This document shows positions 1-64,000 of a stretch of DNA of 64,000 nt, piece after piece. Every line of letters begins with the position of its first letter. Position 1 is the stretch's first letter. The translations under genes were made by a program, and so were the position numbers. The notes under the pieces were generated by a model. The model was given only the letters and a program-made list of their open reading frames with translations, did not search any database and had not been told where the DNA came from. Source of the DNA: Candidatus Omnitrophota bacterium (lineage in GTDB: Bacteria; Omnitrophota; Gorgyraeia; Gygaellales; Profunditerraquicolaceae); assembly GCA_043813305.1 (NCBI GenBank), contig JBDRLC010000064.1:32048-96047 (forward strand), in the 5' to 3' direction.

Positions 1-939
1 CGGCTTCCTCAGGATGGGAGAATTGAGATTAAAATGGAGGGAAGGGCTTTAGATTTGAGGGTTTCATCTTTTCCGACTATACATGGTGAGAATGTGGTTA
101 TGAGAATTTTAGATAAGTCAGCTGTGCTTTTGGGCCTAGCGGAATTAGGTTTCTCGGGTCAAGATTTAAAGGATTTTGACAAGGCAATTAGAACCCCGAA
201 TGGTATAATTCTGGTTACCGGGCCAACCGGTTCAGGAAAGACCACAACTTTATATGCTGCATTACAGGCGATAAATTCAATAGAGAAAAATATTATTACT
301 GTTGAGGATCCCGTAGAATACCAGATTCCTTTGATCCGGCAGACCCAGATTAATACAAAAATAGGGCTTACCTTTGCAAACGGCTTAAGGAGTATTTTAA
401 GGCAGGATCCGGATATAGTAATGGTAGGTGAGATTCGCGATAAGGAAACAGCGGAAATTGCAATTCAGGCTTCGCTTACAGGGCATCTAGTTTTATCAAC
501 TCTTCATACCAACAATGCAGCCGGTACCTTGATCAGGCTTCTAGATATGGGTATTGAGTCTTTTTTGATTTCAAGTTCGATTATCGGAATATTGGCTCAG
601 CGTTTAGTACGATTACTCTGCCCTAAATGCAAAGAAAAATACACTCCTTCAGATGAAGTACTTAAGGATTTAAACTTGAGCGAAAAAGTTGAATTCTATC
701 GCGGTAAAGGTTGTATGAAATGTAAAAACGCTGGTTTCTCGGGGAGAATCGGAATCTATGAGCTCTTATTGATCAATCAAGAAATTAAGGATATGGTTCT
801 TGCTAAGGCATCGGCGGATGAGATCGAGAAAAAAGCAAGAAGCAAAGGGATGCGAAGCTTATACGATGATGGGTTGGAGAAAGTGAAAAGAGGCTTAACT
901 TCAATCGAAGAAGTGCTTAGGGTAACAGAGGAATTTTAA
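1..939 (+). CDS. pilB: Type IV pilus / T2SS assembly ATPase (PilB/GspE family), C-terminal ~312 aa; 5' end outside the window
   Basis: Frame 1 is open from base 1 ([11 protein letters not shown] precedes the listed Met at 34). Walker [10 protein letters not shown], Asp box ITVEDPVEY, Walker [13 protein letters not shown], His box [12 protein letters not shown], tetracysteine CPKC...CMKC. Confidence 0.93.
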
Positions 940-969
940 CCTTTTAAGACAAAGGAAAGGAGGTGAGCG

Positions 970-1182
970 ATGTTATTGATATTGATTGTGTTAGGTTCTA
1001 TATCTTTGTTGTTAGGCATAGCTTTTCTGATTGGCCCGGATAACGTCAGGAAACTGGAAGCTATGTTGAATAGGCCGATAGTTAAGACCCAAGAGTTCGG
1101 ATATCACTATAGCAAGCTGATTGGTTTGGTTTTGCTGATTCTCTCCGGTGTGTTGTTATATATTAATTGGAGTCTGCGGTGA
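970..1182 (+). CDS. Small two-helix membrane protein, unknown function, between pilB and pilC
   Basis: 70-aa ORF behind a strong SD (AAGGAAAGGAGGTGAGCG-ATG). Two hydrophobic helices (LLILIVLGSISLLLGIAFLIG, LIGLVLLILSGVLLYI). No family recognised. Confidence 0.5.
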   Translation: MLLILIVLGSISLLLGIAFLIGPDNVRKLEAMLNRPIVKTQEFGYHYSKLIGLVLLILSGVLLYINWSLR

Positions 1183-1208
1183 AAGTAAGATAAAAAAAGT
1201 AGGTTAAA

Positions 1209-2420
1209 TTGCCTAAGTTTAGATATAAGGTTAGAGATAAGTTCGCCAAGTTAATAAGCGGGACTATCGAATCGGATGACAGCGATAGTGCAGCAGGGAG
1301 GCTTAGGGAGATGGGCTATATTCCTATCTCTATCTCTAAATTCACAGAGATTAAAGGTTTTAAGCTTCCCGAGCAGTTTCAGCGCGTAAAACTCCAAGAA
1401 TTGGACACGTTTACCCGGCAGCTATTCTCACTGCAGAAGGCAGGCGTTCCTATATTAGCGAGCCTTGAATCCATAGCCAAGCAGACTGAAAATAAACATT
1501 TTAAAATTGTGATTGAAGAAGTTGCCGCTGATGTCAAGAGCGGTTCGTTCTTGGGTGATGCCTTAGCCAAGCAGTTTAAAGTTTTTGGCGATTTTTATAT
1601 TAGCATGATTAAGGCAGCTGAGACGGGCGGTGCGTTGTTGGAGATCTTAGAACGCTTGTGCATGGTAATTGAACAGGATATCGATACACAGCAGAAAATA
1701 AAATCAGCCACAAAATATCCGATGATCGCATTTTTTGTTTTGTGTATAGGTTTCCTGATCGTAGTCACTTTTGTAATTCCGCGTTTCGCTACTCTTTACG
1801 GACAGTTTGGCGCTGATCTACCGTTTGCAACCCGGTTGCTAATGGCTCTGAGCCTTGGAATTAAGAGATTCTGGTACTTGGTGATTTTGGGAATGGCGGG
1901 TGCCTTTGTGGGATTTAGAATTTTTGTAAACTCTAAAACCGGCCGGCCCTTATGGGATACCCTGAAATTGAAAGTTCCCGTTTTCGGCAAGATTATGTCT
2001 ATGTTTATGATGGCTCGCTTTGCCAGAATTACAGCGATATTGATGAAGAGCGGCGTACCGATATTGCAAGTCTTGGATTTAGTAGCAAGGACATCGGGGA
2101 ATTACATAATCGAGAATGCGCTTAGGAATATTCGAGAAGATGTTAACCAAGGTAAAGGCATGGCAGAGCCGATGAGGTCGACTAATTTATTTACTCCCAT
2201 TGTAATTCAGATGGTTTCAATCGGTGAGCAGACCGGCAGAGTAGATGAACTGCTCATAGGTGTAGCTGATTACTACGATCGTGAGTTAGGGTACATAATC
2301 AGGAATCTGACTACCTACATCGAGCCTATGCTCATCTTTGTTTTGGCGATTATGGTGTTATTTATGGCTTTGGGTATTTTTATGCCAATGTGGAATTTGA
2401 TCAAAGTTTTTAAGCCATAA
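1209..2420 (+). CDS. pilC: Type IV pilus / T2SS inner-membrane platform protein (PilC/GspF family)
   Basis: 403 aa with a TTG start. Duplicated T2SSF-type cytoplasmic domains each followed by TM helices (FTRQLFSLQKAGVPIL... and MARFARITAILMKSGVPILQVL...). C-terminal helix LIFVLAIMVLFMALGIFMPMWNL is typical of the family. Confidence 0.9.
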   Translation: MPKFRYKVRDKFAKLISGTIESDDSDSAAGRLREMGYIPISISKFTEIKGFKLPEQFQRVKLQELDTFTRQLFSLQKAGVPILASLESIAKQTENKHFKIVIEEVAADVKSGSFLGDALAKQFKVFGDFYISMIKAAETGGALLEILERLCMVIEQDIDTQQKIKSATKYPMIAFFVLCIGFLIVVTFVIPRFATLYGQFGADLPFATRLLMALSLGIKRFWYLVILGMAGAFVGFRIFVNSKTGRPLWDTLKLKVPVFGKIMSMFMMARFARITAILMKSGVPILQVLDLVARTSGNYIIENALRNIREDVNQGKGMAEPMRSTNLFTPIVIQMVSIGEQTGRVDELLIGVADYYDRELGYIIRNLTTYIEPMLIFVLAIMVLFMALGIFMPMWNLIKVFKP

Positions 2421-2457
2421 ATATCGAGAAAACTTAGCGTTTGCTTTAAAAAAGTGC

Positions 2458-2486
2458 TTTACAAAGATATGCAAAGATGTTATAAT
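2458..2486 (+). promoter_or_regulatory. Candidate sigma70-type promoter of the major pilin gene
   Basis: TTTACA (2458-2463), 17-nt spacer, TATAAT (2481-2486) preceded by TGT (extended -10). Lies about 105 nt upstream of the pilin ATG. Confidence 0.45.
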
Positions 2487-2591
2487 TGCTCCAATATTAT
2501 AAGCAAAATGAAGATCAGCTGATCTTTGCATTATATAGATGTAATTATGATATTGATAGGAAGCTAACAATAAGCTAATAGGGAGGTAGAG

Positions 2592-2990
2592 ATGAGAAGA
2601 AGCGGTTTTACATTGATCGAGTTGGTTATGGTAATTGTTATCTTAGGTATTCTAGCAGCAGTTGCCGTACCAACATTTTTTAACTTACAGGCTAGTGCTA
2701 AAGAGGCTGCTTGTAAGGGAGCATTAGGAGGGTTGCGTAGCGCCGTTAGCATTTGGTATGCTAATCAGGCAGCCGCAGGTACAGCTGCCCAACCGACTCT
2801 AGTCCAATTAACAGCAACAACCGGCGGTGCTTTGGTCGGAGGGGTAGTTCCTGAGAATCCATATAACAACTCAAGAGTAGTAATAGCGGGGGCTGCAGAA
2901 GCGGCAAGTACCGCTGCTGGCTGGATTTATGATATAAGTACAGGCAGGATTTGGAGTTCAGCAAGCGAAACCCAAGGATCGGGCTGGTAG
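2592..2990 (+). CDS. Major type IV pilin / pseudopilin (prepilin-type N-terminal cleavage/methylation domain)
   Basis: MRRSG|FTLIELVMVIVILGILAAVAVP has Gly-1, Phe+1 and Glu+5. SD GGGAGG. 132 aa with an Ala/Thr/Gly/Ser-rich C-terminal half. Followed by a strong hairpin. Confidence 0.85.
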   Translation: MRRSGFTLIELVMVIVILGILAAVAVPTFFNLQASAKEAACKGALGGLRSAVSIWYANQAAAGTAAQPTLVQLTATTGGALVGGVVPENPYNNSRVVIAGAAEAASTAAGWIYDISTGRIWSSASETQGSGW

Positions 2991-3032
2991 TTATTAGGTA
3001 AAAAGTTACAAGCGTAATTATTTACTCAAAAT

Positions 3033-3083
3033 AAAATGGCTGACTTTTCGTATTAAGTAATACGATAAAAAGTCAGCCATTTT
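3033..3083 (+). terminator. Intrinsic terminator-like hairpin after the pilin gene
   Basis: Perfect 16-bp stem AAAATGGCTGACTTTT (3033-3048) / AAAAGTCAGCCATTTT (3068-3083). It extends by CGTATT/AATACG and is flanked by A- and T-runs. Confidence 0.6.
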
Positions 3084-3094
3084 AATGATTAAAT

Positions 3095-4585
3095 ATGAGC
3101 CTGCAAAGACTTAAGATTCCTTTTTTAATAGTTATACTTATCGCAGTTAGTTTTGGAATATATGCGAATTCTTTAAGCGGAGATTTTTTGGTTGATGATA
3201 CATCGGCTATTCTGGAAAATGAACGCATACATGACCTAAAGCTATATTTTTCTAAATATTTTGGGTTTCGGATTAACATACTCAGTGAACTGGCATGGCT
3301 GTTTATCTGGCATTTTGCAGGCCCCAACCCTTTCTATTACCATCTATTTAATGTATTTGTTCATGTTGGCTGTGTGATTTTAGTTTTTATTCTTTGTGAC
3401 CTGTTATTTGAAAATCTTGCCCTTTCTTTCTTAAGCAGCCTGATTTTCGCACTCCACCCTATTCATACCGAAGCAGTAAGTTGGATTTCCGGCGGCCATT
3501 ACGCCTTTTCTAGTTTATTTTTTATCACTGCTTTGATTTTCTACATAAAAGCGGAAAAATCTCTTCTTAACCTTACTCTTTCAGTAATTATTTTTGCATT
3601 ATGCCTATCTACGGGTAATGCAGCCGCTACCTTACCGATTATGTATATTTTGTATGATCTATTTTTTCGAAAGCAAAATGCGCAATCATCCTCCCTTAGA
3701 AGATTAAGAGTATTGATTCTCTCCATAATATTAGTTACTTCTTCTATTTTTGTAGTCACTTATCTTATCAGGCGAAATGAATTTACGCGGATAATATTTT
3801 ATTACCGTGGCCCCCATTACTTAATAGTTATTGCCAAGGCCTTTGTTTACTATTTAAAGCTTCTCTATCTGCCGTTGGCCAGAGGGCTGTATCATCCTTT
3901 TGCCTTTGATAGCGCTGAAATCCAGAAGATTAGCCCGGCTTTCTTTTTTTCTATAATCATTGTAATGATTTCTCTGGTCTCTTTCTTTAAATGCAAACGT
4001 AACTTAAAACCCGTCTCTTTTGGGATTATGTGGTTTTTTGTTACATTTGCCCCATTTTCGAATGTTATACCTATATGCAACATTGTCTCAGAAAGGTATC
4101 TTTATTTACCTTCTGTTGGTTTTTCAATAATCCTCGCAGCCTTGTTTTTGAAGGTTTGGGAAATTATTAACAGAAATACTCAATACAAAGCGGTGCTCAG
4201 GTTTGCCTGTATTGTGATTATGAGTTTGTTTTTAGGCTCATACACTTTCTTGACTTTAAAACAGAATTATGAGTATAATAATATGATTACCTACTGGGAG
4301 ACCAATATAAAGAATTTCAAAGACGGCTACCTGGTTTATAATAATTTAGCCGGGACATATTATAAGATGGGGCTGATTGATAATGCCATAGCTTATTGCT
4401 GGATAAGCCTAAGAACTAATCCCAATCAGCCGTATGTCTGGTGTAATCTAGGTAATATTTATAGAGAGATGGGTGATTTGGAGCAGGCCAGAAATTGTTA
4501 TAAGGCGATCCTTGAAATAGATAAAAATTATTTTCCGGCACACAAGGCATTGGAGGAAATTAAGGCAGAGTTAGATGAAAAATAG
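3095..4585 (+). CDS. Polytopic GT-C-fold glycosyltransferase-like membrane protein with C-terminal TPR repeats (PMT/ArnT/TMTC-like)
   Basis: 496 aa with about 10-11 hydrophobic helices. Acidic GDFLVDD motif right after the first helix (position of the GT-C catalytic loop). C-terminal TPR-like repeats (AGTYYKMGLIDNAIAYCWISLRTNPN, GNIYREMGDLEQARNCYKAILEIDKN). No obvious SD. Confidence 0.6.
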   Translation: MSLQRLKIPFLIVILIAVSFGIYANSLSGDFLVDDTSAILENERIHDLKLYFSKYFGFRINILSELAWLFIWHFAGPNPFYYHLFNVFVHVGCVILVFILCDLLFENLALSFLSSLIFALHPIHTEAVSWISGGHYAFSSLFFITALIFYIKAEKSLLNLTLSVIIFALCLSTGNAAATLPIMYILYDLFFRKQNAQSSSLRRLRVLILSIILVTSSIFVVTYLIRRNEFTRIIFYYRGPHYLIVIAKAFVYYLKLLYLPLARGLYHPFAFDSAEIQKISPAFFFSIIIVMISLVSFFKCKRNLKPVSFGIMWFFVTFAPFSNVIPICNIVSERYLYLPSVGFSIILAALFLKVWEIINRNTQYKAVLRFACIVIMSLFLGSYTFLTLKQNYEYNNMITYWETNIKNFKDGYLVYNNLAGTYYKMGLIDNAIAYCWISLRTNPNQPYVWCNLGNIYREMGDLEQARNCYKAILEIDKNYFPAHKALEEIKAELDEK

Positions 4586-5093
4586 GAACTCTTTCACTTT
4601 AATAGAATTAGTTTTAATCTTGCTTATAGGAGGGATCATGGCAGCTATGGCAATAACGCAGGGGCCGGATATCCAGGGGGTAAGGTCAAGGCAAGCTGCT
4701 TATAAAATCAAGTCAGACTTAAGGTACGCCCAGAGCTATGAATTAGTGTCTCGTAAGCGAACAAGAGTTGCTTTTGATACCGACAATGAAAGCTATAGTA
4801 TTTATTATGAACAAACAGCAGGTAACAATGACTGGACATTAGCGGTTAACCCTTTAACTAAGAATAACTTTACAGTAGACTTTACGCAGCTGGAGTTTTC
4901 TAATGTTGATATTGTATCGGTAAATTTTGAAGGAACAGGTTTAGACCTGGTGTTTGATTCAAGTACCCCATATAGTTATAATTCCGGTACTCAGGTAGCA
5001 ACCCAACTTACGAGCGAAGGTATTATATCTCTTTCTGATAGCATGTCCGTGACAGTCGAGCCAAACACAGGAAAGGTCTCAGTTGATGGATAA
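4575..5093 (+). CDS. Minor pilin / pseudopilin (GspH/FimT-like)
   Basis: MKNRNS|FTLIELVLILLIGGIMAAMAI prepilin-type N-terminus with Glu+5, but Ser rather than Gly at -1. 172 aa; overlaps the upstream gene by 11 nt. Confidence 0.7.
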   Translation: MKNRNSFTLIELVLILLIGGIMAAMAITQGPDIQGVRSRQAAYKIKSDLRYAQSYELVSRKRTRVAFDTDNESYSIYYEQTAGNNDWTLAVNPLTKNNFTVDFTQLEFSNVDIVSVNFEGTGLDLVFDSSTPYSYNSGTQVATQLTSEGIISLSDSMSVTVEPNTGKVSVDG

Positions 5094-5484
5094 AAGGGGT
5101 TTTACTCTTATTGAACTGACTTTAGTAATTGTTATAATGGGGTTAGTCTGCGCAGGGTTAGCCGCGCTTATATATCAGACCCTGCAGGGTACACATAAAC
5201 CAGAGGTAATTACCATAGCAACCGCACTTGCTAAAAAAGAAGCTGAGCGCGTAATCCGGTTTGATTTTGCTAATCTAGTTGATGAAAACCGCGATAGCCC
5301 CTTAGCTTACAGCGGAGACCTTTCTCAGTATAGCCGGGAAGTAAGAGTAGATAGTATTGATACTGTCCAGCCTGACCTAGGCTCAGATCCTACAATGGAA
5401 ACTTATAAAGTGGTTGAGGTGAGAGTTCATCATGCCTCTATCGGTTATCTATCAATAATATTTTTAAAGGTGGTTTACGAATGA
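5086..5484 (+). CDS. Minor pilin / pseudopilin (prepilin-type N-terminus)
   Basis: MDKRG|FTLIELTLVIVIMGLV. ATG at 5086 (the ORF track starts at TTG 5083); overlaps the upstream stop. Confidence 0.7.
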   Translation: MDKRGFTLIELTLVIVIMGLVCAGLAALIYQTLQGTHKPEVITIATALAKKEAERVIRFDFANLVDENRDSPLAYSGDLSQYSREVRVDSIDTVQPDLGSDPTMETYKVVEVRVHHASIGYLSIIFLKVVYE

Positions 5485-5984
5485 AGCAGAGAAAAGCCTT
5501 TAGTTTAATTGAGATGATAATGGTCATGGTGATATTAGGCATCATTGCCGGCATAGGCGCTCCTTTGATTGCCGAGACCGGTCGGGGATGGCTTCTGCAT
5601 GTACAGCGAAAGGAGATGTCTGAGAGCGCAAGAATAGCGATAGACAGGATGACCAGAGAGATAAGAAGGATAAAGGATACGACCAGCGTAATTACCGCCA
5701 GTAACACAGCTTTTCAGTTTGTTAATATTGACGATGAGAACATCACCTTTGATAGCTCCGGTACAACGTTACGCCGTACGATTGACGGCACGACAAATGA
5801 ATTAGCCGATAACCTGGATAGTATATCTTTTACTTATTATGATACCTCAGGTTCAACCATAACTACGCCTGATGTAAGCCCGCAGGAGACAGATATTAGA
5901 AGGATAGAAATAAGCCTGACTTTTTCTTTGGGCGGAACACAGCTAACTGTAGTCTCCCAGGTGTGGCCGCGGAGGTTTCTATGA
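5481..5984 (+). CDS. Minor pilin / pseudopilin (PilW/GspJ-like)
   Basis: MKQRKA|FSLIEMIMVMVILGIIAG (Ala at -1, Glu+5). ATGA overlap with the upstream gene. 167 aa. Confidence 0.7.
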   Translation: MKQRKAFSLIEMIMVMVILGIIAGIGAPLIAETGRGWLLHVQRKEMSESARIAIDRMTREIRRIKDTTSVITASNTAFQFVNIDDENITFDSSGTTLRRTIDGTTNELADNLDSISFTYYDTSGSTITTPDVSPQETDIRRIEISLTFSLGGTQLTVVSQVWPRRFL

Positions 5985-7027
5985 GGAGTATTATTGCCAG
6001 TAAAAAAGCCACCGGCATCATAGCAGTAATATTCATCGTGCTTATGGCTTCGGTTATGGGAGCTACGATTACCTCTTTATTAGGTACAGACACAGGCGGA
6101 AGTATTTACTATTTACAGTCACAGCAGGCATTTTTTATTGCTGAAGGAGGCATCCAGTATGTGTTAGACAAGCTAAGGTTAGATGAGGAATATAGAGCGA
6201 GCCTTTCTACAGTAACCGAGGATTTAGGCCCAGGCAGCTTTTCCGTGGATGTTGTAGATCAGGGTTCAGGGGAATATACTATTACCTCAACCGGGACAGT
6301 AGGCCACTCCAGCAGACAGGTAGCTCAAAGCGTTGATTACACTTCCTTGCTTTTAGATCAGACTATCCACGGAGACGGAAGCTCAGTTAACTTTAGCAGC
6401 ACTACTTCTTCTACGGTAGTTGGCGCTGTCAGTTGTCACGTAAGTGTTGTAGGTTACGGAGGAGTTACGATCACCGGTGAAATAACCGAGGGTTTAGCCA
6501 GGCTGCATCCTAGTTTGGATTTTAGTTATTATGCCGGGATAGCTGATACTTATTCTACCTCTAATCTTACATTCGCCAACGGTACCTATAATGGCGTCTA
6601 CTATACAACTAAAAAAGCTACGATAGGTAATAATGTTACGTTAAACGGCTCTATTATCGCTGCGGGTTCTATAGACTTTAACGATAAAGCAGATAATGTG
6701 CAGATTTCTCAAAGTAATAATTACCCTGCTTTAGCAAGCGGCAGCGCTATCAACAGTAGTTGTAGCGGTCCCCCTTCTCAGAGAGTCGGTTTACAGAATA
6801 GCACAATTAACGGCCTAATTTTCTCTGCAGGCAATGTAACCTTTAACTATATGCAGAATACCACCTTTAATGGTTCGGTATTAGCAGACGGTAATCTTAA
6901 TTTTCAGAGTGGGAGTAATTGGACGATTGCTTACGATGAAACTATATTTGACCCAATGACCCCAGGGTTAAACGTAGGAGAAGAGCTAGAAGCTATACTG
7001 CAAGATGATTGGAATGAAAGCTATTAA
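5981..7027 (+). CDS. PilX-like pilus-associated protein with beta-helix-like C-terminal region
   Basis: Preferred start is ATG 5981 (GGAGG 5 nt upstream, ATGA overlap); the track start is 5963. N-terminal helix KKATGIIAVIFIVLMASVMGATITSLLG lacks a prepilin cleavage motif. The C-terminus is rich in N/G/S/T repeats (NVTLNGSIIAAGSIDFN..., NGLIFSAGNVTFNYMQNTTFNGSVLADGNLNF). Confidence 0.55.
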   Translation: MRSIIASKKATGIIAVIFIVLMASVMGATITSLLGTDTGGSIYYLQSQQAFFIAEGGIQYVLDKLRLDEEYRASLSTVTEDLGPGSFSVDVVDQGSGEYTITSTGTVGHSSRQVAQSVDYTSLLLDQTIHGDGSSVNFSSTTSSTVVGAVSCHVSVVGYGGVTITGEITEGLARLHPSLDFSYYAGIADTYSTSNLTFANGTYNGVYYTTKKATIGNNVTLNGSIIAAGSIDFNDKADNVQISQSNNYPALASGSAINSSCSGPPSQRVGLQNSTINGLIFSAGNVTFNYMQNTTFNGSVLADGNLNFQSGSNWTIAYDETIFDPMTPGLNVGEELEAILQDDWNESY

Positions 7028-7046
7028 TATGATACAATAATCTGCT

Positions 7047-8762
7047 ATGGATTTTAAGAAAATATTTAATCAGAACAACCTACCCAAGAAACTCAAGGAC
7101 TCGGATAGCAAATCCCATCCGAGTAATTTATTCAAAATATCCAATAAGATAGATATCAAACAAATACTCGGTTTTTCTAAAAAAGTAGATTCGGTCATGC
7201 TTGTTGATATAGGTTCTAAATTGACCATGCTTAATATCCAATTAGGCCATCAACTTAAGGTAAATTCTATGAAGAGTGTTGAATTTACTGATGATAACAG
7301 AGACGAGATTATTATAAACTCACTCCAGGATTTCATCCAGGAGCATGATATCCAGCATAAAAATGTAATTCTTAGGCCTGATTTGGTTTCGCTCCAGCTT
7401 AAACGTATACAGCTTCCCGCAGTGCCTGATAAGGAGCTGCTGGGAGCAATTAAGTGGGAGCTTAAAGAAACAGTGCCTTATGATTTATCAAAAGCAGTTC
7501 TGGATTTTAGAATTATCGCAAAGATAACTAAGGAGGATAATTCCAAGGCACTTGATATTATATGCTTCGTAGCCGAGGAAGATGAGATTAGGCAGCAAGT
7601 TTCACTTTTGAAACAATTAGGACTTACCTGTCTTACGGTTGGCGTTCTGCAGCTTGGCTATGTTAATTTAATTGCTCAACTCGCTGAGCAAGAAAATGAA
7701 CCCATAGGGCTCCTGCATCTTGAGAATAATATAACCTACTTATGCGTTTATCTAAATAATAAATTGGCATTTTATAGAGAGATACCCGTTTCAGTCAATA
7801 GTTTAAAGGTTTCCTTAAAGAGCGTATTGGTTTCTGATAAAGGCAAGATTGAGTTATCTCCTGAAGAGTTAGAGGAAGTTTTATTTACAATTGGTATACC
7901 CAAAAAAGATGCGGTGTATAAAGAAAAGCTTAGTTCGATCCAGATCTTATCAATGTTGCGTCCGCATTTAGAACGCATGGTGAATGAAATAAAGCGTTCT
8001 CTGACTTATTATACTTCTCATTTTGGCGAAGCGCGCGTTAAGAAGTTGCTGATTGCAGGATTTACCTCCAGGATCCCTAATTTAGATGAATTTCTAGCCA
8101 ATGAACTATCTTTGAATATCTCGAGGTTACCTTTGTCCGAAAAATTTATAGTTTCTTCAGAAGTTGATCCTGAATTATTGTTTCAGGTTTCTGGAAGTTT
8201 AGGGTTAGTTTTAGATTATGAGAAAAACATAAATCTGCTCCCCTTTGAGTTTAGAACTGAAAAACTCGAGAAACTCGAGAAGGTCTCTCTGCGCTGGGTG
8301 ACTTTTCTTGTATTTCTTTTATTAATCATCTCATATTTTTTTGCGAGGGTAGGCGTTGCTGCTTATAAAAAAGGCCTAGACACTTCGGTTATATACTTTA
8401 ATACATTAAGCGAGATAAGGAAGGTTAACTCAAGGCTCGGAGAATTGAAAAGTTTTGTTACTGATGTAAGGAATAAAGATATTCCCGCATATATGATTTT
8501 AAAGAAATTAAGCGCTATCGCACCTAAAGAGCTATTTTTTAATCATTTTTCATTAGACAATGGAAGCAGATCAGGAACTATCAGGGGGTATGTCAAAAAT
8601 ACGGAAAAGAACCCGGATGTTATATTAACCAAATTTATCCGCTCAATGCAGGCTTCCTATTATTTTACAAATACAGATATTTTATCGGTTAAGAAAAGCA
8701 AGGGAGATGCTTTTGATCTTACTAATTTCGATATAACTTTCAAGTTGCAAGAGGGGCATTAA
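7047..8762 (+). CDS. PilM::PilN fusion (actin-like pilus assembly ATPase-fold protein fused to a PilN-type bitopic segment)
   Basis: 571 aa. The N-terminal ~400 aa resemble PilM. This is followed by INLLPFEF, a TM helix (WVTFLVFLLLIISYFFA), a coiled coil and a PilN-like C-terminal domain. Confidence 0.75.
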   Translation: MDFKKIFNQNNLPKKLKDSDSKSHPSNLFKISNKIDIKQILGFSKKVDSVMLVDIGSKLTMLNIQLGHQLKVNSMKSVEFTDDNRDEIIINSLQDFIQEHDIQHKNVILRPDLVSLQLKRIQLPAVPDKELLGAIKWELKETVPYDLSKAVLDFRIIAKITKEDNSKALDIICFVAEEDEIRQQVSLLKQLGLTCLTVGVLQLGYVNLIAQLAEQENEPIGLLHLENNITYLCVYLNNKLAFYREIPVSVNSLKVSLKSVLVSDKGKIELSPEELEEVLFTIGIPKKDAVYKEKLSSIQILSMLRPHLERMVNEIKRSLTYYTSHFGEARVKKLLIAGFTSRIPNLDEFLANELSLNISRLPLSEKFIVSSEVDPELLFQVSGSLGLVLDYEKNINLLPFEFRTEKLEKLEKVSLRWVTFLVFLLLIISYFFARVGVAAYKKGLDTSVIYFNTLSEIRKVNSRLGELKSFVTDVRNKDIPAYMILKKLSAIAPKELFFNHFSLDNGSRSGTIRGYVKNTEKNPDVILTKFIRSMQASYYFTNTDILSVKKSKGDAFDLTNFDITFKLQEGH

Positions 8763-8774
8763 GAATCTGAGGCT

Positions 8775-9335
8775 ATGAAAAGGATAACTAGAGAACAGAA
8801 AAAAATTATTTTTATTGCTAGCATCATCGTAGTTTTTCTTATCTGCTTCTGGGTATTTATCTATCGGCCGCAAAGCGAAAAATTCAATTCAATTAAGAAA
8901 GAATTAAAGAATACAAAAACAAAAATCGAAGAAATAAATAATATAATTCGAGGGAGAGATTTGGTGGAAGCAGTAAAAGATTTGAATATAGAGTTTAATC
9001 AAATGGTAAATCTTCTGATACTGGAGGATGAGGACGTAATATCGCATCTATCTGAGTTTGCCAGAAAGTTAAAAATAGAAGTCAAAGATATAATCCCATC
9101 AAAAAGGGAATTATTTGAGGGTCAGGTCGTCGGTTATGATATAGAGGTGCTGCCGATTTCCCTGAGCCTGGTGTGCGAGTATAAAAATTTGGGGGATTAT
9201 TTAAACTTTTTGTGGGAGGATTTCCCGGCCCTGGTAAGGATAAAGCAGCTTCAGATCTTTGAAGAAGGAGGAGGTGACAATCCTTTTTTAGATGTTAGAT
9301 TGCAAATCTTAGCTTATTTAGTTAAAGAAAAATAA
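8775..9335 (+). CDS. PilO-like pilus assembly protein
   Basis: 186 aa with an N-terminal TM helix (IIFIASIIVVFLICFWVFIY), a coiled coil and an alpha/beta C-terminal domain. Sits directly after PilM::PilN. Confidence 0.55.
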   Translation: MKRITREQKKIIFIASIIVVFLICFWVFIYRPQSEKFNSIKKELKNTKTKIEEINNIIRGRDLVEAVKDLNIEFNQMVNLLILEDEDVISHLSEFARKLKIEVKDIIPSKRELFEGQVVGYDIEVLPISLSLVCEYKNLGDYLNFLWEDFPALVRIKQLQIFEEGGGDNPFLDVRLQILAYLVKEK

Positions 9336-9337
9336 AT

Positions 9338-9796
9338 ATGGATAAGAAACGCATTGAGATAATTATCACTTCTGGTTTGGTCTTAGTCCTTATTCTTGCT
9401 TGGCTAAGGATGTTCGGTTTTATGAAAAAAAGAAAGGCTCCTGTGCCAAAGCCCAATCTTGCAGCTTCAACTCAACCCATAAGAGCGGCTAGAGAAGCTG
9501 TTATCTTAGGGTCTGAACAAGGGGGCCTTAAAGAGAATGGGAAATGGAAGGAGGAAGAGAGGTTAGGATGGGTGAGGTGTCCTTTTTCTGGCAGGGCGTA
9601 TATTAGCACTGAAGGAGCTATAGGGTTGATCCTCACCGGTATAAACTGGGATCAAGAGAAAGCCATTGCCATAATAAATAATAAAATATTAATGACAGGC
9701 GAGAAAGTAGGTCCGTATACCGTAGTTAGTATAGAGAAGGAAAAAGTAATTTTAAACGATGGTGCTGATAAGCTGGAACTCCGCCTCTCTCAATAA
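9338..9796 (+). CDS. PilP-like / GspC-HR-like small bitopic protein
   Basis: 152 aa with an N-terminal TM helix, a Pro/Ala linker and a C-terminal beta segment (AIAIINNKILMTGEKVGPYTVVSIEKEKVILND) resembling PilP/GspC homology regions. Assignment is partly by position. Confidence 0.45.
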   Translation: MDKKRIEIIITSGLVLVLILAWLRMFGFMKKRKAPVPKPNLAASTQPIRAAREAVILGSEQGGLKENGKWKEEERLGWVRCPFSGRAYISTEGAIGLILTGINWDQEKAIAIINNKILMTGEKVGPYTVVSIEKEKVILNDGADKLELRLSQ

Positions 9797-9803
9797 CCCC
9801 ATA

Positions 9804-9843
9804 AAAAATTCCCACACTTCAATTAATAGGTGTGGGAATTTTT
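9804..9843. terminator. Bidirectional intrinsic terminator between pilus locus 1 (+) and cspA (-)
   Basis: 14-bp stem AAAAATTCCCACAC (9804-9817) / GTGTGGGAATTTTT (9830-9843). The A-run and T-run give a U-tract on either strand. Confidence 0.65.
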
Positions 9844-9864
9844 GTCCTGGCACTTGTATTTTAC

Positions 9865-10068
9865 TTATGCTGCTTTAGTTACGTTAGTTGCCTGATCTCC
9901 CTTTGGACCCTGGGTGACCTCAAATTCTACCTCATCGCCTTCGTTAAGGCTCTTATAGCCATCTGCGCCGATTGCACTGTAATGGACAAATACTTCCTTG
10001 CCGTCATCAGAAGTGATGAAGCCATAACCCTTTTGGTTACTGAACCATTTCACTTTTCCTCTTGCCAT
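9865..10068 (-). CDS. cspA: Cold-shock protein (CspA family)
   Basis: 67 aa, [36 protein letters not shown]1-like KGYGFI and RNP2-like VFVHYS motifs. Confidence 0.95.
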
Positions 10069-10087
10069 ATCTTACCGTCTCACCTCC

Positions 10088-10235
10088 TTCAATGAGCACA
10101 TAACTTATGGAACAACGTGAACATAAGTTACTGTACGAATTGAACCCTTGACATCTTCAATGTCAAGGGTTATTTCGGCCATACAACTTACGTTCTCTTT
10201 CGCTCCGTAAGTTGTGGCCTCAATAAAAAACCGCA
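10088..10235 (-). repeat. Family-A three-hairpin repeat, copy A3, in the cspA leader (element sense = - strand)
   Basis: Read on the - strand: ATTGAGG, hp1 (CCACAACTTACG/CGTAAGTTGT), CCGAA, hp2 (CCCTTGACA/TGTCAAGGG), TTCAATTCG, hp3 (TAACTTATG/CATAAGTTA), CTCATTGAAGGAGG, N15, ATG(cspA). Same architecture as 37738-37883 and 46733-46905. Confidence 0.7.
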
Positions 10236-10335
10236 AAGCTAAAATCGAATCCTGGCTTTACGGTAATTTTATAATTCTCAAAACCTTACTTCTCCTTAAG
10301 CTAATTACAAGAGTAATATATCATTTTTTTTAATT

Positions 10336-10362
10336 TTGTCAATTTCTTTTTTATGATATAAT
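10336..10362 (+). promoter_or_regulatory. Candidate promoter for tRNA-Thr
   Basis: TTGTCA (10336-10341), 15-nt spacer, TGATATAAT extended -10 (TATAAT at 10357-10362). The spacer is short, so this is weak. Confidence 0.3.
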
Positions 10363-10396
10363 TACATGTCTTTCGCTGGCGTAGCTTGAGTCGGTA

Positions 10397-10448
10397 CCTG
10401 CCTGCCCTGCCTGCCGTCAGGCAGGCGTCAGGCAGGCGTCAGGCAGGG
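10397..10448. repeat. GC-rich palindromic/tandem repeat (family D, copy D1)
   Basis: CCTGCCTGCCCTGCCTGCC followed by three 11-nt units: GTCAGGCAGGC (10416-26), GTCAGGCAGGC (10427-37) and GTCAGGCAGGG (10438-48). The left and right halves are complementary. Confidence 0.8.
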
Positions 10449-10509
10449 AGCAGTCTTTCGCCCCTCGACTGAGAGCAGAAGAAACTATTAAGTCCGGGGT
10501 CCCTCGGTT

Positions 10510-10584
10510 GCCGATGTGGCTCAATGGTAGAGCAAGGCTTTCGTAAAGCCTGGGTTGGTGGTTCGATTCCACTCATCGGCTCCA
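10510..10584 (+). tRNA. tRNA-Thr (anticodon CGU)
   Basis: Cloverleaf folded by hand. Acceptor GCCGATG/CATCGGC, D stem GCTC/GAGC, anticodon stem AGGCT/AGCCT with loop TTCGTAA, T arm GGTGG-TTCGATT-CCACT, discriminator T, encoded CCA. 75 nt. Confidence 0.9.
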
Positions 10585-10753
10585 TAAAAATCTCTCGAGG
10601 GATCCCGAGCCTACATCTGTAAGTTAGCATAAAGCGAGGGATAAAGCACAGCGCGGTGGTTTCCCGATTGGCTAATTAATACGCGGTCGGGATTCCGACA
10701 GAGATTTTGTTAATACGCGGCCGGGACGATTCCACTCGCCAGCTTATAATTTT

Positions 10754-12007
10754 ATGGCTAAATTCTCCGAGGTATTAAAAAACCGTAATTTCTTTCTTTT
10801 GTGGCTGGGTCAGATAATCTCTCAGGTGGGGGATAGGCTTGGTCAGATGGCCCTGATTGCCCTGGTTTACTTTAGGGCGCCGGGTTCCACTTTCGAAATC
10901 GCCAAGATTCTTTCCTTTACGATAATCCCCGTATTCTTAATCGGACCGGTCGCGGGAGTTTATGTAGATAGGTGGGACAGGCGCCGCACAATGTATATTT
11001 GCGATATCCTAAGAGCAATACTGGTGGTACTCATCCCGTTATTTTTGTTCTATAGCAAGAGTATGATCCCGGTATATCTGATTGTATTTTTTGCTTTTTC
11101 TATAGGAAGATTTTTTGTGCCGGCAAAATTAGCCATCGTTCCGGATTTAGTAGAGGAGAAAGATTTACTGATCGCAAATTCCCTGGTTAATACTACCGGT
11201 ATGATTGCAGCGGTAGTGGGTTTTGGTGTAAGCGGTGTTCTGGTTGAGTGGGTAGGTGCAAAGTTCGGGTTTTATTTAGATGCCTTGAGTTTTTTCGCCT
11301 CCGGAGTACTGATCTTTTTTATCATGACCAAAACACGCCGATCTGTTAACTTTATGGAAACAGGTAAGGAAATAGTTGATTTAATCAGTAAGTCTGTGTT
11401 TATAGAGATCAAAGAGGGTGTCTTATATTTTATCCGGAATAAAGACATCCGTTTTACTGCCGGAATAATGTTTATTTTATGGTCTGCACTGGGAGCAGTA
11501 TATGTGGTATTTATTGTCTTCGTACAGAATACCCTGAATTCAGCAACCAAAGACCTGGGCTTGTTAGTGATGTTCCTGGGAGGAGGATTATTTTTAGGCA
11601 CCATTGTATATGGCAAGTTCGGACAGCGGCTCTCGCATTATAAGAGCATATTCAGCTCATTAATTTTAAGCGGTCTGATGCTGAATATTTTTGCCCGTAC
11701 CTTAGATCAGTATCCCCGGTTTGACATCGCCGCTTTGCTGTCTTTATTATTAGGATTTACGATCGCACCGATCATGGTGGCCTCATATACGATTGTGCAT
11801 AAGGCAAGCGCGAATGAGATGATGGGGAAGATTTTTAGCTCTTTAGAGATAGTGATGCATTTAGGATTTATATTGTTTATGTTTATAAGCAGCCTGTTGG
11901 CAGAAAAGTTCTCCAATTTTTTAATCCTGACGGTTGTAGGTTGCTTATTCAGCGTCTTAGGAATAATAAATCTAATATTTCACCGTAAGATCCCATGGTT
12001 AGACTAG
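10754..12007 (+). CDS. MFS transporter
   Basis: 417 aa with about 12 hydrophobic helices. The GVYVDRWDRRR loop between TM2 and TM3 is the MFS signature position. Confidence 0.8.
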   Translation: MAKFSEVLKNRNFFLLWLGQIISQVGDRLGQMALIALVYFRAPGSTFEIAKILSFTIIPVFLIGPVAGVYVDRWDRRRTMYICDILRAILVVLIPLFLFYSKSMIPVYLIVFFAFSIGRFFVPAKLAIVPDLVEEKDLLIANSLVNTTGMIAAVVGFGVSGVLVEWVGAKFGFYLDALSFFASGVLIFFIMTKTRRSVNFMETGKEIVDLISKSVFIEIKEGVLYFIRNKDIRFTAGIMFILWSALGAVYVVFIVFVQNTLNSATKDLGLLVMFLGGGLFLGTIVYGKFGQRLSHYKSIFSSLILSGLMLNIFARTLDQYPRFDIAALLSLLLGFTIAPIMVASYTIVHKASANEMMGKIFSSLEIVMHLGFILFMFISSLLAEKFSNFLILTVVGCLFSVLGIINLIFHRKIPWLD

Positions 12008-13341
12008 AAAAGCATAAACACCAGACAGAAAATAAAGCGATTCAAGAACTACCTATCCCTAGCCGGGTTTATATTCCCCTGAGCCAGCATATAGGCAGGA
12101 TCTGTGCTCCTCTAGTCAAAGTGGGAGATTCCGTAGCTCTAGGCCAGAAGATAGCCGCAGCTGATTCGCATGTATATGCACCTATACATGCCTCTGTTTC
12201 CGGAAAGGTTGTTGCGATTGATGATTGTCCGCATCCTGTGTTAGGAAGTTGTAAAGCTATAATTATTGATAGTGATAAAAGCCTGGCTAGAACCCAGAAC
12301 CTACCTGTCCCGAGCGCAGTCGAGGGAGAACCTGAAACCCAAGAGGAGATAGAAGATTTATCTGCTGAGCAAATTCGTAGTATAGTGCTTGAGGCGGGGA
12401 TTGTCGGGATGGGAGGCGCAAGTTTTCCCGCACACATAAAATTAAATCCGCCTAAGCCGGTTGACGCCTTGGTTATAAACGGCGCAGAGTGTGAGCCTTA
12501 TTTGACTAGTGATTACCGGTTGATGATCGAGAGAGCTAAGGAGATTCTATCAGGCGTCGAACTAGTTGTAAAATGCTTAGGGGTTAAAAAGGTAATCATC
12601 GCTATTGAAGATAATAAGCCGGAGGCGATCAAAGTATTTCAGTCGGTCATAGATTTTAGATCTTCAATACTAGAACAAGAATCTAGCATCAAGAATCCAG
12701 TATCAGTTATATTAAGAGTCCTGAAATCCTTTTATCCTCAAGGTGGAGAAAAGCAATTAATTAAAAATACCCTAAGACGCGAAGTGCCATCAGGGAAATT
12801 ACCCTTTGATGTAGGGGTAGTAGTGCACAATGTCGCTACGCTGTATGCCATCTATGAAGCTGCGTATCTAGAAAAGCCTTTGTATGAGAGGGTAGTTACG
12901 GTTACGGGAGATTGCTTAGAGAATCCGGGAAATTTTTTAGTGCGCATAGGTACACCTTTTAAAGATTTGATTGCTCAATGTGGCCCTATGAAGCAGGAGC
13001 CTGAAAAGGTCATATCAGGGGGGCCGATGATGGGGATTGCCCAGTACAGCCTGGATGTGCCGGTGATCAAAAGCACTAATGGTATTGTTTGTCTAAAGAG
13101 AGCTGAACTCAAGCCATCAGTTGAGGCGTTATGTGTACGCTGCGGCCGCTGCGTAGAGTATTGTCCCGTAGGACTATTGCCTTGTATGATCGGGATGGCG
13201 AGTGAGAAAGAAAAGTGGGATTTGGCAAAGGCATATGGATGCCTGGATTGTATGGAGTGCGGATTATGCAACTATATCTGTCCGCAGAAGAAAGACTTGT
13301 TACAGTCGATTAAGAAGGCAAAATTAAGGAATGATCCATGA
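11995..13341 (+). CDS. rnfC: Rnf electron transport complex subunit C
   Basis: 448 aa with an RnfC-type N-terminus (PLSQHIGRICAPLVKVGDSV), GMGGASFP, and two 4Fe-4S motifs (CVRCGRCVEYCP, CMECGLCNYICP). The start overlaps the MFS stop and may lie slightly downstream. Confidence 0.9.
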   Translation: MVRLEKHKHQTENKAIQELPIPSRVYIPLSQHIGRICAPLVKVGDSVALGQKIAAADSHVYAPIHASVSGKVVAIDDCPHPVLGSCKAIIIDSDKSLARTQNLPVPSAVEGEPETQEEIEDLSAEQIRSIVLEAGIVGMGGASFPAHIKLNPPKPVDALVINGAECEPYLTSDYRLMIERAKEILSGVELVVKCLGVKKVIIAIEDNKPEAIKVFQSVIDFRSSILEQESSIKNPVSVILRVLKSFYPQGGEKQLIKNTLRREVPSGKLPFDVGVVVHNVATLYAIYEAAYLEKPLYERVVTVTGDCLENPGNFLVRIGTPFKDLIAQCGPMKQEPEKVISGGPMMGIAQYSLDVPVIKSTNGIVCLKRAELKPSVEALCVRCGRCVEYCPVGLLPCMIGMASEKEKWDLAKAYGCLDCMECGLCNYICPQKKDLLQSIKKAKLRNDP

Positions 13342-13868
13342 AAGAGACGATTAGATATAGTTTGATATTGGGCATAATATGTTTTTTGGCCAGCGCGGTT
13401 TTATCTGTAGTCAATGCCGTAACCGCGCCAAAGATAGAAGAGCAGAGGATGCTTGAAGAGAAGGCTGCCTTAGAAGAAGTGATGCCGGAAGCAACCGAGT
13501 TTCTAGCAAAATCCTTGGGTGATTCGGTTTATTATCTGGCTTTTAATGATCAAAGGCTTATCGGGTTTGTGATTAAATCCAGCGGCGAAGGGTATTCTTC
13601 GGATATCGTGACCTTGACCGGTCTAGATCTTAAATTAGAGATTGTTGATATCAAGATCCTCTCTCAAAACGAGACTCCCGGTTTAGGGAGCAGGGTAGAA
13701 GAAGCCTCTTTTAGAGAACAGTTCCAGGGAAGGGGTTTAAATTCTATGGATCAAGTCGAGGCAATAACCGGAGCAACTATCTCTTCTTCCGCAGTGATCG
13801 ATTCAATTAAAAAACAGATATTAGAACTTAAAGATATATTACTTCAGGAGATTAATAATGCCGGATAG
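13338..13868 (+). CDS. rnfG: Rnf complex subunit G (FMN-binding)
   Basis: 176 aa with an N-terminal anchor helix. FMN_bind domain with ETPGLG and the flavinylation motif TGATISS. Confidence 0.88.
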   Translation: MKETIRYSLILGIICFLASAVLSVVNAVTAPKIEEQRMLEEKAALEEVMPEATEFLAKSLGDSVYYLAFNDQRLIGFVIKSSGEGYSSDIVTLTGLDLKLEIVDIKILSQNETPGLGSRVEEASFREQFQGRGLNSMDQVEAITGATISSSAVIDSIKKQILELKDILLQEINNAG

Positions 13869-14790
13869 ACTAACAGCCAGTACATCTCCGCATATCCATA
13901 GCCATGAATTAACTGCTCAAGCAATGTGGTCAGTATTTCTGGCTTTAGTGCCTGCCGGGGTTGCCGGAGTCTATATCTTTGGTTTATCTGCTCTAAAGAT
14001 TATCGTTATCTCAATATTAAGTTGTATAATTTTTGAGGCTTTAATCCAGAGATTGACCGGAAGAGAAGTTACTATCTTAGACGGTTCCGCAGCTATTACT
14101 GGTATTTTATTGGCTTATAATCTATCTTCAAATGTTCCTCTTTGGATCCCTGTTGTTGGAAGTTTCTTTGCTATTGCTATAGTAAAGCTGGCGTTCGGAG
14201 GACTGGGAAGGAATATTTTTAATCCTGCCTTAGCAGCCCGCGCATTTTTACTCGCCTCCTGGCCGAAATATATGACTGATTTTGATGCCCTTACCGGCGC
14301 AACACCCTTAGTAATGATCAAAGAAGGAAAGGCGCATGATTTAGCGGAGTTAGGGTTGACCTACTGGGATTTATTCTTAGGCAAGAGAGGGGGTTGCATC
14401 GGAGAGGTATGCATTCTGGCTTTATTACTCGGCGCAGTCTATTTACTCTGGAAGAAACATATCTGGTGGCAGACACCGTTTGCTTTTGTTATTACGCTGG
14501 GAGGTTTGAGCTGGATTTTCGCAGTGCAGGGTTTTTTCAAAGGTGATTTTCTATTTAGTATCTTATCCGGTGGAATAATTCTTGGCGCTTTTTTTATGGC
14601 TACTGATTATGTTACCAGCCCTCTGTGCAGAAGGGGGCAGCTGGTATTTGGTATTGGTTGCGGATTGGTTGCTTTTCTCATACGCAGGTTCGGAGGATAT
14701 CCGGAAGGGGTATCTTATGCAATTTTAATTATGAATGCATTTGTACCTTTGATTGACAGGCATATCCGGCCAAGGGTATATGGAACGTGA
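13858..14790 (+). CDS. rnfD: Rnf complex subunit D
   Basis: 310-aa polytopic membrane protein with SPHIH near the N-terminus, the flavinylation motif LTGATPL, and FMATDYVTSP. Confidence 0.9.
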   Translation: MPDRLTASTSPHIHSHELTAQAMWSVFLALVPAGVAGVYIFGLSALKIIVISILSCIIFEALIQRLTGREVTILDGSAAITGILLAYNLSSNVPLWIPVVGSFFAIAIVKLAFGGLGRNIFNPALAARAFLLASWPKYMTDFDALTGATPLVMIKEGKAHDLAELGLTYWDLFLGKRGGCIGEVCILALLLGAVYLLWKKHIWWQTPFAFVITLGGLSWIFAVQGFFKGDFLFSILSGGIILGAFFMATDYVTSPLCRRGQLVFGIGCGLVAFLIRRFGGYPEGVSYAILIMNAFVPLIDRHIRPRVYGT

Positions 14791-15392
14791 TGAGTTTAAT
14801 TAAAGAATTAACTAAAGGCATATCAAAAGAGAATCCTACATTAGGGCTTGTTTTGGGGTTGTGTCCTGCCTTAGCAGTCTCTACTTCCGTAAGCAATGCT
14901 GTTGGCATGGGGATCGCCGCTACTTTTGTTCTGCTTGGTTCAAATACTATAATTTCAGGAATCCGAAGATTGATTCCTGAGCGCATCAGGCTTCCGGCGT
15001 TTATCGTAATTATTGCTACATTCGTGACTATTTGTGAGTTGGTAATGAAAGCATATTTTCCGGTTTTAGATGCTAATCTGGGGATATTCGTTCCATTGAT
15101 TGTAGTGAATTGTATTATTTTAGGAAGGGCCGAAGCCTTTGCCTCAAAGAATCCGATTTTACCTTCGATCTTTGATGCCATCGGTATGGGTATTGGTTTT
15201 ACTCTAGCATTAATTTCAGTAGCTTTGGTACGCGAGATCTTGGGCGCGGGGAGTATCGCCGGATTTAAATTAACCGATAATTTTGAACCGGTAGCTATGA
15301 TGATACTTGCGCCGGGAGCCTTGCTTACACTGGGTTTGTTAATTGCCTTAACTAATCTGCTTAAAACTAAAGGCAAGAGAGGGCAGCAATAA
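14787..15392 (+). CDS. rnfE: Rnf complex subunit E
   Basis: 201 aa, NqrD/RnfE-type (NPTLGLVLGLCPALAVS). ATGA-type overlap with rnfD. Confidence 0.9.
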   Translation: MMSLIKELTKGISKENPTLGLVLGLCPALAVSTSVSNAVGMGIAATFVLLGSNTIISGIRRLIPERIRLPAFIVIIATFVTICELVMKAYFPVLDANLGIFVPLIVVNCIILGRAEAFASKNPILPSIFDAIGMGIGFTLALISVALVREILGAGSIAGFKLTDNFEPVAMMILAPGALLTLGLLIALTNLLKTKGKRGQQ

Positions 15393-15997
15393 TGGATTTT
15401 GCTAAAATTTTGACTATAGCCATCAGTATGATCTTCATCAATAATTTTATTCTCTCTAAATTCCTCGGCCTTTGTCCTTTCTTAGGGGTCTCTAAGGAAA
15501 CTAAATCAGCGCTTTCCATGGGGTTTGCAGTGATATTTGTAATGACTATATCCAGTATTATCACCTGGTTGGTATATAACTTTGTATTACTGCGTTTTAA
15601 TATCGGATATTTAAGGACGATTACCTTTATCTTGGTTATTGCCGCATCTGTTCAGTTCATAGAGATAGTGATTAGAAGATATTCTCCTGCTTTGTATAGG
15701 GCTTTAGGGATTTATCTGCCTTTGATTACTACCAATTGCGCTGTTTTGGGTGTGACGATATTAAATATCAATAATTTTTCTAAGGGAGTTTCTTTAGCAG
15801 AGAGTTTTCTTTACTCTACCGCTCAGGCTTTTTTTGCCGGTGTAGGTTTCTTACTGGCGCTGATTATTATGTCAGGGATCCGCGAGCGCCTGGAATTGAT
15901 CGATATACCAAAGAGCCTGCAGGGTATTCCTATAGCTTTTGTGGTTGCCTCGCTGATGAGCCTGGCATTTATGGGATTTAACGGGTTCTCCCGCTAA
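15392..15997 (+). CDS. rnfA: Rnf complex subunit A
   Basis: 201 aa, NqrE/RnfA-type (FLGLCPFLGVS). TAATG overlap with rnfE. Confidence 0.9.
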   Translation: MDFAKILTIAISMIFINNFILSKFLGLCPFLGVSKETKSALSMGFAVIFVMTISSIITWLVYNFVLLRFNIGYLRTITFILVIAASVQFIEIVIRRYSPALYRALGIYLPLITTNCAVLGVTILNINNFSKGVSLAESFLYSTAQAFFAGVGFLLALIIMSGIRERLELIDIPKSLQGIPIAFVVASLMSLAFMGFNGFSR

Positions 15998-16063
15998 ACT
16001 GATTAATTAGCAGGCGGGATCCCGCCATCGAATAAGTGTAGAGTGGCGGGGAGGTTTTAAATC

Positions 16064-16879
16064 ATGGATATATTACCGCCGATTTTAACTTTAACCGGAT
16101 TGGGAGTTGTTTTTGGGGCAGGTCTTGCTCTGGCAGCTAAGAAGTTCTGCGTAACTGCTGATCCCCGTCTGGAAAAAATATATGCTCAACTTCCCGGAGC
16201 AAACTGCGGCGCCTGCGGTAAGCCGGGATGTATCGGATTTGCCGAAGGTTTGATTCAGGGGACTTGTTCTATTGAAGGATGTGTACTAGCTGAGGAAAAA
16301 GTGCGCGAGATGATCGCAGGTGTGTTAGGGGTGGAACATAAAGCAAAATTAAAGAAGGTGGCTGTTCTGCATTGTAATGGAGGGAATAAACGGGCAAAGG
16401 ATAAATTTGAATATAGCGGCATAAGAAGCTGTCTTTCTGCTGATCTTGTTGCAGGAGGGCCGAAGGCCTGTATTTATGGCTGTATAGGATACGCGGATTG
16501 TCAGCGGGTTTGTCCCTTTGGCGCAATTACAATGAGTGCAGAAGGCCTACCGGTGGTTAATGAGGATAAGTGTACTGCCTGCGCTAAGTGTATAGTAGCA
16601 TGCCCTAAGAAACTTTTCAGTTTGGTCTCAGCTGACAAAAATTATCTTGTGCGCTGTAAATCTCTTGATCTGGGGAAAAAAGTAATGCGGGCCTGTTCTG
16701 TTGGATGTATTGCCTGCCGTAAATGTGAGAAGGCCTGTCCGCTTGAGGCAATTAAGATGATTGATAATCTTTCGGTTATTGACTATAATATCTGTGATAA
16801 CCGCGGTGAGTGTTTCAGGGTCTGTCCTACCAAGAGTATTACCAGGAAGGAAAATAAGTTATGGAAGATGCGGGCTTAA
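16064..16879 (+). CDS. rnfB: Rnf complex subunit B (polyferredoxin)
   Basis: 271 aa with an N-terminal membrane helix, LPGANCGACGKPGC, and several 4Fe-4S motifs (CTACAKCIVACP, CIACRKCEKACP, CDNRGECFRVCP). Confidence 0.9.
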   Translation: MDILPPILTLTGLGVVFGAGLALAAKKFCVTADPRLEKIYAQLPGANCGACGKPGCIGFAEGLIQGTCSIEGCVLAEEKVREMIAGVLGVEHKAKLKKVAVLHCNGGNKRAKDKFEYSGIRSCLSADLVAGGPKACIYGCIGYADCQRVCPFGAITMSAEGLPVVNEDKCTACAKCIVACPKKLFSLVSADKNYLVRCKSLDLGKKVMRACSVGCIACRKCEKACPLEAIKMIDNLSVIDYNICDNRGECFRVCPTKSITRKENKLWKMRA

Positions 16880-17484
16880 AAAATATTGCGGTCTTTGCTT
16901 CAGGAAGAGGGAGTAATTTTAGCGCGATTATTCGGGCAGTTAAAAAAGGCAAGATCAAAGCGAATCTATCTTTACTGATCTCTGATAATCCTAAGGCAGG
17001 AGCTATTGCCAGAGCAAAGCGTGCAGGAGTAAAAGTAGTCTTGGCAAAAAGGGAGGATTTTGCTACTAAGAGTGATTTTGAAAAAAGAATTATCCAGCAC
17101 CTTCAGGAGAATAATATAGAGTTAATCGTTTTGGCGGGTTTTATGCGCGTTCTAGGGCCTGATCTTATACAGGCTTATGATCAGCGGATTTTAAACATAC
17201 ATCCTGCAATACTTCCCTCTTTTAAGGGTGCGCATGGGATAAAGGATGCTTTTGACTATGGCGTGAAAGTCACAGGTGTAACGGTTCATTTCGTAGATGA
17301 AGAGATGGACCACGGTCCGATAGTCTTACAGGCTCAGGTCCTGATAGAAGAAAATGATACCCTTGAATCTCTGGAGAAAAAGATACATAAAATAGAGCAT
17401 AAGCTCTATCCGCAAGCAATCAGACTGTTTCTAGAAGGAAAGATAAGAGTGGAAGGGAGGAGGGCAAAGATTACTAGTGTTTAG
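16861..17484 (+). CDS. purN: Phosphoribosylglycinamide formyltransferase
   Basis: 207 aa with IAVFASGRGSNFSAII, LIVLAGFMRVL, NIHPAILPSFKG and VHFVDEEMDHGPIV. Overlaps rnfB by 19 nt. Confidence 0.92.
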   Translation: MEDAGLKNIAVFASGRGSNFSAIIRAVKKGKIKANLSLLISDNPKAGAIARAKRAGVKVVLAKREDFATKSDFEKRIIQHLQENNIELIVLAGFMRVLGPDLIQAYDQRILNIHPAILPSFKGAHGIKDAFDYGVKVTGVTVHFVDEEMDHGPIVLQAQVLIEENDTLESLEKKIHKIEHKLYPQAIRLFLEGKIRVEGRRAKITSV

Positions 17485-18337
17485 GTTGCGCTAAGATTGC
17501 CGCCTGATTTAAAACCACCGTATCCTGCTTAAGTAAATCAATTAATCTTACCTCGCTAAAACCTCTAAATTCATAAGTATCTACACAATAAAATATTATT
17601 TTTAATATTTCCTGTTTGATATCGATTTCTTCATCCAGAGGTTTGATTTGTTTTATGGAATATTCAAAAAAAAGTGTGTTATCGGCAAAATATCCGTTTG
17701 ATTTCTCTACTTCAAAATATTCCTTCCAATTCTCATCCTGAAATTTAGCAGTTATTCTTTGAGAGATCAGCGCCACAAGGAAATCTTCAAACCTTATATC
17801 AAAAGCCTGAATATGTTCTCCGGTTGCATCATCTATCGCCTCAGGATTTTCTGCAAAGCCGATTACATATCTGCGGTTAACCTCTGTCCAGGGGATTACC
17901 CCGGCATAAGATTTTTGAGTATCTAAGACATTCCCGGCGATAGTATAATCCAGCCCGGCTTTAATATCGGAAGCAACCATTACGTAAAACTCTAAGTTGT
18001 TTTCAGAACTCAATAATACTCTCCCGATAGAGCTTAAGATATTATTTAATTCATGCGATATCTCTTCGTCAAATACCTTTCCTTCTACTATCCCATAGTC
18101 CTTATCGAGTAGTTTATCCATAGGTGCATATATCCAGAGGGTGTTTGTGGACCTTTTGGTTACAACATCCAGGCCGAATTCTTCTTTACAGATTTTTTTT
18201 ACAGTAGAGAGGATATTTTCTTCTTTATAGGTTGGCTCAATCGGGTCTTGTTGACAGCCAGCTAAAATGAAAGAAAAGAGGAGGTTAAAAAGGAGGACGG
18301 TTTTTGCCGAATTCTTTAAAGATAGCTTCAATCTCAT
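17474..18337 (-). CDS. Lipoprotein of unknown function
   Basis: An internal Met gives [28 protein letters not shown], a signal peptide plus lipobox (LAGC). The longer track ORF (to 18385) would overlap the upstream gene by 101 nt. No family recognised. Confidence 0.6.
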   Translation of the reverse strand: MRLKLSLKNSAKTVLLFNLLFSFILAGCQQDPIEPTYKEENILSTVKKICKEEFGLDVVTKRSTNTLWIYAPMDKLLDKDYGIVEGKVFDEEISHELNNILSSIGRVLLSSENNLEFYVMVASDIKAGLDYTIAGNVLDTQKSYAGVIPWTEVNRRYVIGFAENPEAIDDATGEHIQAFDIRFEDFLVALISQRITAKFQDENWKEYFEVEKSNGYFADNTLFFEYSIKQIKPLDEEIDIKQEILKIIFYCVDTYEFRGFSEVRLIDLLKQDTVVLNQAAILAQPKH

Positions 18338-19985
18338 CGTAATTGAGCTCTTCTTTGGCGAGCAATTCCTGGGCAAAGCGATCAAGAAGGTCAGATTCTT
18401 TTTTTAGCAGGTTTTCTACTTCTTTGAAGCAGCCCTGTAGTATTTCCTGTACTTCGTTATTTAGTTGTTCTTTGATCTTCTCTGATACAAAGGAAACGCT
18501 TTGACCTCGAAATATTCCGTAATCTTGAGGCATAGTTTCTAATAAGCTGTAGTTTCCTACCAGCCCGGATTTTCCCATTCCCCATTCCCAGACCATCCGG
18601 TGGGCGAGCCACATCGCATGAGTAAAATCCTGGCTTACACCGGAGGTGGTGGAATTTAATTTTATCCCTTCGGCAGCGTATGAACCCAGGCTCACCTTAA
18701 TATCTCCCAGATATTGGTCTTTAGTACGGACATGTATTTCTTCGCGGGGATGTGGCATGACGAAACCCAGTGCGCCGCCTCGGGCTAAAATCGTAGCCTT
18801 AAACACATCCTTATGGGGTGCTAGAAACCACATCGAAATTGCGTGGCCTGCTTCATGATAAGCAATCTTCCTGCGTTCGCTTTCAGTGAATACGATCTTA
18901 TGCTTGATGCCCATTTCGACTCTATCATAGGCTTCAGAGATCTCTTTCATTGAGATTGATTCTTTTTTATTGCGTACGGTGATAAGCGCTGCTTCTCTGA
19001 TCAGGTTAGAGATATCCGCAGGGCTATTACCTACCGTTAATCTTGCTAATCTTTGTTTATCGAGTGAGGAATCGTGCTTTACGCTTTTGAGATAATAGTC
19101 AAACAGCTTTTCTCTTTCTTCTAAATTAGGCTTGCTGACAAAAATCTTACGGTCAAATCTCCCCGGTCTGAGTAATGCCGGGTCTAAGAAGCTTTCCGGA
19201 GCATTGGTGGCACCGATTACGATTATATTATAGTCTTTCTCTTTAAGGCCATCCATCTCGATGAGCAGTTGATTCAAAGTGGTGTTAGATTCACGTTGTC
19301 CGCCGAATCCCCGGTCGGTTGCACGCTGTGCTCCTACAGCATCTAGTTCATCGATAAATATAATACATCCGCCCTCTGCGTAAGCCATCTGTCCGGCGTG
19401 TTTGAAGAGTTTGCGGATGCGGCTGGCACCCACCCCTACAAACATTTCGATAAATTCTGAGCCGGACATCGCTAAGAAAGGAAGCTTTGATTCTGTGGCG
19501 ATCGCCTTGGCAAGATAGGTTTTGCCGCAGCCCGGAGGACCGATCGTTAATATGCCTCTTAAGATTTTGCCGCCGATACGTTGCAGGTGCGCCCGGTCTC
19601 TGACTAGGCGTACGACCTCCAATGCCTCTTCCTTTGCCTCATCCATGCCGATGACATCATTCCAGTGGATGCGTAGGTCATCCGGGCCTACCTTTTTTGT
19701 ATTAAGCCGGGTAAATTTAGCAGCTCCGCCGCGCATGATCCAGATCCACATCAATCCCCACATCGGGATGAACATGATGTAGCTGACCAGCCAGACATAC
19801 ATATGTATTCCGGATTGGGCGAGGGTTGCTTTTTTAAAGTATGATTCTGAGGTTTTCCAGGCGGCAACCGAATTGCGGATGAATACCGAAAGGGAGATCA
19901 GTATAACGATGATGACCACAGCGACGATTATTCCAATCCAGTGGTATTTGAAGAATAGGTGAATCTTTCTTTTATTTATTTGCAT
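18285..19985 (-). CDS. FtsH-like membrane AAA+ zinc metalloprotease with a minimal extracytoplasmic loop
   Basis: 566 aa. Two N-terminal TM helices are separated by only about 25 residues. Walker A GPPGCGKT, Walker [35 protein letters not shown]41 zinc motif HEAGHA. Confidence 0.85.
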
Positions 19986-20038
19986 ATTTTACCTGTTAGT
20001 AGAAAATACCACATCTTTCTCGGTATGTCAAGGAATTA

Positions 20039-20391
20039 CCCCTGCAAAGGGTCTTTTCGGTCTAATCAGATTTTATCCCACAGAATGGGTCCTGCCTCGT
20101 AGAAAGTAAAATTTTACTAGGCGTTAGCGGGTCCTGTCTTGGACTGTTCCTCGCCGCACCACGCGGACTCGGAATCAGTCCAAGCCACCCGCTAACACAA
20201 AGGAAAATTTACTTCTCGAAAGGGGCTTTTGCGGGCTTGCTGGAGCGTGCATTAGGAATTTTTTGGCACAATTGATTAGAATTTAAGTCTGCGAGGGATT
20301 ACCCCGTAGCTGCTTGCAGCTACGGGGTAAACCGACGCAGACGGCAAAAAATTACAGCACGCGTAAGCAAGACCGAAAAGACCCTTTGGGG
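20039..20391. repeat. ~350-nt nested inverted-repeat element (MITE-like or structured RNA) between divergent promoters
   Basis: Outer inverted repeat: CCCC(TGC)AAAGGGTCTTTTCGGTC (20039-20062) / GACCGAAAAGACCCTTTGGGG (20371-20391). Inner helices: GTTAGCGGGT/ACCCGCTAAC, CTTGGACTG/CAGTCCAAG, GTCTGCG/CGCAGAC, CCCCGTAGCTG/CAGCTACGGGG. Confidence 0.7.
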
Positions 20392-20410
20392 ATATTTAAA
20401 CTTGTTCCTA

Positions 20411-20438
20411 TTGACTTGGGGTATATTTGTGATAGAAT
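20411..20438 (+). promoter_or_regulatory. Candidate promoter of eno
   Basis: TTGACT (20411-16), 16-nt spacer, TGATAGAAT extended -10 (TAGAAT at 20433-38). SD AGGAGGAG lies before the ATG. Confidence 0.45.
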
Positions 20439-20455
20439 TTTAACTTACCAATTAG

Positions 20456-21727
<1,272 letters not shown>

Positions 21728-21730
21728 ATA

Positions 21731-22003
21731 ATGGTATCAGTATTCAGAAAGGGTTTCTGGCTCTTTGCTATCGCTGTGGTTTTGTTGATTATTTTTCTTC
21801 CCGGTTATTCAAAATTACAGGAAGTAAGAGACAGAAACAGTAAGTTAGAAGTAAAGATTGAGAAACTGGTAGAAGAAAATTCGCTCTTACAAAAAGAACT
21901 GGAGAAAATAGAAAACGATCCAGTTTATCAGGAGAAGATTGCCAGGGAGAAAATGGGGGTGGTGCGCAAAGGCGAAGTCCCCGTTAAGATCATCCCTGAG
22001 TAA
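21731..22003 (+). CDS. ftsB: Septum formation initiator (FtsB/DivIC family)
   Basis: 90 aa with an N-terminal TM helix, a leucine-zipper coiled coil and ENDPVYQEKIAREKMGVVRKGE. It follows eno, as in many bacteria. Confidence 0.8.
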   Translation: MVSVFRKGFWLFAIAVVLLIIFLPGYSKLQEVRDRNSKLEVKIEKLVEENSLLQKELEKIENDPVYQEKIAREKMGVVRKGEVPVKIIPE

Positions 22004-22007
22004 AAAC

Positions 22008-22130
22008 TTGTGTGTGGGTAAGGGTAAGGATGCCGGTTTGGTTTATGGGTAAGGTAGTTGGTGTTTTAACACCTAACCCTAACCCAACCACCAAACCAAC
22101 TTCCTAACCTTAACCCTAACCTTCACACAA
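22008..22130. repeat. Family-C long imperfect palindrome (copy C1), G-rich arm GGGTAAGGGTAAGG / C-rich arm CCTTAACCCTAACC
   Basis: The ends TTGTGTG (22008-14) / CACACAA (22124-30) enclose a hairpin of about 110 nt. About 85-90% identical to 55549-55664 by eye. Confidence 0.75.
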
Positions 22131-22152
22131 ATTGAATATAACGTAGAGAATA

Positions 22153-22229
22153 CGCGGGGTGGAGCAGTCCGGTAGCTCGTTAGGCTCATAACCTAAAGGC
22201 CAGAGGTTCAAATCCTCTCCCCGCAACCA
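22153..22229 (+). tRNA. tRNA-Met (CAU), initiator type
   Basis: CGCGGGG...CCCCGCA-A-CCA with the C1xA72 mismatch and an A11:U24 pair. Anticodon loop CTCATAA. Near-identical in layout to E. coli tRNA-fMet, but the anticodon stem has only two G:C pairs. 77 nt. Confidence 0.85.
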
Positions 22230-22341
22230 TAGTTCGACGCGAAAAAGTCCCTTTCGTAAAATTACAAGAGGGACTTTTTCTTGCTCACTATAATCCTGAG
22301 CAAACGACCCTAGTATTAGTTTTAAAGAGTGCGTCGAAGGG

Positions 22342-22375
22342 AAAAACCGCCAGGTTCTGGCGGTTTTTTTATTTT
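22342..22375 (+). terminator. Intrinsic terminator after tRNA-Met
   Basis: AAAAACCGCCAG-GTTC-CTGGCGGTTTTT, followed by TTATTTT. Confidence 0.75.
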
Positions 22376-22416
22376 CTTTTCAGAAATTAGTGCTATAATT
22401 ACTTCGGAGGTGGAGG

Positions 22417-22575
22417 ATGGCAGACTCGGGTAAGGAAAAAAGAAAATTCAAAAGAACCAAGGCCAACTTCACCATTGTCTATGATCTATATAAGCCGCTG
22501 TCTGCAAGTATGAGCACAGGGGGGCAGATATGGCGAATCAAGATGCCAAGAGAAGAGATTACCAAAAATAATTGA
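22417..22575 (+). pseudogene. Truncated PilZ-domain gene (5' fragment, paralog of 28813-29196)
   Basis: MADSGKEKRKFKRTKANFTIVYDLYKPLSASMSTGG matches EKRKFRRTKANFTIIYDVYKPLSASMSIGG of the intact gene. Homology ends at residue ~37 and a stop follows at codon 53. The upstream TTAGTG(C/G)TATAATTA is also shared. Confidence 0.7.
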
Positions 22576-22746
22576 GGAATATTGTATAGGATGCGCACAT
22601 TGTATCATGGCCTGTCCCTTGGGGGTATTGAAACTTGTAGATAAGAAATCCAAGGTAGTGAATTATGAGGCATACGATAGCCAGAGTGTTGTATTGCAGC
22701 TTGCCCGCAGAAAGCAATGCCTTATCTAGAAGAGCAAGAATATTAA
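22562..22746 (+). pseudogene. Frameshifted/decayed 2x[4Fe-4S] ferredoxin remnant
   Basis: The first cluster motif is intact (EEYCIGCAHCIMACP) but there is no start codon in frame. The second motif is readable only after a frame change (..CCIAACPQKAMPYLEEQEY*) and its upstream Cys codons are lost (TAC GAT AGC CAG AGT GTT). No ORF of 60 aa or more exists here. Confidence 0.6.
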
Positions 22747-22840
22747 GCTCCGAAGTAGAGCCTATTAGGGCGCAAGGAGTCTAATAAGGAATAAATAAAG
22801 CAAATTATATTTTTTCAAGTCCAGTGATAAATTAAAAAAA

Positions 22841-22868
22841 TTGAATTTTTAAATATAAGTTATATAAT
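22841..22868 (+). promoter_or_regulatory. Candidate promoter of the receiver-porin-ApbE operon
   Basis: TTGAAT (22841-46), 16-nt spacer, TATAAT (22863-68). The context is AT-rich, so chance matches are likely. Confidence 0.3.
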
Positions 22869-22976
22869 GCTAGGAGTATTAACGATTAAAGTAATTATTC
22901 CTTTGCTGACGACCGGCACCAATAATATAAAACGATTAGATCAATCTGTTAATTTTGAAATTAAGGAGGTCTCATT

Positions 22977-23348
22977 GTGAAGAAAAAGATATTGATAATT
23001 GATGATGAGGTAGGTTTTGTATCACTAGTGAAATTAAATCTGGAAGAGACTGGACAATATGAGGTTGAGACAGAGAATAAAGGGGCAAAAGGCCTTGTTG
23101 CTGCTAAGAGATTTAAACCAGACCTAATTTTATTAGATGTGATAATGCCTGATATGCAAGGCAATGAAGTAATCCAACAGTTAGAAAATAATGCAGATAC
23201 TAAAAATATTCCAGTGGTTTTTTTGACTGCAATTGTAACTCCGAAAGAAACGGCGGAAGAAGGCGGTATTGTAGCTGGCAGGGCTTTTATAGCTAAGCCG
23301 GTAAGCATACAAAAACTCATAGAAGTTATTAAGGAGAATGTGGGTTAG
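22977..23348 (+). CDS. Stand-alone response-regulator receiver domain (CheY-like)
   Basis: 123 aa with a GTG start behind AAGGAGG. IIDDE, phospho-acceptor Asp in LILLDVIMPDMQG, FLTA, AKP. No output domain. Confidence 0.85.
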   Translation: MKKKILIIDDEVGFVSLVKLNLEETGQYEVETENKGAKGLVAAKRFKPDLILLDVIMPDMQGNEVIQQLENNADTKNIPVVFLTAIVTPKETAEEGGIVAGRAFIAKPVSIQKLIEVIKENVG

Positions 23349-23399
23349 AGATTTAAGTTTTGGTTAGATTATAAGCTTAATTTAGAGAGGCAGGATAGT

Positions 23400-24659
23400 A
23401 TGGTGAAATCCATTATTATATTACTGACCATTTATATGTTGGGATTTTTTGATATAGGATATGCGCAAGTAGGACAGATACAAGAGCTAAAGGAGCAAAT
23501 CAAGGGAATGGAGGTAATGATAGAAACACTGAAAACCAGAGTACAGGAGCTAGAAGATAAGCAGAAAGCTCAAGATGAGCAGGTTGGAAAGATTTCTCAA
23601 CTAGAGGAATCTGTAGGAGAACTACAAGAACCCGGGCCTGGTTTTTTTGAAGGCGTAAAGGTGGGCGGGCATTTTAAGGCATATCTTTTTGATCGCTCCC
23701 AGGGAAAACGTAATGCAATCAGACAACACAATAATCTCTCCGCGGGTATACACCACCTCTATCTTTATTTTAGAAAAGAACTGGAGGATTGGTTTAGTAT
23801 AGATTTACAGACAGATACCTCTGTTACTGCCAGTGCAACCCCGAGCTTAGGATCCAATATAACCAGGGCAACGAGCGCTAGCGTTAGTACTTCTATACAC
23901 CAGGCTTTTATGAATATAGTCTTGCCTAATAATAGCGAACTAAAAGTAGGGCTTTTTCATCCCATGTTTAGCGAAGATTACGCAAATGAAATCTGGTGGG
24001 ATCAACTCTATCATCAGAATAAGGGCCTGGACTATTTGCAGTCCTGGTATGATATGGGGGTTGAGTTTTATAAAAACTTTGATTTTGAGAATTGGTCTTT
24101 ACCGGTTTATCTTTCTTATCTTAATGGTAATACAGCCTACCGCGGTCAGTTTGTTGACAATAATGAAGGAAAAACGGTGTTAATTCATCTTGCTCCTGAA
24201 TTCTTCCAGTCTAAGCTGAAACTTCTCGGATCATTTGCTTTGGGAAAACACGATGTCGATAACAATGACGACCTGCGCCGATACGCAGCAGGTTTCGACT
24301 GGAAGTATAAAAAGTTTAGTATCCTGGGGGAATATCTTTACAGTAAATGGGAGAATTTATCTCTTACAGGCGGAGGAAATGAGGATGGCACTCGAGATGG
24401 CTATTATATAAAAGCCTTATACCGTTTTAGTCCAAAGTGGAGAGGACTGATTCAATACAGTCATTCCGAGCTCTATAATACCGCAGGGAGCGTTATGAGG
24501 TCTGATATATACGATGCATTAACATTGGGAGCGAATTATTTCCTTACAGAAGGCTCTACGATCATAGCCCAGGTTTCAACTTGCGATGCCAATAGGTCTG
24601 ATGATTCAGAGACTTTAGAGTTTTTACGCTATACCCTTGGCTGGCGGATTACATTTTGA
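23400..24659 (+). CDS. Outer-membrane beta-barrel porin-like protein with an N-terminal coiled coil
   Basis: Signal peptide (IGYA|QV), about 55 aa of heptad-rich coiled coil, then alternating beta-strand-like segments. The C-terminal ...LGWRITF ends in an aromatic residue, as in OMPs. The layout resembles OprO/P-type porins. Confidence 0.55.
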   Translation: MVKSIIILLTIYMLGFFDIGYAQVGQIQELKEQIKGMEVMIETLKTRVQELEDKQKAQDEQVGKISQLEESVGELQEPGPGFFEGVKVGGHFKAYLFDRSQGKRNAIRQHNNLSAGIHHLYLYFRKELEDWFSIDLQTDTSVTASATPSLGSNITRATSASVSTSIHQAFMNIVLPNNSELKVGLFHPMFSEDYANEIWWDQLYHQNKGLDYLQSWYDMGVEFYKNFDFENWSLPVYLSYLNGNTAYRGQFVDNNEGKTVLIHLAPEFFQSKLKLLGSFALGKHDVDNNDDLRRYAAGFDWKYKKFSILGEYLYSKWENLSLTGGGNEDGTRDGYYIKALYRFSPKWRGLIQYSHSELYNTAGSVMRSDIYDALTLGANYFLTEGSTIIAQVSTCDANRSDDSETLEFLRYTLGWRITF

Positions 24660-24668
24660 GGTTAAATA

Positions 24669-25679
24669 ATGTTAGGTAAGATACACAAATCCCCATTGAT
24701 AATATTTATACTATTATTTATTATTTTAGGAGGAATAAAGTTTTACAATGTCCGTAGATTCCATCTGGAGAAACAAAAGCGTTTTATGATGGACACATAT
24801 GTGACGATCTATGCGCTTGGCCCCGAAAGAATCACTTCAGAAGCAGTTAATCAAGCCTTAAATCGAATGCAGGAAATAGAAATCAAATTTAACCCGCGCG
24901 ATTCCAGAAGTCCGGTTTTTAGGTTTAATCAGCAAGGGACGCCGATTTCTGATCCGGAAGTCTTAGAAGTTGTTAAGATTGCCTTAAAGGTTAGTCGTGA
25001 TTCTGAGGGGGCATTTGACATCACCACTTTTCCTTTGACTGTTTTATGGAAAGTTACTGACAAGTCGCCTGATATTCCTGGGCAGGATCAGATTGAAGAG
25101 GTCTTAAGTAGAGTGGGCTATCAGCACCTGTTGCTTGAGAATGGAGTGTTAAATAAGAAGCAGGACGATGTTTCTATTGATTTAGGAGGTATTGCAAAAG
25201 GATATGCAGTTAGCGAGGCAGTCAAAGTTTTAAGGAATTACGGAGTGGCCTCTGCTGTTATAGATGCCGGGGGAGACGTATTTGTTCTGGGAAGAAGGGG
25301 TAGGAAAGGCTGGAAGGTAGGTATAAGAGATCCTCACAAAGATGATATTCTGGGATATCTAGAGGTAGAAGATTTAGCAGTTATGGGCTCAGGGGTTTAT
25401 GAGAGATTTTTTGTAAAAGGCGAAAAAAAATACCACCATATTATTAATCCTAAAACAGGATATCCGGCAGAAGGCCCAAGCGGCGTTACTGTTGTTTATT
25501 CAGATCCCGTGATTGCGGATGCCTGGGCTACGGCGATTTTTGTGATGGGCTCCAGTAAAGGGCTGGAGAGAGTAGAAGAGTTTCCCGGTATGGAGGCAAT
25601 AATAGTCAGTGAAGCAGGGGAAGTCTTGTATTCTCAAGGGATCAAAGATGCCCTGAGAATTATTCCTAAGGGTCAATAA
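24669..25679 (+). CDS. apbE: FAD:protein FMN transferase (ApbE/Ftp family)
   Basis: 336 aa with an N-terminal anchor helix, MDTYVTI, FDITTFPL, DLGGIAKGYAV, GGD and HHIINPKTGYP. Confidence 0.85.
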   Translation: MLGKIHKSPLIIFILLFIILGGIKFYNVRRFHLEKQKRFMMDTYVTIYALGPERITSEAVNQALNRMQEIEIKFNPRDSRSPVFRFNQQGTPISDPEVLEVVKIALKVSRDSEGAFDITTFPLTVLWKVTDKSPDIPGQDQIEEVLSRVGYQHLLLENGVLNKKQDDVSIDLGGIAKGYAVSEAVKVLRNYGVASAVIDAGGDVFVLGRRGRKGWKVGIRDPHKDDILGYLEVEDLAVMGSGVYERFFVKGEKKYHHIINPKTGYPAEGPSGVTVVYSDPVIADAWATAIFVMGSSKGLERVEEFPGMEAIIVSEAGEVLYSQGIKDALRIIPKGQ

Positions 25680-25696
25680 AATGAGGAAAGAACGAT

Positions 25697-26311
25697 ATGG
25701 CAAAGATTAAGAAAAGAATATTCAGCATCATTTCATTTTTATTTATCATTGGTATTTCTGCCACTCCTTGCTTGGCAATCACGCTTTTAACTGAAAAAGA
25801 GGCTTTGAGGCGCCTCTTCCCTTCGGCAGATGAAGTAGTCGTGGAGAAAAAAAATATTTCAGATGCACAACTAAATACAGTAAAAACAAGGCTTGAAGAA
25901 AAGCTGGTGAATTATGAGAAAAGCCGCACAGCCAAACAGATTATTCAACAAAAAGAGTTTGATTTTTATTTTGCGATAGAAAACGGCAAAAAGAGCGGGG
26001 TCGCCATTATTCTAGAGGAACCCGGTAAGTGGGGGCCAATAGAGTTTATCGTAAAATTAAATTTAGAGGGGGTCATAGGAGAGGTTATTGTAATGAGATA
26101 TACTGAGACCAGGGGCCGGCCTATAGCTAGGAGGAGTTTTTTAAAACAATTTGCTGGTAAGACGGCCAAAGACACTTTTAAATTACGCAAGGATATTGTA
26201 GCGGTAAGTGGAGCAACTATTTCTTCCGGGGCCGCAGCATTTACCGTAAAGAAGGCCATTGTTTTGTATGAAGAGCTATATCTAAGAAATATACAAAGTA
26301 GCGTAAAATAA
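25697..26311 (+). CDS. Secreted/periplasmic FMN-binding-domain protein (NqrC/RnfG-type FMN_bind)
   Basis: 204 aa with a signal peptide (ISATPCLA). C-terminal FMN_bind domain with the flavinylation-type motif VSGATISSG. Confidence 0.7.
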   Translation: MAKIKKRIFSIISFLFIIGISATPCLAITLLTEKEALRRLFPSADEVVVEKKNISDAQLNTVKTRLEEKLVNYEKSRTAKQIIQQKEFDFYFAIENGKKSGVAIILEEPGKWGPIEFIVKLNLEGVIGEVIVMRYTETRGRPIARRSFLKQFAGKTAKDTFKLRKDIVAVSGATISSGAAAFTVKKAIVLYEELYLRNIQSSVK

Positions 26312-28275
26312 TGAAGAAATTTAGAGATTGGAAGATAAAATATAAGCTTTTTTCAGGATTCGTTTTAATAACAGCATCTTTGGTAGCAGTAGGTTTATAT
26401 ACTATTTTTTCTGCGAGTATTATTAAGTCTAAAGCACGGGAAATAGAGAGATTAGACTTTTCTGCCGTATATTTAACTACCGAGATGAAAGAAACATTCC
26501 TTACATTAGAAAATAGCCAAGCTGATATTTTTCTAACATCCAGAAAGGAAGCTTTAGAAACCAGCAGTATTCATCAAGAGAAGTTTTATATTCTTGTTTC
26601 AGAATTCAGGCAATTAGCAAAGGATGATCTAGTTATAATTAATGAATTAGATATCTTGAAAGCTAAATTTGACAATTATGTTTCGGAATGGGAAAAATTT
26701 ATAGAATTTTTTATAGATAATTCCCCTCAGGCTGGCAGAGAAGAATATAAAAAAATACATATTTTAGGTTTAGGGGTGGTTAATGAAATAGATATTTTTC
26801 AAGAGGAATATATCTCCCGCCTATCGGAATCATTGGGGAGCATAGACAGTGGCGCTAGATATACCCAGAGGATTAATATTATTTTGTTGATAGCCAGCAC
26901 TATTTTAGCAGTTATACTTTCAGTATTCCTTACAAGAAGAATTGTCGGACCTCTGACGCGGTTAATGCAAGCAACAAAGAAAGTTTCCCAGGGCGACTTT
27001 GCATATTCTAGTTATTTAATAAAAGATACAAAAGATGAGTTGGGCGACTTAACGCAATCCTTCGCTGAAATGGGGAAGCAATTAATTATTCAAATGAACC
27101 AACTGAGGGAGGCGGCAGATGAGTGGGAAAACACCTTTAATTCTATAACCGATTCAATATCAATTCAAAATAAAGCTTGCAAGCTCACGAAGGTCAATAG
27201 AGCGTTTAGCGACCTTTTTCATTTAAAACCAAAAGATATTATTGGTAGGAATTGCTATGAATTGGTTCATGGGATAAGTAAACCCCATGATCTTTGTCTT
27301 CATAAACGGGCAATAGAAACTAAACAGCCAGCCAGCAGGGAGTTTTTCGAGCCACATTTGGGAATTTATATAGAAGTAAGCGTGTCGCCAATATTCGATA
27401 AAGATAATGAAGTTAATGGTTCCATACATTTTATTAAAGATATAACTGTACGTAAAAAGGCAGAAGAGAATTTAGAGTACGCATATAAAAAACTTAAGGA
27501 TGCCCAGGAAAAGCTTATCGAGGCAACAAAGCTTGAGACGGTAGGGAAGCTTGCTAGCGGTGTAGCTCACGAGGTTAAGAATCCCCTAGCAATAATTCTT
27601 ATGGGGGTAGAATTCCTCTCTAAAAAAATTAGTCCTGATGAAAATGAGCTTAGCATTGTCGTGGAAGAAATGAGGGATGCGGTGCAACATGCCGATGATA
27701 TAGTGAAGGGGCTTCTTGATTTTTCTCGAGTCACAAAGTTAGGGCTATCGCCGATTGATTTTAATTCTGTATTAGATAAATCAATAACATTAGTGAAACA
27801 CATATGTGATAGCAATCGAGTTAAAATAGTCAAAAATTATACAGAAGGTCTTCCGCAAGTTGAGATAGATAGAGGTAAGATTGAGCAAGTGTTTATAAAT
27901 ATTTTAGTGAATGCTACTCATGCTATGCCTAATGGAGGAAGCATTACAATAAAGACCTATCAAAAAAAACTAACTGAAGCTGGTGGCGCGGTCGGTCGGA
28001 GAAGCGAGGATAAATTTCAGTTAGGGGAAGAGGTGGTTATTGTTGAGATCGAAGATACAGGTGCAGGTATTCCGCTAGAACTTTTAAATAAGATATTTGA
28101 TCCCTTCTTTACTACGAAACGCGAAAAAGGCGGAACAGGATTGGGGTTATGCGTGGCAAAGAATATAATCGATATGCATAAGGGGCATATTAAAATAGAA
28201 AACAAAGAGCAAGGACATGGAGTAAAAGTCACTATAATCTTTAAGATAAAAAAGGAGGGTCAGCTTGGAGGCTAA
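26311..28275 (+). CDS. Sensor histidine kinase (periplasmic helical sensor, HAMP, PAS, HisKA, HATPase)
   Basis: 654 aa. Domain order: TM, about 170 aa helical region, TM (INIILLIASTILAVILSVFL), HAMP, PAS. H-box SGVAHEVKNPL, N box NILVNATHAM, G boxes EDTGAGI and GGTGLGL. The start overlaps the upstream stop (TAATG). Confidence 0.9.
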   Translation: MKKFRDWKIKYKLFSGFVLITASLVAVGLYTIFSASIIKSKAREIERLDFSAVYLTTEMKETFLTLENSQADIFLTSRKEALETSSIHQEKFYILVSEFRQLAKDDLVIINELDILKAKFDNYVSEWEKFIEFFIDNSPQAGREEYKKIHILGLGVVNEIDIFQEEYISRLSESLGSIDSGARYTQRINIILLIASTILAVILSVFLTRRIVGPLTRLMQATKKVSQGDFAYSSYLIKDTKDELGDLTQSFAEMGKQLIIQMNQLREAADEWENTFNSITDSISIQNKACKLTKVNRAFSDLFHLKPKDIIGRNCYELVHGISKPHDLCLHKRAIETKQPASREFFEPHLGIYIEVSVSPIFDKDNEVNGSIHFIKDITVRKKAEENLEYAYKKLKDAQEKLIEATKLETVGKLASGVAHEVKNPLAIILMGVEFLSKKISPDENELSIVVEEMRDAVQHADDIVKGLLDFSRVTKLGLSPIDFNSVLDKSITLVKHICDSNRVKIVKNYTEGLPQVEIDRGKIEQVFINILVNATHAMPNGGSITIKTYQKKLTEAGGAVGRRSEDKFQLGEEVVIVEIEDTGAGIPLELLNKIFDPFFTTKREKGGTGLGLCVAKNIIDMHKGHIKIENKEQGHGVKVTIIFKIKKEGQLGG

Positions 28276-28657
28276 TGCAGAGAAGAAGAAAATATTAATT
28301 ATTGATGATGAAATAAGCTTTACCAATATGGTTAAAAGAAACCTTGAGGCCACGGGTAAGTACGAGGTCGCAATTGAGAATGAGGGTAAAAATGCCCTTT
28401 TAGCAATTAGAAAACATAATCCGGACATTATACTGCTTGATAATGTAATTCCAGATTTAGGTGGGGCTAATATATTTGGAATGCTAAGAAGTGATATTAT
28501 GATTTGGAATACCCCGGTTTTATTTTTAACCGCATCCTCAAAGGAAGAAGTGGAGGCTAGAATAGGAGGTTTTATTCTTCATCCTGTTATTTTAAATAAA
28601 CCAATCAACATGAAAGATCTTATTAAGCATATTGAGGAAAATTTAAAGAGGTCTTAA
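28265..28657 (+). CDS. Stand-alone response-regulator receiver domain
   Basis: 130 aa with ILIIDDE, IILLDNVIPDLGG, LFLTAS and LNKP. Overlaps the kinase gene by 11 nt. Confidence 0.85.
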   Translation: MEANAEKKKILIIDDEISFTNMVKRNLEATGKYEVAIENEGKNALLAIRKHNPDIILLDNVIPDLGGANIFGMLRSDIMIWNTPVLFLTASSKEEVEARIGGFILHPVILNKPINMKDLIKHIEENLKRS

Positions 28658-28812
28658 TAATCTGTCCTGAAAGGGATATTTAGGGGAGCTCTGATTTAGC
28701 TGAGTTTAAATTTAGTTCGCAAAAGTAGGTAATATCCGTAGCAATTTGGGCGGGTTTTATTTTTTGACAGCGGATTTAGTGGTATAATTATTTATCTTTT
28801 GGGAAGATAAAA

Positions 28813-29196
28813 ATGAAAGATAAGGATATGGAAAAAAGAAAATTCAGAAGGACAAAAGCCAACTTTACAATAATCTATGATGTATATAAGCCGCTCTCTG
28901 CTAGTATGAGTATCGGAGGCAGGCAGGTCGATGCGCTGATGTTGGATTTAGGCAAAGCCGGCATGGCGATCTCCTCGAATTATGCTATGCCTGTTTCTAC
29001 GGTTTTGAATATGAAATTTACCCTGATCAATCGCCGCTCAGAACAGGAGAACCGTGTAATCTCTATGCAGCTATTGGGTGAAGTGTGCTCATGTACTTTA
29101 CAGGAAAACGGTGAGTACCGTCTGGGTATACGTTTTGTGCGCATAACTGAAGAAAACAAGAAAGCAATAGAGGAGTTTGTAGAAAAAATTTCATGA
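28813..29196 (+). CDS. PilZ-domain protein (variant c-di-GMP motif)
   Basis: 127 aa (alternative start at 28828). RxxxR present as RKFRR, but the second motif reads DLGKAG instead of D/NxSxxG. An extended -10 TGGTATAAT lies at 28780-28788. Confidence 0.7.
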   Translation: MKDKDMEKRKFRRTKANFTIIYDVYKPLSASMSIGGRQVDALMLDLGKAGMAISSNYAMPVSTVLNMKFTLINRRSEQENRVISMQLLGEVCSCTLQENGEYRLGIRFVRITEENKKAIEEFVEKIS

Positions 29197-29219
29197 TCAT
29201 GTAAGTAGCGGAGGTAAAT

Positions 29220-29630
29220 ATGGGAAATCCAGGTAGCGAGAGAAGAAAATCTAAGAGGACAAAAGCCAACTTTACTATTATTTATGATGTGCATAAATCA
29301 GTCTCTATGGACGTGAGCCTGGCAGGCCAGGAGGTTGATGCATTGATGATGGATTTAGGTAAGGAAGGCTTAGCAATCACTACTAATTACGAGATACCTA
29401 TCGCAAGTATCTTGAATATGAAGTTCACCCTGATTAATCGCAGAGCTCAAGATAAGAATAATAAGAGCAGGTCTATCTATATAATGGGTGAGGTGCGCTC
29501 CAGTATCAGATTGGAGAACGGCGAATATCGTTTAGGGATTCATTTTATCCAGCTAAAAGATGAAGACGCAAAAGCCATAGATAATTTCGTGGAAGCTATG
29601 TCTAGCCCGCCTAAGAATGATGAAGGATAA
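29220..29630 (+). CDS. PilZ-domain protein, tandem paralog
   Basis: 136 aa with RKSKR and DLGKEG. About half of its residues are identical to the upstream paralog by eye (KANFTIIYDV, ALM.DLGK.G.AI, ILNMKFTLINRR, ENGEYRLGI.F). Confidence 0.7.
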   Translation: MGNPGSERRKSKRTKANFTIIYDVHKSVSMDVSLAGQEVDALMMDLGKEGLAITTNYEIPIASILNMKFTLINRRAQDKNNKSRSIYIMGEVRSSIRLENGEYRLGIHFIQLKDEDAKAIDNFVEAMSSPPKNDEG

Positions 29631-32337
29631 GCTCTGGGAATTCAGTGATAAATCAGGAAGTTTTAAGTCTGGTTCGGCAAACAAAATAAAAAATCTTTAT
29701 TTCCCGCTCGCCAATAGAAGCCTGATGTCTTCGGTCTCTCCTGATTTACACGGAGATATTAAGGCTAATCAGAATTCCTTTCTGCTTACTCCGGTTTCCC
29801 GCCAGGATTTAACAGACCTAAAGGCATCAAGAAATTTCTGGATCTATATAAACAAGGATAAGGTCTGGTCGGCTACCGGGGTATCCAAAGATGCAAGTAA
29901 TACTAAGAAAGATAAATATAATCTTGAAGCAGGGCTGCTTTGGCATAAGATAAGCAGGGAAAATAAGGATATAGGTTTGCGTGCAGAGATTCTTTCTTTC
30001 GTGCCAAAGCAGGAACCGATTGAGATAATGCTACTTAAAATTACCAATATTTCATCAAGGAAGATAAAGTTTGTTCCTACGGCAGCCATACCCATATATG
30101 GCCGGGGGGCAAATAATCTACGCGATCACCGTCAGGTTACCTCATTACTACAACGTATAACGCTTGATAAGTTCGGGATTATAGTGCAGCCGACATTACT
30201 CTTTGATGAAAACGGACACAGGCCTAATAAAACTATGTATTTTACTTTGGGCTGGGATGAAAGATTCACTGCGCCGCAATATCTTTATCCGACACAGGAG
30301 ATGTTTTGTGGTGAGGGAGGGGATTTAGAGGCACCGATTAGCGTACTTAATAATCTGCTCCCGCAAAATAAACATATTCAGGGTAAGGAAACAATGGGTG
30401 CTTTACGTTTTCGCAGTAAAGTTCTGGCTCCGAGAAAATCCTGGAGTTATATAATTGTGATGGGTATTAGCGAAGATAAAGCCGAGATAAAAGAGATTAT
30501 CAATAAGCTTAAAACTTTAGATAAAGTTCAAAAGTCATTCCAGGATACATCTAATCATTGGCTTAAGGGTATTCAGAGAATAAAGCTTTCGACCGGTGAT
30601 TATGAATTTGACAATTGGTTCCGTTGGGTTTCGATTCAGCCGAGATTAAGAGAGATCTTTGGATGTTCTTTCCTGCCTGATTTTGATTATGGAAGAGGGG
30701 GCCGGGGTTGGCGGGATCTCTGGCAGGATTGTTTAGGGTTAATTTTAAATAATCCTCAAGAAGTACGCAGTACCTTGATCAATAACTTTTCCGGAGTGAG
30801 AATCGATGGATCTAATGCTACGCTTATCGGTAAGAGCAAGAGTGAGTTTACCCCGTTAGAGACTAAAGGGAAACGACAGAAAGCTAAGATGTCTCTAACG
30901 GGGTTTAAATCCGACCGAAACAACATCAGCCGCGTCTGGATGGACCATGGCACCTGGCCTTTATTGACTTTAGATCTTTACCTTAATGAGACTGGGGATT
31001 TCAACATTTTATTTAAGCAGACCTCATATTTCCGTAACCATGAAGTCTGCCGGACGCGTGCAATTGATTTTAATTGGGAGCATGCTTACGGTAAGAAACT
31101 CAAGACGAAATCAGGTAAGATTTATCAAGGGACAATCTTAGAACATCTTCTGGTTGAAAACCTGGTGCAGTTTTTTAATGTAGGGGATCATAATTATATC
31201 CGGCTTGAAGGCGGGGATTGGAATGACGGCCTGGATATGGCGGAGGAGTTTGGCGAGAGCGTTGCTTTTACTGCTATGTATGCCAATAATTTGGGAGTTC
31301 TCTCTGGTTTATTATTAAAGACAGGTAAGAAAAAAATCATGATCGGCGGCGAAATAAAGCTATTACTTGCGAAGATAGATTACGGCGATATTAAGGGAAA
31401 AGAGAGAATTTTGCATAATTATTTTGAGAGGACTAAATCCGAGGTATCCGGCAAGAAGGTAAGTATAGACGTATTGGCGCTTGCATCTGATTTAAAGAGT
31501 AAATCCGACTTGATCATTGAGCATATTCGCAAGAAAGAATGGCTGAGATCAGGATTCTTTAACGGTTATTACGATAATAAAAAACAGCGTGTTGAAGGAT
31601 TCAGGCTTGGTAGATTGAGGATGATGCTCTCTTCACAGGTATTTTTGATTACTGGCGGCGTAGCCAACGATCTGCAGGTAAAACAGATTATAAAAAGTGT
31701 AGATAAATATCTCTATAACAGAAATCTAAAAGGTTATCAGCTTAATACTGATTTTAAGCAGGAGCAACATGATCTTGGCCGGGCCTTCTCCTATATATAC
31801 GGAGACAAGGAGAACGGCGCGTTCTTTAACCATATGATTGTGATGTATGCCTATGCTTTATATAAGCGCAATTTTATTAAGCAGGGTTGGAGAGTTCTAA
31901 GTTCAATATATAAGATGGCACTTAATACGCCGCAGAGCAAGATATATCCCTGCCTTCCGGAATATTTTAACCTTCAGGGCCAGGGTATGTATTCGTACCT
32001 TACCGGCTCTGCGAGTTGGTTTGTTTTGACTATGTTAAACGGAGTCTTTGGCGTGAGGGGGGAAGACGGCAATCTATTAGTTGAGCCGAAGATATCTTTC
32101 GAACAGTTTAAAGGTACTTCAATCATCAGCATAGAAAGGGTATTTACCGCAAGAAAGTTCCGGATAAATTTTTCAAAATCAAGAAGATCCAAAAATAAAG
32201 AATATAAAATTATCAAAGCCAGCCTTAATTCTCAAAATTTACCTTTAGTGCAGGATAAGCGGATTGTGATTAGCCGTAATAGAATAATGAAATTGCCAAG
32301 AGATAAAATACATACCCTGGAGGTTGTTTTAGGGTGA
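29617..32337 (+). CDS. GH94-like glycoside phosphorylase/hydrolase, (alpha/alpha)6-barrel enzyme of the cellobiose/chitobiose/beta-glucan phosphorylase type
   Basis: 906 aa. GRGGRGWRDLWQDC (the RDxxQD motif) and GGDWNDGLD (catalytic Asp motif GDWND) as in GH94 enzymes. Overlaps the PilZ gene by 14 nt. Confidence 0.55.
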   Translation: MMKDKLWEFSDKSGSFKSGSANKIKNLYFPLANRSLMSSVSPDLHGDIKANQNSFLLTPVSRQDLTDLKASRNFWIYINKDKVWSATGVSKDASNTKKDKYNLEAGLLWHKISRENKDIGLRAEILSFVPKQEPIEIMLLKITNISSRKIKFVPTAAIPIYGRGANNLRDHRQVTSLLQRITLDKFGIIVQPTLLFDENGHRPNKTMYFTLGWDERFTAPQYLYPTQEMFCGEGGDLEAPISVLNNLLPQNKHIQGKETMGALRFRSKVLAPRKSWSYIIVMGISEDKAEIKEIINKLKTLDKVQKSFQDTSNHWLKGIQRIKLSTGDYEFDNWFRWVSIQPRLREIFGCSFLPDFDYGRGGRGWRDLWQDCLGLILNNPQEVRSTLINNFSGVRIDGSNATLIGKSKSEFTPLETKGKRQKAKMSLTGFKSDRNNISRVWMDHGTWPLLTLDLYLNETGDFNILFKQTSYFRNHEVCRTRAIDFNWEHAYGKKLKTKSGKIYQGTILEHLLVENLVQFFNVGDHNYIRLEGGDWNDGLDMAEEFGESVAFTAMYANNLGVLSGLLLKTGKKKIMIGGEIKLLLAKIDYGDIKGKERILHNYFERTKSEVSGKKVSIDVLALASDLKSKSDLIIEHIRKKEWLRSGFFNGYYDNKKQRVEGFRLGRLRMMLSSQVFLITGGVANDLQVKQIIKSVDKYLYNRNLKGYQLNTDFKQEQHDLGRAFSYIYGDKENGAFFNHMIVMYAYALYKRNFIKQGWRVLSSIYKMALNTPQSKIYPCLPEYFNLQGQGMYSYLTGSASWFVLTMLNGVFGVRGEDGNLLVEPKISFEQFKGTSIISIERVFTARKFRINFSKSRRSKNKEYKIIKASLNSQNLPLVQDKRIVISRNRIMKLPRDKIHTLEVVLG

Positions 32338-32350
32338 GGAGGAAGTAGCT

Positions 32351-33340
32351 ATGGTAAGAGACAAAGCCCCTGCTAATAAAGAATTAAATTTAGTCTTACA
32401 GGAATTAAAGGAGAATCCCTTTGAGAAGTTCCATCTGGCGTTTTGCCTGATGAGCCTGATACCTTTTCTTGTATTTTTCTATCTTTTGGCCGCCAGGTTA
32501 TTTTCGTTTGATATACTCCTTGGTGATATTGGCCTGGTGTTATTCTTAACTATTTTTATCTCTGTATGCGGATTTTTCATCGGTTACGGTATTATCCGTA
32601 ACGTGATGCTGAGGATCGTATTTTATGCTGCGAAAGCAAAGCAGAGCGATCAGTTAAAATCTATCTTTGTCGCCAATGTATCCCATGAGCTTAAGAGCCC
32701 GCTGACAATAATGAAAATAAATCTTTCGAATTTCCTCGATGGCCTAATCGGTAAGATTACCCAGGAACAGGAGAAAGCAATTAAACTTTGCGACGGTATA
32801 ATCGAACGCATGAAGCGAATGATCAATGATCTGCTGGATCTGCATAAGCTCGAAGCAGGGATGGTGGGCTTTAATAGAAAGCAATTTAAACTCGATGATC
32901 TTCTGCAGAGAGAAACGAACGAGTTCCAGCCGATGGTGAATAAAAAACGGATTAAATTAACCAAAGATATCGCAGTCAATAATCTATCTATATGGGCGGA
33001 TGAGGATAAGATTATGCAGGTAGTAAACAATCTTTTAAGCAATGCGGTAAAATATACCCCTGAAAAAGGACAAGTTCAACTGAAGGCTTATGCTGTTGAC
33101 GGTTATGTCAGGGTAGAAGTACTTGATACCGCCGAAGGCATCCCGGATAACAAGCTCAAGAAGATATTCGACAAATTCGAGAGAATTAATCTCACCCAGG
33201 AGGGAACAGGCCTGGGTTTAGCTATTACTAAAGACATAGTGGAGTTGCACAAGGGTAGCATCTGGGCAGAAAGGCAGCCTGATCAGGGCAATAAATTTGT
33301 GGTGATTTTACCCCGCGACTTCCGCACTACCCCCCGTTAG
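32351..33340 (+). CDS. Membrane histidine kinase without an obvious sensor domain
   Basis: 329 aa with two TM helices joined by a short loop. H-box VSHELKSPLT, N box NLLSNAVKYT, GTGLGL. Confidence 0.85.
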   Translation: MVRDKAPANKELNLVLQELKENPFEKFHLAFCLMSLIPFLVFFYLLAARLFSFDILLGDIGLVLFLTIFISVCGFFIGYGIIRNVMLRIVFYAAKAKQSDQLKSIFVANVSHELKSPLTIMKINLSNFLDGLIGKITQEQEKAIKLCDGIIERMKRMINDLLDLHKLEAGMVGFNRKQFKLDDLLQRETNEFQPMVNKKRIKLTKDIAVNNLSIWADEDKIMQVVNNLLSNAVKYTPEKGQVQLKAYAVDGYVRVEVLDTAEGIPDNKLKKIFDKFERINLTQEGTGLGLAITKDIVELHKGSIWAERQPDQGNKFVVILPRDFRTTPR

Positions 33341-33358
33341 CCCTTTCCTATTTTTAGG

Positions 33359-33386
33359 TTGCAAAGAGTCGGATTTATGATATACT
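33359..33386 (+). promoter_or_regulatory. Candidate promoter of purB
   Basis: TTGCAA (33359-64), 16-nt spacer, TGATATACT extended -10 (TATACT at 33381-86). Confidence 0.4.
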
Positions 33387-33416
33387 GTTATTCCTCGTAA
33401 GATCAAAGGAGCTTGT

Positions 33417-34709
33417 ATGATAGCGCGTTATACCCTACCTAAAATGGCCGGTGTCTGGCAGGAGGAATTTAAGTTTAAGACCATGCTGGCCATAGAGATA
33501 CTCGTCTTAGAAGCACTCGCCAAACAAAAGAAACTTCCCCAAGATGCAGTTCGGAGAATCAAGAAGAAAGCAAGATTCAATATCAAAGAGATCAATAAAA
33601 TAGAAATAAAGACACAACATGATGTGGTAGCATTTGTCAATAACGTGGCACAAAATATTGGGAGAGATGCTAAATATCTGCATAAGGGTATCACTTCTTC
33701 CGATATTTTAGATACTACCCTTGGCGTGCAGTTGCAAGCAGCTTCGGGTATTTTGATCGAGGATGCTGAGAAACTGATTAGAGCGCTCTCTAAAAAAGCC
33801 AAAAGATACAAGGAGATGGTTTGTATCGGGCGCACCCACGGGGTACATGCCGAACCAACAACATTCGGCCTTAAGCTTGCATTGTGGTTTGATGAGATGA
33901 GGCGCAACTTAGTAAGATTAGAGCAGGCAAAAGAGGCAGTATCGCAGGGTAAGATATCCGGAGCAGTAGGGACTTTTGCCAATATTAATCCCGAGGTAGA
34001 AACTTATGTCTGTAAAAAACTTAATTTAAAGCCTGCCAAGATTTCTACGCAGATTATACAACGGGATGTATACGCCCAATATCTATGTGCCCTTGCGATT
34101 GTCGGCGCAAGCTTGGAAAAATTCGCTACAGAGATCAGGCACCTCCAGAGGACTGAAGTCTTAGAGGCAGAAGAGCCGTTTGGCAAAGGGCAGAAAGGTT
34201 CTTCGGCAATGCCGCATAAGAGGAATCCGGTGATCTGCGAGAGAATTTGCGGCCTAAGCCGGATATTACGCGCTAACGCCCTGGTGGCTATGGAGAATGT
34301 GACTTTATGGCATGAACGCGATATAAGCCATTCTTCAGCCGAGAGAGTGATTATGCCTGATTCGACGATCCTCCTGGATTATATGTTGAATAAATTTATC
34401 GAAGTGATCGACGGGCTTAACGTATATCCTGCTAATATGTTAACTAACCTAGTACGTACCCGCGGCCTGATTTTCTCCCAGAGGGTCCTGATTGAGTTGA
34501 TGAATAAGGGGCTCACCCGCACAAAGGCTTACGATGTAGTACAGCGTTGTGCGATGAAAACTTGGAGGCAAGGCTCTGATTTCAAGGCGAATATCTCTCA
34601 GGATAAAGTAGCATCGCAGCATCTGAAAGGTAAGGATTTAGACAAGATATTTGATTTGGATTATTATCTGCGAAACGTAAATAAGATTTTTTCCCGTCTT
34701 TTCCGATAA
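33417..34709 (+). CDS. purB: Adenylosuccinate lyase
   Basis: 430 aa with the fumarate-lyase signature GSSAMPHKRNP and TSSDILDT. Confidence 0.95.
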   Translation: MIARYTLPKMAGVWQEEFKFKTMLAIEILVLEALAKQKKLPQDAVRRIKKKARFNIKEINKIEIKTQHDVVAFVNNVAQNIGRDAKYLHKGITSSDILDTTLGVQLQAASGILIEDAEKLIRALSKKAKRYKEMVCIGRTHGVHAEPTTFGLKLALWFDEMRRNLVRLEQAKEAVSQGKISGAVGTFANINPEVETYVCKKLNLKPAKISTQIIQRDVYAQYLCALAIVGASLEKFATEIRHLQRTEVLEAEEPFGKGQKGSSAMPHKRNPVICERICGLSRILRANALVAMENVTLWHERDISHSSAERVIMPDSTILLDYMLNKFIEVIDGLNVYPANMLTNLVRTRGLIFSQRVLIELMNKGLTRTKAYDVVQRCAMKTWRQGSDFKANISQDKVASQHLKGKDLDKIFDLDYYLRNVNKIFSRLFR

Positions 34710-34808
34710 TAGTGAGAAACGGAATCCCGCCGGAAATTGAATTATCGCGCGGGGAGAAGGCTCGGTTTATAAAAGTAACCTACCTCAAACCCCAAAGAGT
34801 TATTTTTA

Positions 34809-37736
34809 ATGTTTTATAAGATCCAGATAAAGGATAAGCCAGGGATTTTTGATGCTGTCGGTGAAGGGATCAAGAAAAACATCCTCGACTTGGGGATAAA
34901 GTCTGTCTCAAGCGTTCGTTTCATACAGGTCTATACTATCATCGGCGAACTTTCTGATCAAGAGATCAGAAGGGTCTGCGAGGAATTACTGGTCGATAAA
35001 ATTTCCCAAGATTATTCCTGGAACGGTGCTCTTACCCAGCACTCAGAAAAGGATAAGGAGCATGTCATCGAGGTAGCTTATAACTCCGGGGTTATGGATC
35101 CCGTCCAAGAGTCTACCATAAAAGGTATAAAGGACTTAGGAATACAGGGTGTAAATTCAGTAAAAACCGCCAAAGATTACCTGATCAAAGGCAAACTCTC
35201 CAACACGCAATTAAAAACAATCTCTGAAAAACTACTCTATAATAAATTAATCCAGCATATTGTCAGCGGCAGCCAGCCGGTTACCGGCGCTTGGCAAGGC
35301 GAAGTCGGATATAGTTTTGATCTGGTTACCGTAGATCTACTTAAAGCATCAGATCAGAGATTAAAGCAGATCAGTAAAAAGGGCCAGTTATTTTTGAACC
35401 TTACCGAGATGTGCAAGATCAAAAGTTATTTTAAGAAATTAAAACGTAATCCCACTGATTGCGAATTAGAGACTATTGCCCAGACCTGGTCTGAGCACTG
35501 TTGGCATAAGACCTTTCGCGGAAGAATAAAATACTACGAGAACCTAAAACCTAAAACCCAGAACCTAAAACCTAAGCTAATCGATAATCTCCTGAAGTCT
35601 ACGATTATGAAGGTGACTAAGGAACTCAATAAGCCCTGGTGTGTTTCTGTTTTTAAGGATAACTCCGGAGTAATCAGATTTGACGAGAAGAATAATATCT
35701 GCTTTAAAGTAGAGACGCACAACCATCCCTGCGCACTTGAACCATTCGGCGGCGCTAATACAGGGATCGGGGGAGTTATTAGGGATCCTTTAGGTACTGG
35801 GTTGGGGGCAAAGCCGATTTTAAATACAGATGTCTTCTGTTTTGGCCCGCCGGATTATCCGTTTAATAAGTTACCATCCGGAACCTTGCACCCTAAACGT
35901 GTAATGAGGGGCGTAGTTTCAGGGGTTAGGGATTACGGGAATAAAATGGGGATACCTACTGTTAATGGCGCTGTTTTATTTCACGAACGCTTCATCAGTA
36001 ATCCTCTTGTTTACTGTGGCACTGTAGGAATCATGCCGAAGGACAAATCATTCAAAAATGTAAAGAAGGGAGATCTGATCGTGGTGGTAGGCGGAAGGAC
36101 CGGGAGAGATGGTATCCACGGAGCTACTTTCTCTTCGGGTGAGCTGACCCATGAATCTGAAACGGTCTCCAGCGGCGCAGTACAGATCGGTAATCCTATC
36201 CAAGAGAAGAAGATGGTCGATACCATACTGCAGGCACGCGATAAAAATTTATATAATGCAATCACCGATTGCGGGGCCGGAGGATTATCCAGCGCCGTCG
36301 GTGAAATGGGGGAGGAGTTAGGAGCGATAGTTCATTTAGAAAAGGTTCCTTTAAAGTATACCGGCCTCTCTTATATGGAGATATGGATATCCGAATCTCA
36401 GGAGAGAATGGTGCTTTCTGTCTCGCCTGATAAGCGCAGCCGGTTAATCGAACTTTTTAGAGAAGAAAATGTCGAAGCAACAGTAATCGGGGAATTTACG
36501 GATAACCAAAGACTTCAGCTTTACTATGATAATAATTTAGTCTCTGATTTAAGAATGGGTTTTTTGCACGGAGGCCTGCCTAAGACAGAGAAGAAAGCTG
36601 TCTTTGTCCTGACTAAACATAAAGAACCGAAGTCCAAGTGTCCTAAGAATCTTACTCCATATCTTCAGAGGCTGCTTTCTAGATATGATCTCTGCTCTAA
36701 AGAGTGGATCATCAGGCAATATGACCATGAAGTGCAGGGGGGATCAGTTCTCAAGCCGCTGGTAGGTATCAATAATGATGGCCCCTCTGATGCCAGTGTG
36801 GTGAAGCCGGTTTTGGATTCTAAAAAAGGGATTATTCTTTCCTGCGGAATAAATTTTAGATTCGGCTTTATCGATCCTTATTGGATGGCTGCTTCCTGTA
36901 TAGATGAGGCACTGCGGCAGATTATCGCTGTCGGCGGCAGCTTAAAAAAAGTAGCGCTATTGGATAATTTCTGCTGGGGTAATCCTGATAAGCCGGATAG
37001 ATTAGGAGCGTTAGTCAGGACAGCGTATAGTTGCTATGATATTGCCAAGCAGTTCGCTACGCCCTTTATTTCCGGTAAGGATAGCCTAAACAATGAATTC
37101 ACGGTAAACAATAAATCTATCTCCATACCCGGCACACTTTTGATCTCTGCAATTTCGGTGATGGAGGATATCAATAAAACAGTTTCTATGTTTCTAAAGC
37201 AACCAGGAAATTTAATCTATGTGGTGGGGGAAACCTCTGATGAATTAGGCGCATCAGCCTATTATGATTTATTCGGATTTCTTGGTAATAACGTTGCGAA
37301 AGTATTTCCTAAGCAGGCAAAGATTACCTTTGATTGTTTAAGTCGAGCTTCTGCGCACAGATTAATCAAAGCGATGCACGATTGTTCAGAGGGGGGCATT
37401 GGGGTTGCTGCGGCTGAAATGGCATTTGCTGGCGGGCTGGGAATGGATATCTTTTTATCAGAAGTGCCATATAAAATTCAAAATTCAAAATTCAAAATTC
37501 AAAATAAAAGGAATGATTATATTTTATTCTCAGAGTCGAATTCTAGATTCATTGTTGAAGTAGCTAAGAATAATCAGAGAAAATTCGAGAGTATATTAAA
37601 GGGGATTCCCTATGGGCTAATTGGTTGCGTTAATCCTAGGAAAGAATTTAAGGTTTTTGGTTTGGATGGAAGGATCTGTGTAAATGCCAAGGTTGATACT
37701 TTGAAGGAGGCCTGGCTTAAACCATTGAGGTGGTAA
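34809..37736 (+). CDS. purL: FGAM synthase subunit PurL with two N-terminal PurS-like domains (PurS-PurS-PurL fusion)
   Basis: 975 aa. Residues ~1-75 and ~85-155 each resemble PurS (KPGIFDAVGEGI...; NSGVMDPVQESTI...). The remainder is small-type PurL (WSEHCWHKTF, ETHNHP, GGVIRD, GKDSLNNE). Contains two low-complexity in-frame inserts. Confidence 0.9.
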   Translation: MFYKIQIKDKPGIFDAVGEGIKKNILDLGIKSVSSVRFIQVYTIIGELSDQEIRRVCEELLVDKISQDYSWNGALTQHSEKDKEHVIEVAYNSGVMDPVQESTIKGIKDLGIQGVNSVKTAKDYLIKGKLSNTQLKTISEKLLYNKLIQHIVSGSQPVTGAWQGEVGYSFDLVTVDLLKASDQRLKQISKKGQLFLNLTEMCKIKSYFKKLKRNPTDCELETIAQTWSEHCWHKTFRGRIKYYENLKPKTQNLKPKLIDNLLKSTIMKVTKELNKPWCVSVFKDNSGVIRFDEKNNICFKVETHNHPCALEPFGGANTGIGGVIRDPLGTGLGAKPILNTDVFCFGPPDYPFNKLPSGTLHPKRVMRGVVSGVRDYGNKMGIPTVNGAVLFHERFISNPLVYCGTVGIMPKDKSFKNVKKGDLIVVVGGRTGRDGIHGATFSSGELTHESETVSSGAVQIGNPIQEKKMVDTILQARDKNLYNAITDCGAGGLSSAVGEMGEELGAIVHLEKVPLKYTGLSYMEIWISESQERMVLSVSPDKRSRLIELFREENVEATVIGEFTDNQRLQLYYDNNLVSDLRMGFLHGGLPKTEKKAVFVLTKHKEPKSKCPKNLTPYLQRLLSRYDLCSKEWIIRQYDHEVQGGSVLKPLVGINNDGPSDASVVKPVLDSKKGIILSCGINFRFGFIDPYWMAASCIDEALRQIIAVGGSLKKVALLDNFCWGNPDKPDRLGALVRTAYSCYDIAKQFATPFISGKDSLNNEFTVNNKSISIPGTLLISAISVMEDINKTVSMFLKQPGNLIYVVGETSDELGASAYYDLFGFLGNNVAKVFPKQAKITFDCLSRASAHRLIKAMHDCSEGGIGVAAAEMAFAGGLGMDIFLSEVPYKIQNSKFKIQNKRNDYILFSESNSRFIVEVAKNNQRKFESILKGIPYGLIGCVNPRKEFKVFGLDGRICVNAKVDTLKEAWLKPLRW

Positions 37737-37737
37737 G

Positions 37738-37883
37738 TGAGGACATAATTTATCCGTCCGAACTTACCCCCACACCGATTGTTATTAAACGATAGTCGTT
37801 TTTATCAATTGGTGTGGGGGTCAAATTCGCAGACGGCTACGGCCTACAACTTACGTCGTTGAACTCCGTAAGTTGTCTGCTCA
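37738..37883 (+). repeat. Family-A three-hairpin repeat, copy A1 (5' hairpin truncated), between purL and the LOG gene
   Basis: GTGAGGACATAA..CCGAA-CTTA-CCCCCACACCGATTG..CAATTGGTGTGGGGG-TCAAATTCG-GCAGAC..ACAACTTACG..CGTAAGTTGT-CTGC-TCA. Flanked by the identical 14-mer ATTGAGGTGGTAAG at 37724-37737 and 37884-37897. Confidence 0.8.
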
Positions 37884-37897
37884 ATTGAGGTGGTAAG

Positions 37898-38581
37898 ATG
37901 AAAAGAAAAAAGATGAAGGCAGATTTTTCGCAGCAAGACACTTGGCGGGTATTTCGGATTATGTCGGAGTTCGTTGAAGGGTTTGAAGTGCTATCAAAAG
38001 TAGGAAGAGCAGTTTCTATATTCGGTTCAAGCCGCACCAAGCCGGGTACTGAATATTATAAGTTAGCTGAAGAGGTTGCCTACCTTTTAGCAAAAGAGGG
38101 CTACGCGATTATCACCGGCAGCGGCCCCGGTTCAATGGAGGCGGCAAATAAAGGCGCGAGGAGGGCCAAGGGTAAATCTATCGGCCTGAATATCCATATG
38201 CCTCAAGAGCAGAAGCCTAATAAATATGTCGATGAGCTTCTGGATTTTCATTATTTCTTTGTGAGAAAAGTGATGTTTGTCAAGTATGCCAAAGCCTTTG
38301 TGATCCTGCCGGGAGGCTATGGGACTATGGATGAATTTATGGAGGCGGTTAATCTGATTCAAACAGAGAGAATCCCTAAATTCCCGGTAGTCTTATTTAA
38401 CAGTGAATACTGGAAGGGTATGCTTGATTGGCTGCGTAGTACCGTATTAAAGAAAGGCAATATCAATAAAGAGGATTTTTATAATATTTTTACCGTGGTC
38501 GATAAGCCAAAGGATGTAGTCCGCGCGATAAATAAATTTTATGACCCTTCGACTCGCTGCGTTCGCTCAGGGTCATCCTGA
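37898..38581 (+). CDS. LOG / TIGR00730-family nucleotide phosphoribohydrolase-like protein
   Basis: 227 aa with GGGPGxME-like GSGPGSMEAAN and PGGYGTMDEFMEA. The last ~13 codons (DPSTRCVRSGSS*) are encoded by repeat B1. Confidence 0.8.
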   Translation: MKRKKMKADFSQQDTWRVFRIMSEFVEGFEVLSKVGRAVSIFGSSRTKPGTEYYKLAEEVAYLLAKEGYAIITGSGPGSMEAANKGARRAKGKSIGLNIHMPQEQKPNKYVDELLDFHYFFVRKVMFVKYAKAFVILPGGYGTMDEFMEAVNLIQTERIPKFPVVLFNSEYWKGMLDWLRSTVLKKGNINKEDFYNIFTVVDKPKDVVRAINKFYDPSTRCVRSGSS

Positions 38582-38617
38582 GCAAGCGACGAGCGGAGAG
38601 AGGAGCGCGTCGAACGG
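38541..38617 (+). repeat. Family-B repeat, copy B1, abutting the purQ start
   Basis: ATGACCC-TTCGACTCGCTGCGTTCGCTCA-GGGTCAT-CCTGAGC...GAGAGGAGCGC-GTCGAA-CGG-ATG. Shares its core with 44572-44626 and 46170-46283. Confidence 0.75.
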
Positions 38618-39415
38618 ATGAAAAAACCTAAAGTCTGTGTTTTAAGAACCGCCGGCACTAACTGTGATGCAGAGACCGCATTTGCTTTTCGCAAAGTCAA
38701 AGCAAGCCCCGAGCTTCAACACATAAATCGGGTTATCGAAGGCAAAGTCAGCCTTTCGGATTATCAAATCTTAGCCCTTCCCGGTGGATTCACTTACGGA
38801 GATGATATTGCTGCCGGTAAGATCCTGGCTAATGAGTTGAGGTATAAATTAGGGGATGAATTAAAAAGTTTCCTTGAAGAGGGAAAATTGATTATCGGGA
38901 TCTGTAATGGTTTTCAGATCCTGGTTAAAAGCGGGCTCCTTCCGGGTAACAGAGATTTGAAGCAGGAGGCGAGCTTAATTATTAATGATTCCGGGAAGTT
39001 TGAAGACCGATGGACTTATTTACGAGTATCAAGTATGGGGAATCGAGCATCCGGTTGTATTTGGACTAAGGGGTTACCTGATATAATCTACCTTCCGGTT
39101 GCACACGGAGAAGGAAAATTTCTCACCAAGGATAAGGAAGTTTTGGGGAGAATGAAGCGCAATAAGCAGGTTATTTTTCAGTATTGCGATCACCGCGGGC
39201 GCCTGAGCAAATACCCATATAACCCTAATGGGTCGCTGGAAAGCATCGCCGGTATTTGTGATCAGAGCGGAAGGATTTTTGGCCTGATGCCTCATCCTGA
39301 AAGACATATTTATTTTGAGCACCATCCCCGCTGGAACTCTTTAAAGCATAAGCAAGCAGGCGACGGCCTGCAAATATTTAAGAACGGAGTCGAGTATGCC
39401 AGGAAACATCTATAA
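38618..39415 (+). CDS. purQ: FGAM synthase glutaminase subunit
   Basis: 265 aa with the GICNGFQ nucleophile elbow and MPHPER. Confidence 0.93.
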   Translation: MKKPKVCVLRTAGTNCDAETAFAFRKVKASPELQHINRVIEGKVSLSDYQILALPGGFTYGDDIAAGKILANELRYKLGDELKSFLEEGKLIIGICNGFQILVKSGLLPGNRDLKQEASLIINDSGKFEDRWTYLRVSSMGNRASGCIWTKGLPDIIYLPVAHGEGKFLTKDKEVLGRMKRNKQVIFQYCDHRGRLSKYPYNPNGSLESIAGICDQSGRIFGLMPHPERHIYFEHHPRWNSLKHKQAGDGLQIFKNGVEYARKHL

Positions 39416-39427
39416 AGGGAGGAATAA

Positions 39428-40822
39428 ATGAGCGGCATTTTCGGAGTTGTTTCACAGAATGATTGCAGGGAGGATCTTTTCTACGGGACAGATTACCACT
39501 CTCATCTAGGAACAGAATTCGCCGGGCTTGCGGTGGTTGATAAAGAACTGACGCGTAAGATTCATGATATCAAAGGAAGCCAATTCAAAGCCAAGTTTTT
39601 TTACGATTATAAAACTATGCCGGGTAAAATGGGTATCGGCGTGATCAGTGCAAACGAAGAGCAGCCGATATACGTAAATTCTAAATTCGGCCCATTCGCG
39701 ATTATCTTTAACGGCTTTATCGAAAATGCCGATAAGTTAGCCAAGGAGCTTTATAAGCAGGGGCAGTCTTTTAGTGAGGTAAGTGATGCAGGGGTGAATC
39801 TAACGGAATTAGTTGCTAAGCTGATTATCCGCGGCAAGAATATCGTCGACGGCATTGAATATATGTTCTCTAAGATCCAGGGGTCGTGCACTCTACTGCT
39901 TTTAAATAAAGAGGGAATCTATGCTGCCAGGGATAGATACGGCTATTCGCCGTTGGTAGTAGGTAAACGCGGTGAAGATTGGGCGATTACCACAGAGACC
40001 TCGGCCTTTTATAATCTAGGCTTTAAGATAAAAAAATATATTCAACCGGAAGAAATTGTGCTTTTGAATAGATCAGGATTACAATCGAAACGTAGAGGTA
40101 AGAAGGGGAATCAGATCTGTTCGTTCTTGTGGGTTTATACCGGTTTCCCCGCTTCATCATACGAAGGACTAAACGTAGAGATTTCTAGGGAGAGAAGCGG
40201 TGGGTTTTTAGCTCAGGGCGATAAGATAAAGGCAGATATGGTATCAGGGATTCCGGATTCAGGTACAGCGCATGCTATTGGCTATAGTATGAAATCAAAG
40301 ATCCCTTTTAGAAGGCCGCTGGTAAAGTATACTCCGGGATTTGACCGTAGTTATACCCCTCCTTCGCAGGAAACACGTGACCGGATCGCCAAGATGAAAT
40401 TGATACCGATTCCTGATATCATCAAGAATAAGAGGATGGTTTTTTGCGATGATTCCATTGTCAGAGGCACACAGCTGAAGAATTACACTATTCAAAAACT
40501 AAAGGAGTGCAAAGCAAAACAGATTCACCTGAGGATCGCCTGTCCGCCGTTAATGTTTCCCTGCAAGTTCAATTATTCCACGCGCAGCGTAAATGAGCTG
40601 GCAGCGCGCAGGGCGATAAGGGCGCTAGAAGGCAAGGATATAGAGGACGTTACTCCGTATTTAGATGAGAATTCCCCAAAATACAAAAAGATGGTAAAAT
40701 GGATTGTTAAGGATTTGGGGGCAGATACCCTAAAATACCAGAAATTGTCTGATATGATCAAAGCTATAGGTTTATCAAAGGATAAACTTTGTTTGTACTG
40801 TTGGACAGGCAGGGAGCCGTGA
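39428..40822 (+). CDS. Amidophosphoribosyltransferase paralog with a degenerate Ntn glutaminase domain
   Basis: 464 aa. The N-terminus is MSGIFGV (Ser where PurF has the nucleophile Cys). It lacks the RYST and HNG motifs but keeps the PRPP loop VFCDDSIVRGTQ and Fe-S-type Cys (CPPLMFPC, CLYC). Confidence 0.75.
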   Translation: MSGIFGVVSQNDCREDLFYGTDYHSHLGTEFAGLAVVDKELTRKIHDIKGSQFKAKFFYDYKTMPGKMGIGVISANEEQPIYVNSKFGPFAIIFNGFIENADKLAKELYKQGQSFSEVSDAGVNLTELVAKLIIRGKNIVDGIEYMFSKIQGSCTLLLLNKEGIYAARDRYGYSPLVVGKRGEDWAITTETSAFYNLGFKIKKYIQPEEIVLLNRSGLQSKRRGKKGNQICSFLWVYTGFPASSYEGLNVEISRERSGGFLAQGDKIKADMVSGIPDSGTAHAIGYSMKSKIPFRRPLVKYTPGFDRSYTPPSQETRDRIAKMKLIPIPDIIKNKRMVFCDDSIVRGTQLKNYTIQKLKECKAKQIHLRIACPPLMFPCKFNYSTRSVNELAARRAIRALEGKDIEDVTPYLDENSPKYKKMVKWIVKDLGADTLKYQKLSDMIKAIGLSKDKLCLYCWTGREP

Positions 40823-42249
40823 ATTTAAAAAAACCAAGAGAATTTTGCGGTTTATTCGGAGTAGTAAATAATAATCATGCCAGCTGGCTGACTTATTTAG
40901 GGTTATATTCTCTGCAGCATCGGGGTCAGGAAGCCTGCGGAATCGTAGCCAATAATAAAGGCACTCTTTCGTTGCATAAAGACGTGGGTTTAGTAAGTGA
41001 TGTTTTTGTGCCGCGGGTCTTAAGTAAACTTAAAGGTAATATGGCTATGGGGCATGTGCGTTATTCTACTACCGGCTCAAGCGTATTAAAGAATGCCCAG
41101 CCGCTTTTAATCGAATATGCCAAGGGAAGTATTTGTATCGCCCACAACGGAAATTTGGTCAATTCATTGCAGCTTCGACAATATCTTGAGAAGACCGGTT
41201 CGATATTTCAGACTACCACAGACTCGGAGATCGTGATTCATCTCATGGCCAGGGCTAAGTCCCAAGATTTAAAACAGAGCTTGATCTATGCCCTAAGAAG
41301 ACTTAAGGGAGCCTATTCTTTATTGATGATGGATAAGCGTAACCTCGTCGGGATAAGAGATCCTTTGGGTTTCAGGCCTTTAGTTTTAGGGCGACTCGGC
41401 AAAGCATGGTGCCTGGCTTCCGAGAGTTGCGCTTTCGACTTGATCGGGGCAAAACTCGTACGCGATATTGAACCGGGTGAAATCGTCTTTATCAGCGATA
41501 AGGGGTTAAAGTCGATCAAACCGAAAGAATTAAGATTTGCCAAAAAGAATGCTTTTTGTACATTCGAGCATATTTATTTTTCTAGGCCAGATTCCGTAGT
41601 CTTCGGCGAAACAGTACATCCGGTAAGGCGCAGATTAGGAGAGCAGCTGGCAAAGGAGTATCCTGTCAAAGCAGACTTTGTAGTGCCTGTACCTGATTCG
41701 GGCTTTTCGGCTGCTTTAGGGTTTGCTCAGAAGTCAAAAATACCCTTAGAGATGGGTATCATCCGTAATCACTATGTGGGCAGGACGTTTATTCAGCCTG
41801 CCCAGAATATCCGTGAATTAGGAGTGCGGGTTAAATTTAATCTGTTGAAGAATGTTTTAAAAGGTAAGCGCATCATAATTGTCGACGATTCGATTGTCAG
41901 AGGCACGACTTCCAGGATCCGTGTGCGTAATTTACGTCGCGCGGGGGTAAAGGAAGTGCATTTGAGGATTTCCTGTCCTCCTCATCGTTTTCCCTGTTTT
42001 TATGGTATTGATTTTCATCAGGCATCTGAGCTGATCGCCAATAGATACAAGTCAATAAAAAGAATAAAGGAATACCTGGGAGTAGATAGCCTGGGATATT
42101 TAAGCCTTCAGGGTATGTTAGGCTGTTTAAAATACCCAAAGAATCATTATTGCACTGCCTGTTGGGCCGGGAATTATCCGATCAAACAGGAGAAGAGACA
42201 GGGAAAGTTTTCATTGGAAACTTATTGTTGTGGACAAGGGGAGCGATAA
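40819..42249 (+). CDS. purF: Amidophosphoribosyltransferase with a short propeptide
   Basis: Preferred start is GTG 40819 (GTGA overlap with the upstream stop), which gives the propeptide VNLKKPREF before CGLFGV. GHVRYSTTG, AHNGNL, TTDSE, VDDSIVRGTT, and the Cys ligands CPPHRFPC and CTAC. Confidence 0.9.
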   Translation: MNLKKPREFCGLFGVVNNNHASWLTYLGLYSLQHRGQEACGIVANNKGTLSLHKDVGLVSDVFVPRVLSKLKGNMAMGHVRYSTTGSSVLKNAQPLLIEYAKGSICIAHNGNLVNSLQLRQYLEKTGSIFQTTTDSEIVIHLMARAKSQDLKQSLIYALRRLKGAYSLLMMDKRNLVGIRDPLGFRPLVLGRLGKAWCLASESCAFDLIGAKLVRDIEPGEIVFISDKGLKSIKPKELRFAKKNAFCTFEHIYFSRPDSVVFGETVHPVRRRLGEQLAKEYPVKADFVVPVPDSGFSAALGFAQKSKIPLEMGIIRNHYVGRTFIQPAQNIRELGVRVKFNLLKNVLKGKRIIIVDDSIVRGTTSRIRVRNLRRAGVKEVHLRISCPPHRFPCFYGIDFHQASELIANRYKSIKRIKEYLGVDSLGYLSLQGMLGCLKYPKNHYCTACWAGNYPIKQEKRQGKFSLETYCCGQGER

Positions 42250-42251
42250 AT

Positions 42252-43268
42252 ATGAAACTGACCTATAAAAAGAGCGGTGTTGATATTCGAGGAGCAGATA
42301 ATTTTAAAAATAAAATTAAGCCTTTAGTTAGAAAATCTCACCACAAGGGAGTTTTAACGGATATCGGCAGTTTTGGCGGTTTCTACCGCTTCCCTAAAGC
42401 AGAATATAAAGATCCTATTTTAGTTTCATCTTCCGACGGAGTGGGCACTAAACTAAAGATTGCTGATCTTGCCAATAAACATGATACAGTGGGCATCGAT
42501 GCCGTAGCGATGAATGTGAATGATATCTTATGTAGCGGTGCGAAGCCTTTATTTTTCCTGGATTACATCGCTTATAGTAAGCTGGATCAAAAGAAACTCT
42601 ACGATCTGATTAAAGGTATAAATAACGGGTGCCGGGAAGCCGGCTGTTCTTTGATCGGTGGTGAGACCGCCCAGATGCCGGACTTCTACAAAAGAGGCGA
42701 ATATGACATTGCCGGTTTTTGTGTAGGCGTAGTCGAAAGGAGTAAGATTGTTGATGGCCGCGGTATAAAGCGCGGCGATATAGTGATTGGCTTGGAATCC
42801 AGCGGCCTGCATTCAAACGGATTTTCATTAGTAAGGCGGGTGTTTTCCTCGAGAGAATTAAAGCGCTGGAGTAAAGAATTACTTAGGCCAACACGCATTT
42901 ATGTCAAGCCAATTTTGTCTTTATTGCAAGAACCTAAAACCCAGAACCTAGAACCTGTAATCAAAGGCATAGCCCACATTACCGGCGGAGCATTTTATGA
43001 TAAGATTGCACGCATCTTACCTAAGGGGGTGGGTGTTAGTATTGATAAAGAATCATGGATTGTTCCCGGGATATTTAAACTGATACAGAAGAAAGGTAAT
43101 ATAGAAGACAGGGAGATGTACCATACTTTTAATATGGGCATAGGTATGGTTTTGATTGTTGAGCCTAAGTCTGTGAAAGCGGTATTATCGCACCTAGCTG
43201 CCTTTAAATTAAAGTCTTACGTTATAGGGGATGTGGTCAAGTATAATAAGCAGGTAGAGATGATATGA
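42252..43268 (+). CDS. purM: AIR synthetase
   Basis: Start at ATG 42252 (MKLTYKKSGVDI); the track ORF from 42150 runs inside purF. DGVGTK, GGETA, AHITGGAF. Confidence 0.93.
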   Translation: MKLTYKKSGVDIRGADNFKNKIKPLVRKSHHKGVLTDIGSFGGFYRFPKAEYKDPILVSSSDGVGTKLKIADLANKHDTVGIDAVAMNVNDILCSGAKPLFFLDYIAYSKLDQKKLYDLIKGINNGCREAGCSLIGGETAQMPDFYKRGEYDIAGFCVGVVERSKIVDGRGIKRGDIVIGLESSGLHSNGFSLVRRVFSSRELKRWSKELLRPTRIYVKPILSLLQEPKTQNLEPVIKGIAHITGGAFYDKIARILPKGVGVSIDKESWIVPGIFKLIQKKGNIEDREMYHTFNMGIGMVLIVEPKSVKAVLSHLAAFKLKSYVIGDVVKYNKQVEMI

Positions 43269-44563
43269 GAGTTTTAGTTATCGGTTCGGGTGGGAGAGAA
43301 GATGCTTTGGCTTGGAAGATTGCGCAGTCTAAATTAGTTGATAAGATCTTTTGCGCACCGGGCAACGCAGGAATCGCCAGATACGCCGAATGCCTGGATA
43401 TTAAAGCGGATGATATCCCCGGATTGCTTGAATTCGCAAGGAAGGAAAAGATAGATTTGACCGTTGTCGGGCCTGAAACCCCTCTTTCTCTGGGGATTGT
43501 GGATGAATTTATTAAGCAGAGATTAAAGATTTTCGGCCCGAATAAAGCTGCAGCTCAACTTGAGGCAAGTAAGGTTTTCAGTAAACAGCTATTGGCTAAA
43601 TATAATATCCCTACAGCTGATTTTAAAATTTTCGATGATTATCAGGAAGCAAAAAAATATATCGAAGAGAGAGAAGCTCCCTGTGTATTAAAAGCAGACG
43701 GCTTAGCCGCGGGTAAAGGAGTATTTGTGACTAAGACGGTCGAGGAGGCAAATCAGGTACTTGATTCTATAATGCAGGAGAGAATTTTTGGCGATGCCGG
43801 AAACAAAGTGATTATTGAAGATTGTCTTGTCGGAGAAGAGGTTTCGATACTGGTGATTACTGATTCAAGGGAAGTTATAGTTTTAGCTTCCAGCCAGGAC
43901 CACAAGCGGATTTTTGACCATGATCAGGGTCCGAATACCGGAGGAATGGGAGCTTATTCACCAGCTCCCGTAGTCACAAGCGCATTACTTAAAGAAATCT
44001 TAGGAGGAACAGTATATAAGGCGATAGATGGCTTGGTAAAAGAGGGGATAGAATACCAAGGGGTTTTATATGCAGGGATTATGATCACCAAAGAGGGGCC
44101 GAAGGTATTGGAATTTAATGTGCGCTTTGGCGATCCGGAAACACAGGCGATATTGCCCCGTTTGAAATCAGATCTTTTAGAAGTGATGTTAGCTGTAAGT
44201 GAAAAGAAATTGAAAAAAGCAGGCCGGCTTTCCTGGGATAGCCGGGCTTGTGTTTGTGTGGTTCTGGCATCGGGCGGATACCCGGGGAACTATGAAAAGG
44301 GTAAAGAAATCTTTGGATTAGAGGAAGCCGGTAAATTGCAGGATATCATAGTATTTCATGCAGGGACAAAGGCGGTAAAAGGAGATAAAAAAACGGGAAT
44401 TGTTACCAATGGGGGAAGAGTATTAGGTGTAACGGGTTTAGGCGATGATATCCGGACAGCTATAGATAAGACCTATCAGGCAGTAGAAAAGATTGATTTT
44501 GAAGGGATGCATTATCGTCGTGATATAGGGCAAAAGGCAATCAATTCAGCCGTTTGTAAATAG
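43265..44563 (+). CDS. purD: Phosphoribosylamine-glycine ligase
   Basis: 432 aa with MRVLVIGSGGREDALAWK, an ATP-grasp core and GGMGAYSPAP. Confidence 0.95.
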   Translation: MRVLVIGSGGREDALAWKIAQSKLVDKIFCAPGNAGIARYAECLDIKADDIPGLLEFARKEKIDLTVVGPETPLSLGIVDEFIKQRLKIFGPNKAAAQLEASKVFSKQLLAKYNIPTADFKIFDDYQEAKKYIEEREAPCVLKADGLAAGKGVFVTKTVEEANQVLDSIMQERIFGDAGNKVIIEDCLVGEEVSILVITDSREVIVLASSQDHKRIFDHDQGPNTGGMGAYSPAPVVTSALLKEILGGTVYKAIDGLVKEGIEYQGVLYAGIMITKEGPKVLEFNVRFGDPETQAILPRLKSDLLEVMLAVSEKKLKKAGRLSWDSRACVCVVLASGGYPGNYEKGKEIFGLEEAGKLQDIIVFHAGTKAVKGDKKTGIVTNGGRVLGVTGLGDDIRTAIDKTYQAVEKIDFEGMHYRRDIGQKAINSAVCK

Positions 44564-44571
44564 GAGGAGGT

Positions 44572-44626
44572 ATGACCCGTTCGACTACGCTCAGGGTCAT
44601 ACTGAGCGACTGAAAGGAGTCGAAGT
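44572..44626 (+). repeat. Family-B repeat, copy B2, abutting the purE start
   Basis: ATGACCC-G-TTCGACT-ACGCTCA-GGGTCAT-A-CTGAGC-GACTGAAAGG-AGTCGAA-GT-ATG. Confidence 0.75.
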
Positions 44627-45115
44627 ATGAAAAATCCAGCGATAAGTATTGTTATGGGCAGCCAATCGGATCTGGCCACAGTTGAACCGGCAATAGATCT
44701 ACTAAGGAAATTTAAGGTCAGTTTTGAAGTTAAGGTTTTATCTGCACATCGTACACCAAAACTGCTAGAGCAATATGTGAAAGCAGCGCACAGAAGAGGT
44801 ACGAAAATATTTATTGCAGCAGCAGGAGGTGCAGCTGCCCTGGCCGGTGTGATTGCTTCACACACTATATTACCGGTAATCGGGATTCCGGTTGAGACAA
44901 AAAGTTTAAAAGGGCTGGATTCTTTATTATCTACGGTTCAGATGCCGGCAGGAGTGCCTGTAGCGAGTATGGCAATCGGAAGGGCAGGTGCTAAGAATGC
45001 GGCGATATTCTCTCTAGAGATTTTAGGCATTAAGGATAAAGGGATAAATGCAAAATTGAGCACCTACAAGAAGAAGACGTGCTGCAAAATCAAAAAAATA
45101 AACATTAAACTGTGA
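44627..45115 (+). CDS. purE: N5-CAIR mutase / AIR carboxylase catalytic subunit
   Basis: 162 aa with IVMGSQSD, SAHRTP and AGGAAALAGV. Confidence 0.93.
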   Translation: MKNPAISIVMGSQSDLATVEPAIDLLRKFKVSFEVKVLSAHRTPKLLEQYVKAAHRRGTKIFIAAAGGAAALAGVIASHTILPVIGIPVETKSLKGLDSLLSTVQMPAGVPVASMAIGRAGAKNAAIFSLEILGIKDKGINAKLSTYKKKTCCKIKKINIKL

Positions 45116-46173
45116 AAGCCGTGAAAATAGTCAAGGTAAATCCGGAAAATCCCGAACCCGCTTATATCAGAGAAACAGCCGAGGTATTGATCGGCGGAGG
45201 GCTGGTGATTATTCCTACCGAAACAGTTTATGGGATCGCCGCAGATATGTCTAATAAAAAGACGCTGGATAGATTATATGAAATAAAGAAGAGACCGAAA
45301 GAAAAACCCTTCTCTTTGCTTATTGCCTCTAAAGATACAATAAATAAATATGCTCAGGATATACCGATTTCTGCTTATAAGTTGATCGAAAAGTTCTGGC
45401 CGGGTCCCTTAACCATAATACTTAAATCACAGAAAGGCGGAAAAATCGGCATGCGTATGCCGGATAATGAAATTGCCTTGAGGGTAATTGAAGAGGCGGT
45501 TGTTCCGCTAGCTTGTCCGTCGGCAAACATTTCAGGAAAATCCGCTCCCATAGATTTCCCAGAAGCGATAGAAGACTTAAAGGAGTTGGTGGATTTAGCT
45601 ATTGATAGTGGTAAGACTAAATTAGGAGTTGAGTCTACGATAGTAGATTTGACTGCCAGCCCTCTTGAAATTTTAAGGGATAAGGCAATAAAAAAATCGG
45701 ATATCGAGACAACCGCCGGAAAGAAGTCCGTGCTTTTTATCTGTACAGGCAATTCTTGCCGTTCGGTTATGGCCAAGGCAATGCTGGAGAAGATATTGCA
45801 GGAAAAGAAGAAGGCGAATATTGAAGTTTTATCCGGTGGGATAATGATGTTTAGCGGCTTAACTGCTTCAGAGGAGACAAAAGAAGTCTTACGCAGAGAG
45901 AATATAGATGTCTCCGGGCACCGTTCGCAAAGAGTCACCCGGGAAATCGTAAATAAGTCGGATGTGATACTGGTTATGGAGAAGATGCACGAAGAAAGAA
46001 TCCTGGAGATTTCCCCGGAAGCGAAAAATAGGCTTTTTTTATTAAAAGAATTTGCTAAGATAGAATCTGATGACTTAAATATAGAAGACCCAATTGGGAA
46101 GTCATTAGAGCTTTATGAAAAGACTTTTGCTACCATAAAAGAAGCAGTGGAAAGAGTGAGTAATATAATATGA
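45112..46173 (+). CDS. Fusion: L-threonylcarbamoyladenylate synthase (TsaC/YwlC/Sua5-type) + low-molecular-weight protein phosphatase (YwlE-like)
   Basis: GTG start (GTGA overlap). The N-terminal ~200 aa have IIPTETVYGIAAD, KKRPKEKP and PSAN. The C-terminal ~150 aa have the P-loop FICTGNSCRS and DPIG. Confidence 0.85.
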   Translation: MKAVKIVKVNPENPEPAYIRETAEVLIGGGLVIIPTETVYGIAADMSNKKTLDRLYEIKKRPKEKPFSLLIASKDTINKYAQDIPISAYKLIEKFWPGPLTIILKSQKGGKIGMRMPDNEIALRVIEEAVVPLACPSANISGKSAPIDFPEAIEDLKELVDLAIDSGKTKLGVESTIVDLTASPLEILRDKAIKKSDIETTAGKKSVLFICTGNSCRSVMAKAMLEKILQEKKKANIEVLSGGIMMFSGLTASEETKEVLRRENIDVSGHRSQRVTREIVNKSDVILVMEKMHEERILEISPEAKNRLFLLKEFAKIESDDLNIEDPIGKSLELYEKTFATIKEAVERVSNII

Positions 46174-46283
46174 CCCATTCGACTCGCTTCGCTCGCTCAG
46201 GGTCATCTTGTGCTTCGACTCGCCCAGCATGGTTCGAAGCATGGTGAGTGAAATCGAACCAAGTGACTGAAAGGAATCGAAGG
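46170..46283 (+). repeat. Family-B repeat, copy B3 (internally duplicated), abutting the rpiB start
   Basis: ATGACCC-A-TTCGACTCG..CGCTCA-GGGTCAT..CTTCGACTCG..GTGACTGAAAGGAATCGAAGG-ATG. The stop codon of the upstream gene is the TGA inside ATGACCC. Confidence 0.7.
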
Positions 46284-46769
46284 ATGACGAAAAAAACTAT
46301 AATTATTGCATCGGACCACGGTGGATTTAATTTAAAAGAGAAATTAAAATCTTTTTTAGTGGAACTCGGGTTTAAGGTTAAGGACCTGGGCGCTTATTCT
46401 ACTAAAAGTACTGACTATCCCGAATCCGCCTATAAATTGGCAAAGGGTGTTTCAAGCGGAAAGTTTAAGAGAGGCATCTTGATCTGTAAGAGCGGTATCG
46501 GCAATTCTATCGTCGCGAATAGATTGCCGCGTGTCCGGGCAGCGCTCTGCTACAATCTGAAGGCAGCCCGGCTCTCACGGGAGCATAACGATAGTAATGT
46601 ATTGGTACTGGGAGCATCTTTCGTCAAAACGGAATTAGCCAAGAGAATGGTCAGGGTTTGGTTAAATACAAAGTTTCAGGGCGGCAGGCATAAAAGAAGA
46701 TTGAATCAGATAAAAGAGATTGAGAAGAAGATAAGTGAGGACATAAGTTATGGAGAGAAACGAACATAA
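46284..46769 (+). CDS. rpiB: Ribose-5-phosphate isomerase B
   Basis: Start at ATG 46284 (MTKKTIIIASDHGG); the track start at 46248 lies in repeat B3. ICKSGIGNSIVANR, EHNDSNVLVLG. The last ~11 codons run into repeat A2. Confidence 0.88.
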   Translation: MTKKTIIIASDHGGFNLKEKLKSFLVELGFKVKDLGAYSTKSTDYPESAYKLAKGVSSGKFKRGILICKSGIGNSIVANRLPRVRAALCYNLKAARLSREHNDSNVLVLGASFVKTELAKRMVRVWLNTKFQGGRHKRRLNQIKEIEKKISEDISYGEKRT

Positions 46770-46905
46770 CTTATCTGTCCGAACTTACCCCCACACCAAT
46801 TGTAAAAAACGACTATCGTTGAATAAACAATTGGTGTGGGGGTTCAATTCGCGCAGATAACTTACTCGCACTGACGTGTTCGTAAGTTATGCGCTCATAG
46901 AAGGA
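46733..46905 (+). repeat. Family-A three-hairpin repeat, copy A2 (full length), between rpiB and glyA
   Basis: GTGAGG, hp1 (ACATAAGTTATG/CATAACTTAT), CCGAA-CTTA, hp2 (CCCCCACACCAATTG/CAATTGGTGTGGGGG), TTCAATTCG, hp3 (GATAACTTAC/GTAAGTTATGC), GCTCATAGAAGGAG, N9, GTG(glyA). Confidence 0.8.
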
Positions 46906-46914
46906 GCTGATTAG

Positions 46915-48168
46915 GTGAGATACTTAAAAAATATTGATCCGGAGATTTATCAAGTTATAAAAGATGAGGTAAAAAGACAAGAGGAAAATCTGGAGTTGAT
47001 CGCTTCAGAAAACTTTACTTCTTTAGGCGTTCTCGATGCCACCGGGTCGGTCCTGACGAATAAATATGCCGAAGGATATCCCGGGCATCGCTGGTATGGC
47101 GGATGCATAAATGTCGATCAGGCCGAGCAATTAGCCATCGAGCGGGCGAAAAAATTATTTGGCGCAGAGCACGTAAACGTTCAGCCTCATTCCGGAACGC
47201 AAGCCAATATGGCGGTGTATTTTGCTGCTTTAAAATTTCAAGATAGGATTTTAGCGATGGATCTATCCGCAGGCGGACATCTTACCCACGGCCATACGCA
47301 TAATTTTTCCGGTATGTACTATAATGTTTTGAGTTACGGGGTCAACCGTAAGAGTGAAACCTTAGATTATGATAAGATCAAAGAGTTAGCGAAAAGGCAT
47401 AAACCCAAGCTGATTGTGGCGGGAGCCTCCGCCTATCCAAGAAAAATAGACTTTAAAAAGTTCCGCCAAATTGCCGACTCAGTGGGTGCTTATCTATTTG
47501 TGGATATGGCGCATATCGCAGGTTTAGTGGCAGCGGGCGTTCATCCAACGCCTGTACCTTATGCTGATTTTGTTACTTCTACTACCCATAAAACTTTACG
47601 CGGGCCCAGAGGAGGTATGATCATCTGCAAGAAGGAATTTGCCAAGAAAATTGATACTGAGATTTTCCCGGGTATACAAGGCGGCCCCTTGATGCATGTT
47701 ATTGCCGCTAAGGCAGTGGCTTTCCACGAGGCAGCATCGGTGAAATTCAGGACTTACCAAAGACAGATAGTAAAAAATGCGCGGGAGCTGGCAAAGGCAT
47801 TAGCAGGCGAGGGTTTTCGTATCATCTCGGGAGGCACGGATACGCATTTAGTATTAGTGGATTTGTCTAATAAACGCATCACCGGCCGGGATGCTTCTTT
47901 AGTTTTAGAAAAAGCAGGTATTACAGTCAATAAAAACCTTATTCCTTTTGATAAAAAAAGTGCTTCCGTTACCAGCGGTATCCGCCTTGGGACATCCGCA
48001 GTGACTACGCGCAGGATGAAGGAATTTCATATGAGAAAAATAGCCAAGTTTATCAGCGCGGCGATAGAGAAAAGTGATGATCAGAAAAAATTAGAAGAAA
48101 TCAGAAAGGAAGTTTTAGAGCTGACTGAGAAATTTCCTTTATACCCAAAGCTATTGAGGGACAAATGA
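46915..48168 (+). CDS. glyA: Serine hydroxymethyltransferase
   Basis: 417 aa with a GTG start. [17 protein letters not shown], and the PLP-Lys motif [14 protein letters not shown]. Confidence 0.96.
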
Positions 48169-48620
48169 AAAGAAAAGCATATAAAAGGCCATGTTGGGAT
48201 GAGTATTTTTTAGAGATGGCAAATTTAGTTGCAAAAAGAGCTACCTGTTTGAGGCGCCGCGTGGGAGCGGTGATCGTAAAAGATAAAAGAATATTGGCTA
48301 CTGGATATAATGGAGTCCCCTCGGGACTGAGGCATTGTTTAGATGTCGGTTGCATACGGAAGAAATTAAAGATTCCTTCCGGCGAGCGCCATGAACTCTG
48401 CCGGGCTTTGCATGCGGAACAAAACGCACTTATTCAGGCTTCTTTATACGGCGTCAGCTTAAAAGGGAGTACGCTTTACGCCACTAATCAACCGTGTGTT
48501 ATTTGCGCTAAGATGTTGATTAATGCCGGAATTAAAGAGATTGTCGCCGGCTGCGGATATCCTGATAAAATGGCAATGGATTTTTTAAAGGAAGCAAAGA
48601 TCAAATTTAGAAGAGCGTAA
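48165..48620 (+). CDS. dCMP deaminase (ComEB-type cytidine/deoxycytidylate deaminase)
   Basis: 151 aa with HAEQNAL and [14 protein letters not shown]. Confidence 0.88.
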
Positions 48621-48621
48621 G

Positions 48622-49098
48622 ATGAGATGTCCTTATTGCGGATACAGGGAAGATAAGGTTGTAGATTCCCGCGCTACTGCCGAGGAATCAGCGGTCCGGC
48701 GAAGACGCGAATGCCTGAAATGCGGTAAGCGTTTTACCACCTATGAATATATAGAAGAGGTTTCTTTAATGGTGATAAAGAAAGACGACCGGCGCGAATC
48801 TTTTGACCGTAAGAAAATTTTGGCGGGTATTATCAAAGCCTGCGAAAAGAGGCCGGTAAGCGTTGAGAAGTTGGAGGGGATTGTTACTCAAGTAGAGCGT
48901 TCGATTCAGAAGAAATCCGACCGCGAGGTTCATTCTACCCGCATCGGAGAATTAGTCATGGAGAGATTAAAATTACTAGACGATGTGGCGTATGTCAGGT
49001 TTGCTTCTGTATACAGGCAATTCAAAGATGTTGGGCAGTTTATGGTGGAATTAAAGGATATTCTGGGAAAGGAAAAAAGAAAGCCGGCAAAACGTTAG
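48622..49098 (+). CDS. nrdR: Transcriptional repressor NrdR
   Basis: MRCPYCG...VVDSR...[17 protein letters not shown] zinc ribbon plus an ATP-cone. Confidence 0.95.
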
Positions 49099-49107
49099 GA
49101 GATTCAT

Positions 49108-49518
49108 ATGATTGAGATGGAATTAAATAAAATTGTGATTGATGAGAAGAGGCATGATCAGCTGATTGTTCTAAAAGAGAAGGCGGGCAACCGGGTTCTG
49201 CCGATTGTCATCGGGCTTGCCGAAGCTTCGGCGATAAAATTAAAGATCAGCGGTTTTAATCCGCCCCGGCCCTTGACCCATGATCTCCTGCATTCTACGA
49301 TTGAAAATTTAGAAGCCAGTATTGATAAAGTTATCATTGATAAATTAGAAGAGAGTACCTTTCACGCCAAATTGGTCATAAAAACCGCAAAGGGCATTGA
49401 TAAAGTCATCGATGCCCGTCCATCTGATAGTATCGCCCTTGCAGTGAGGGCGCATGCACCTATATTTGTTGAAGACGATATAATTAAACAGTCAGAGATA
49501 TTTAATCAAGAAAAATAA
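49108..49518 (+). CDS. Bifunctional nuclease family protein (DUF151/BFN)
   Basis: 136 aa with LPIVIG..EA.AI, PRPLTHDL and DARPSDSIALA. Confidence 0.75.
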   Translation: MIEMELNKIVIDEKRHDQLIVLKEKAGNRVLPIVIGLAEASAIKLKISGFNPPRPLTHDLLHSTIENLEASIDKVIIDKLEESTFHAKLVIKTAKGIDKVIDARPSDSIALAVRAHAPIFVEDDIIKQSEIFNQEK

Positions 49519-49537
49519 TATCTCCATACCGCTAATC

Positions 49538-51073
49538 ATGTACCTCAGACTTAAGTTCCTCGCTCAGGATAAGACAATCCTGGAATCCGTTTATTTATTT
49601 GCTAAAACAAAAAGAGTAAGATTATATTTGGTCGGGGGAATTTTACGGGATACTCTTCTGGCAAGAGTCAAACAGAACCCGGATTTCGACTTTTGTTTAG
49701 AGAAGGGCGCAATAAATTTTGCTAGATTACTCGCTAAGCAGATCAAGGCGGGATTCGTAGTCTTAGATAAAGAGCACGGGGCCTGCCGGTTAGTTTACCC
49801 CGTTAGAGGCAAGCTGCCGGAGGCAACCGTCGGACACCTGCGGTGTCCTGCCTCTAACGGGGTTAAAAAGGTAAAAGGTAAAATTTACACCTTAGATTTT
49901 ACTGATTTCCGGGGTAAAACCTTAGAGAAAGATCTTTTGCATCGCGACTTCACTATAAACGCTTTAGCCCTGGAATTAAAAGATGTTTTTGCTAAAGGGA
50001 ATTTGAATAATTTACTGATCGATCCTTATGGCGGTAGGGATGACCTGAAGTCTAAAACTATAAAAATGGTGAATCTTCGAGCCTTTGACGAGGATCCGCT
50101 TCGGATACTGCGGGCATTTAGTTTATCCGCAATATTTAGCTTAAAAATAGAGAAACAGACGCTTAAGTTAGCCGGATTAAAAAGGGAAAAACTGGCTGAA
50201 GTTTCCTTCGAGCGTATCCGCGATGAATTGTTTAAGATCCTGCAATGCCACAACTCTTTTAATTATTTCTTCCTACTGGATAAACTAAAAATTTTACAGG
50301 TGATTTTACCGGAGATTATCAAGATGCGCGGGATAGGACAGGGCCCATATCATCATCTTGATGTTTGGCAGCATACTTTAGAGACGATCAAACAGCTTGA
50401 AATCTTGTATAAAGAAGTAAGGCATAATCAGGATATCCAGCAATATCTTGATCAGATTATCTCTTCAAATAGGAGCCGTAAAACTGTGATAAAGCTAGGT
50501 GCGTTATTGCATGATATCGGCAAGCCCGCTGCTTTACGCAGAGAAGAGGGAAAGATAAAATTCCACGGGCATGAGAGGATCGGCCTGGGTATGACCGAAG
50601 ATATAGGCCGGAGGTTCAAACTCTCCATTGATGAAATTAATACTTTAAGAAAGATAGTCTTATGGCATTTGAGGCCGGGGTATCTTGCAGATTGTGAAGT
50701 GCTAACCCCGCGTGCAAAATTCAGATATTTCCGCGATGCTGATAAAGAAGCAATAAGTATACTTCTGATATCCTTGGCTGACCAACGCGCAACCAAAGGC
50801 CCCTTGACTACAAAAAATTCAAGAGTAAGGCATGAGAAGGTATGTAAGTCGCTGATTAGGGAGTATTTTAGAAAGAAAAAAGAGAAAAAGCCTAAGCGTT
50901 TGATTAACGGCGATGTGTTGATAAAGAAGCTTAAATTAGAACCGTCCCCCTTAATCGGTAAAATTTTATCTGAAATTGAGGAATTGCAGGCAATAGGAAA
51001 AATAAGCACAAAACCACAGGCTCTAGCAGCAGCGAGAAAGATATTGGGGACGGTTCTAATTTCTAAAAAATAG
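49538..51073 (+). CDS. tRNA nucleotidyltransferase / poly(A) polymerase family protein with HD domain
   Basis: 511 aa with [24 protein letters not shown] and HD-type HHLDVWQHT...LLHDIGK. Carries an in-frame palindromic insert at 49797-49863. Confidence 0.85.
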
Positions 51074-51096
51074 AACCGTCCCCAGAAATAGGTGAC

Positions 51097-52110
51097 ATGG
51101 TAAAAACTAGGATTATCTGCACAATTGGGCCGGCTAGTAGCAATGTAACCGCGCTTAGAAATATGATGCTGGCCGGCATGGATGTGGCCAGGCTTAATTT
51201 TTCTCATGGAAGTCATGCAGAGCATGGCAGGCGCATAGCAATAATCAGGCAATTAAACAAAAAATATAGACGTCATATAAGGATATTGCAGGATCTTGAA
51301 GGTTACCGCATCAGAGTGGGAAGATTGAAAAATAAAAAAGGGCTACAACTTAAAAAGAAACAAACAGTTTATTTGATTAATAAAAATATCTTAGGCGATA
51401 AGAACATTATACCCTTTGATTACGAAGGAAGTCTAAAGGATATAAAGCTTGGAAGCCAGATCTATATAGATGACGGTAATATCTGTCTTTACGTCGTAAG
51501 GAGAACAAAAAAATACCTTAAGTCCGAGGTAGTTATTCCGGGGATACTCAAGGAAAATAAGGGTATTAATATCCCCGGTGTTAACCTAAAATTTAAAGGG
51601 CTCACGGATAAAGATAGGCTGGATTTGGAGTTTGGTATAAAGAACAGGGTAGATTATATTGCCCAGTCTTTTGTCAAGAGTAAACAGGATATAATTCCGA
51701 TTATAAAGTTAGTTAAACATAAGCTTCCAAGTTGTAAGATAATCGCTAAGATTGAAAATCGGCAGGGTATCGAGCATATAGATGAGATAATATCTGCCTG
51801 TGATGGTATAATGATTGCGCGTGGAGACATGGGCGTATCAATTCCAATCTATGAGATTCCCATAGTGCAGAAGCGGATAATTAAAAAGTGCAATAAAGCA
51901 AAAAAATTTGTGATTACTGCAACACAGATGCTGGAGAGTATGGTTGATAATCTTAGGCCCACCAGGGCGGAAGTGACGGATGTGGCGAATGCAATTATCG
52001 ATGGGTCTGACTTTCTGATGCTTTCAGCCGAGACGGCAGCCGGCAAGCATCCTCTAGAGGCAGTAAAGATGATGAATCAGATAATCAAATTCACCGAATC
52101 ACAAAAATAA
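51097..52110 (+). CDS. pyk: Pyruvate kinase-like protein lacking the C-terminal (allosteric) domain
   Basis: 337 aa with [47 protein letters not shown] and [12 protein letters not shown]. It ends right after the A domain, and the DTKGPEIR motif is replaced by DLEGYRIR. Confidence 0.8.
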
Positions 52111-52146
52111 ATATATGGACATATTGGATAGTATTAAGGAGGGGAT

Positions 52147-52416
52147 ATGGAGATAAGGATTGAAAAATTAAATCAGGAGGAAATTAATAAAAGGGGGATA
52201 AATTCCTGGCCGATATGGAAAAAGGAAGTCTCCCGTTTTGACTGGCACTATGATACCGTGGAAGAATGTTTATTGTTAGAAGGTAAAGTAAACGTAGAGA
52301 CTAAAGATGGTAAGATGGTATCTTTTGGCAAAGGGGACTTTGTTACTTTTCCAAAGGGCCTATCCTGTGTCTGGGATATCAAGCAGGCGGTGAGAAAGCA
52401 TTATAATTTTAAATAA
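52147..52416 (+). CDS. Small cupin-fold protein (cupin_3/DUF861-like)
   Basis: 89 aa with EECLLLEGKVNVETKDGKMVSFGKGDFVTFPKGLSCVWDI. Confidence 0.6.
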   Translation: MEIRIEKLNQEEINKRGINSWPIWKKEVSRFDWHYDTVEECLLLEGKVNVETKDGKMVSFGKGDFVTFPKGLSCVWDIKQAVRKHYNFK

Positions 52417-52419
52417 TAG

Positions 52420-53115
52420 ATGAAGAAGTTTATACCGATTTTATCGCTGGTTCTTTTATGCTTCTATATTGTAACGGCTAAGGCTGACATCCTGTATTTA
52501 GAAAACGGCAGAAAAATCGAAGGGTTGATAAAGAGCGAAAACGAACAATCTGTCGAGCTTGATATCGGGGAGGGGACGATTAGATTGCAAAAAAGTGAAA
52601 TCGCGGATATACAAAGATCAGACGTTAATCAGTCTGCTAGAATCCGTCAGCAGTGGAGAGAAGAAAAAAAAGCAGTTAAAAAAATAAAACCGCAGGAGAA
52701 GAAAGAAGAGCAAGTAAAGCCAAAAGATGTAGGGTTCTCTCATAGTGACAAAGGCATGGTAGTGGATGTGGTGCTAAATAATAGCGTGCAGGCTTTCTTG
52801 ATTCTGGACACAGGCTCTTCACTGGTTGTTTTATCAAAAAATGTTTCTGATAGATTAGGTTTGGACTTACGCAGGATCAGGCCGGAGGGGGAATTAATTC
52901 TCGCCGATGGCAAAAAGGCCCGGGCAAAATACCTGGTATTAAAGACTGTGACTACCCATGGAGTGGAAGCAAAAAACGTAGAAGCGGCAATCTTGATCGA
53001 TGACTCCCCGGATATTAATTTTGGAGACGGACTATTAGGTATGTCGTTCTTAAAAAGATTTAATTTTAAGGTTGACCAGAAAAATAAGAGATTGATTTTA
53101 GAGAAGATACCATAA
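52420..53115 (+). CDS. Secreted retropepsin-like (clan AA) aspartic protease
   Basis: Signal peptide (VTAKA|D), K/E-rich linker, LILDTGSS active-site motif and GLLGMSFL flap-like motif. Confidence 0.7.
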
Positions 53116-53531
53116 TGAAATCCTATACAAAATATCTCTGGTTAAATACTAAGCAGCGTCAGGAGTTTGTCAATATAACCGGCCAGGTCGAGGAGGTGCT
53201 TAGAGAGAGCAAGATAGAAGAAGGGCTATGCCTGGTAAATACAATGCATATCACTGCCAGTATATTTATTAATGATGATGAAGATGGATTGCATCGGGAT
53301 TTTACACATTGGTTAGAAGAATTAGCACCCTATGCAAAAGTTAAATACCAGCATAATTTAACCGGTGAAGATAATGCAGACGCCCATTTAAAAAGGACGA
53401 TTATGGGCAGGGAAGTAGTGGTGGCGGTCACCAATGGCAAATTGGATTTTGGGCCATGGGAGCAGATATTTTACGGAGAGTTCGACGGCCAGCGTAGAAA
53501 AAGAATACTGATTAAGATTATCGGAGAATAA
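53115..53531 (+). CDS. yjbQ: YjbQ/UPF0047 family protein
   Basis: 138 aa with FVNITGQV..., [12 protein letters not shown] and NADAHLK. Confidence 0.8.
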
Positions 53532-53532
53532 G

Positions 53533-54519
53533 TTGAGGATAAGAGATACCGAGATCAAAGTGGTAAAGGGGGATATTACGGAATTAGAAGTAGGCGCTAT
53601 TGTGAATGCCGCTAATAATCAATTATTAATGGGTGGAGGAGTGGCCAAAGCAATAAAGAAAAAAGGCGGTAAGGCGATAGAAGAGGAGGCGGTAAGTAAG
53701 GGGCCGATTGAGATTGGAGAGTCTATATTTACCTCAGCAGGGAACCTCAAAGCAAAATACGTGATTCATGCCGCGACTATGGGTGTTCCTGCCTGCCGCC
53801 TGCCTGACGGCAGTCAGGGCAAGGCAGGGATTTTGCAGACCGACGAACTAAAAATCAGGAATTCCTGTAGGAGTTCCTTAAGAATAGCAGAGGACTTAAA
53901 AATTAACTCTATTGCCTTTCCTGCTTTAGGTTGCGGTGTGGGAGGATTCCCGCTTTTGGCCGCAGCGAAAATCATATCCCAGGAGATATTAAAGCACCTG
54001 CGCCAGAAGAAGACAGAATTAAAGGAGATTATTATCTGCCTCTATAATCAAGAGGCCTTTGAAGTATTTAACCGGGGAGTTATCAGCTATATTAATTATA
54101 TGACTGAAAAGCTCCAGAGCGGACCATTTACCACTGTAGACGCTATTATCGAGATTGACAATGGGATTGTATTAGTCCAAAGAAGTAATCCACCTTTTGG
54201 TTGGGCGCTCCCTGGAGGATTTGTTGATTACGGAGAGAGTTTAGAGGACGCTGTTACCAGAGAGACAAAGGAAGAAACAAACTTGGAGATAACTGAGTTA
54301 AAGCAATTCCATACCTATTCTGATCCCCGGCGGGATCCCCGCTTTCATACTATAGGTACTGTATTTATTACTAAAGTCAAAGGTCAGCCAAAAGCAGGTG
54401 ATGATGCCGCTTCTCTTAAGATTGCGAAGATCAGCGAATTAGGGAAGCTGGAATTTGCCTTTGACCATAAACAGATAATAAATGATTATTTAGAATATAA
54501 AAAAAAGGCGATGTTTTAA
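53533..54519 (+). CDS. Macro domain :: Nudix hydrolase fusion (ADP-ribose processing)
   Basis: TTG start. Macro domain: KGDITELEVGAIVNAANN, GGGVAKAI, VIHAA, ALGCGVGGFP. Nudix box: GGFVDYGESLEDAVTRETKEETNL. Has an in-frame GC-rich palindrome at 53788-53829. Confidence 0.85.
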   Translation: MRIRDTEIKVVKGDITELEVGAIVNAANNQLLMGGGVAKAIKKKGGKAIEEEAVSKGPIEIGESIFTSAGNLKAKYVIHAATMGVPACRLPDGSQGKAGILQTDELKIRNSCRSSLRIAEDLKINSIAFPALGCGVGGFPLLAAAKIISQEILKHLRQKKTELKEIIICLYNQEAFEVFNRGVISYINYMTEKLQSGPFTTVDAIIEIDNGIVLVQRSNPPFGWALPGGFVDYGESLEDAVTRETKEETNLEITELKQFHTYSDPRRDPRFHTIGTVFITKVKGQPKAGDDAASLKIAKISELGKLEFAFDHKQIINDYLEYKKKAMF

Positions 54520-54520
54520 G

Positions 54521-55540
54521 ATGATCATTAAATTCACCCGGCAATTTTTTATTCTGATGAAGGCAGGGATCCCGCTCCTAAGGACCCTGAAGGTTATTCA
54601 CTCTCAGTTACCAAAGGGCAGATTTAAGAATGATATAGAGAAGGTAATCTTAGGCGTGCAGGAGGGCAGGAGTCTATCGGAGTCTCTGGCTGAGGCTTCG
54701 CGGTTTTTTTCTTTATTTTATATAAATATGATCAAGGCCGCTGAAATTAGCGGCAACTTAGTTGCTATCTCAAAGGAGCTTTCAGATTTTCTCAGTCGGC
54801 AACGCAGGATTACTAAATCCGTTCAGACGGCTTTGATGTATCCGGTCCTGGTTCTGATAGTGGCAATAGTTATATTGATAGTATTGTTTACTTTTATTAT
54901 CCCGGTATTCGTAAGGATCTTTGAGGACCTGGGGGGCAGCCTGCCGCCGGCAACACTATTTCTCATCGGATTAAGCAAATTTACGGTTAATTGGGGCTGG
55001 ACAATATTGCTTACAGGATTTATTATTACATTCTCATTTTTCCTGCTCTCCCGTCAGGCCTCCGGTAAATATATCATTAATCAGATAGCCTGGCGGATAC
55101 CATTATTCGGCAGGGTAACAAAAACAGTCCATATCGCCAGATTCTGCCGGGTGCTGGGAACTCTCCTTTCTTCGGGAGTAAATCTGACCAGTAGCCTGTC
55201 AGTCCTTGAGGACGCAAGTACTTCTGTAATGTTAAGCCGCGCGATCTCTGATATCAGGTTTAAGCTTGAGCAGGGGGATAGTCTTTCAAAGAGCATGAAA
55301 GAGTGCAGTCTTTTCCCTTTGACTTTGGTTGAAATGATCCAGGTCGGTGAAGAGAGCGGAAAGATCTCTGATATGTTTGCGGATGCCGCAGAAGATTACG
55401 AAGAGGAAGTTACTTTTGCCGTAACCGGGTTCCTCTCTGTTCTTGAACCGCTTCTTATCTTAATCATGGGCGGGATTATCGGGTTTATTGTGATTGCGCT
55501 GTTCTTCCCGATCTTTACCATGAGCACTTTGATTAAATAA
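54521..55540 (+). CDS. PilC/GspF-family platform protein, short form (locus 2)
   Basis: 339 aa. It begins directly in the first T2SSF domain (FTRQFFILMKAGIPLLRTL). A second T2SSF domain (ARFCRVLGTLLSSGVNLTSSL) and three TM helices follow. Confidence 0.85.
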   Translation: MIIKFTRQFFILMKAGIPLLRTLKVIHSQLPKGRFKNDIEKVILGVQEGRSLSESLAEASRFFSLFYINMIKAAEISGNLVAISKELSDFLSRQRRITKSVQTALMYPVLVLIVAIVILIVLFTFIIPVFVRIFEDLGGSLPPATLFLIGLSKFTVNWGWTILLTGFIITFSFFLLSRQASGKYIINQIAWRIPLFGRVTKTVHIARFCRVLGTLLSSGVNLTSSLSVLEDASTSVMLSRAISDIRFKLEQGDSLSKSMKECSLFPLTLVEMIQVGEESGKISDMFADAAEDYEEEVTFAVTGFLSVLEPLLILIMGGIIGFIVIALFFPIFTMSTLIK

Positions 55541-55548
55541 TTATGAAA

Positions 55549-55664
55549 AGCTAGTAATTAGGTAAGGGTAAAGATGCCGGTATGGTTGTTAGGTAAGGTA
55601 GTTGGTGAATTTAGACCTAACCCTAACCAAACTACCAAACCGGCTTCCTAACCTTAACCCAGCT
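55549..55664. repeat. Family-C long imperfect palindrome (copy C2)
   Basis: AGGTAAGGGTAAAGATGCCGGTATGGTTGTTAGGTAAGGTAGTTGGTG-loop-GACCTAACCCTAACCAAACTACCAAACCGGCTTCCTAACCTTAACCC, collinear with C1. Confidence 0.75.
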
Positions 55665-55679
55665 ACAAGCAGTTAATAT

Positions 55680-56039
55680 ATGAATAAAAAACACGGATTT
55701 ACTTTAATAGAGATACTGATTGCTTTATTAATCTTCGGCTTGGGGGTAGTGATTTTGTTTAATCTTTTCCCCTTAAGTTTTCAGGCATTTTCTTACAGCC
55801 GGAAATTACAGGATGTTTCTCTTTTGGCGCAGAAGAAATTCGAAGAACTCAAATCAAGCCGGGATCTAACCGAAGTTCAAAGCAGCCAAAAAGACGGGGA
55901 TTTAGAGTGGAGTATTAAGATCGGCCCGGTTGATCCGGGCGGGGACGCTAGTTTGATGTTAGTCGAGTTAAATATAGAATTCGATTTCCAAGGCAAGACG
56001 CATAGTGAAAGATTTGTCACATATTTATCCAATGAATAA
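55680..56039 (+). CDS. Pseudopilin (GspI-like), prepilin-type N-terminus
   Basis: MNKKHG|FTLIEILIALLIFGLGV. 119 aa. Confidence 0.75.
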   Translation: MNKKHGFTLIEILIALLIFGLGVVILFNLFPLSFQAFSYSRKLQDVSLLAQKKFEELKSSRDLTEVQSSQKDGDLEWSIKIGPVDPGGDASLMLVELNIEFDFQGKTHSERFVTYLSNE

Positions 56040-58719
56040 CAGGTCTCAGGCGTTAGTAATCGTAATCAGTTTTCTGGGGATGCTTTCTCTTATCGGAGTT
56101 GCTTTTTTCTCTCTTTCTCAGGCTCAAAGGTCATCCAGCGTCCATGAGCTCAACCGTGTAAAGTCGCTCTACTTAGCCGAAGCAGGCATAAACTATACAA
56201 AGCGCGTTCTAGAGCTGGATAGGCAGGATAACCGTATAGACTCTAAAGCAGATATAATCTTTAAGCACTTTCAGGGTGAAGAAGCGGACCTGAATCATGA
56301 CGGCAAAAAAGAGAGCAAATGGTTCTATGTCCTTGATTCCGAAGGAAAGACCTTTGGCCGCTTCGGAATACGCATACTTGATGAAGCTTCCAAGGTCAAT
56401 GTTAATAGCGTAGAATTATCGACTTTTGATAGACTGCTTTCTCAAGTAGGCATAGAGGGCAAGGAAGCTAGTTCAATATATTCTAAGCGTCCGTTCAGCG
56501 TCATAGAAGAGATAGGTTCAGTCCTGGATAGGGATGAATTCAATAAGCTCGAAGATTTCATCACTATCTATTCCCAGGATAGCGAGGTAGATCTCAATAG
56601 AAACAGAAGACACTATTTAAACTCTTTAAACGTACAGTTGATTCTGGAAGGATTCTTGAGGCAGGGTGTCAAAGATGCCTACCAGAAAGCAGCGATCTTA
56701 AAAGATGCTTCTGATGCGGACCTTAGACAAACGATACTGGATAAATTCCATTCGGGCAGCCTTACTCCTTCCGGCATCTCTGAATCCGGAGGCTGGATAA
56801 ATAGAGGCACTTATTTTGAGGCGCCTGTAGGTGGCAGTTTTGGCAGGTTCATCTGGTCTAATCTAGGGGTAGAGGACGGGGAATATTTCTGTTTTCTATA
56901 CGGCACTGAGAGTTCGGATGTGGTGGGTGAGATAATCGGCGTGCCTATTTTTTCCGGAGAGGGCCTGATTGATAAAGTTATCGTCAGCGGCGGTTCATTT
57001 ACGCTTGATATTACCCCTGCGCAGGATGCAAACAGTAAATTTTCATATATTGATCTGGTGAGTACCTCCCAAAAGAATGGTCTTAAGAAGCAAGTTATCA
57101 CCGGAAGCGAAGGGCTGGTAATAAATGAATTGATGGTTAAACTTATTCAGGAATTAACCGTAGACCTGCCAATAATTGATCCGGGCGAGAGTTTGGCGCA
57201 TACCTTTAGCGATATTCAACCTGGGTTTTATTATTTAAAGGTTTTAGCCAAACAGACCGGAGGCCTTGTCGGAGATGTTACGGTTAAAAATAAAACTGCG
57301 GGGGATTTACGCGATAATGAGTATTTCCCGTATTCTGTAGAAGTCGGACAGGATCAGGAATTAAAATTAATGATTAAAAATAATTCTTATGAGAGTTCCG
57401 GATTAAAAGGGATAAGTCTTTCCCAGCAGCCGGATGCTGAATTTATTGAGATTTTAAATATCACTCCCTCTGAAATCGATTTATCTAATTTTTCCCTGGA
57501 AGTTTACACTGATGATGATCAGCTTGTTGCCGGCTGGCCGGGAATCATTCCTGAAGGAACAAGAATCCAGGCCTACCAGCACCTAGTTTTAAATGTTGAC
57601 GATGCAGATACATCTCTCTCACCGGAAAACTTAAGGAATAATAAGATTTCTTTTAAGCAGAGCTGGCGCTTTAACGGCATAGGTTTAAACTTTCAGGATT
57701 ATTCTGACACTATAGATAAAAGTTTTGACCTTATCCCTGATGGCGGAGGTAAGGTGATTCTAAAAGATGTTTATGGAAAGAGGGTTGATGCCGTGGAATA
57801 TTCAGGCTCTCAGGTGCCTGCTTTTAAAAGTATTGAAAGGCCTGATCCTACGCTTAAAAGTGACCAGGATCAGGATGGCTTATTTGACGGCTGGAATTTC
57901 TCTGAAGATAAAGATAGGGCGACGCCTAAATTGACTAATGAGAATAGTGGAATGTACACTAGGGAGGGGAATAGGTTAGTTAAACACAGTCCCAGCGAAA
58001 TAACGATCTTTAATCGTCCGCTCTTGGGATTAAAGGAAGTAATGGAGCTGCCTACAGGTGAAAGCTGGGAAGAATTCGTGATCTCTGATCTGGCAAGGAT
58101 CTGCGATGCGTACGCTTACGAACTGGATAGTTTTATATTAGACGCTAAACTCCTTGATTCTAAAGGAGATAGAGAAATTATACAAATTAATAATATCTCA
58201 CCGGGTTCTTACTGGCTATCTATAACAGCGGTTGATTCAGAAGCAGCTCAATTCACCGTCTCCTATAAAAAAGATACGCAGGAAGAGTTTCAGCAGCCGT
58301 CTTCTTTAGTTATTTCAGACGGTATAGCTGATTATGGGAAGATAGAGTTGGATGCCGAAGAAGAGTATAATCTACAATTAGAGGTGATTAATACTTTGGG
58401 TAAGAAGCTCAATCTAAATAAGATAATACTTGAGCCTGTAGCCTTTGAACCGGGAAGGATAAATTTAAACACAGCTGAAGCCGAAGTCCTACGAAGCGTG
58501 CTTAATTCGGAACACTTAGTGCTAAAGATTTTAGAGAATAGGCCTCTGGGAGAAGCATTAGGAGTAGGAGAGCTGTTGCTTTTAGATACCGGATTTCTTC
58601 CGCTTTATAATATATTCACCGTAAAATCAGATATATTCGGGATTGAATGCATAGGTGCATATATATCCTTAGAAAAACCCCTGTCCCCGCAAACTATCCG
58701 CTCCGTAATCAGAAGATAG
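56032..58719 (+). CDS. Giant GspK-like minor pseudopilin carrying an embedded lamin-tail-domain (LTD)-like module
   Basis: Preferred start is ATG 56032 (ATGAATAA overlap). GspK-type N-terminus (RSQALVIVISFLGMLSLIGVAFFSL, LYLAEAGI, ILDEASKVNVNS) and C-terminus (GRINLNTAEAEVLRSV...FTVKSDIFGIE). LTD-like motifs in the middle (LVINELM ... EFIEILNITPSEIDLSNFSL ... GGKVILKDVYGKRVDAVEY). Confidence 0.65.
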   Translation: MNNRSQALVIVISFLGMLSLIGVAFFSLSQAQRSSSVHELNRVKSLYLAEAGINYTKRVLELDRQDNRIDSKADIIFKHFQGEEADLNHDGKKESKWFYVLDSEGKTFGRFGIRILDEASKVNVNSVELSTFDRLLSQVGIEGKEASSIYSKRPFSVIEEIGSVLDRDEFNKLEDFITIYSQDSEVDLNRNRRHYLNSLNVQLILEGFLRQGVKDAYQKAAILKDASDADLRQTILDKFHSGSLTPSGISESGGWINRGTYFEAPVGGSFGRFIWSNLGVEDGEYFCFLYGTESSDVVGEIIGVPIFSGEGLIDKVIVSGGSFTLDITPAQDANSKFSYIDLVSTSQKNGLKKQVITGSEGLVINELMVKLIQELTVDLPIIDPGESLAHTFSDIQPGFYYLKVLAKQTGGLVGDVTVKNKTAGDLRDNEYFPYSVEVGQDQELKLMIKNNSYESSGLKGISLSQQPDAEFIEILNITPSEIDLSNFSLEVYTDDDQLVAGWPGIIPEGTRIQAYQHLVLNVDDADTSLSPENLRNNKISFKQSWRFNGIGLNFQDYSDTIDKSFDLIPDGGGKVILKDVYGKRVDAVEYSGSQVPAFKSIERPDPTLKSDQDQDGLFDGWNFSEDKDRATPKLTNENSGMYTREGNRLVKHSPSEITIFNRPLLGLKEVMELPTGESWEEFVISDLARICDAYAYELDSFILDAKLLDSKGDREIIQINNISPGSYWLSITAVDSEAAQFTVSYKKDTQEEFQQPSSLVISDGIADYGKIELDAEEEYNLQLEVINTLGKKLNLNKIILEPVAFEPGRINLNTAEAEVLRSVLNSEHLVLKILENRPLGEALGVGELLLLDTGFLPLYNIFTVKSDIFGIECIGAYISLEKPLSPQTIRSVIRR

Positions 58720-58726
58720 AAAATAC

Positions 58727-58790
58727 TTGACAAACCCTTGCTTTTAGTATCAAATATATACTAATATATACAAAGTATATCAGTATATAT
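58727..58790 (+). promoter_or_regulatory. TTGACA box plus an AT-rich array of short direct/inverted repeats upstream of the MerR-like gene
   Basis: TTGACA at 58727-32. Inverted repeat TAGTAT(58745-50)/ATACTA(58758-63). Direct repeat AATATATAC x2 (58753-61, 58763-71). Inverted repeat ATATAC/GTATAT (58766-80). AGTATAT x2 (58774-80, 58782-88). Confidence 0.4.
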
Positions 58791-58828
58791 AATAACCTAC
58801 CACGCCACGGCAAAAAGGAGGATGAGAT

Positions 58829-59011
58829 ATGGGTAAGTCCATTTATGCTGCGCAGGAAATAGCAGACATCTTGGGCATATCAAAGCAGACCCTCTTGCGC
58901 TACGAGAAGAGAAAGATCTTCCCGCGACCCCGCAGGAATCCGATTAATAAACACCGGGAATATAGTCCCGATGATCTTTCTCGATTGAAAAAAATATTAG
59001 GCAGGGCTTAA
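58829..59011 (+). CDS. MerR-family HTH-only DNA-binding protein
   Basis: 60 aa. AQEIADILGISKQTLLRYEKRKIFPRPRRNPINKHREYSPDDLSRLKKIL matches the MerR N-terminal wHTH pattern (..TLRYYE..GL..P.R...GYR.Y...DL..L..I). No dimerisation or effector region. Confidence 0.7.
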   Translation: MGKSIYAAQEIADILGISKQTLLRYEKRKIFPRPRRNPINKHREYSPDDLSRLKKILGRA

Positions 59012-59021
59012 GAGGAGCGTT

Positions 59022-60440
59022 TTGATGATCTTAGGAGAAAAAAGTATTATCAGTATAGATATTGACGAAGGCGCTTTAACTGCGGCTAAGCTGAGCAAGA
59101 AGAAGAACCTGATCTCTTTAGATGGTTTTAAAAGCGTTAATTCACTAGCACAGCTTGCCGGCGATCCCGCTTTTAAAGGTAAGTCAGTGGTATTGGCATT
59201 CCCTGCTCAAGCCCTGCTCTTTAGAAGTTTCTCAATTGATAGCACATTTCTAAGAGGGCCGGAGCAGAAGAAGAGGATCGATAGTTTTCTCTCGCGTCAA
59301 AATCTTCCCCTGAATCTCGATGATTGTTACTGGCAGACATTTGTCTTAGGCGGCCGTCTTAATCTAATCGCTGCGAAGAAGAAGATAGTCGATAACATTA
59401 TCTTGAGGATACCCGAAGAAGGATTTAATATCGCCGGAGTCATTCCTTCATTTCTGGCTTTATACAATTTAGTCGTTTATAATTATCCGGAAAAGGAAAG
59501 ATTCACTCTCCTGAATTTACGTAATTCTTCAAGCGAACTGCTTATTGTTGAGAAAAAGCAGGTCTGGCTATATCCTTTAGCCGCAGGTAAAGAGCATATC
59601 AAGGAAGATCTAAACAATGAGAATATATTATTTCAGGAGTTAAGGAGGATTCTAAATACCCATTATCTACAGAATCCCTCAGCGGACCCGAAGCCGAATT
59701 CTCTTTACCTGGTAGGAACAGAATATTCCGAGATTTTCAATTCGGTTCTTAAGCAGACCTTTACCAACCACGATTTAATTCCTCTGGAGCCGTTAAAGAA
59801 GATAACTAGCCTGGCGGATAAATCCTTTAGAATTCCGGCTACATTAACCTTAAGTATCGGCTTGGGGCTTAGTTTTCTTTCTGCCGGGGGCCTTGTCTCA
59901 GTTAACCTTTTAAAGGCGAAATTAAAAAAAGATATGATCTTTGTGGGTGAGATTTTACTGGAGAAAACCCTGGTAGGCCTAGGAGGCGTGGTTTTTATTT
60001 TTCTGTTATTCTCAGTGATAAAATCCGCTGTAGTGCTGAAATCTCAAAGTGCGCTCCTTAAGTCTAGTAGGTCTCAGATGGAATCTGCTTTACCACAGGT
60101 AAAGGAACTTAAGAAAAAGAAGGAGGCCCTGGAAGGGTTAACAGATTTCCTGGGGCAGGAGTTAAATCAGCAAACTTTATATCTGAAAGCCTTATCTGCA
60201 ATCTCAGAGAATAAATCACCTAATCTTGTGATCGAGCAGTTTGAAGCAAAGGTAAGGCAGGGAGTGATTGAGGTGTTTCTTTCCGGGAGAGCAGGTAATT
60301 ATGAGGAGATTAATCAGTTTTTAAGTAAGCTTAAAAATAATCAGAGTTTCAGGGAAGTGAAGATGCTTTCTTCGGAATTACCAAGCCGCGAAGCAGCAGT
60401 AGAAGCGGTTGATTTTCAATTATCTTTTAAGGCCGAATGA
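59022..60440 (+). CDS. PilM-like :: PilN-like fusion (locus 2)
   Basis: 472 aa (TTG 59022 or ATG 59025). N-terminal PilM-like region, TM helix (LVGLGGVVFIFLLFSVI), coiled coil and PilN-like C-terminus (VIEVFLSGRAGNYEEINQFLSKLKNN). Confidence 0.6.
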   Translation: MMILGEKSIISIDIDEGALTAAKLSKKKNLISLDGFKSVNSLAQLAGDPAFKGKSVVLAFPAQALLFRSFSIDSTFLRGPEQKKRIDSFLSRQNLPLNLDDCYWQTFVLGGRLNLIAAKKKIVDNIILRIPEEGFNIAGVIPSFLALYNLVVYNYPEKERFTLLNLRNSSSELLIVEKKQVWLYPLAAGKEHIKEDLNNENILFQELRRILNTHYLQNPSADPKPNSLYLVGTEYSEIFNSVLKQTFTNHDLIPLEPLKKITSLADKSFRIPATLTLSIGLGLSFLSAGGLVSVNLLKAKLKKDMIFVGEILLEKTLVGLGGVVFIFLLFSVIKSAVVLKSQSALLKSSRSQMESALPQVKELKKKKEALEGLTDFLGQELNQQTLYLKALSAISENKSPNLVIEQFEAKVRQGVIEVFLSGRAGNYEEINQFLSKLKNNQSFREVKMLSSELPSREAAVEAVDFQLSFKAE

Positions 60441-61507
60441 TGATCTTAAAGGTTTCTGAAAAAACTAAACTGATTACAGGGGGTTGGCTTTTAGCATGCA
60501 TCCTCCTTCTGGTAATAGCTTCAGTTTTGAAGGGGAGGATAAATTTCGTAAAAAGAGAAAACCAGGAGAACCGTTCTTTATTAGACGAGGCCTTACCTGA
60601 TTTTAACGATCAGAGCCCGCAAAAATTAGCTCAAGATATAAAGAATTTAAAATTAAACATTTTAAGCCAGGAGTGCTTATACAGCAGGCAGGATTCATGG
60701 CTTAAAGAGGGTTATGATCCGGGCATATTATTTGCCGAAGACTTAAGCATCATCAACCAATATTTAAAACAGAAAGCCCAGAATAAAAATACGGAATTTG
60801 CCGACATAGAGTTTCTACAAAAAATGCCTTCAGAGCAGGAGGCAGTTTATCTTCTAAGTCAACTCCACGGTTTAAAAGAGATCCTTAATTTGGGTATAGA
60901 ACTGGGCGTAAATTTTGAAGTGATCAAGCCTCAGCCAATCCAGGAGCTAGAGGATGATAAAGGCATTAGGGTAGCAAAGACTTATCTTGAGTTGAGCTGC
61001 CCGAAAGAAACGCTGATTGAATTTTTGATACAGATGAATTATCTTGTCCCAAGGGCGTATTTGGAATTCTTGAGTATAAAGTCGCAAGGTGAGGTTTTTG
61101 ATTTAGTTTTCTCATTTAAAAATATTATTTTAACACTGGATTGGGCTAAGGATGATCTAGGAGAGGAAGCGGCAATTAAATCCCCTGATTCATTGCTTGG
61201 GGCAGGGCAGGGTTATATTTCTGTTTTAAGGGGCAGGAACCCGTTTCATTTAGAAACTCCCAAGATAATCAGCGCTACCGAGGTTAAAGAAGAAGTAAGG
61301 CTTGCTCCTCGATTTCTTTATAAAGGGACGGCTGTTTCAAAAGAGAAAGAGATTGTAGTAATCCAGGATACTATGAGTGAAGAGACGGTTTTTATCGGAC
61401 TTAACGGTAGTTATGGCGATTTTAAGTTAAAGGAGTTTTCCGATCAGACGGCTGTGTTTGAGAACGTCAAGGATAACAGTACAATCATCATAAAAAAGGA
61501 AGAGTGA
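60437..61507 (+). CDS. Bitopic assembly protein, PilO/GspM-like core with PilP-like C-terminal beta segment
   Basis: 356 aa with a TM helix (GGWLLACILLLVIASVL). PilO-like alpha/beta core (AKTYLELSCPKETLIEFLIQMNYL...FLSIKSQGEVFDLVFSF). C-terminal KGTAVSKEKEIVVIQD...VFIGLNGSYGDFKLKEF. The assignment is weak. Confidence 0.4.
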   Translation: MMILKVSEKTKLITGGWLLACILLLVIASVLKGRINFVKRENQENRSLLDEALPDFNDQSPQKLAQDIKNLKLNILSQECLYSRQDSWLKEGYDPGILFAEDLSIINQYLKQKAQNKNTEFADIEFLQKMPSEQEAVYLLSQLHGLKEILNLGIELGVNFEVIKPQPIQELEDDKGIRVAKTYLELSCPKETLIEFLIQMNYLVPRAYLEFLSIKSQGEVFDLVFSFKNIILTLDWAKDDLGEEAAIKSPDSLLGAGQGYISVLRGRNPFHLETPKIISATEVKEEVRLAPRFLYKGTAVSKEKEIVVIQDTMSEETVFIGLNGSYGDFKLKEFSDQTAVFENVKDNSTIIIKKEE

Positions 61508-63582
61508 AAATGAAAAAAGAAAAATTATTTCCGAGAGTGCTGATTGTAGCAATCGCTTCAATGGTTTTGTTATTCGGTAGCTTGGCAGCAGAGTCAGACA
61601 CCTCTGAGAAGATCAACGCTGATATTGACTCATTATATAAAGACTCCCTGAGTTATTATTCCAGTATTCAGTATGAAAATGCCATGGAGGGTTTAGAATT
61701 AATCCTGGCGATACTCGATACTTATCCCGATATTGAAAAGTGGCGGGTAAGTAAGAAGATCGGCCCTTCCAGAGAGGATGTTGTAAGCCTGGTTGAGAAG
61801 ATCAATAAAGAGATGAAAGTAGATTTGACTAAGCGAAAGTTAGAAGTAGTTGATATCGCTAAGGAGCGGGTGAGTACGGATCGTGAGATCGTCAATAGGA
61901 TAAAGCGCCTCTGGAGTAATTCGCGTAAACTCTATGGCCAGGGATTATATGAAGATGCGATAGAAAATTTTGAAGAGATCGTAGAATTAGAAAAGGGCTC
62001 CAGGCTACGATATACATTCCAGGCAAAGGATTATATTGCTCAGGCAAAGGAGAAGTTACTCCAAGCAAAGGAGGAGGATTTATCAAAAGAAGTTGAGATT
62101 AAAGAGAAGGATATGATTGAAGAAGTGCTTAAACAACAGATACCTCCTTATGTAGAACCTCCTTTGCATGTAGAGGAGCAGGAGGTGACTTCTTTGGTAA
62201 GGCCTCCTGAGATCAGAAAGAAACTCAAGGCGACCAAGGTAACTATGGACTTTGATAAAGTAGGGTTAAAATCAGTAATGTCATTCCTTGCTAATGAATC
62301 AGGCGTTAATTTTGTCGCCTCTAGCAGGGTTCTGGAACTGAAACCCGTGGTAAGTACCAGCCTTAAAGACACCAGTATTGAGGAGGCGATAAAATTTATC
62401 ATCAAAAGCTTGAATTTAGTCTATAGGATTGATAAAGAAGTTGTCTGGATTGCGCATCCGGATGAGATAGCAAATGAGCCGATGGAGACCAAAGTTTATT
62501 ATCTGAATAAAGGCGGAGGGCTATTTACGGAGTTCAGTCCGATTACCGGCGGTTCCGCTGACACGGGACTTGGAGGAAGCTCTGCTTCGATTACCAAGAT
62601 AACTACAATAGAAGATACCTTAAAGGAGATAGTTCCCTGGCCTGATGATGCCAAACTGACCTATGATAAGCGCCTTAACGCCCTGATCGTACGCAATACT
62701 CCCCAAAACCTTCAGATGCTTGAAGACATTCTTTATACTTTAGATATCGTGCCTTGTCAGGTGCTTATCGAAGCCCGCTTTATCGAAGTGGATATCACTG
62801 ATACCAAGGAATTGGGCCTGGAGTGGAATCTCAATAGTGATTCGCCTTTTTCGAAGAAAGACGGAACCATGGAGCAGGGAATTCCTGCGGATAGCGGAAT
62901 TGATTTTTCATCCTTTACCAGGGCAGCCGAGGGATTAAACCTTACTTATCAGGGAGTATTAACTAAGCCTCAGTTCCAGATAGTATTACATGCACTGAGT
63001 GAGAAGAAAAAAATAAAGACCTTATCCAGCCCGCGCATCACTACGATGAATAACCAGCTGGCAACGATTAAGGTGGTGGATGAATGGATTTATCCGACAC
63101 GCTATGAATATGAGATCGTGCAATCTGACTTAAACGGGGATGGGGATTTTAGCGATGCAGGCGAGACATCCTATAAGAACGTACCTAAAGATTTTCTCCG
63201 CCGTGACGTGGGCATACTTTTAAAGGTAATCCCGGCGGTAGGTGCTGACAAGAAGACGATAAATCTTTCTCTTATCCCCGAAGTAAGCGAGGCAAGCGCG
63301 GATGCATTTGAATATGCCGGAGACGTATCATTGCCTAAGTTTACCTCGCGTAATCTTTCTACCACCGTAGTAGTAGATAGCGGAGATACGGTGGTATTAG
63401 GAGGCCTGATTAAAGAAAGCCGCACCAATACGGTGACCAAGGTTCCCCTGTTAGGGGATCTTCCTTTTATCGGGAAATTATTTAGAAAAGATGCGGATAG
63501 TATCCAGAGAAAGAACCTTTTGATTTTCGTTACCGCCAAAGTCTTGACATCTTCCGGCGAAGAAGTGGTAATAAACCAATAA
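61504..63582 (+). CDS. Secretin (GspD/PilQ family) with a ~230-aa helical/TPR-like N-terminal extension
   Basis: 692 aa (GTG 61504 or ATG 61510). Signal peptide, N0-like VTMDFDKVGLKSVMSFLANESGVNFVAS, N1-like LNALIVRNTPQNLQMLEDIL, and a secretin core with VPLLGDLPFIGKLFR. Confidence 0.88.
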   Translation: MKMKKEKLFPRVLIVAIASMVLLFGSLAAESDTSEKINADIDSLYKDSLSYYSSIQYENAMEGLELILAILDTYPDIEKWRVSKKIGPSREDVVSLVEKINKEMKVDLTKRKLEVVDIAKERVSTDREIVNRIKRLWSNSRKLYGQGLYEDAIENFEEIVELEKGSRLRYTFQAKDYIAQAKEKLLQAKEEDLSKEVEIKEKDMIEEVLKQQIPPYVEPPLHVEEQEVTSLVRPPEIRKKLKATKVTMDFDKVGLKSVMSFLANESGVNFVASSRVLELKPVVSTSLKDTSIEEAIKFIIKSLNLVYRIDKEVVWIAHPDEIANEPMETKVYYLNKGGGLFTEFSPITGGSADTGLGGSSASITKITTIEDTLKEIVPWPDDAKLTYDKRLNALIVRNTPQNLQMLEDILYTLDIVPCQVLIEARFIEVDITDTKELGLEWNLNSDSPFSKKDGTMEQGIPADSGIDFSSFTRAAEGLNLTYQGVLTKPQFQIVLHALSEKKKIKTLSSPRITTMNNQLATIKVVDEWIYPTRYEYEIVQSDLNGDGDFSDAGETSYKNVPKDFLRRDVGILLKVIPAVGADKKTINLSLIPEVSEASADAFEYAGDVSLPKFTSRNLSTTVVVDSGDTVVLGGLIKESRTNTVTKVPLLGDLPFIGKLFRKDADSIQRKNLLIFVTAKVLTSSGEEVVINQ

Positions 63583-63597
63583 TAAGTAGAGGAAGAG

Positions 63598-64000
63598 ATG
63601 GAACAGATAGGTTTAGAAGAGAGCCTGTTAAAAGCAGGGATAATAAACTCAGAGCAGCTTGAGTCGATAAAACTTGAGAAGGAGCGCAGTTCTGCTTCTA
63701 TCGTCGGGGCAATCCGGCGTCTTAATATTGTCGCTGAAGATATTCTGATTGATTTCCTCGCCCAAAAACTGCATCTGCCAAAATACAGCTTAAAGGATTT
63801 TACTCCTACAGAAGAAATGATCACTATTTTACCTACTGATTTGGTTTGGAAGAAGAAAGTCATCCCTCTCTTTAAAACTAATACCGAGTTAGCTGTAGGG
63901 GTTCTGGATCCATTTGACTTCAGCCTTTTCGAGGAGTTACGTTTGCGCACCGACCTTTTTATCAAGCCGCATTTAGTTAAAGACGAAGAATTGACCCAGG
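63598..64000 (+). CDS. pilB: PilB/GspE-family ATPase, N-terminal (MshEN/T2SSE_N-type) part; 3' end outside the window
   Basis: ATG 63598 behind GAGGAAGAG; the frame is open to the window end. MEQIGLEESLLKAGIINSEQLESIKLE...DILIDFLAQKLHLP...VIPLFKTNTELAVGVLDPFD is typical of the GspE N-terminal domain. Not listed in the ORF track because no stop is reached. Confidence 0.8.
   Translation, partial: MEQIGLEESLLKAGIINSEQLESIKLEKERSSASIVGAIRRLNIVAEDILIDFLAQKLHLPKYSLKDFTPTEEMITILPTDLVWKKKVIPLFKTNTELAVGVLDPFDFSLFEELRLRTDLFIKPHLVKDEELTQ

Follow-up and report, generated by a model that had tools for sequence, protein, structure and literature searches.

In the solved complex of the minor pseudopilins GspI, GspJ, and GspK, the pseudopilus ends in the GspK alpha-domain as its apex, and GspK is reportedly (Korotkov and Hol, in 2008) the sole pseudopilin class without Glu at position +5. 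The Omnitrophota, a widespread group of uncultured and ultra-small bacteria, are believed to spend their lives attached to other cells. Attachment to hosts and dependence on type IV pili have been predicted for them (PMC10066038). Precedents for a binding head at a filament tip come from ComZ, for which a tip-only placement was argued on steric grounds and a receptor role in DNA binding was assigned (PMC6561018), and from modular pilins onto which adhesive modules have been grafted (PMC8179133). The supplementary list of the latter survey includes six proteins that join an N-methyl pilin signature to a lamin-tail domain (LTD; IPR012902-IPR001322) and one more that additionally carries a GspG domain, none of which was studied there (PMC8179133). 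For bacterial LTDs, including that of the nuclease ExeM, functions have been proposed rather than settled (PMC6085458); one proposal, membrane targeting or tethering, is that of Mans et al. 2004, which PMC6085458 cites.

The gene described here, from a Candidatus Omnitrophota contig, lies in a 64,000-nucleotide stretch of DNA that was analyzed as a whole and is hereafter called the window. It encodes an LTD-bearing, GspK-like minor pseudopilin on the + strand, as do all neighbors discussed below, and its open reading frame (56032–58719) extends from an ATG at 56032 to a TAG at 58717–58719. The product is 895 residues long; the 896 of a preliminary description had counted the stop codon. The longer form of 904 residues proposed there starts from a GTG at 56005 rather than an ATG. 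Either start may be the true one: the upstream pilin gene, with which the gene is translationally coupled, has its stop codon overlapped by the ATG at 56032 (ATGAATAA), and this arrangement recurs at homologous loci, yet the "MKDL..." leader read from the GTG resembles those of two relatives, P0018 and P0022, in the N-terminal alignment. The motifs quoted earlier are all in place, namely LYLAEAGI (residues 46–53) and ILDEASKVNVNS (115–126) in the N-terminal part, LVINELM (362–368), AEFIEILNITPSEIDLSNFSLEVY (469–492), IPEGTRIQAYQHLVL (506–520), and GGGKVILKDVYGKRVDAVEYSG (571–592) in the insert, and RINLNTAEAEVLRSV (809–823) and FTVKSDIFGIE (862–872) in the C-terminal part. Sequencing runs containing the gene are DNA runs only, from a biofilm metagenome, and an Rfam scan of 54–64 kb returned a single match, a sub-threshold miRNA-hairpin lookalike on an intergenic palindrome.

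By profile comparison, both ends of the protein are homologous to canonical GspK, as the preliminary description had maintained, which identifies it as a GspK-like minor pseudopilin. The N-terminal part (residues 1–224; 56032–56703), consisting of the alpha-1 helix, the first pilin beta-strands, and the first helical (SAM/HhH-like) subdomain, matches canonical-size GspK-like proteins with an hhalign probability of 99.8% (E=1.5e-29). The C-terminal part (residues 794–895; 58411–58716), with the second helical (T2SSK/HhH-type) subdomain and the last two pilin beta-strands, aligns locally with residues 278–382 of one such protein, P0166 (98.8%, E=5e-17). These comparison proteins themselves lie above the Pfam thresholds for T2SSK, T2SSK_1st, and HHH_3, and match PDB 5vtm_X (3e-9) and 3ci0_K (2e-8). 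Direct matches of the window protein fall below family cut-offs, both for NCBIfam GspK (NF037980; residues 7–144, E=1.7e-6, 27.8 bits against 130) and for Pfam T2SSK (PF03934; 15.1 bits against 24.2), and Pfam PF21687 was not found in it. In the T2SSK scan suggested as a check, the match is weak in this protein itself, and 26 of 32 relatives match at E<0.01 (best E=1.6e-9).

The leader, prepilin-type cleavage region, and hydrophobic alpha-1 helix occupy residues 1–66 (56032–56229), as delineated by the N-terminal alignment and a model helix at 3–66. The cleavage region reads R-S↓QALVIV, with Ser instead of Gly at position −1, where most relatives have K/R-G↓QAL (family consensus K/R-G↓QAL(V/I)V). 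Glu5 is missing from all N-termini aligned, a hydrophobic residue taking its place at +5. The order of secondary structure elements in the AlphaFold2 (AF2) model of the full protein is consistent with a GspK pilin fold plus helical domain. When the full-length model was compared by Foldseek, the beta-modules dominated, and no GspK structure is among the 50 matches listed; the top matches (PAPP-A, Cry toxins, and binary-toxin pores) have a TM of ~0.1, and we dismissed these likenesses as meaningless.

The GspK alpha-domain is interrupted, between its two helical subdomains, by an insert without canonical counterpart (residues 225–793; 56704–58410; hhalign probability against GspK, 0.2%), whose presence had been recognized and whose size, at ~570 rather than ~550 residues, had been underestimated. 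As modeled, the insert is built of four beta-sandwich modules, namely module A, an LTD split by a nested module, and, after a linker, module C; only the LTD had been noticed previously. The LTD is real by both profile and predicted fold. Its first strand (residues 359–369, "GLVINELMVK"; 57106–57138) shows the highest conservation anywhere in the protein (0.92), and its main body (residues 458–600; 57403–57831) matches Pfam PF00932 over residues 460–591 (E=4.7e-8). This match and the hhalign matches of the two GspK parts are all much stronger than chance would give. Natively the domain scores 33.8 bits, marginally below the gathering cut-off of 34.3. When residues 372–461 are removed in silico, the score rises from 36.8 to 42.4 bits over model positions 6–108 of 109, recovering LVINELM as the first LTD strand in agreement with the initial proposal, and homologues spliced likewise reach 45.7 and 45.9 bits. 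The gap from LVINELM to AEFIEILN is indeed present, being 100 rather than ~110 residues long. All 32 relatives contain the Pfam LTD. A sequence-level search of the PDB with the LTD gave no match; the structure prediction that had been recommended (full-length AF2, pLDDT 85.2, pTM 0.79) places the domain with the lamin A/C Ig fold in Foldseek (3gef_A and 1ifr, both at prob 1.00, TM by target 0.62 and 0.61), with further matches to 2lll (TM 0.59) and 6rpr_B (TM 0.55).

Module A (residues 233–358; 56728–57105) is all-beta in both models and reaches a pLDDT of 88.3 when modeled alone. Its search against PDB structures yielded no significant match, with CBM35/CBM6-type jelly rolls enriched at TM<=0.43. 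The Foldseek list of the full model does contain CBM35 matches with prob 1.0, for which the responsible domain is not assignable; given the result for module A alone, we withhold a carbohydrate-binding assignment. The nested sandwich of ~90 residues inside the LTD (370–457; 57139–57402; model strands 372–449, "PGFYYLKV" motif) is, by sequence profile, a paralogue of module A (hhalign 95%, E=2.7e-8). It is probably also related to module C (73%, E=3e-5), a prealbumin/Ig-like sandwich at residues 701–803 (58132–58440) that matches fn3_3 or CarboxypepD_reg in some relatives, and whose last strand (794–803) falls within the hhalign match to canonical GspK and thereby overlaps the C-terminal part. 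The connecting region (residues 601–700; 57832–58131) is conserved, partly structured, and acidic, has invariant residues W621, N636, N638, W679, and D692, and has no Pfam match. Searches of PDB sequences with whole-family and spliced LTD profiles produced only chance-level matches to a scaffoldin and an adhesin repeat (E=0.15–0.6), including a weak scaffoldin match to the module C region.

The charge of these modules bears on what they might bind. DNA binding was among the options offered in the preliminary description; the protein would then, like ComZ, serve a competence-type pilus as its tip receptor for DNA, with the LTD and the HhH-type subdomain capturing extracellular DNA. Several extracellular nucleases carry LTDs and DNA binding by these domains has been proposed (PMC6085458), the second GspK subdomain is HhH/ComEA-like, and ComZ provides an example of DNA binding by a GspK-like tip pilin (PMC6561018). 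However, both the LTD (net charge −10, pI 4.35) and the insert as a whole (net charge −42; family median −34) are strongly acidic, the HhH region is degenerate in the family (15 bits), ExeM degrades extracellular DNA without its LTD (PMC6085458), and no ComEA or ComEC genes were seen at the related loci examined. Chiefly on account of the insert charge, we regard such a receptor as quite improbable.

The full architecture recurs in related bacteria. The 895-residue protein has 35 homologues, nearly all of them full-length, and the full-length relatives come from Omnitrophota only; database annotation pipelines already name the family "GspK" or "lamin tail domain-containing protein". Since the complete architecture is repeated in more than 30 independent sequences, a gene fusion or assembly artefact was rejected. 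The insertion site itself has been used in several ways: P0096 has a simple, unsplit LTD there, a Chlamydiota GspK-like protein has non-LTD inserts, canonical-size GspK-like relatives have no insert, and insert-bearing GspK-like proteins reach ~1,640 residues. In proteins of 2,000–3,300 residues, both the pilin-like N-terminal helix and an LTD recur, but without a match to the GspK C-terminus.

Such variety weighs against the notion that the insert has no external ligand and serves as a structural plug or anchor, seating the tip in the secretin or tethering it to the cell's own envelope. The compactness of the model (pTM 0.79), the degree of conservation of the insert, about equal to that of the pilin core, and the tethering proposal of Mans et al. 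2004, in the form cited in PMC6085458, are all compatible with a plug; quite different inserts, or none, at the same site in other lineages fit poorly with a conserved insert–machine interaction, and we consider a plug very unlikely. Varied inserts at one loop across lineages are instead what one would expect if the module were displayed, exchangeable, and used for binding. We tentatively entertain, as a less likely reading, that the loop between the GspK helical subdomains is a general cassette site for exchangeable recognition heads in Omnitrophota and their PVC-group neighbors. These mostly host-dependent bacteria would mount such heads on the end of a type IV filament. The simplest would be a single LTD, followed by the four-module head and then by the GspK-like proteins of up to ~1,640 residues, and the helix-plus-LTD proteins of 2,000–3,300 residues may extend the series. 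If so, Omnitrophota would recognize their hosts or prey by means of the LTD head, and a number of their very large surface proteins would be anchored at pilus tips.

The surrounding operon encodes much of a filament machine. Upstream are a GspF/PilC-like platform protein (54521–55540; 339 aa; Pfam T2SSF E=2e-54), syntenic in all related loci and covering positions 67–401 of the NCBIfam GspF model, the first ~65 model residues being missing, and a small GspI/PilV-like minor pilin (55680–56039; 119 aa; Pfam N_methyl; G↓FTLIE, Glu5 present), which has weak matches to PilV, to GspI, and to the locus L023 gene that takes the GspI position. Downstream follow a MerR/excisionase-type HTH protein (58829–59011; 60 aa; Pfam MerR_1 E=1.1e-8), kept at 65–73% identity across related loci, a syntenic PilM/PilN-like (GspL-like) assembly protein (59022–60440; 472 aa; Pfam PilN) with a weak match to the PilM-like Amuc_1101 family, a conserved protein of no known family (60437–61507; 356 aa), syntenic in related loci and without a match in Pfam or NCBIfam, a secretin (61504–63582; 692 aa; Pfam Secretin E=6.6e-40) with sub-cut-off NCBIfam matches to GspD, the Amuc_1098 family, and PilQ, and the start of a GspE/PilB-type assembly ATPase with an MshEN-like N-terminus (63598–64000), which continues past the window end. 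Genes beyond 64000 were deduced from homologous loci; the full-length ATPase homologue at locus L001 has an MshEN+T2SSE architecture. The order GspF, small pilin, GspK-like gene, HTH, PilM/N-like gene, secretin, ATPase is found at at least 10 independent Omnitrophota loci, one related locus has a prepilin peptidase directly upstream, and a GspJ-like gene is found at related loci either after the ATPase, a position past the window end here, or directly upstream of the GspK-like gene. No obvious major pilin is encoded in this cluster.

Whether such a machine is a pilus or a secretion system is central to the role of its tip. A true type II secretion system (T2SS) would keep the pseudopilus in the cell, with the head at its periplasmic tip recognizing specific folded cargo and pushing it through the secretin; the large surface proteins of Omnitrophota, or their glycoside hydrolases, are examples of what such cargo could be. 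In NCBIfam, GspF, GspD, and GspE score slightly above PilC, PilQ, and PilB for the platform protein, secretin, and ATPase, respectively, but every one of these matches is below its family cut-off. Gene orders I-J-K in a distant relative and G-G-x-I-J-K in another are those of a classical T2SS, giant secreted proteins in Omnitrophota are flanked by T2SS-like loci, and the 64-kb window has no PilT-like (retraction ATPase) gene, its T2SSE-type matches being confined to 1–924 and 63604–63993. Conversely, the assembly proteins are of the PilM/PilN (Amuc_1101-like) rather than the GspL/M/C type, the ATPase N-terminus is MshEN-type as in pilus ATPases, and a conserved candidate cargo gene adjoining the cluster was not found at the related loci examined. 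We hold a true T2SS to be unlikely, if by no means far-fetched, and somewhat favor an Omnitrophota-specific T2SS/T4P hybrid of a type known from the PVC group, with the 895-residue protein as its GspK/PilX-class capping subunit.

For this capping subunit, the role toward which we lean, with modest conviction, is that of a ligand-binding tip head, likeliest an adhesin. As the GspK alpha-domain occupies the pseudopilus apex, an insert within it should project from the very tip, a placement inferred from GspK homology, and the high pTM (0.79) suggests that it forms a compact head. The small Glu5-bearing pilin encoded upstream would be the first partner of the GspK-like protein, extension of the filament would fall to the assembly ATPase, whose gene follows that of the secretin, and the head, with the LTD and companion sandwiches acting as binding or scaffolding modules, would attach it to a surface polymer of a host cell, prey cell, or substrate. 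Several considerations temper this proposal. None of the modules confidently matches a characterized binding domain; the head, at ~63 kDa, would by our own estimate be near the size limit of the secretin channel; and an insert conserved about as well as the pilin core is unlike a fast-evolving host-range determinant. We also counted against a binding head the slightly better T2SS scores of the core parts, the Ser at −1, and the lack of a retraction ATPase and of an obvious major pilin in the cluster. A tip subunit that is conserved and displays a large head is nonetheless a concrete candidate for partner recognition, testable when expressed alone. It would moreover place the LTD in a defined structural setting, a predicted filament apex, which could help assign a function to bacterial LTDs, and it indicates that one site in the GspK alpha-domain can accommodate very large insertions, which bears on how tip pilins pass through the secretin.

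Comparison with described systems places the protein most closely beside GspK/XcpX (PDB 3CI0 chain K, 5VTM chain X), with which it shares a prepilin-like N-terminus without Glu5, a pilin fold predicted to be broken likewise by a helical domain of two SAM/HhH-like subdomains, and neighboring genes for a GspI/J-like pilin and a GspF/D/E-like core. In contrast, it is ~3x longer, with ~570 residues of beta-sandwiches between the helical subdomains, and its locus has PilM/N-type parts in place of GspL/M/C. The secretin and PilM-like protein match the Akkermansia-type cluster (Amuc_1098–1102) weakly, far below family cut-offs, and a related locus, where the LTD-GspK is simpler, has a gene for a member of the Amuc_1100 family. 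ComZ of Thermus thermophilus is similarly a GspK-like pilin with a large inserted beta-rich domain (PMC6561018), but its insert is a beta-solenoid between the last two beta-strands and it binds DNA, whereas the window insert consists of sandwiches inside the alpha-domain and is highly acidic; PDB sequence searches detected no similarity between the two. The protein does not fit the ComZ-like competence tip pilins in its insert, which consists of beta-sandwiches rather than a beta-solenoid and has a net charge of −42. Bacterial LTD proteins such as ExeM, secreted or located at the surface, carry the same Pfam domain with its lamin A/C-type Ig fold (PMC6085458), but there it sits beside a hydrolase, and here it is split by a nested domain within a pilin. 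Modular type IV pilins such as PilB of Streptococcus sanguinis likewise combine a pilin with a non-pilin domain to be displayed at the tip, which in their case is appended at the C-terminus of an ordinary pilin and here is inserted into GspK (PMC8179133). That survey required the IPR012902 signature, and the window protein has no corresponding Pfam match; literature searches found no description of an LTD-bearing GspK, in keeping with the preliminary description. By uniting a GspK framework and an LTD in one polypeptide, the protein falls within the modular pilins as defined by Raynaud et al. 2021. It is thus a variation by insertion on the known "modular pilins" rather than part of a new kind of machine.

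The LTD-bearing GspK-like gene runs on the plus strand from an ATG at 56032 to a TAG at 58717–58719 and encodes 895 residues. The preliminary description had given 896, a figure that includes the stop codon, and had traced a 904-residue form to an upstream ATG; the longer form begins at a GTG (56005). Two candidate starts are retained: the ATG lies across the stop codon of the preceding pilin gene (ATGAATAA), an 8-nt overlap that recurs in homologous loci, and the leader from the GTG ("MKDL…") is similar to the extended leaders that two relatives show in an N-terminal alignment. All eight motifs quoted in the preliminary description were found in the protein, in the relative positions claimed for them. 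The N-terminal alignment further reveals a prepilin-like site with the family consensus K/R-G↓QAL(V/I)V, where position +5 is hydrophobic and never Glu; the small pilin encoded upstream carries an ordinary G↓FTLIE. According to work on the GspI-J-K structure, absence of Glu5 is said to mark the subunit that is assembled first, at the tip, and the N-terminal sequence of the window protein fits GspK. Its own putative prepilin peptidase site, R-S↓QALV (56032–56060), has Ser at −1, where its relatives have mostly Gly and, in a few cases, Ala.

Direct matches to GspK profiles are weak. Pfam T2SSK matches residues 810–840 at a marginal level (15.1 bits, E = 0.032), and the NCBIfam GspK model, whose cut-off is 130 bits, aligns to residues 7–144 with a score of 27.8 (E = 1.7e-6). 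A chain of homology was therefore built through intermediates. When 1.84 billion representative proteins were searched with a profile built from 32 family members (A1), the hits beyond the family itself included canonical-size proteins of 375–446 aa that match both ends of A1. These intermediates exceed the Pfam cut-offs for T2SSK, T2SSK_1st, and HHH_3, and the alignment of canonical-size proteins (A2) matches the solved XcpX/GspK chains 5vtm_X (3e-9) and 3ci0_K (2e-8). In profile–profile comparisons, A1 residues 1–224 align with A2 (99.8% probability, E = 1.5e-29) and residues 794–895 with residues 278–382 of P0166, a 394-aa intermediate (98.8%, E = 5e-17), which bears out the proposed GspK-like termini; residues 225–800 find no counterpart in canonical GspK-like proteins (0.2%). 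Because the helical subdomains of P0166 lie at 120–178 (the first, T2SSK_1st) and 294–354 (the second, T2SSK), the aligned ends place the insertion in the GspK alpha-domain, between its two helical subdomains. We are highly confident in this architecture of a GspK framework with an insert.

Within the insert, the Pfam LTD model matches residues 460–591 (E = 4.7e-8, 33.8 bits against a gathering score of 34.3) over model positions 22–108 only, and it is matched by 32 of 32 aligned relatives (best E = 1.3e-10). In a Foldseek search of the PDB with the AlphaFold2 model built from the family alignment (mean pLDDT 85.2, pTM 0.79), the Ig-fold domains of lamins A/C and B2 were returned at probability 1.00 and target TM 0.55–0.62 (3gef_A, 1ifr, 2lll, 6rpr_B), in agreement with the LTD proposed from sequence. 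The first strand of this domain had been placed at "LVINELM" (362–368), some 100 residues apart from the rest, and this assignment withstood an in silico deletion of residues 372–461, which raised the LTD score from 36.8 to 42.4 bits, above threshold, and extended the match to model positions 6–108 of 109. The corresponding deletion had the same effect in three relatives, which then scored 45.7, 45.9, and 35.7 bits. In the AlphaFold2 model, a seven-strand beta module (372–449) lies between the strand at 362–367 and the strands resuming at 458. The deletion scores and the modeled strand order together therefore indicate an LTD in which a nested domain separates the first strand from the others. 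Nowhere in the protein is conservation higher than in that first strand (0.92 vs. 0.57–0.74 elsewhere). The unusual detail is a domain nested in an LTD that is itself nested in a GspK alpha-domain.

Module A (233–358), which precedes the LTD, is homologous to the nested module by hhalign (95%, E = 2.7e-8), and the nested module is probably related to module C (701–803; 73%, E = 3e-5); hhalign detected no likeness to the LTD for any of the three. In some relatives, module C matches fn3_3, CarboxypepD_reg, or SdrD_B. Modeled alone, module A reached a pLDDT of 88.3 and found no significant match in the PDB; its list of structural neighbors was enriched in CBM35/CBM6-type jelly rolls, and with a TM of at most 0.43 and no significant match we did not call module A carbohydrate-binding. 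The pTM of the AlphaFold2 model suggests that the insert modules are packed as one body and not as a flexible chain. The insert could be a purely structural plug or anchor, a reading to which we assign very little weight.

The GspK alpha-domain reportedly forms the pseudopilus apex in the solved GspI-J-K complex, and an insert within it would therefore point outward from the tip. We propose that the insert constitutes a binding head displayed at the tip. It would most probably serve as an adhesin, with a polymer on the surface of a partner cell or of a substrate as its target; we give the adhesin function an even chance. DNA would be another conceivable ligand, but a receptor of this kind is quite improbable considering the acidity of the insert (net charge −42, family median −34; −10 and pI 4.35 for the LTD alone, and pI 4.3–4.6 for every module) and the reported ability of ExeM to degrade extracellular DNA without its LTD (PMC6085458). 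The adhesin reading agrees with the attached lifestyle predicted for Omnitrophota, in which type IV pili are relied upon (PMC10066038).

The gene neighborhood follows an order kept in at least 10 independent loci: a GspF-like protein (340 aa), a small pilin, the LTD-GspK, a 60-aa MerR-type HTH protein, a PilM/N-like protein, an unclassified protein of ~360 aa, a secretin, and an ATPase of the GspE/PilB type whose N-terminus is MshEN. In the window, the ATPase gene begins at 63598, and the genes beyond the window end are predicted from homologous loci. A prepilin peptidase is encoded just upstream in one locus, and a distant relative (25% identity) shows the order pilin, GspJ-like, LTD-GspK. 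For the core proteins, the GspF, GspD, and GspE models score slightly above those of PilC, PilQ, and PilB, all below their cut-offs, and the PilM-like protein and secretin weakly match the Akkermansia families Amuc_1101 and Amuc_1098. The machine is accordingly described here as a divergent PVC-group type IV filament system, a name that covers T2SS and T4P alike. Were it to act as a T2SS, the insert could be the head of a periplasmic piston that recognizes cargo, which we consider possible but doubtful relative to an adhesin head.

Several components of this cluster are distinctive in their own right. The HTH gene (58829–59011), a MerR/excisionase type inside the filament operon, is 65–73% identical across loci and thus more conserved than its PilMN-like and ~360-aa neighbors (32–53%); its product may be an operon-internal regulator. 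The GspF-like protein (54521–55540; 339 aa, GspF model positions 67–401) is N-terminally short, a length kept in all related loci (338–342 aa), compared to 403 aa for the T2SSF of the window's other cluster. The secretin comprises 692 aa in the window (61504–63582) versus 547–563 aa in two related loci, L001 (16137–18469) and L002, which have a distinct 214-aa gene ahead of the secretin gene. By a match of 31 aa at 45% identity, this upstream gene would end at 61900–61992, in the N-terminal part of the window secretin ORF, and the two genes may have fused in the window genome. The spacer between the GspF-like and pilin genes holds a palindromic element of ~105 nt (55560–55670) that forms an extended, imperfect hairpin (MFE −47.6 kcal/mol, z = −4.6, 0/200 shuffles as good). 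A second copy, 87% identical, occupies another intergenic region (22017–22116); the element is absent from related loci, and its sole Rfam match, a miRNA-hairpin lookalike, falls below threshold. The element resembles a small repeat of the REP/MITE type.

Another type IV filament cluster spans 1–9800 of the window: the 3′ part of a T2SSE ATPase (34–939), a full-size T2SSF (1209–2420), a TPR protein, two N-methyl pilins (4575–5093, 5481–5984), a PilX/GspK-like protein of 354 aa that lacks an HhH domain (5963–7027; hhalign 95% to the GspK N-terminal part), a PilM–PilN fusion (7047–8762), and two small ORFs. No secretin was found in this cluster. The stretch 10754–49100 is ordinary chromosomal context, with an MFS transporter, an Rnf complex (12–17.5 kb), FtsH, enolase, ApbE, two histidine kinases, a GH94 phosphorylase-like protein, a purine biosynthesis block (33–45 kb), SHMT, and NrdR.

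Apart from the window protein itself, a word-indexed search retrieved 35 relatives, mostly 893–984 aa long and 44–54% identical; the named ones come from Omnitrophota metagenome bins and are labeled "GspK", "PulK", "lamin tail domain-containing protein", or "hypothetical". An exhaustive search returned 73 representatives at E ≤ 1e-30, ~30 of which match end to end (900–1111 aa). With one genome per GTDB species, the loci with long matches are Omnitrophota in 12 of 12 cases (33–89% identity). The sequencing runs that contain the window-protein gene are exclusively DNA runs, from a biofilm metagenome.

To survey architectures, the family profile was cut into parts and scanned over 184 retrieved proteins. 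Canonical proteins carry the N and C parts in 375–463 aa; others of 680–1090 aa, one from Chlamydiota (P0093), bear unrelated inserts between them. P0093 and a weak case from Auribacterota, P0120, are enlarged GspK-like proteins of ~1000 aa in other PVC-group phyla, with inserts at the same site that are non-LTD or weakly LTD-like. A GspK of 686 aa, whose only LTD is unsplit, is encoded on a Logan contig of ERR14788038 (L023, 3029–5089), with LTD and T2SSK scores of 47.6 and 25.6 bits, both above threshold. Its cluster reads GspG, GspG, x, I-like, GspJ-like, K, PilMN, Amuc_1100-family, x, TPR, secretin, and links the LTD-GspK design to the Akkermansia-type pilus cluster. Omnitrophota proteins of 1000–1640 aa possess N, LTD, and C parts (P0071), and the window family looks like an elaborated form of the simple LTD-in-GspK design. 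A further set of 2000–3300 aa (P0142–P0184) combines an N-terminal pilin-like helix with an LTD and lacks the GspK C-terminal part; these may be very large pilin-anchored surface proteins. If so, they could bear on the giant proteins published as adjoining T2SS-like loci in Omnitrophota.

Our literature search found no paper joining "lamin tail" with GspK, and those in which the lamin tail domain appears alongside "pilin" or "type IV pil" concern other subjects; the Omnitrophota literature searched mentions pilus and T2SS-like clusters and not the LTD-GspK protein. Public databases already attach GspK and LTD labels automatically, and seven proteins with pilin+LTD architectures are tabulated, without comment, in the supplement of a study of modular pilins (PMC8179133). 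The adhesin reading agrees with two precedents: modular pilins, with their grafted adhesive modules (PMC8179133), and ComZ, a tip pilin of GspK-like type into which a beta-domain is inserted (PMC6561018). The size of the ComZ head was argued to be near the limit of the secretin channel (PMC6561018), and the same is estimated here for the 63-kDa head of the window protein, which, if compact, would measure at least ~5 nm across judging from its mass. Given the earlier automatic labels and the listed pilin+LTD architectures, the design principle is a known one, and the LTD-GspK is a new, lineage-specific version of it rather than a new kind of system.
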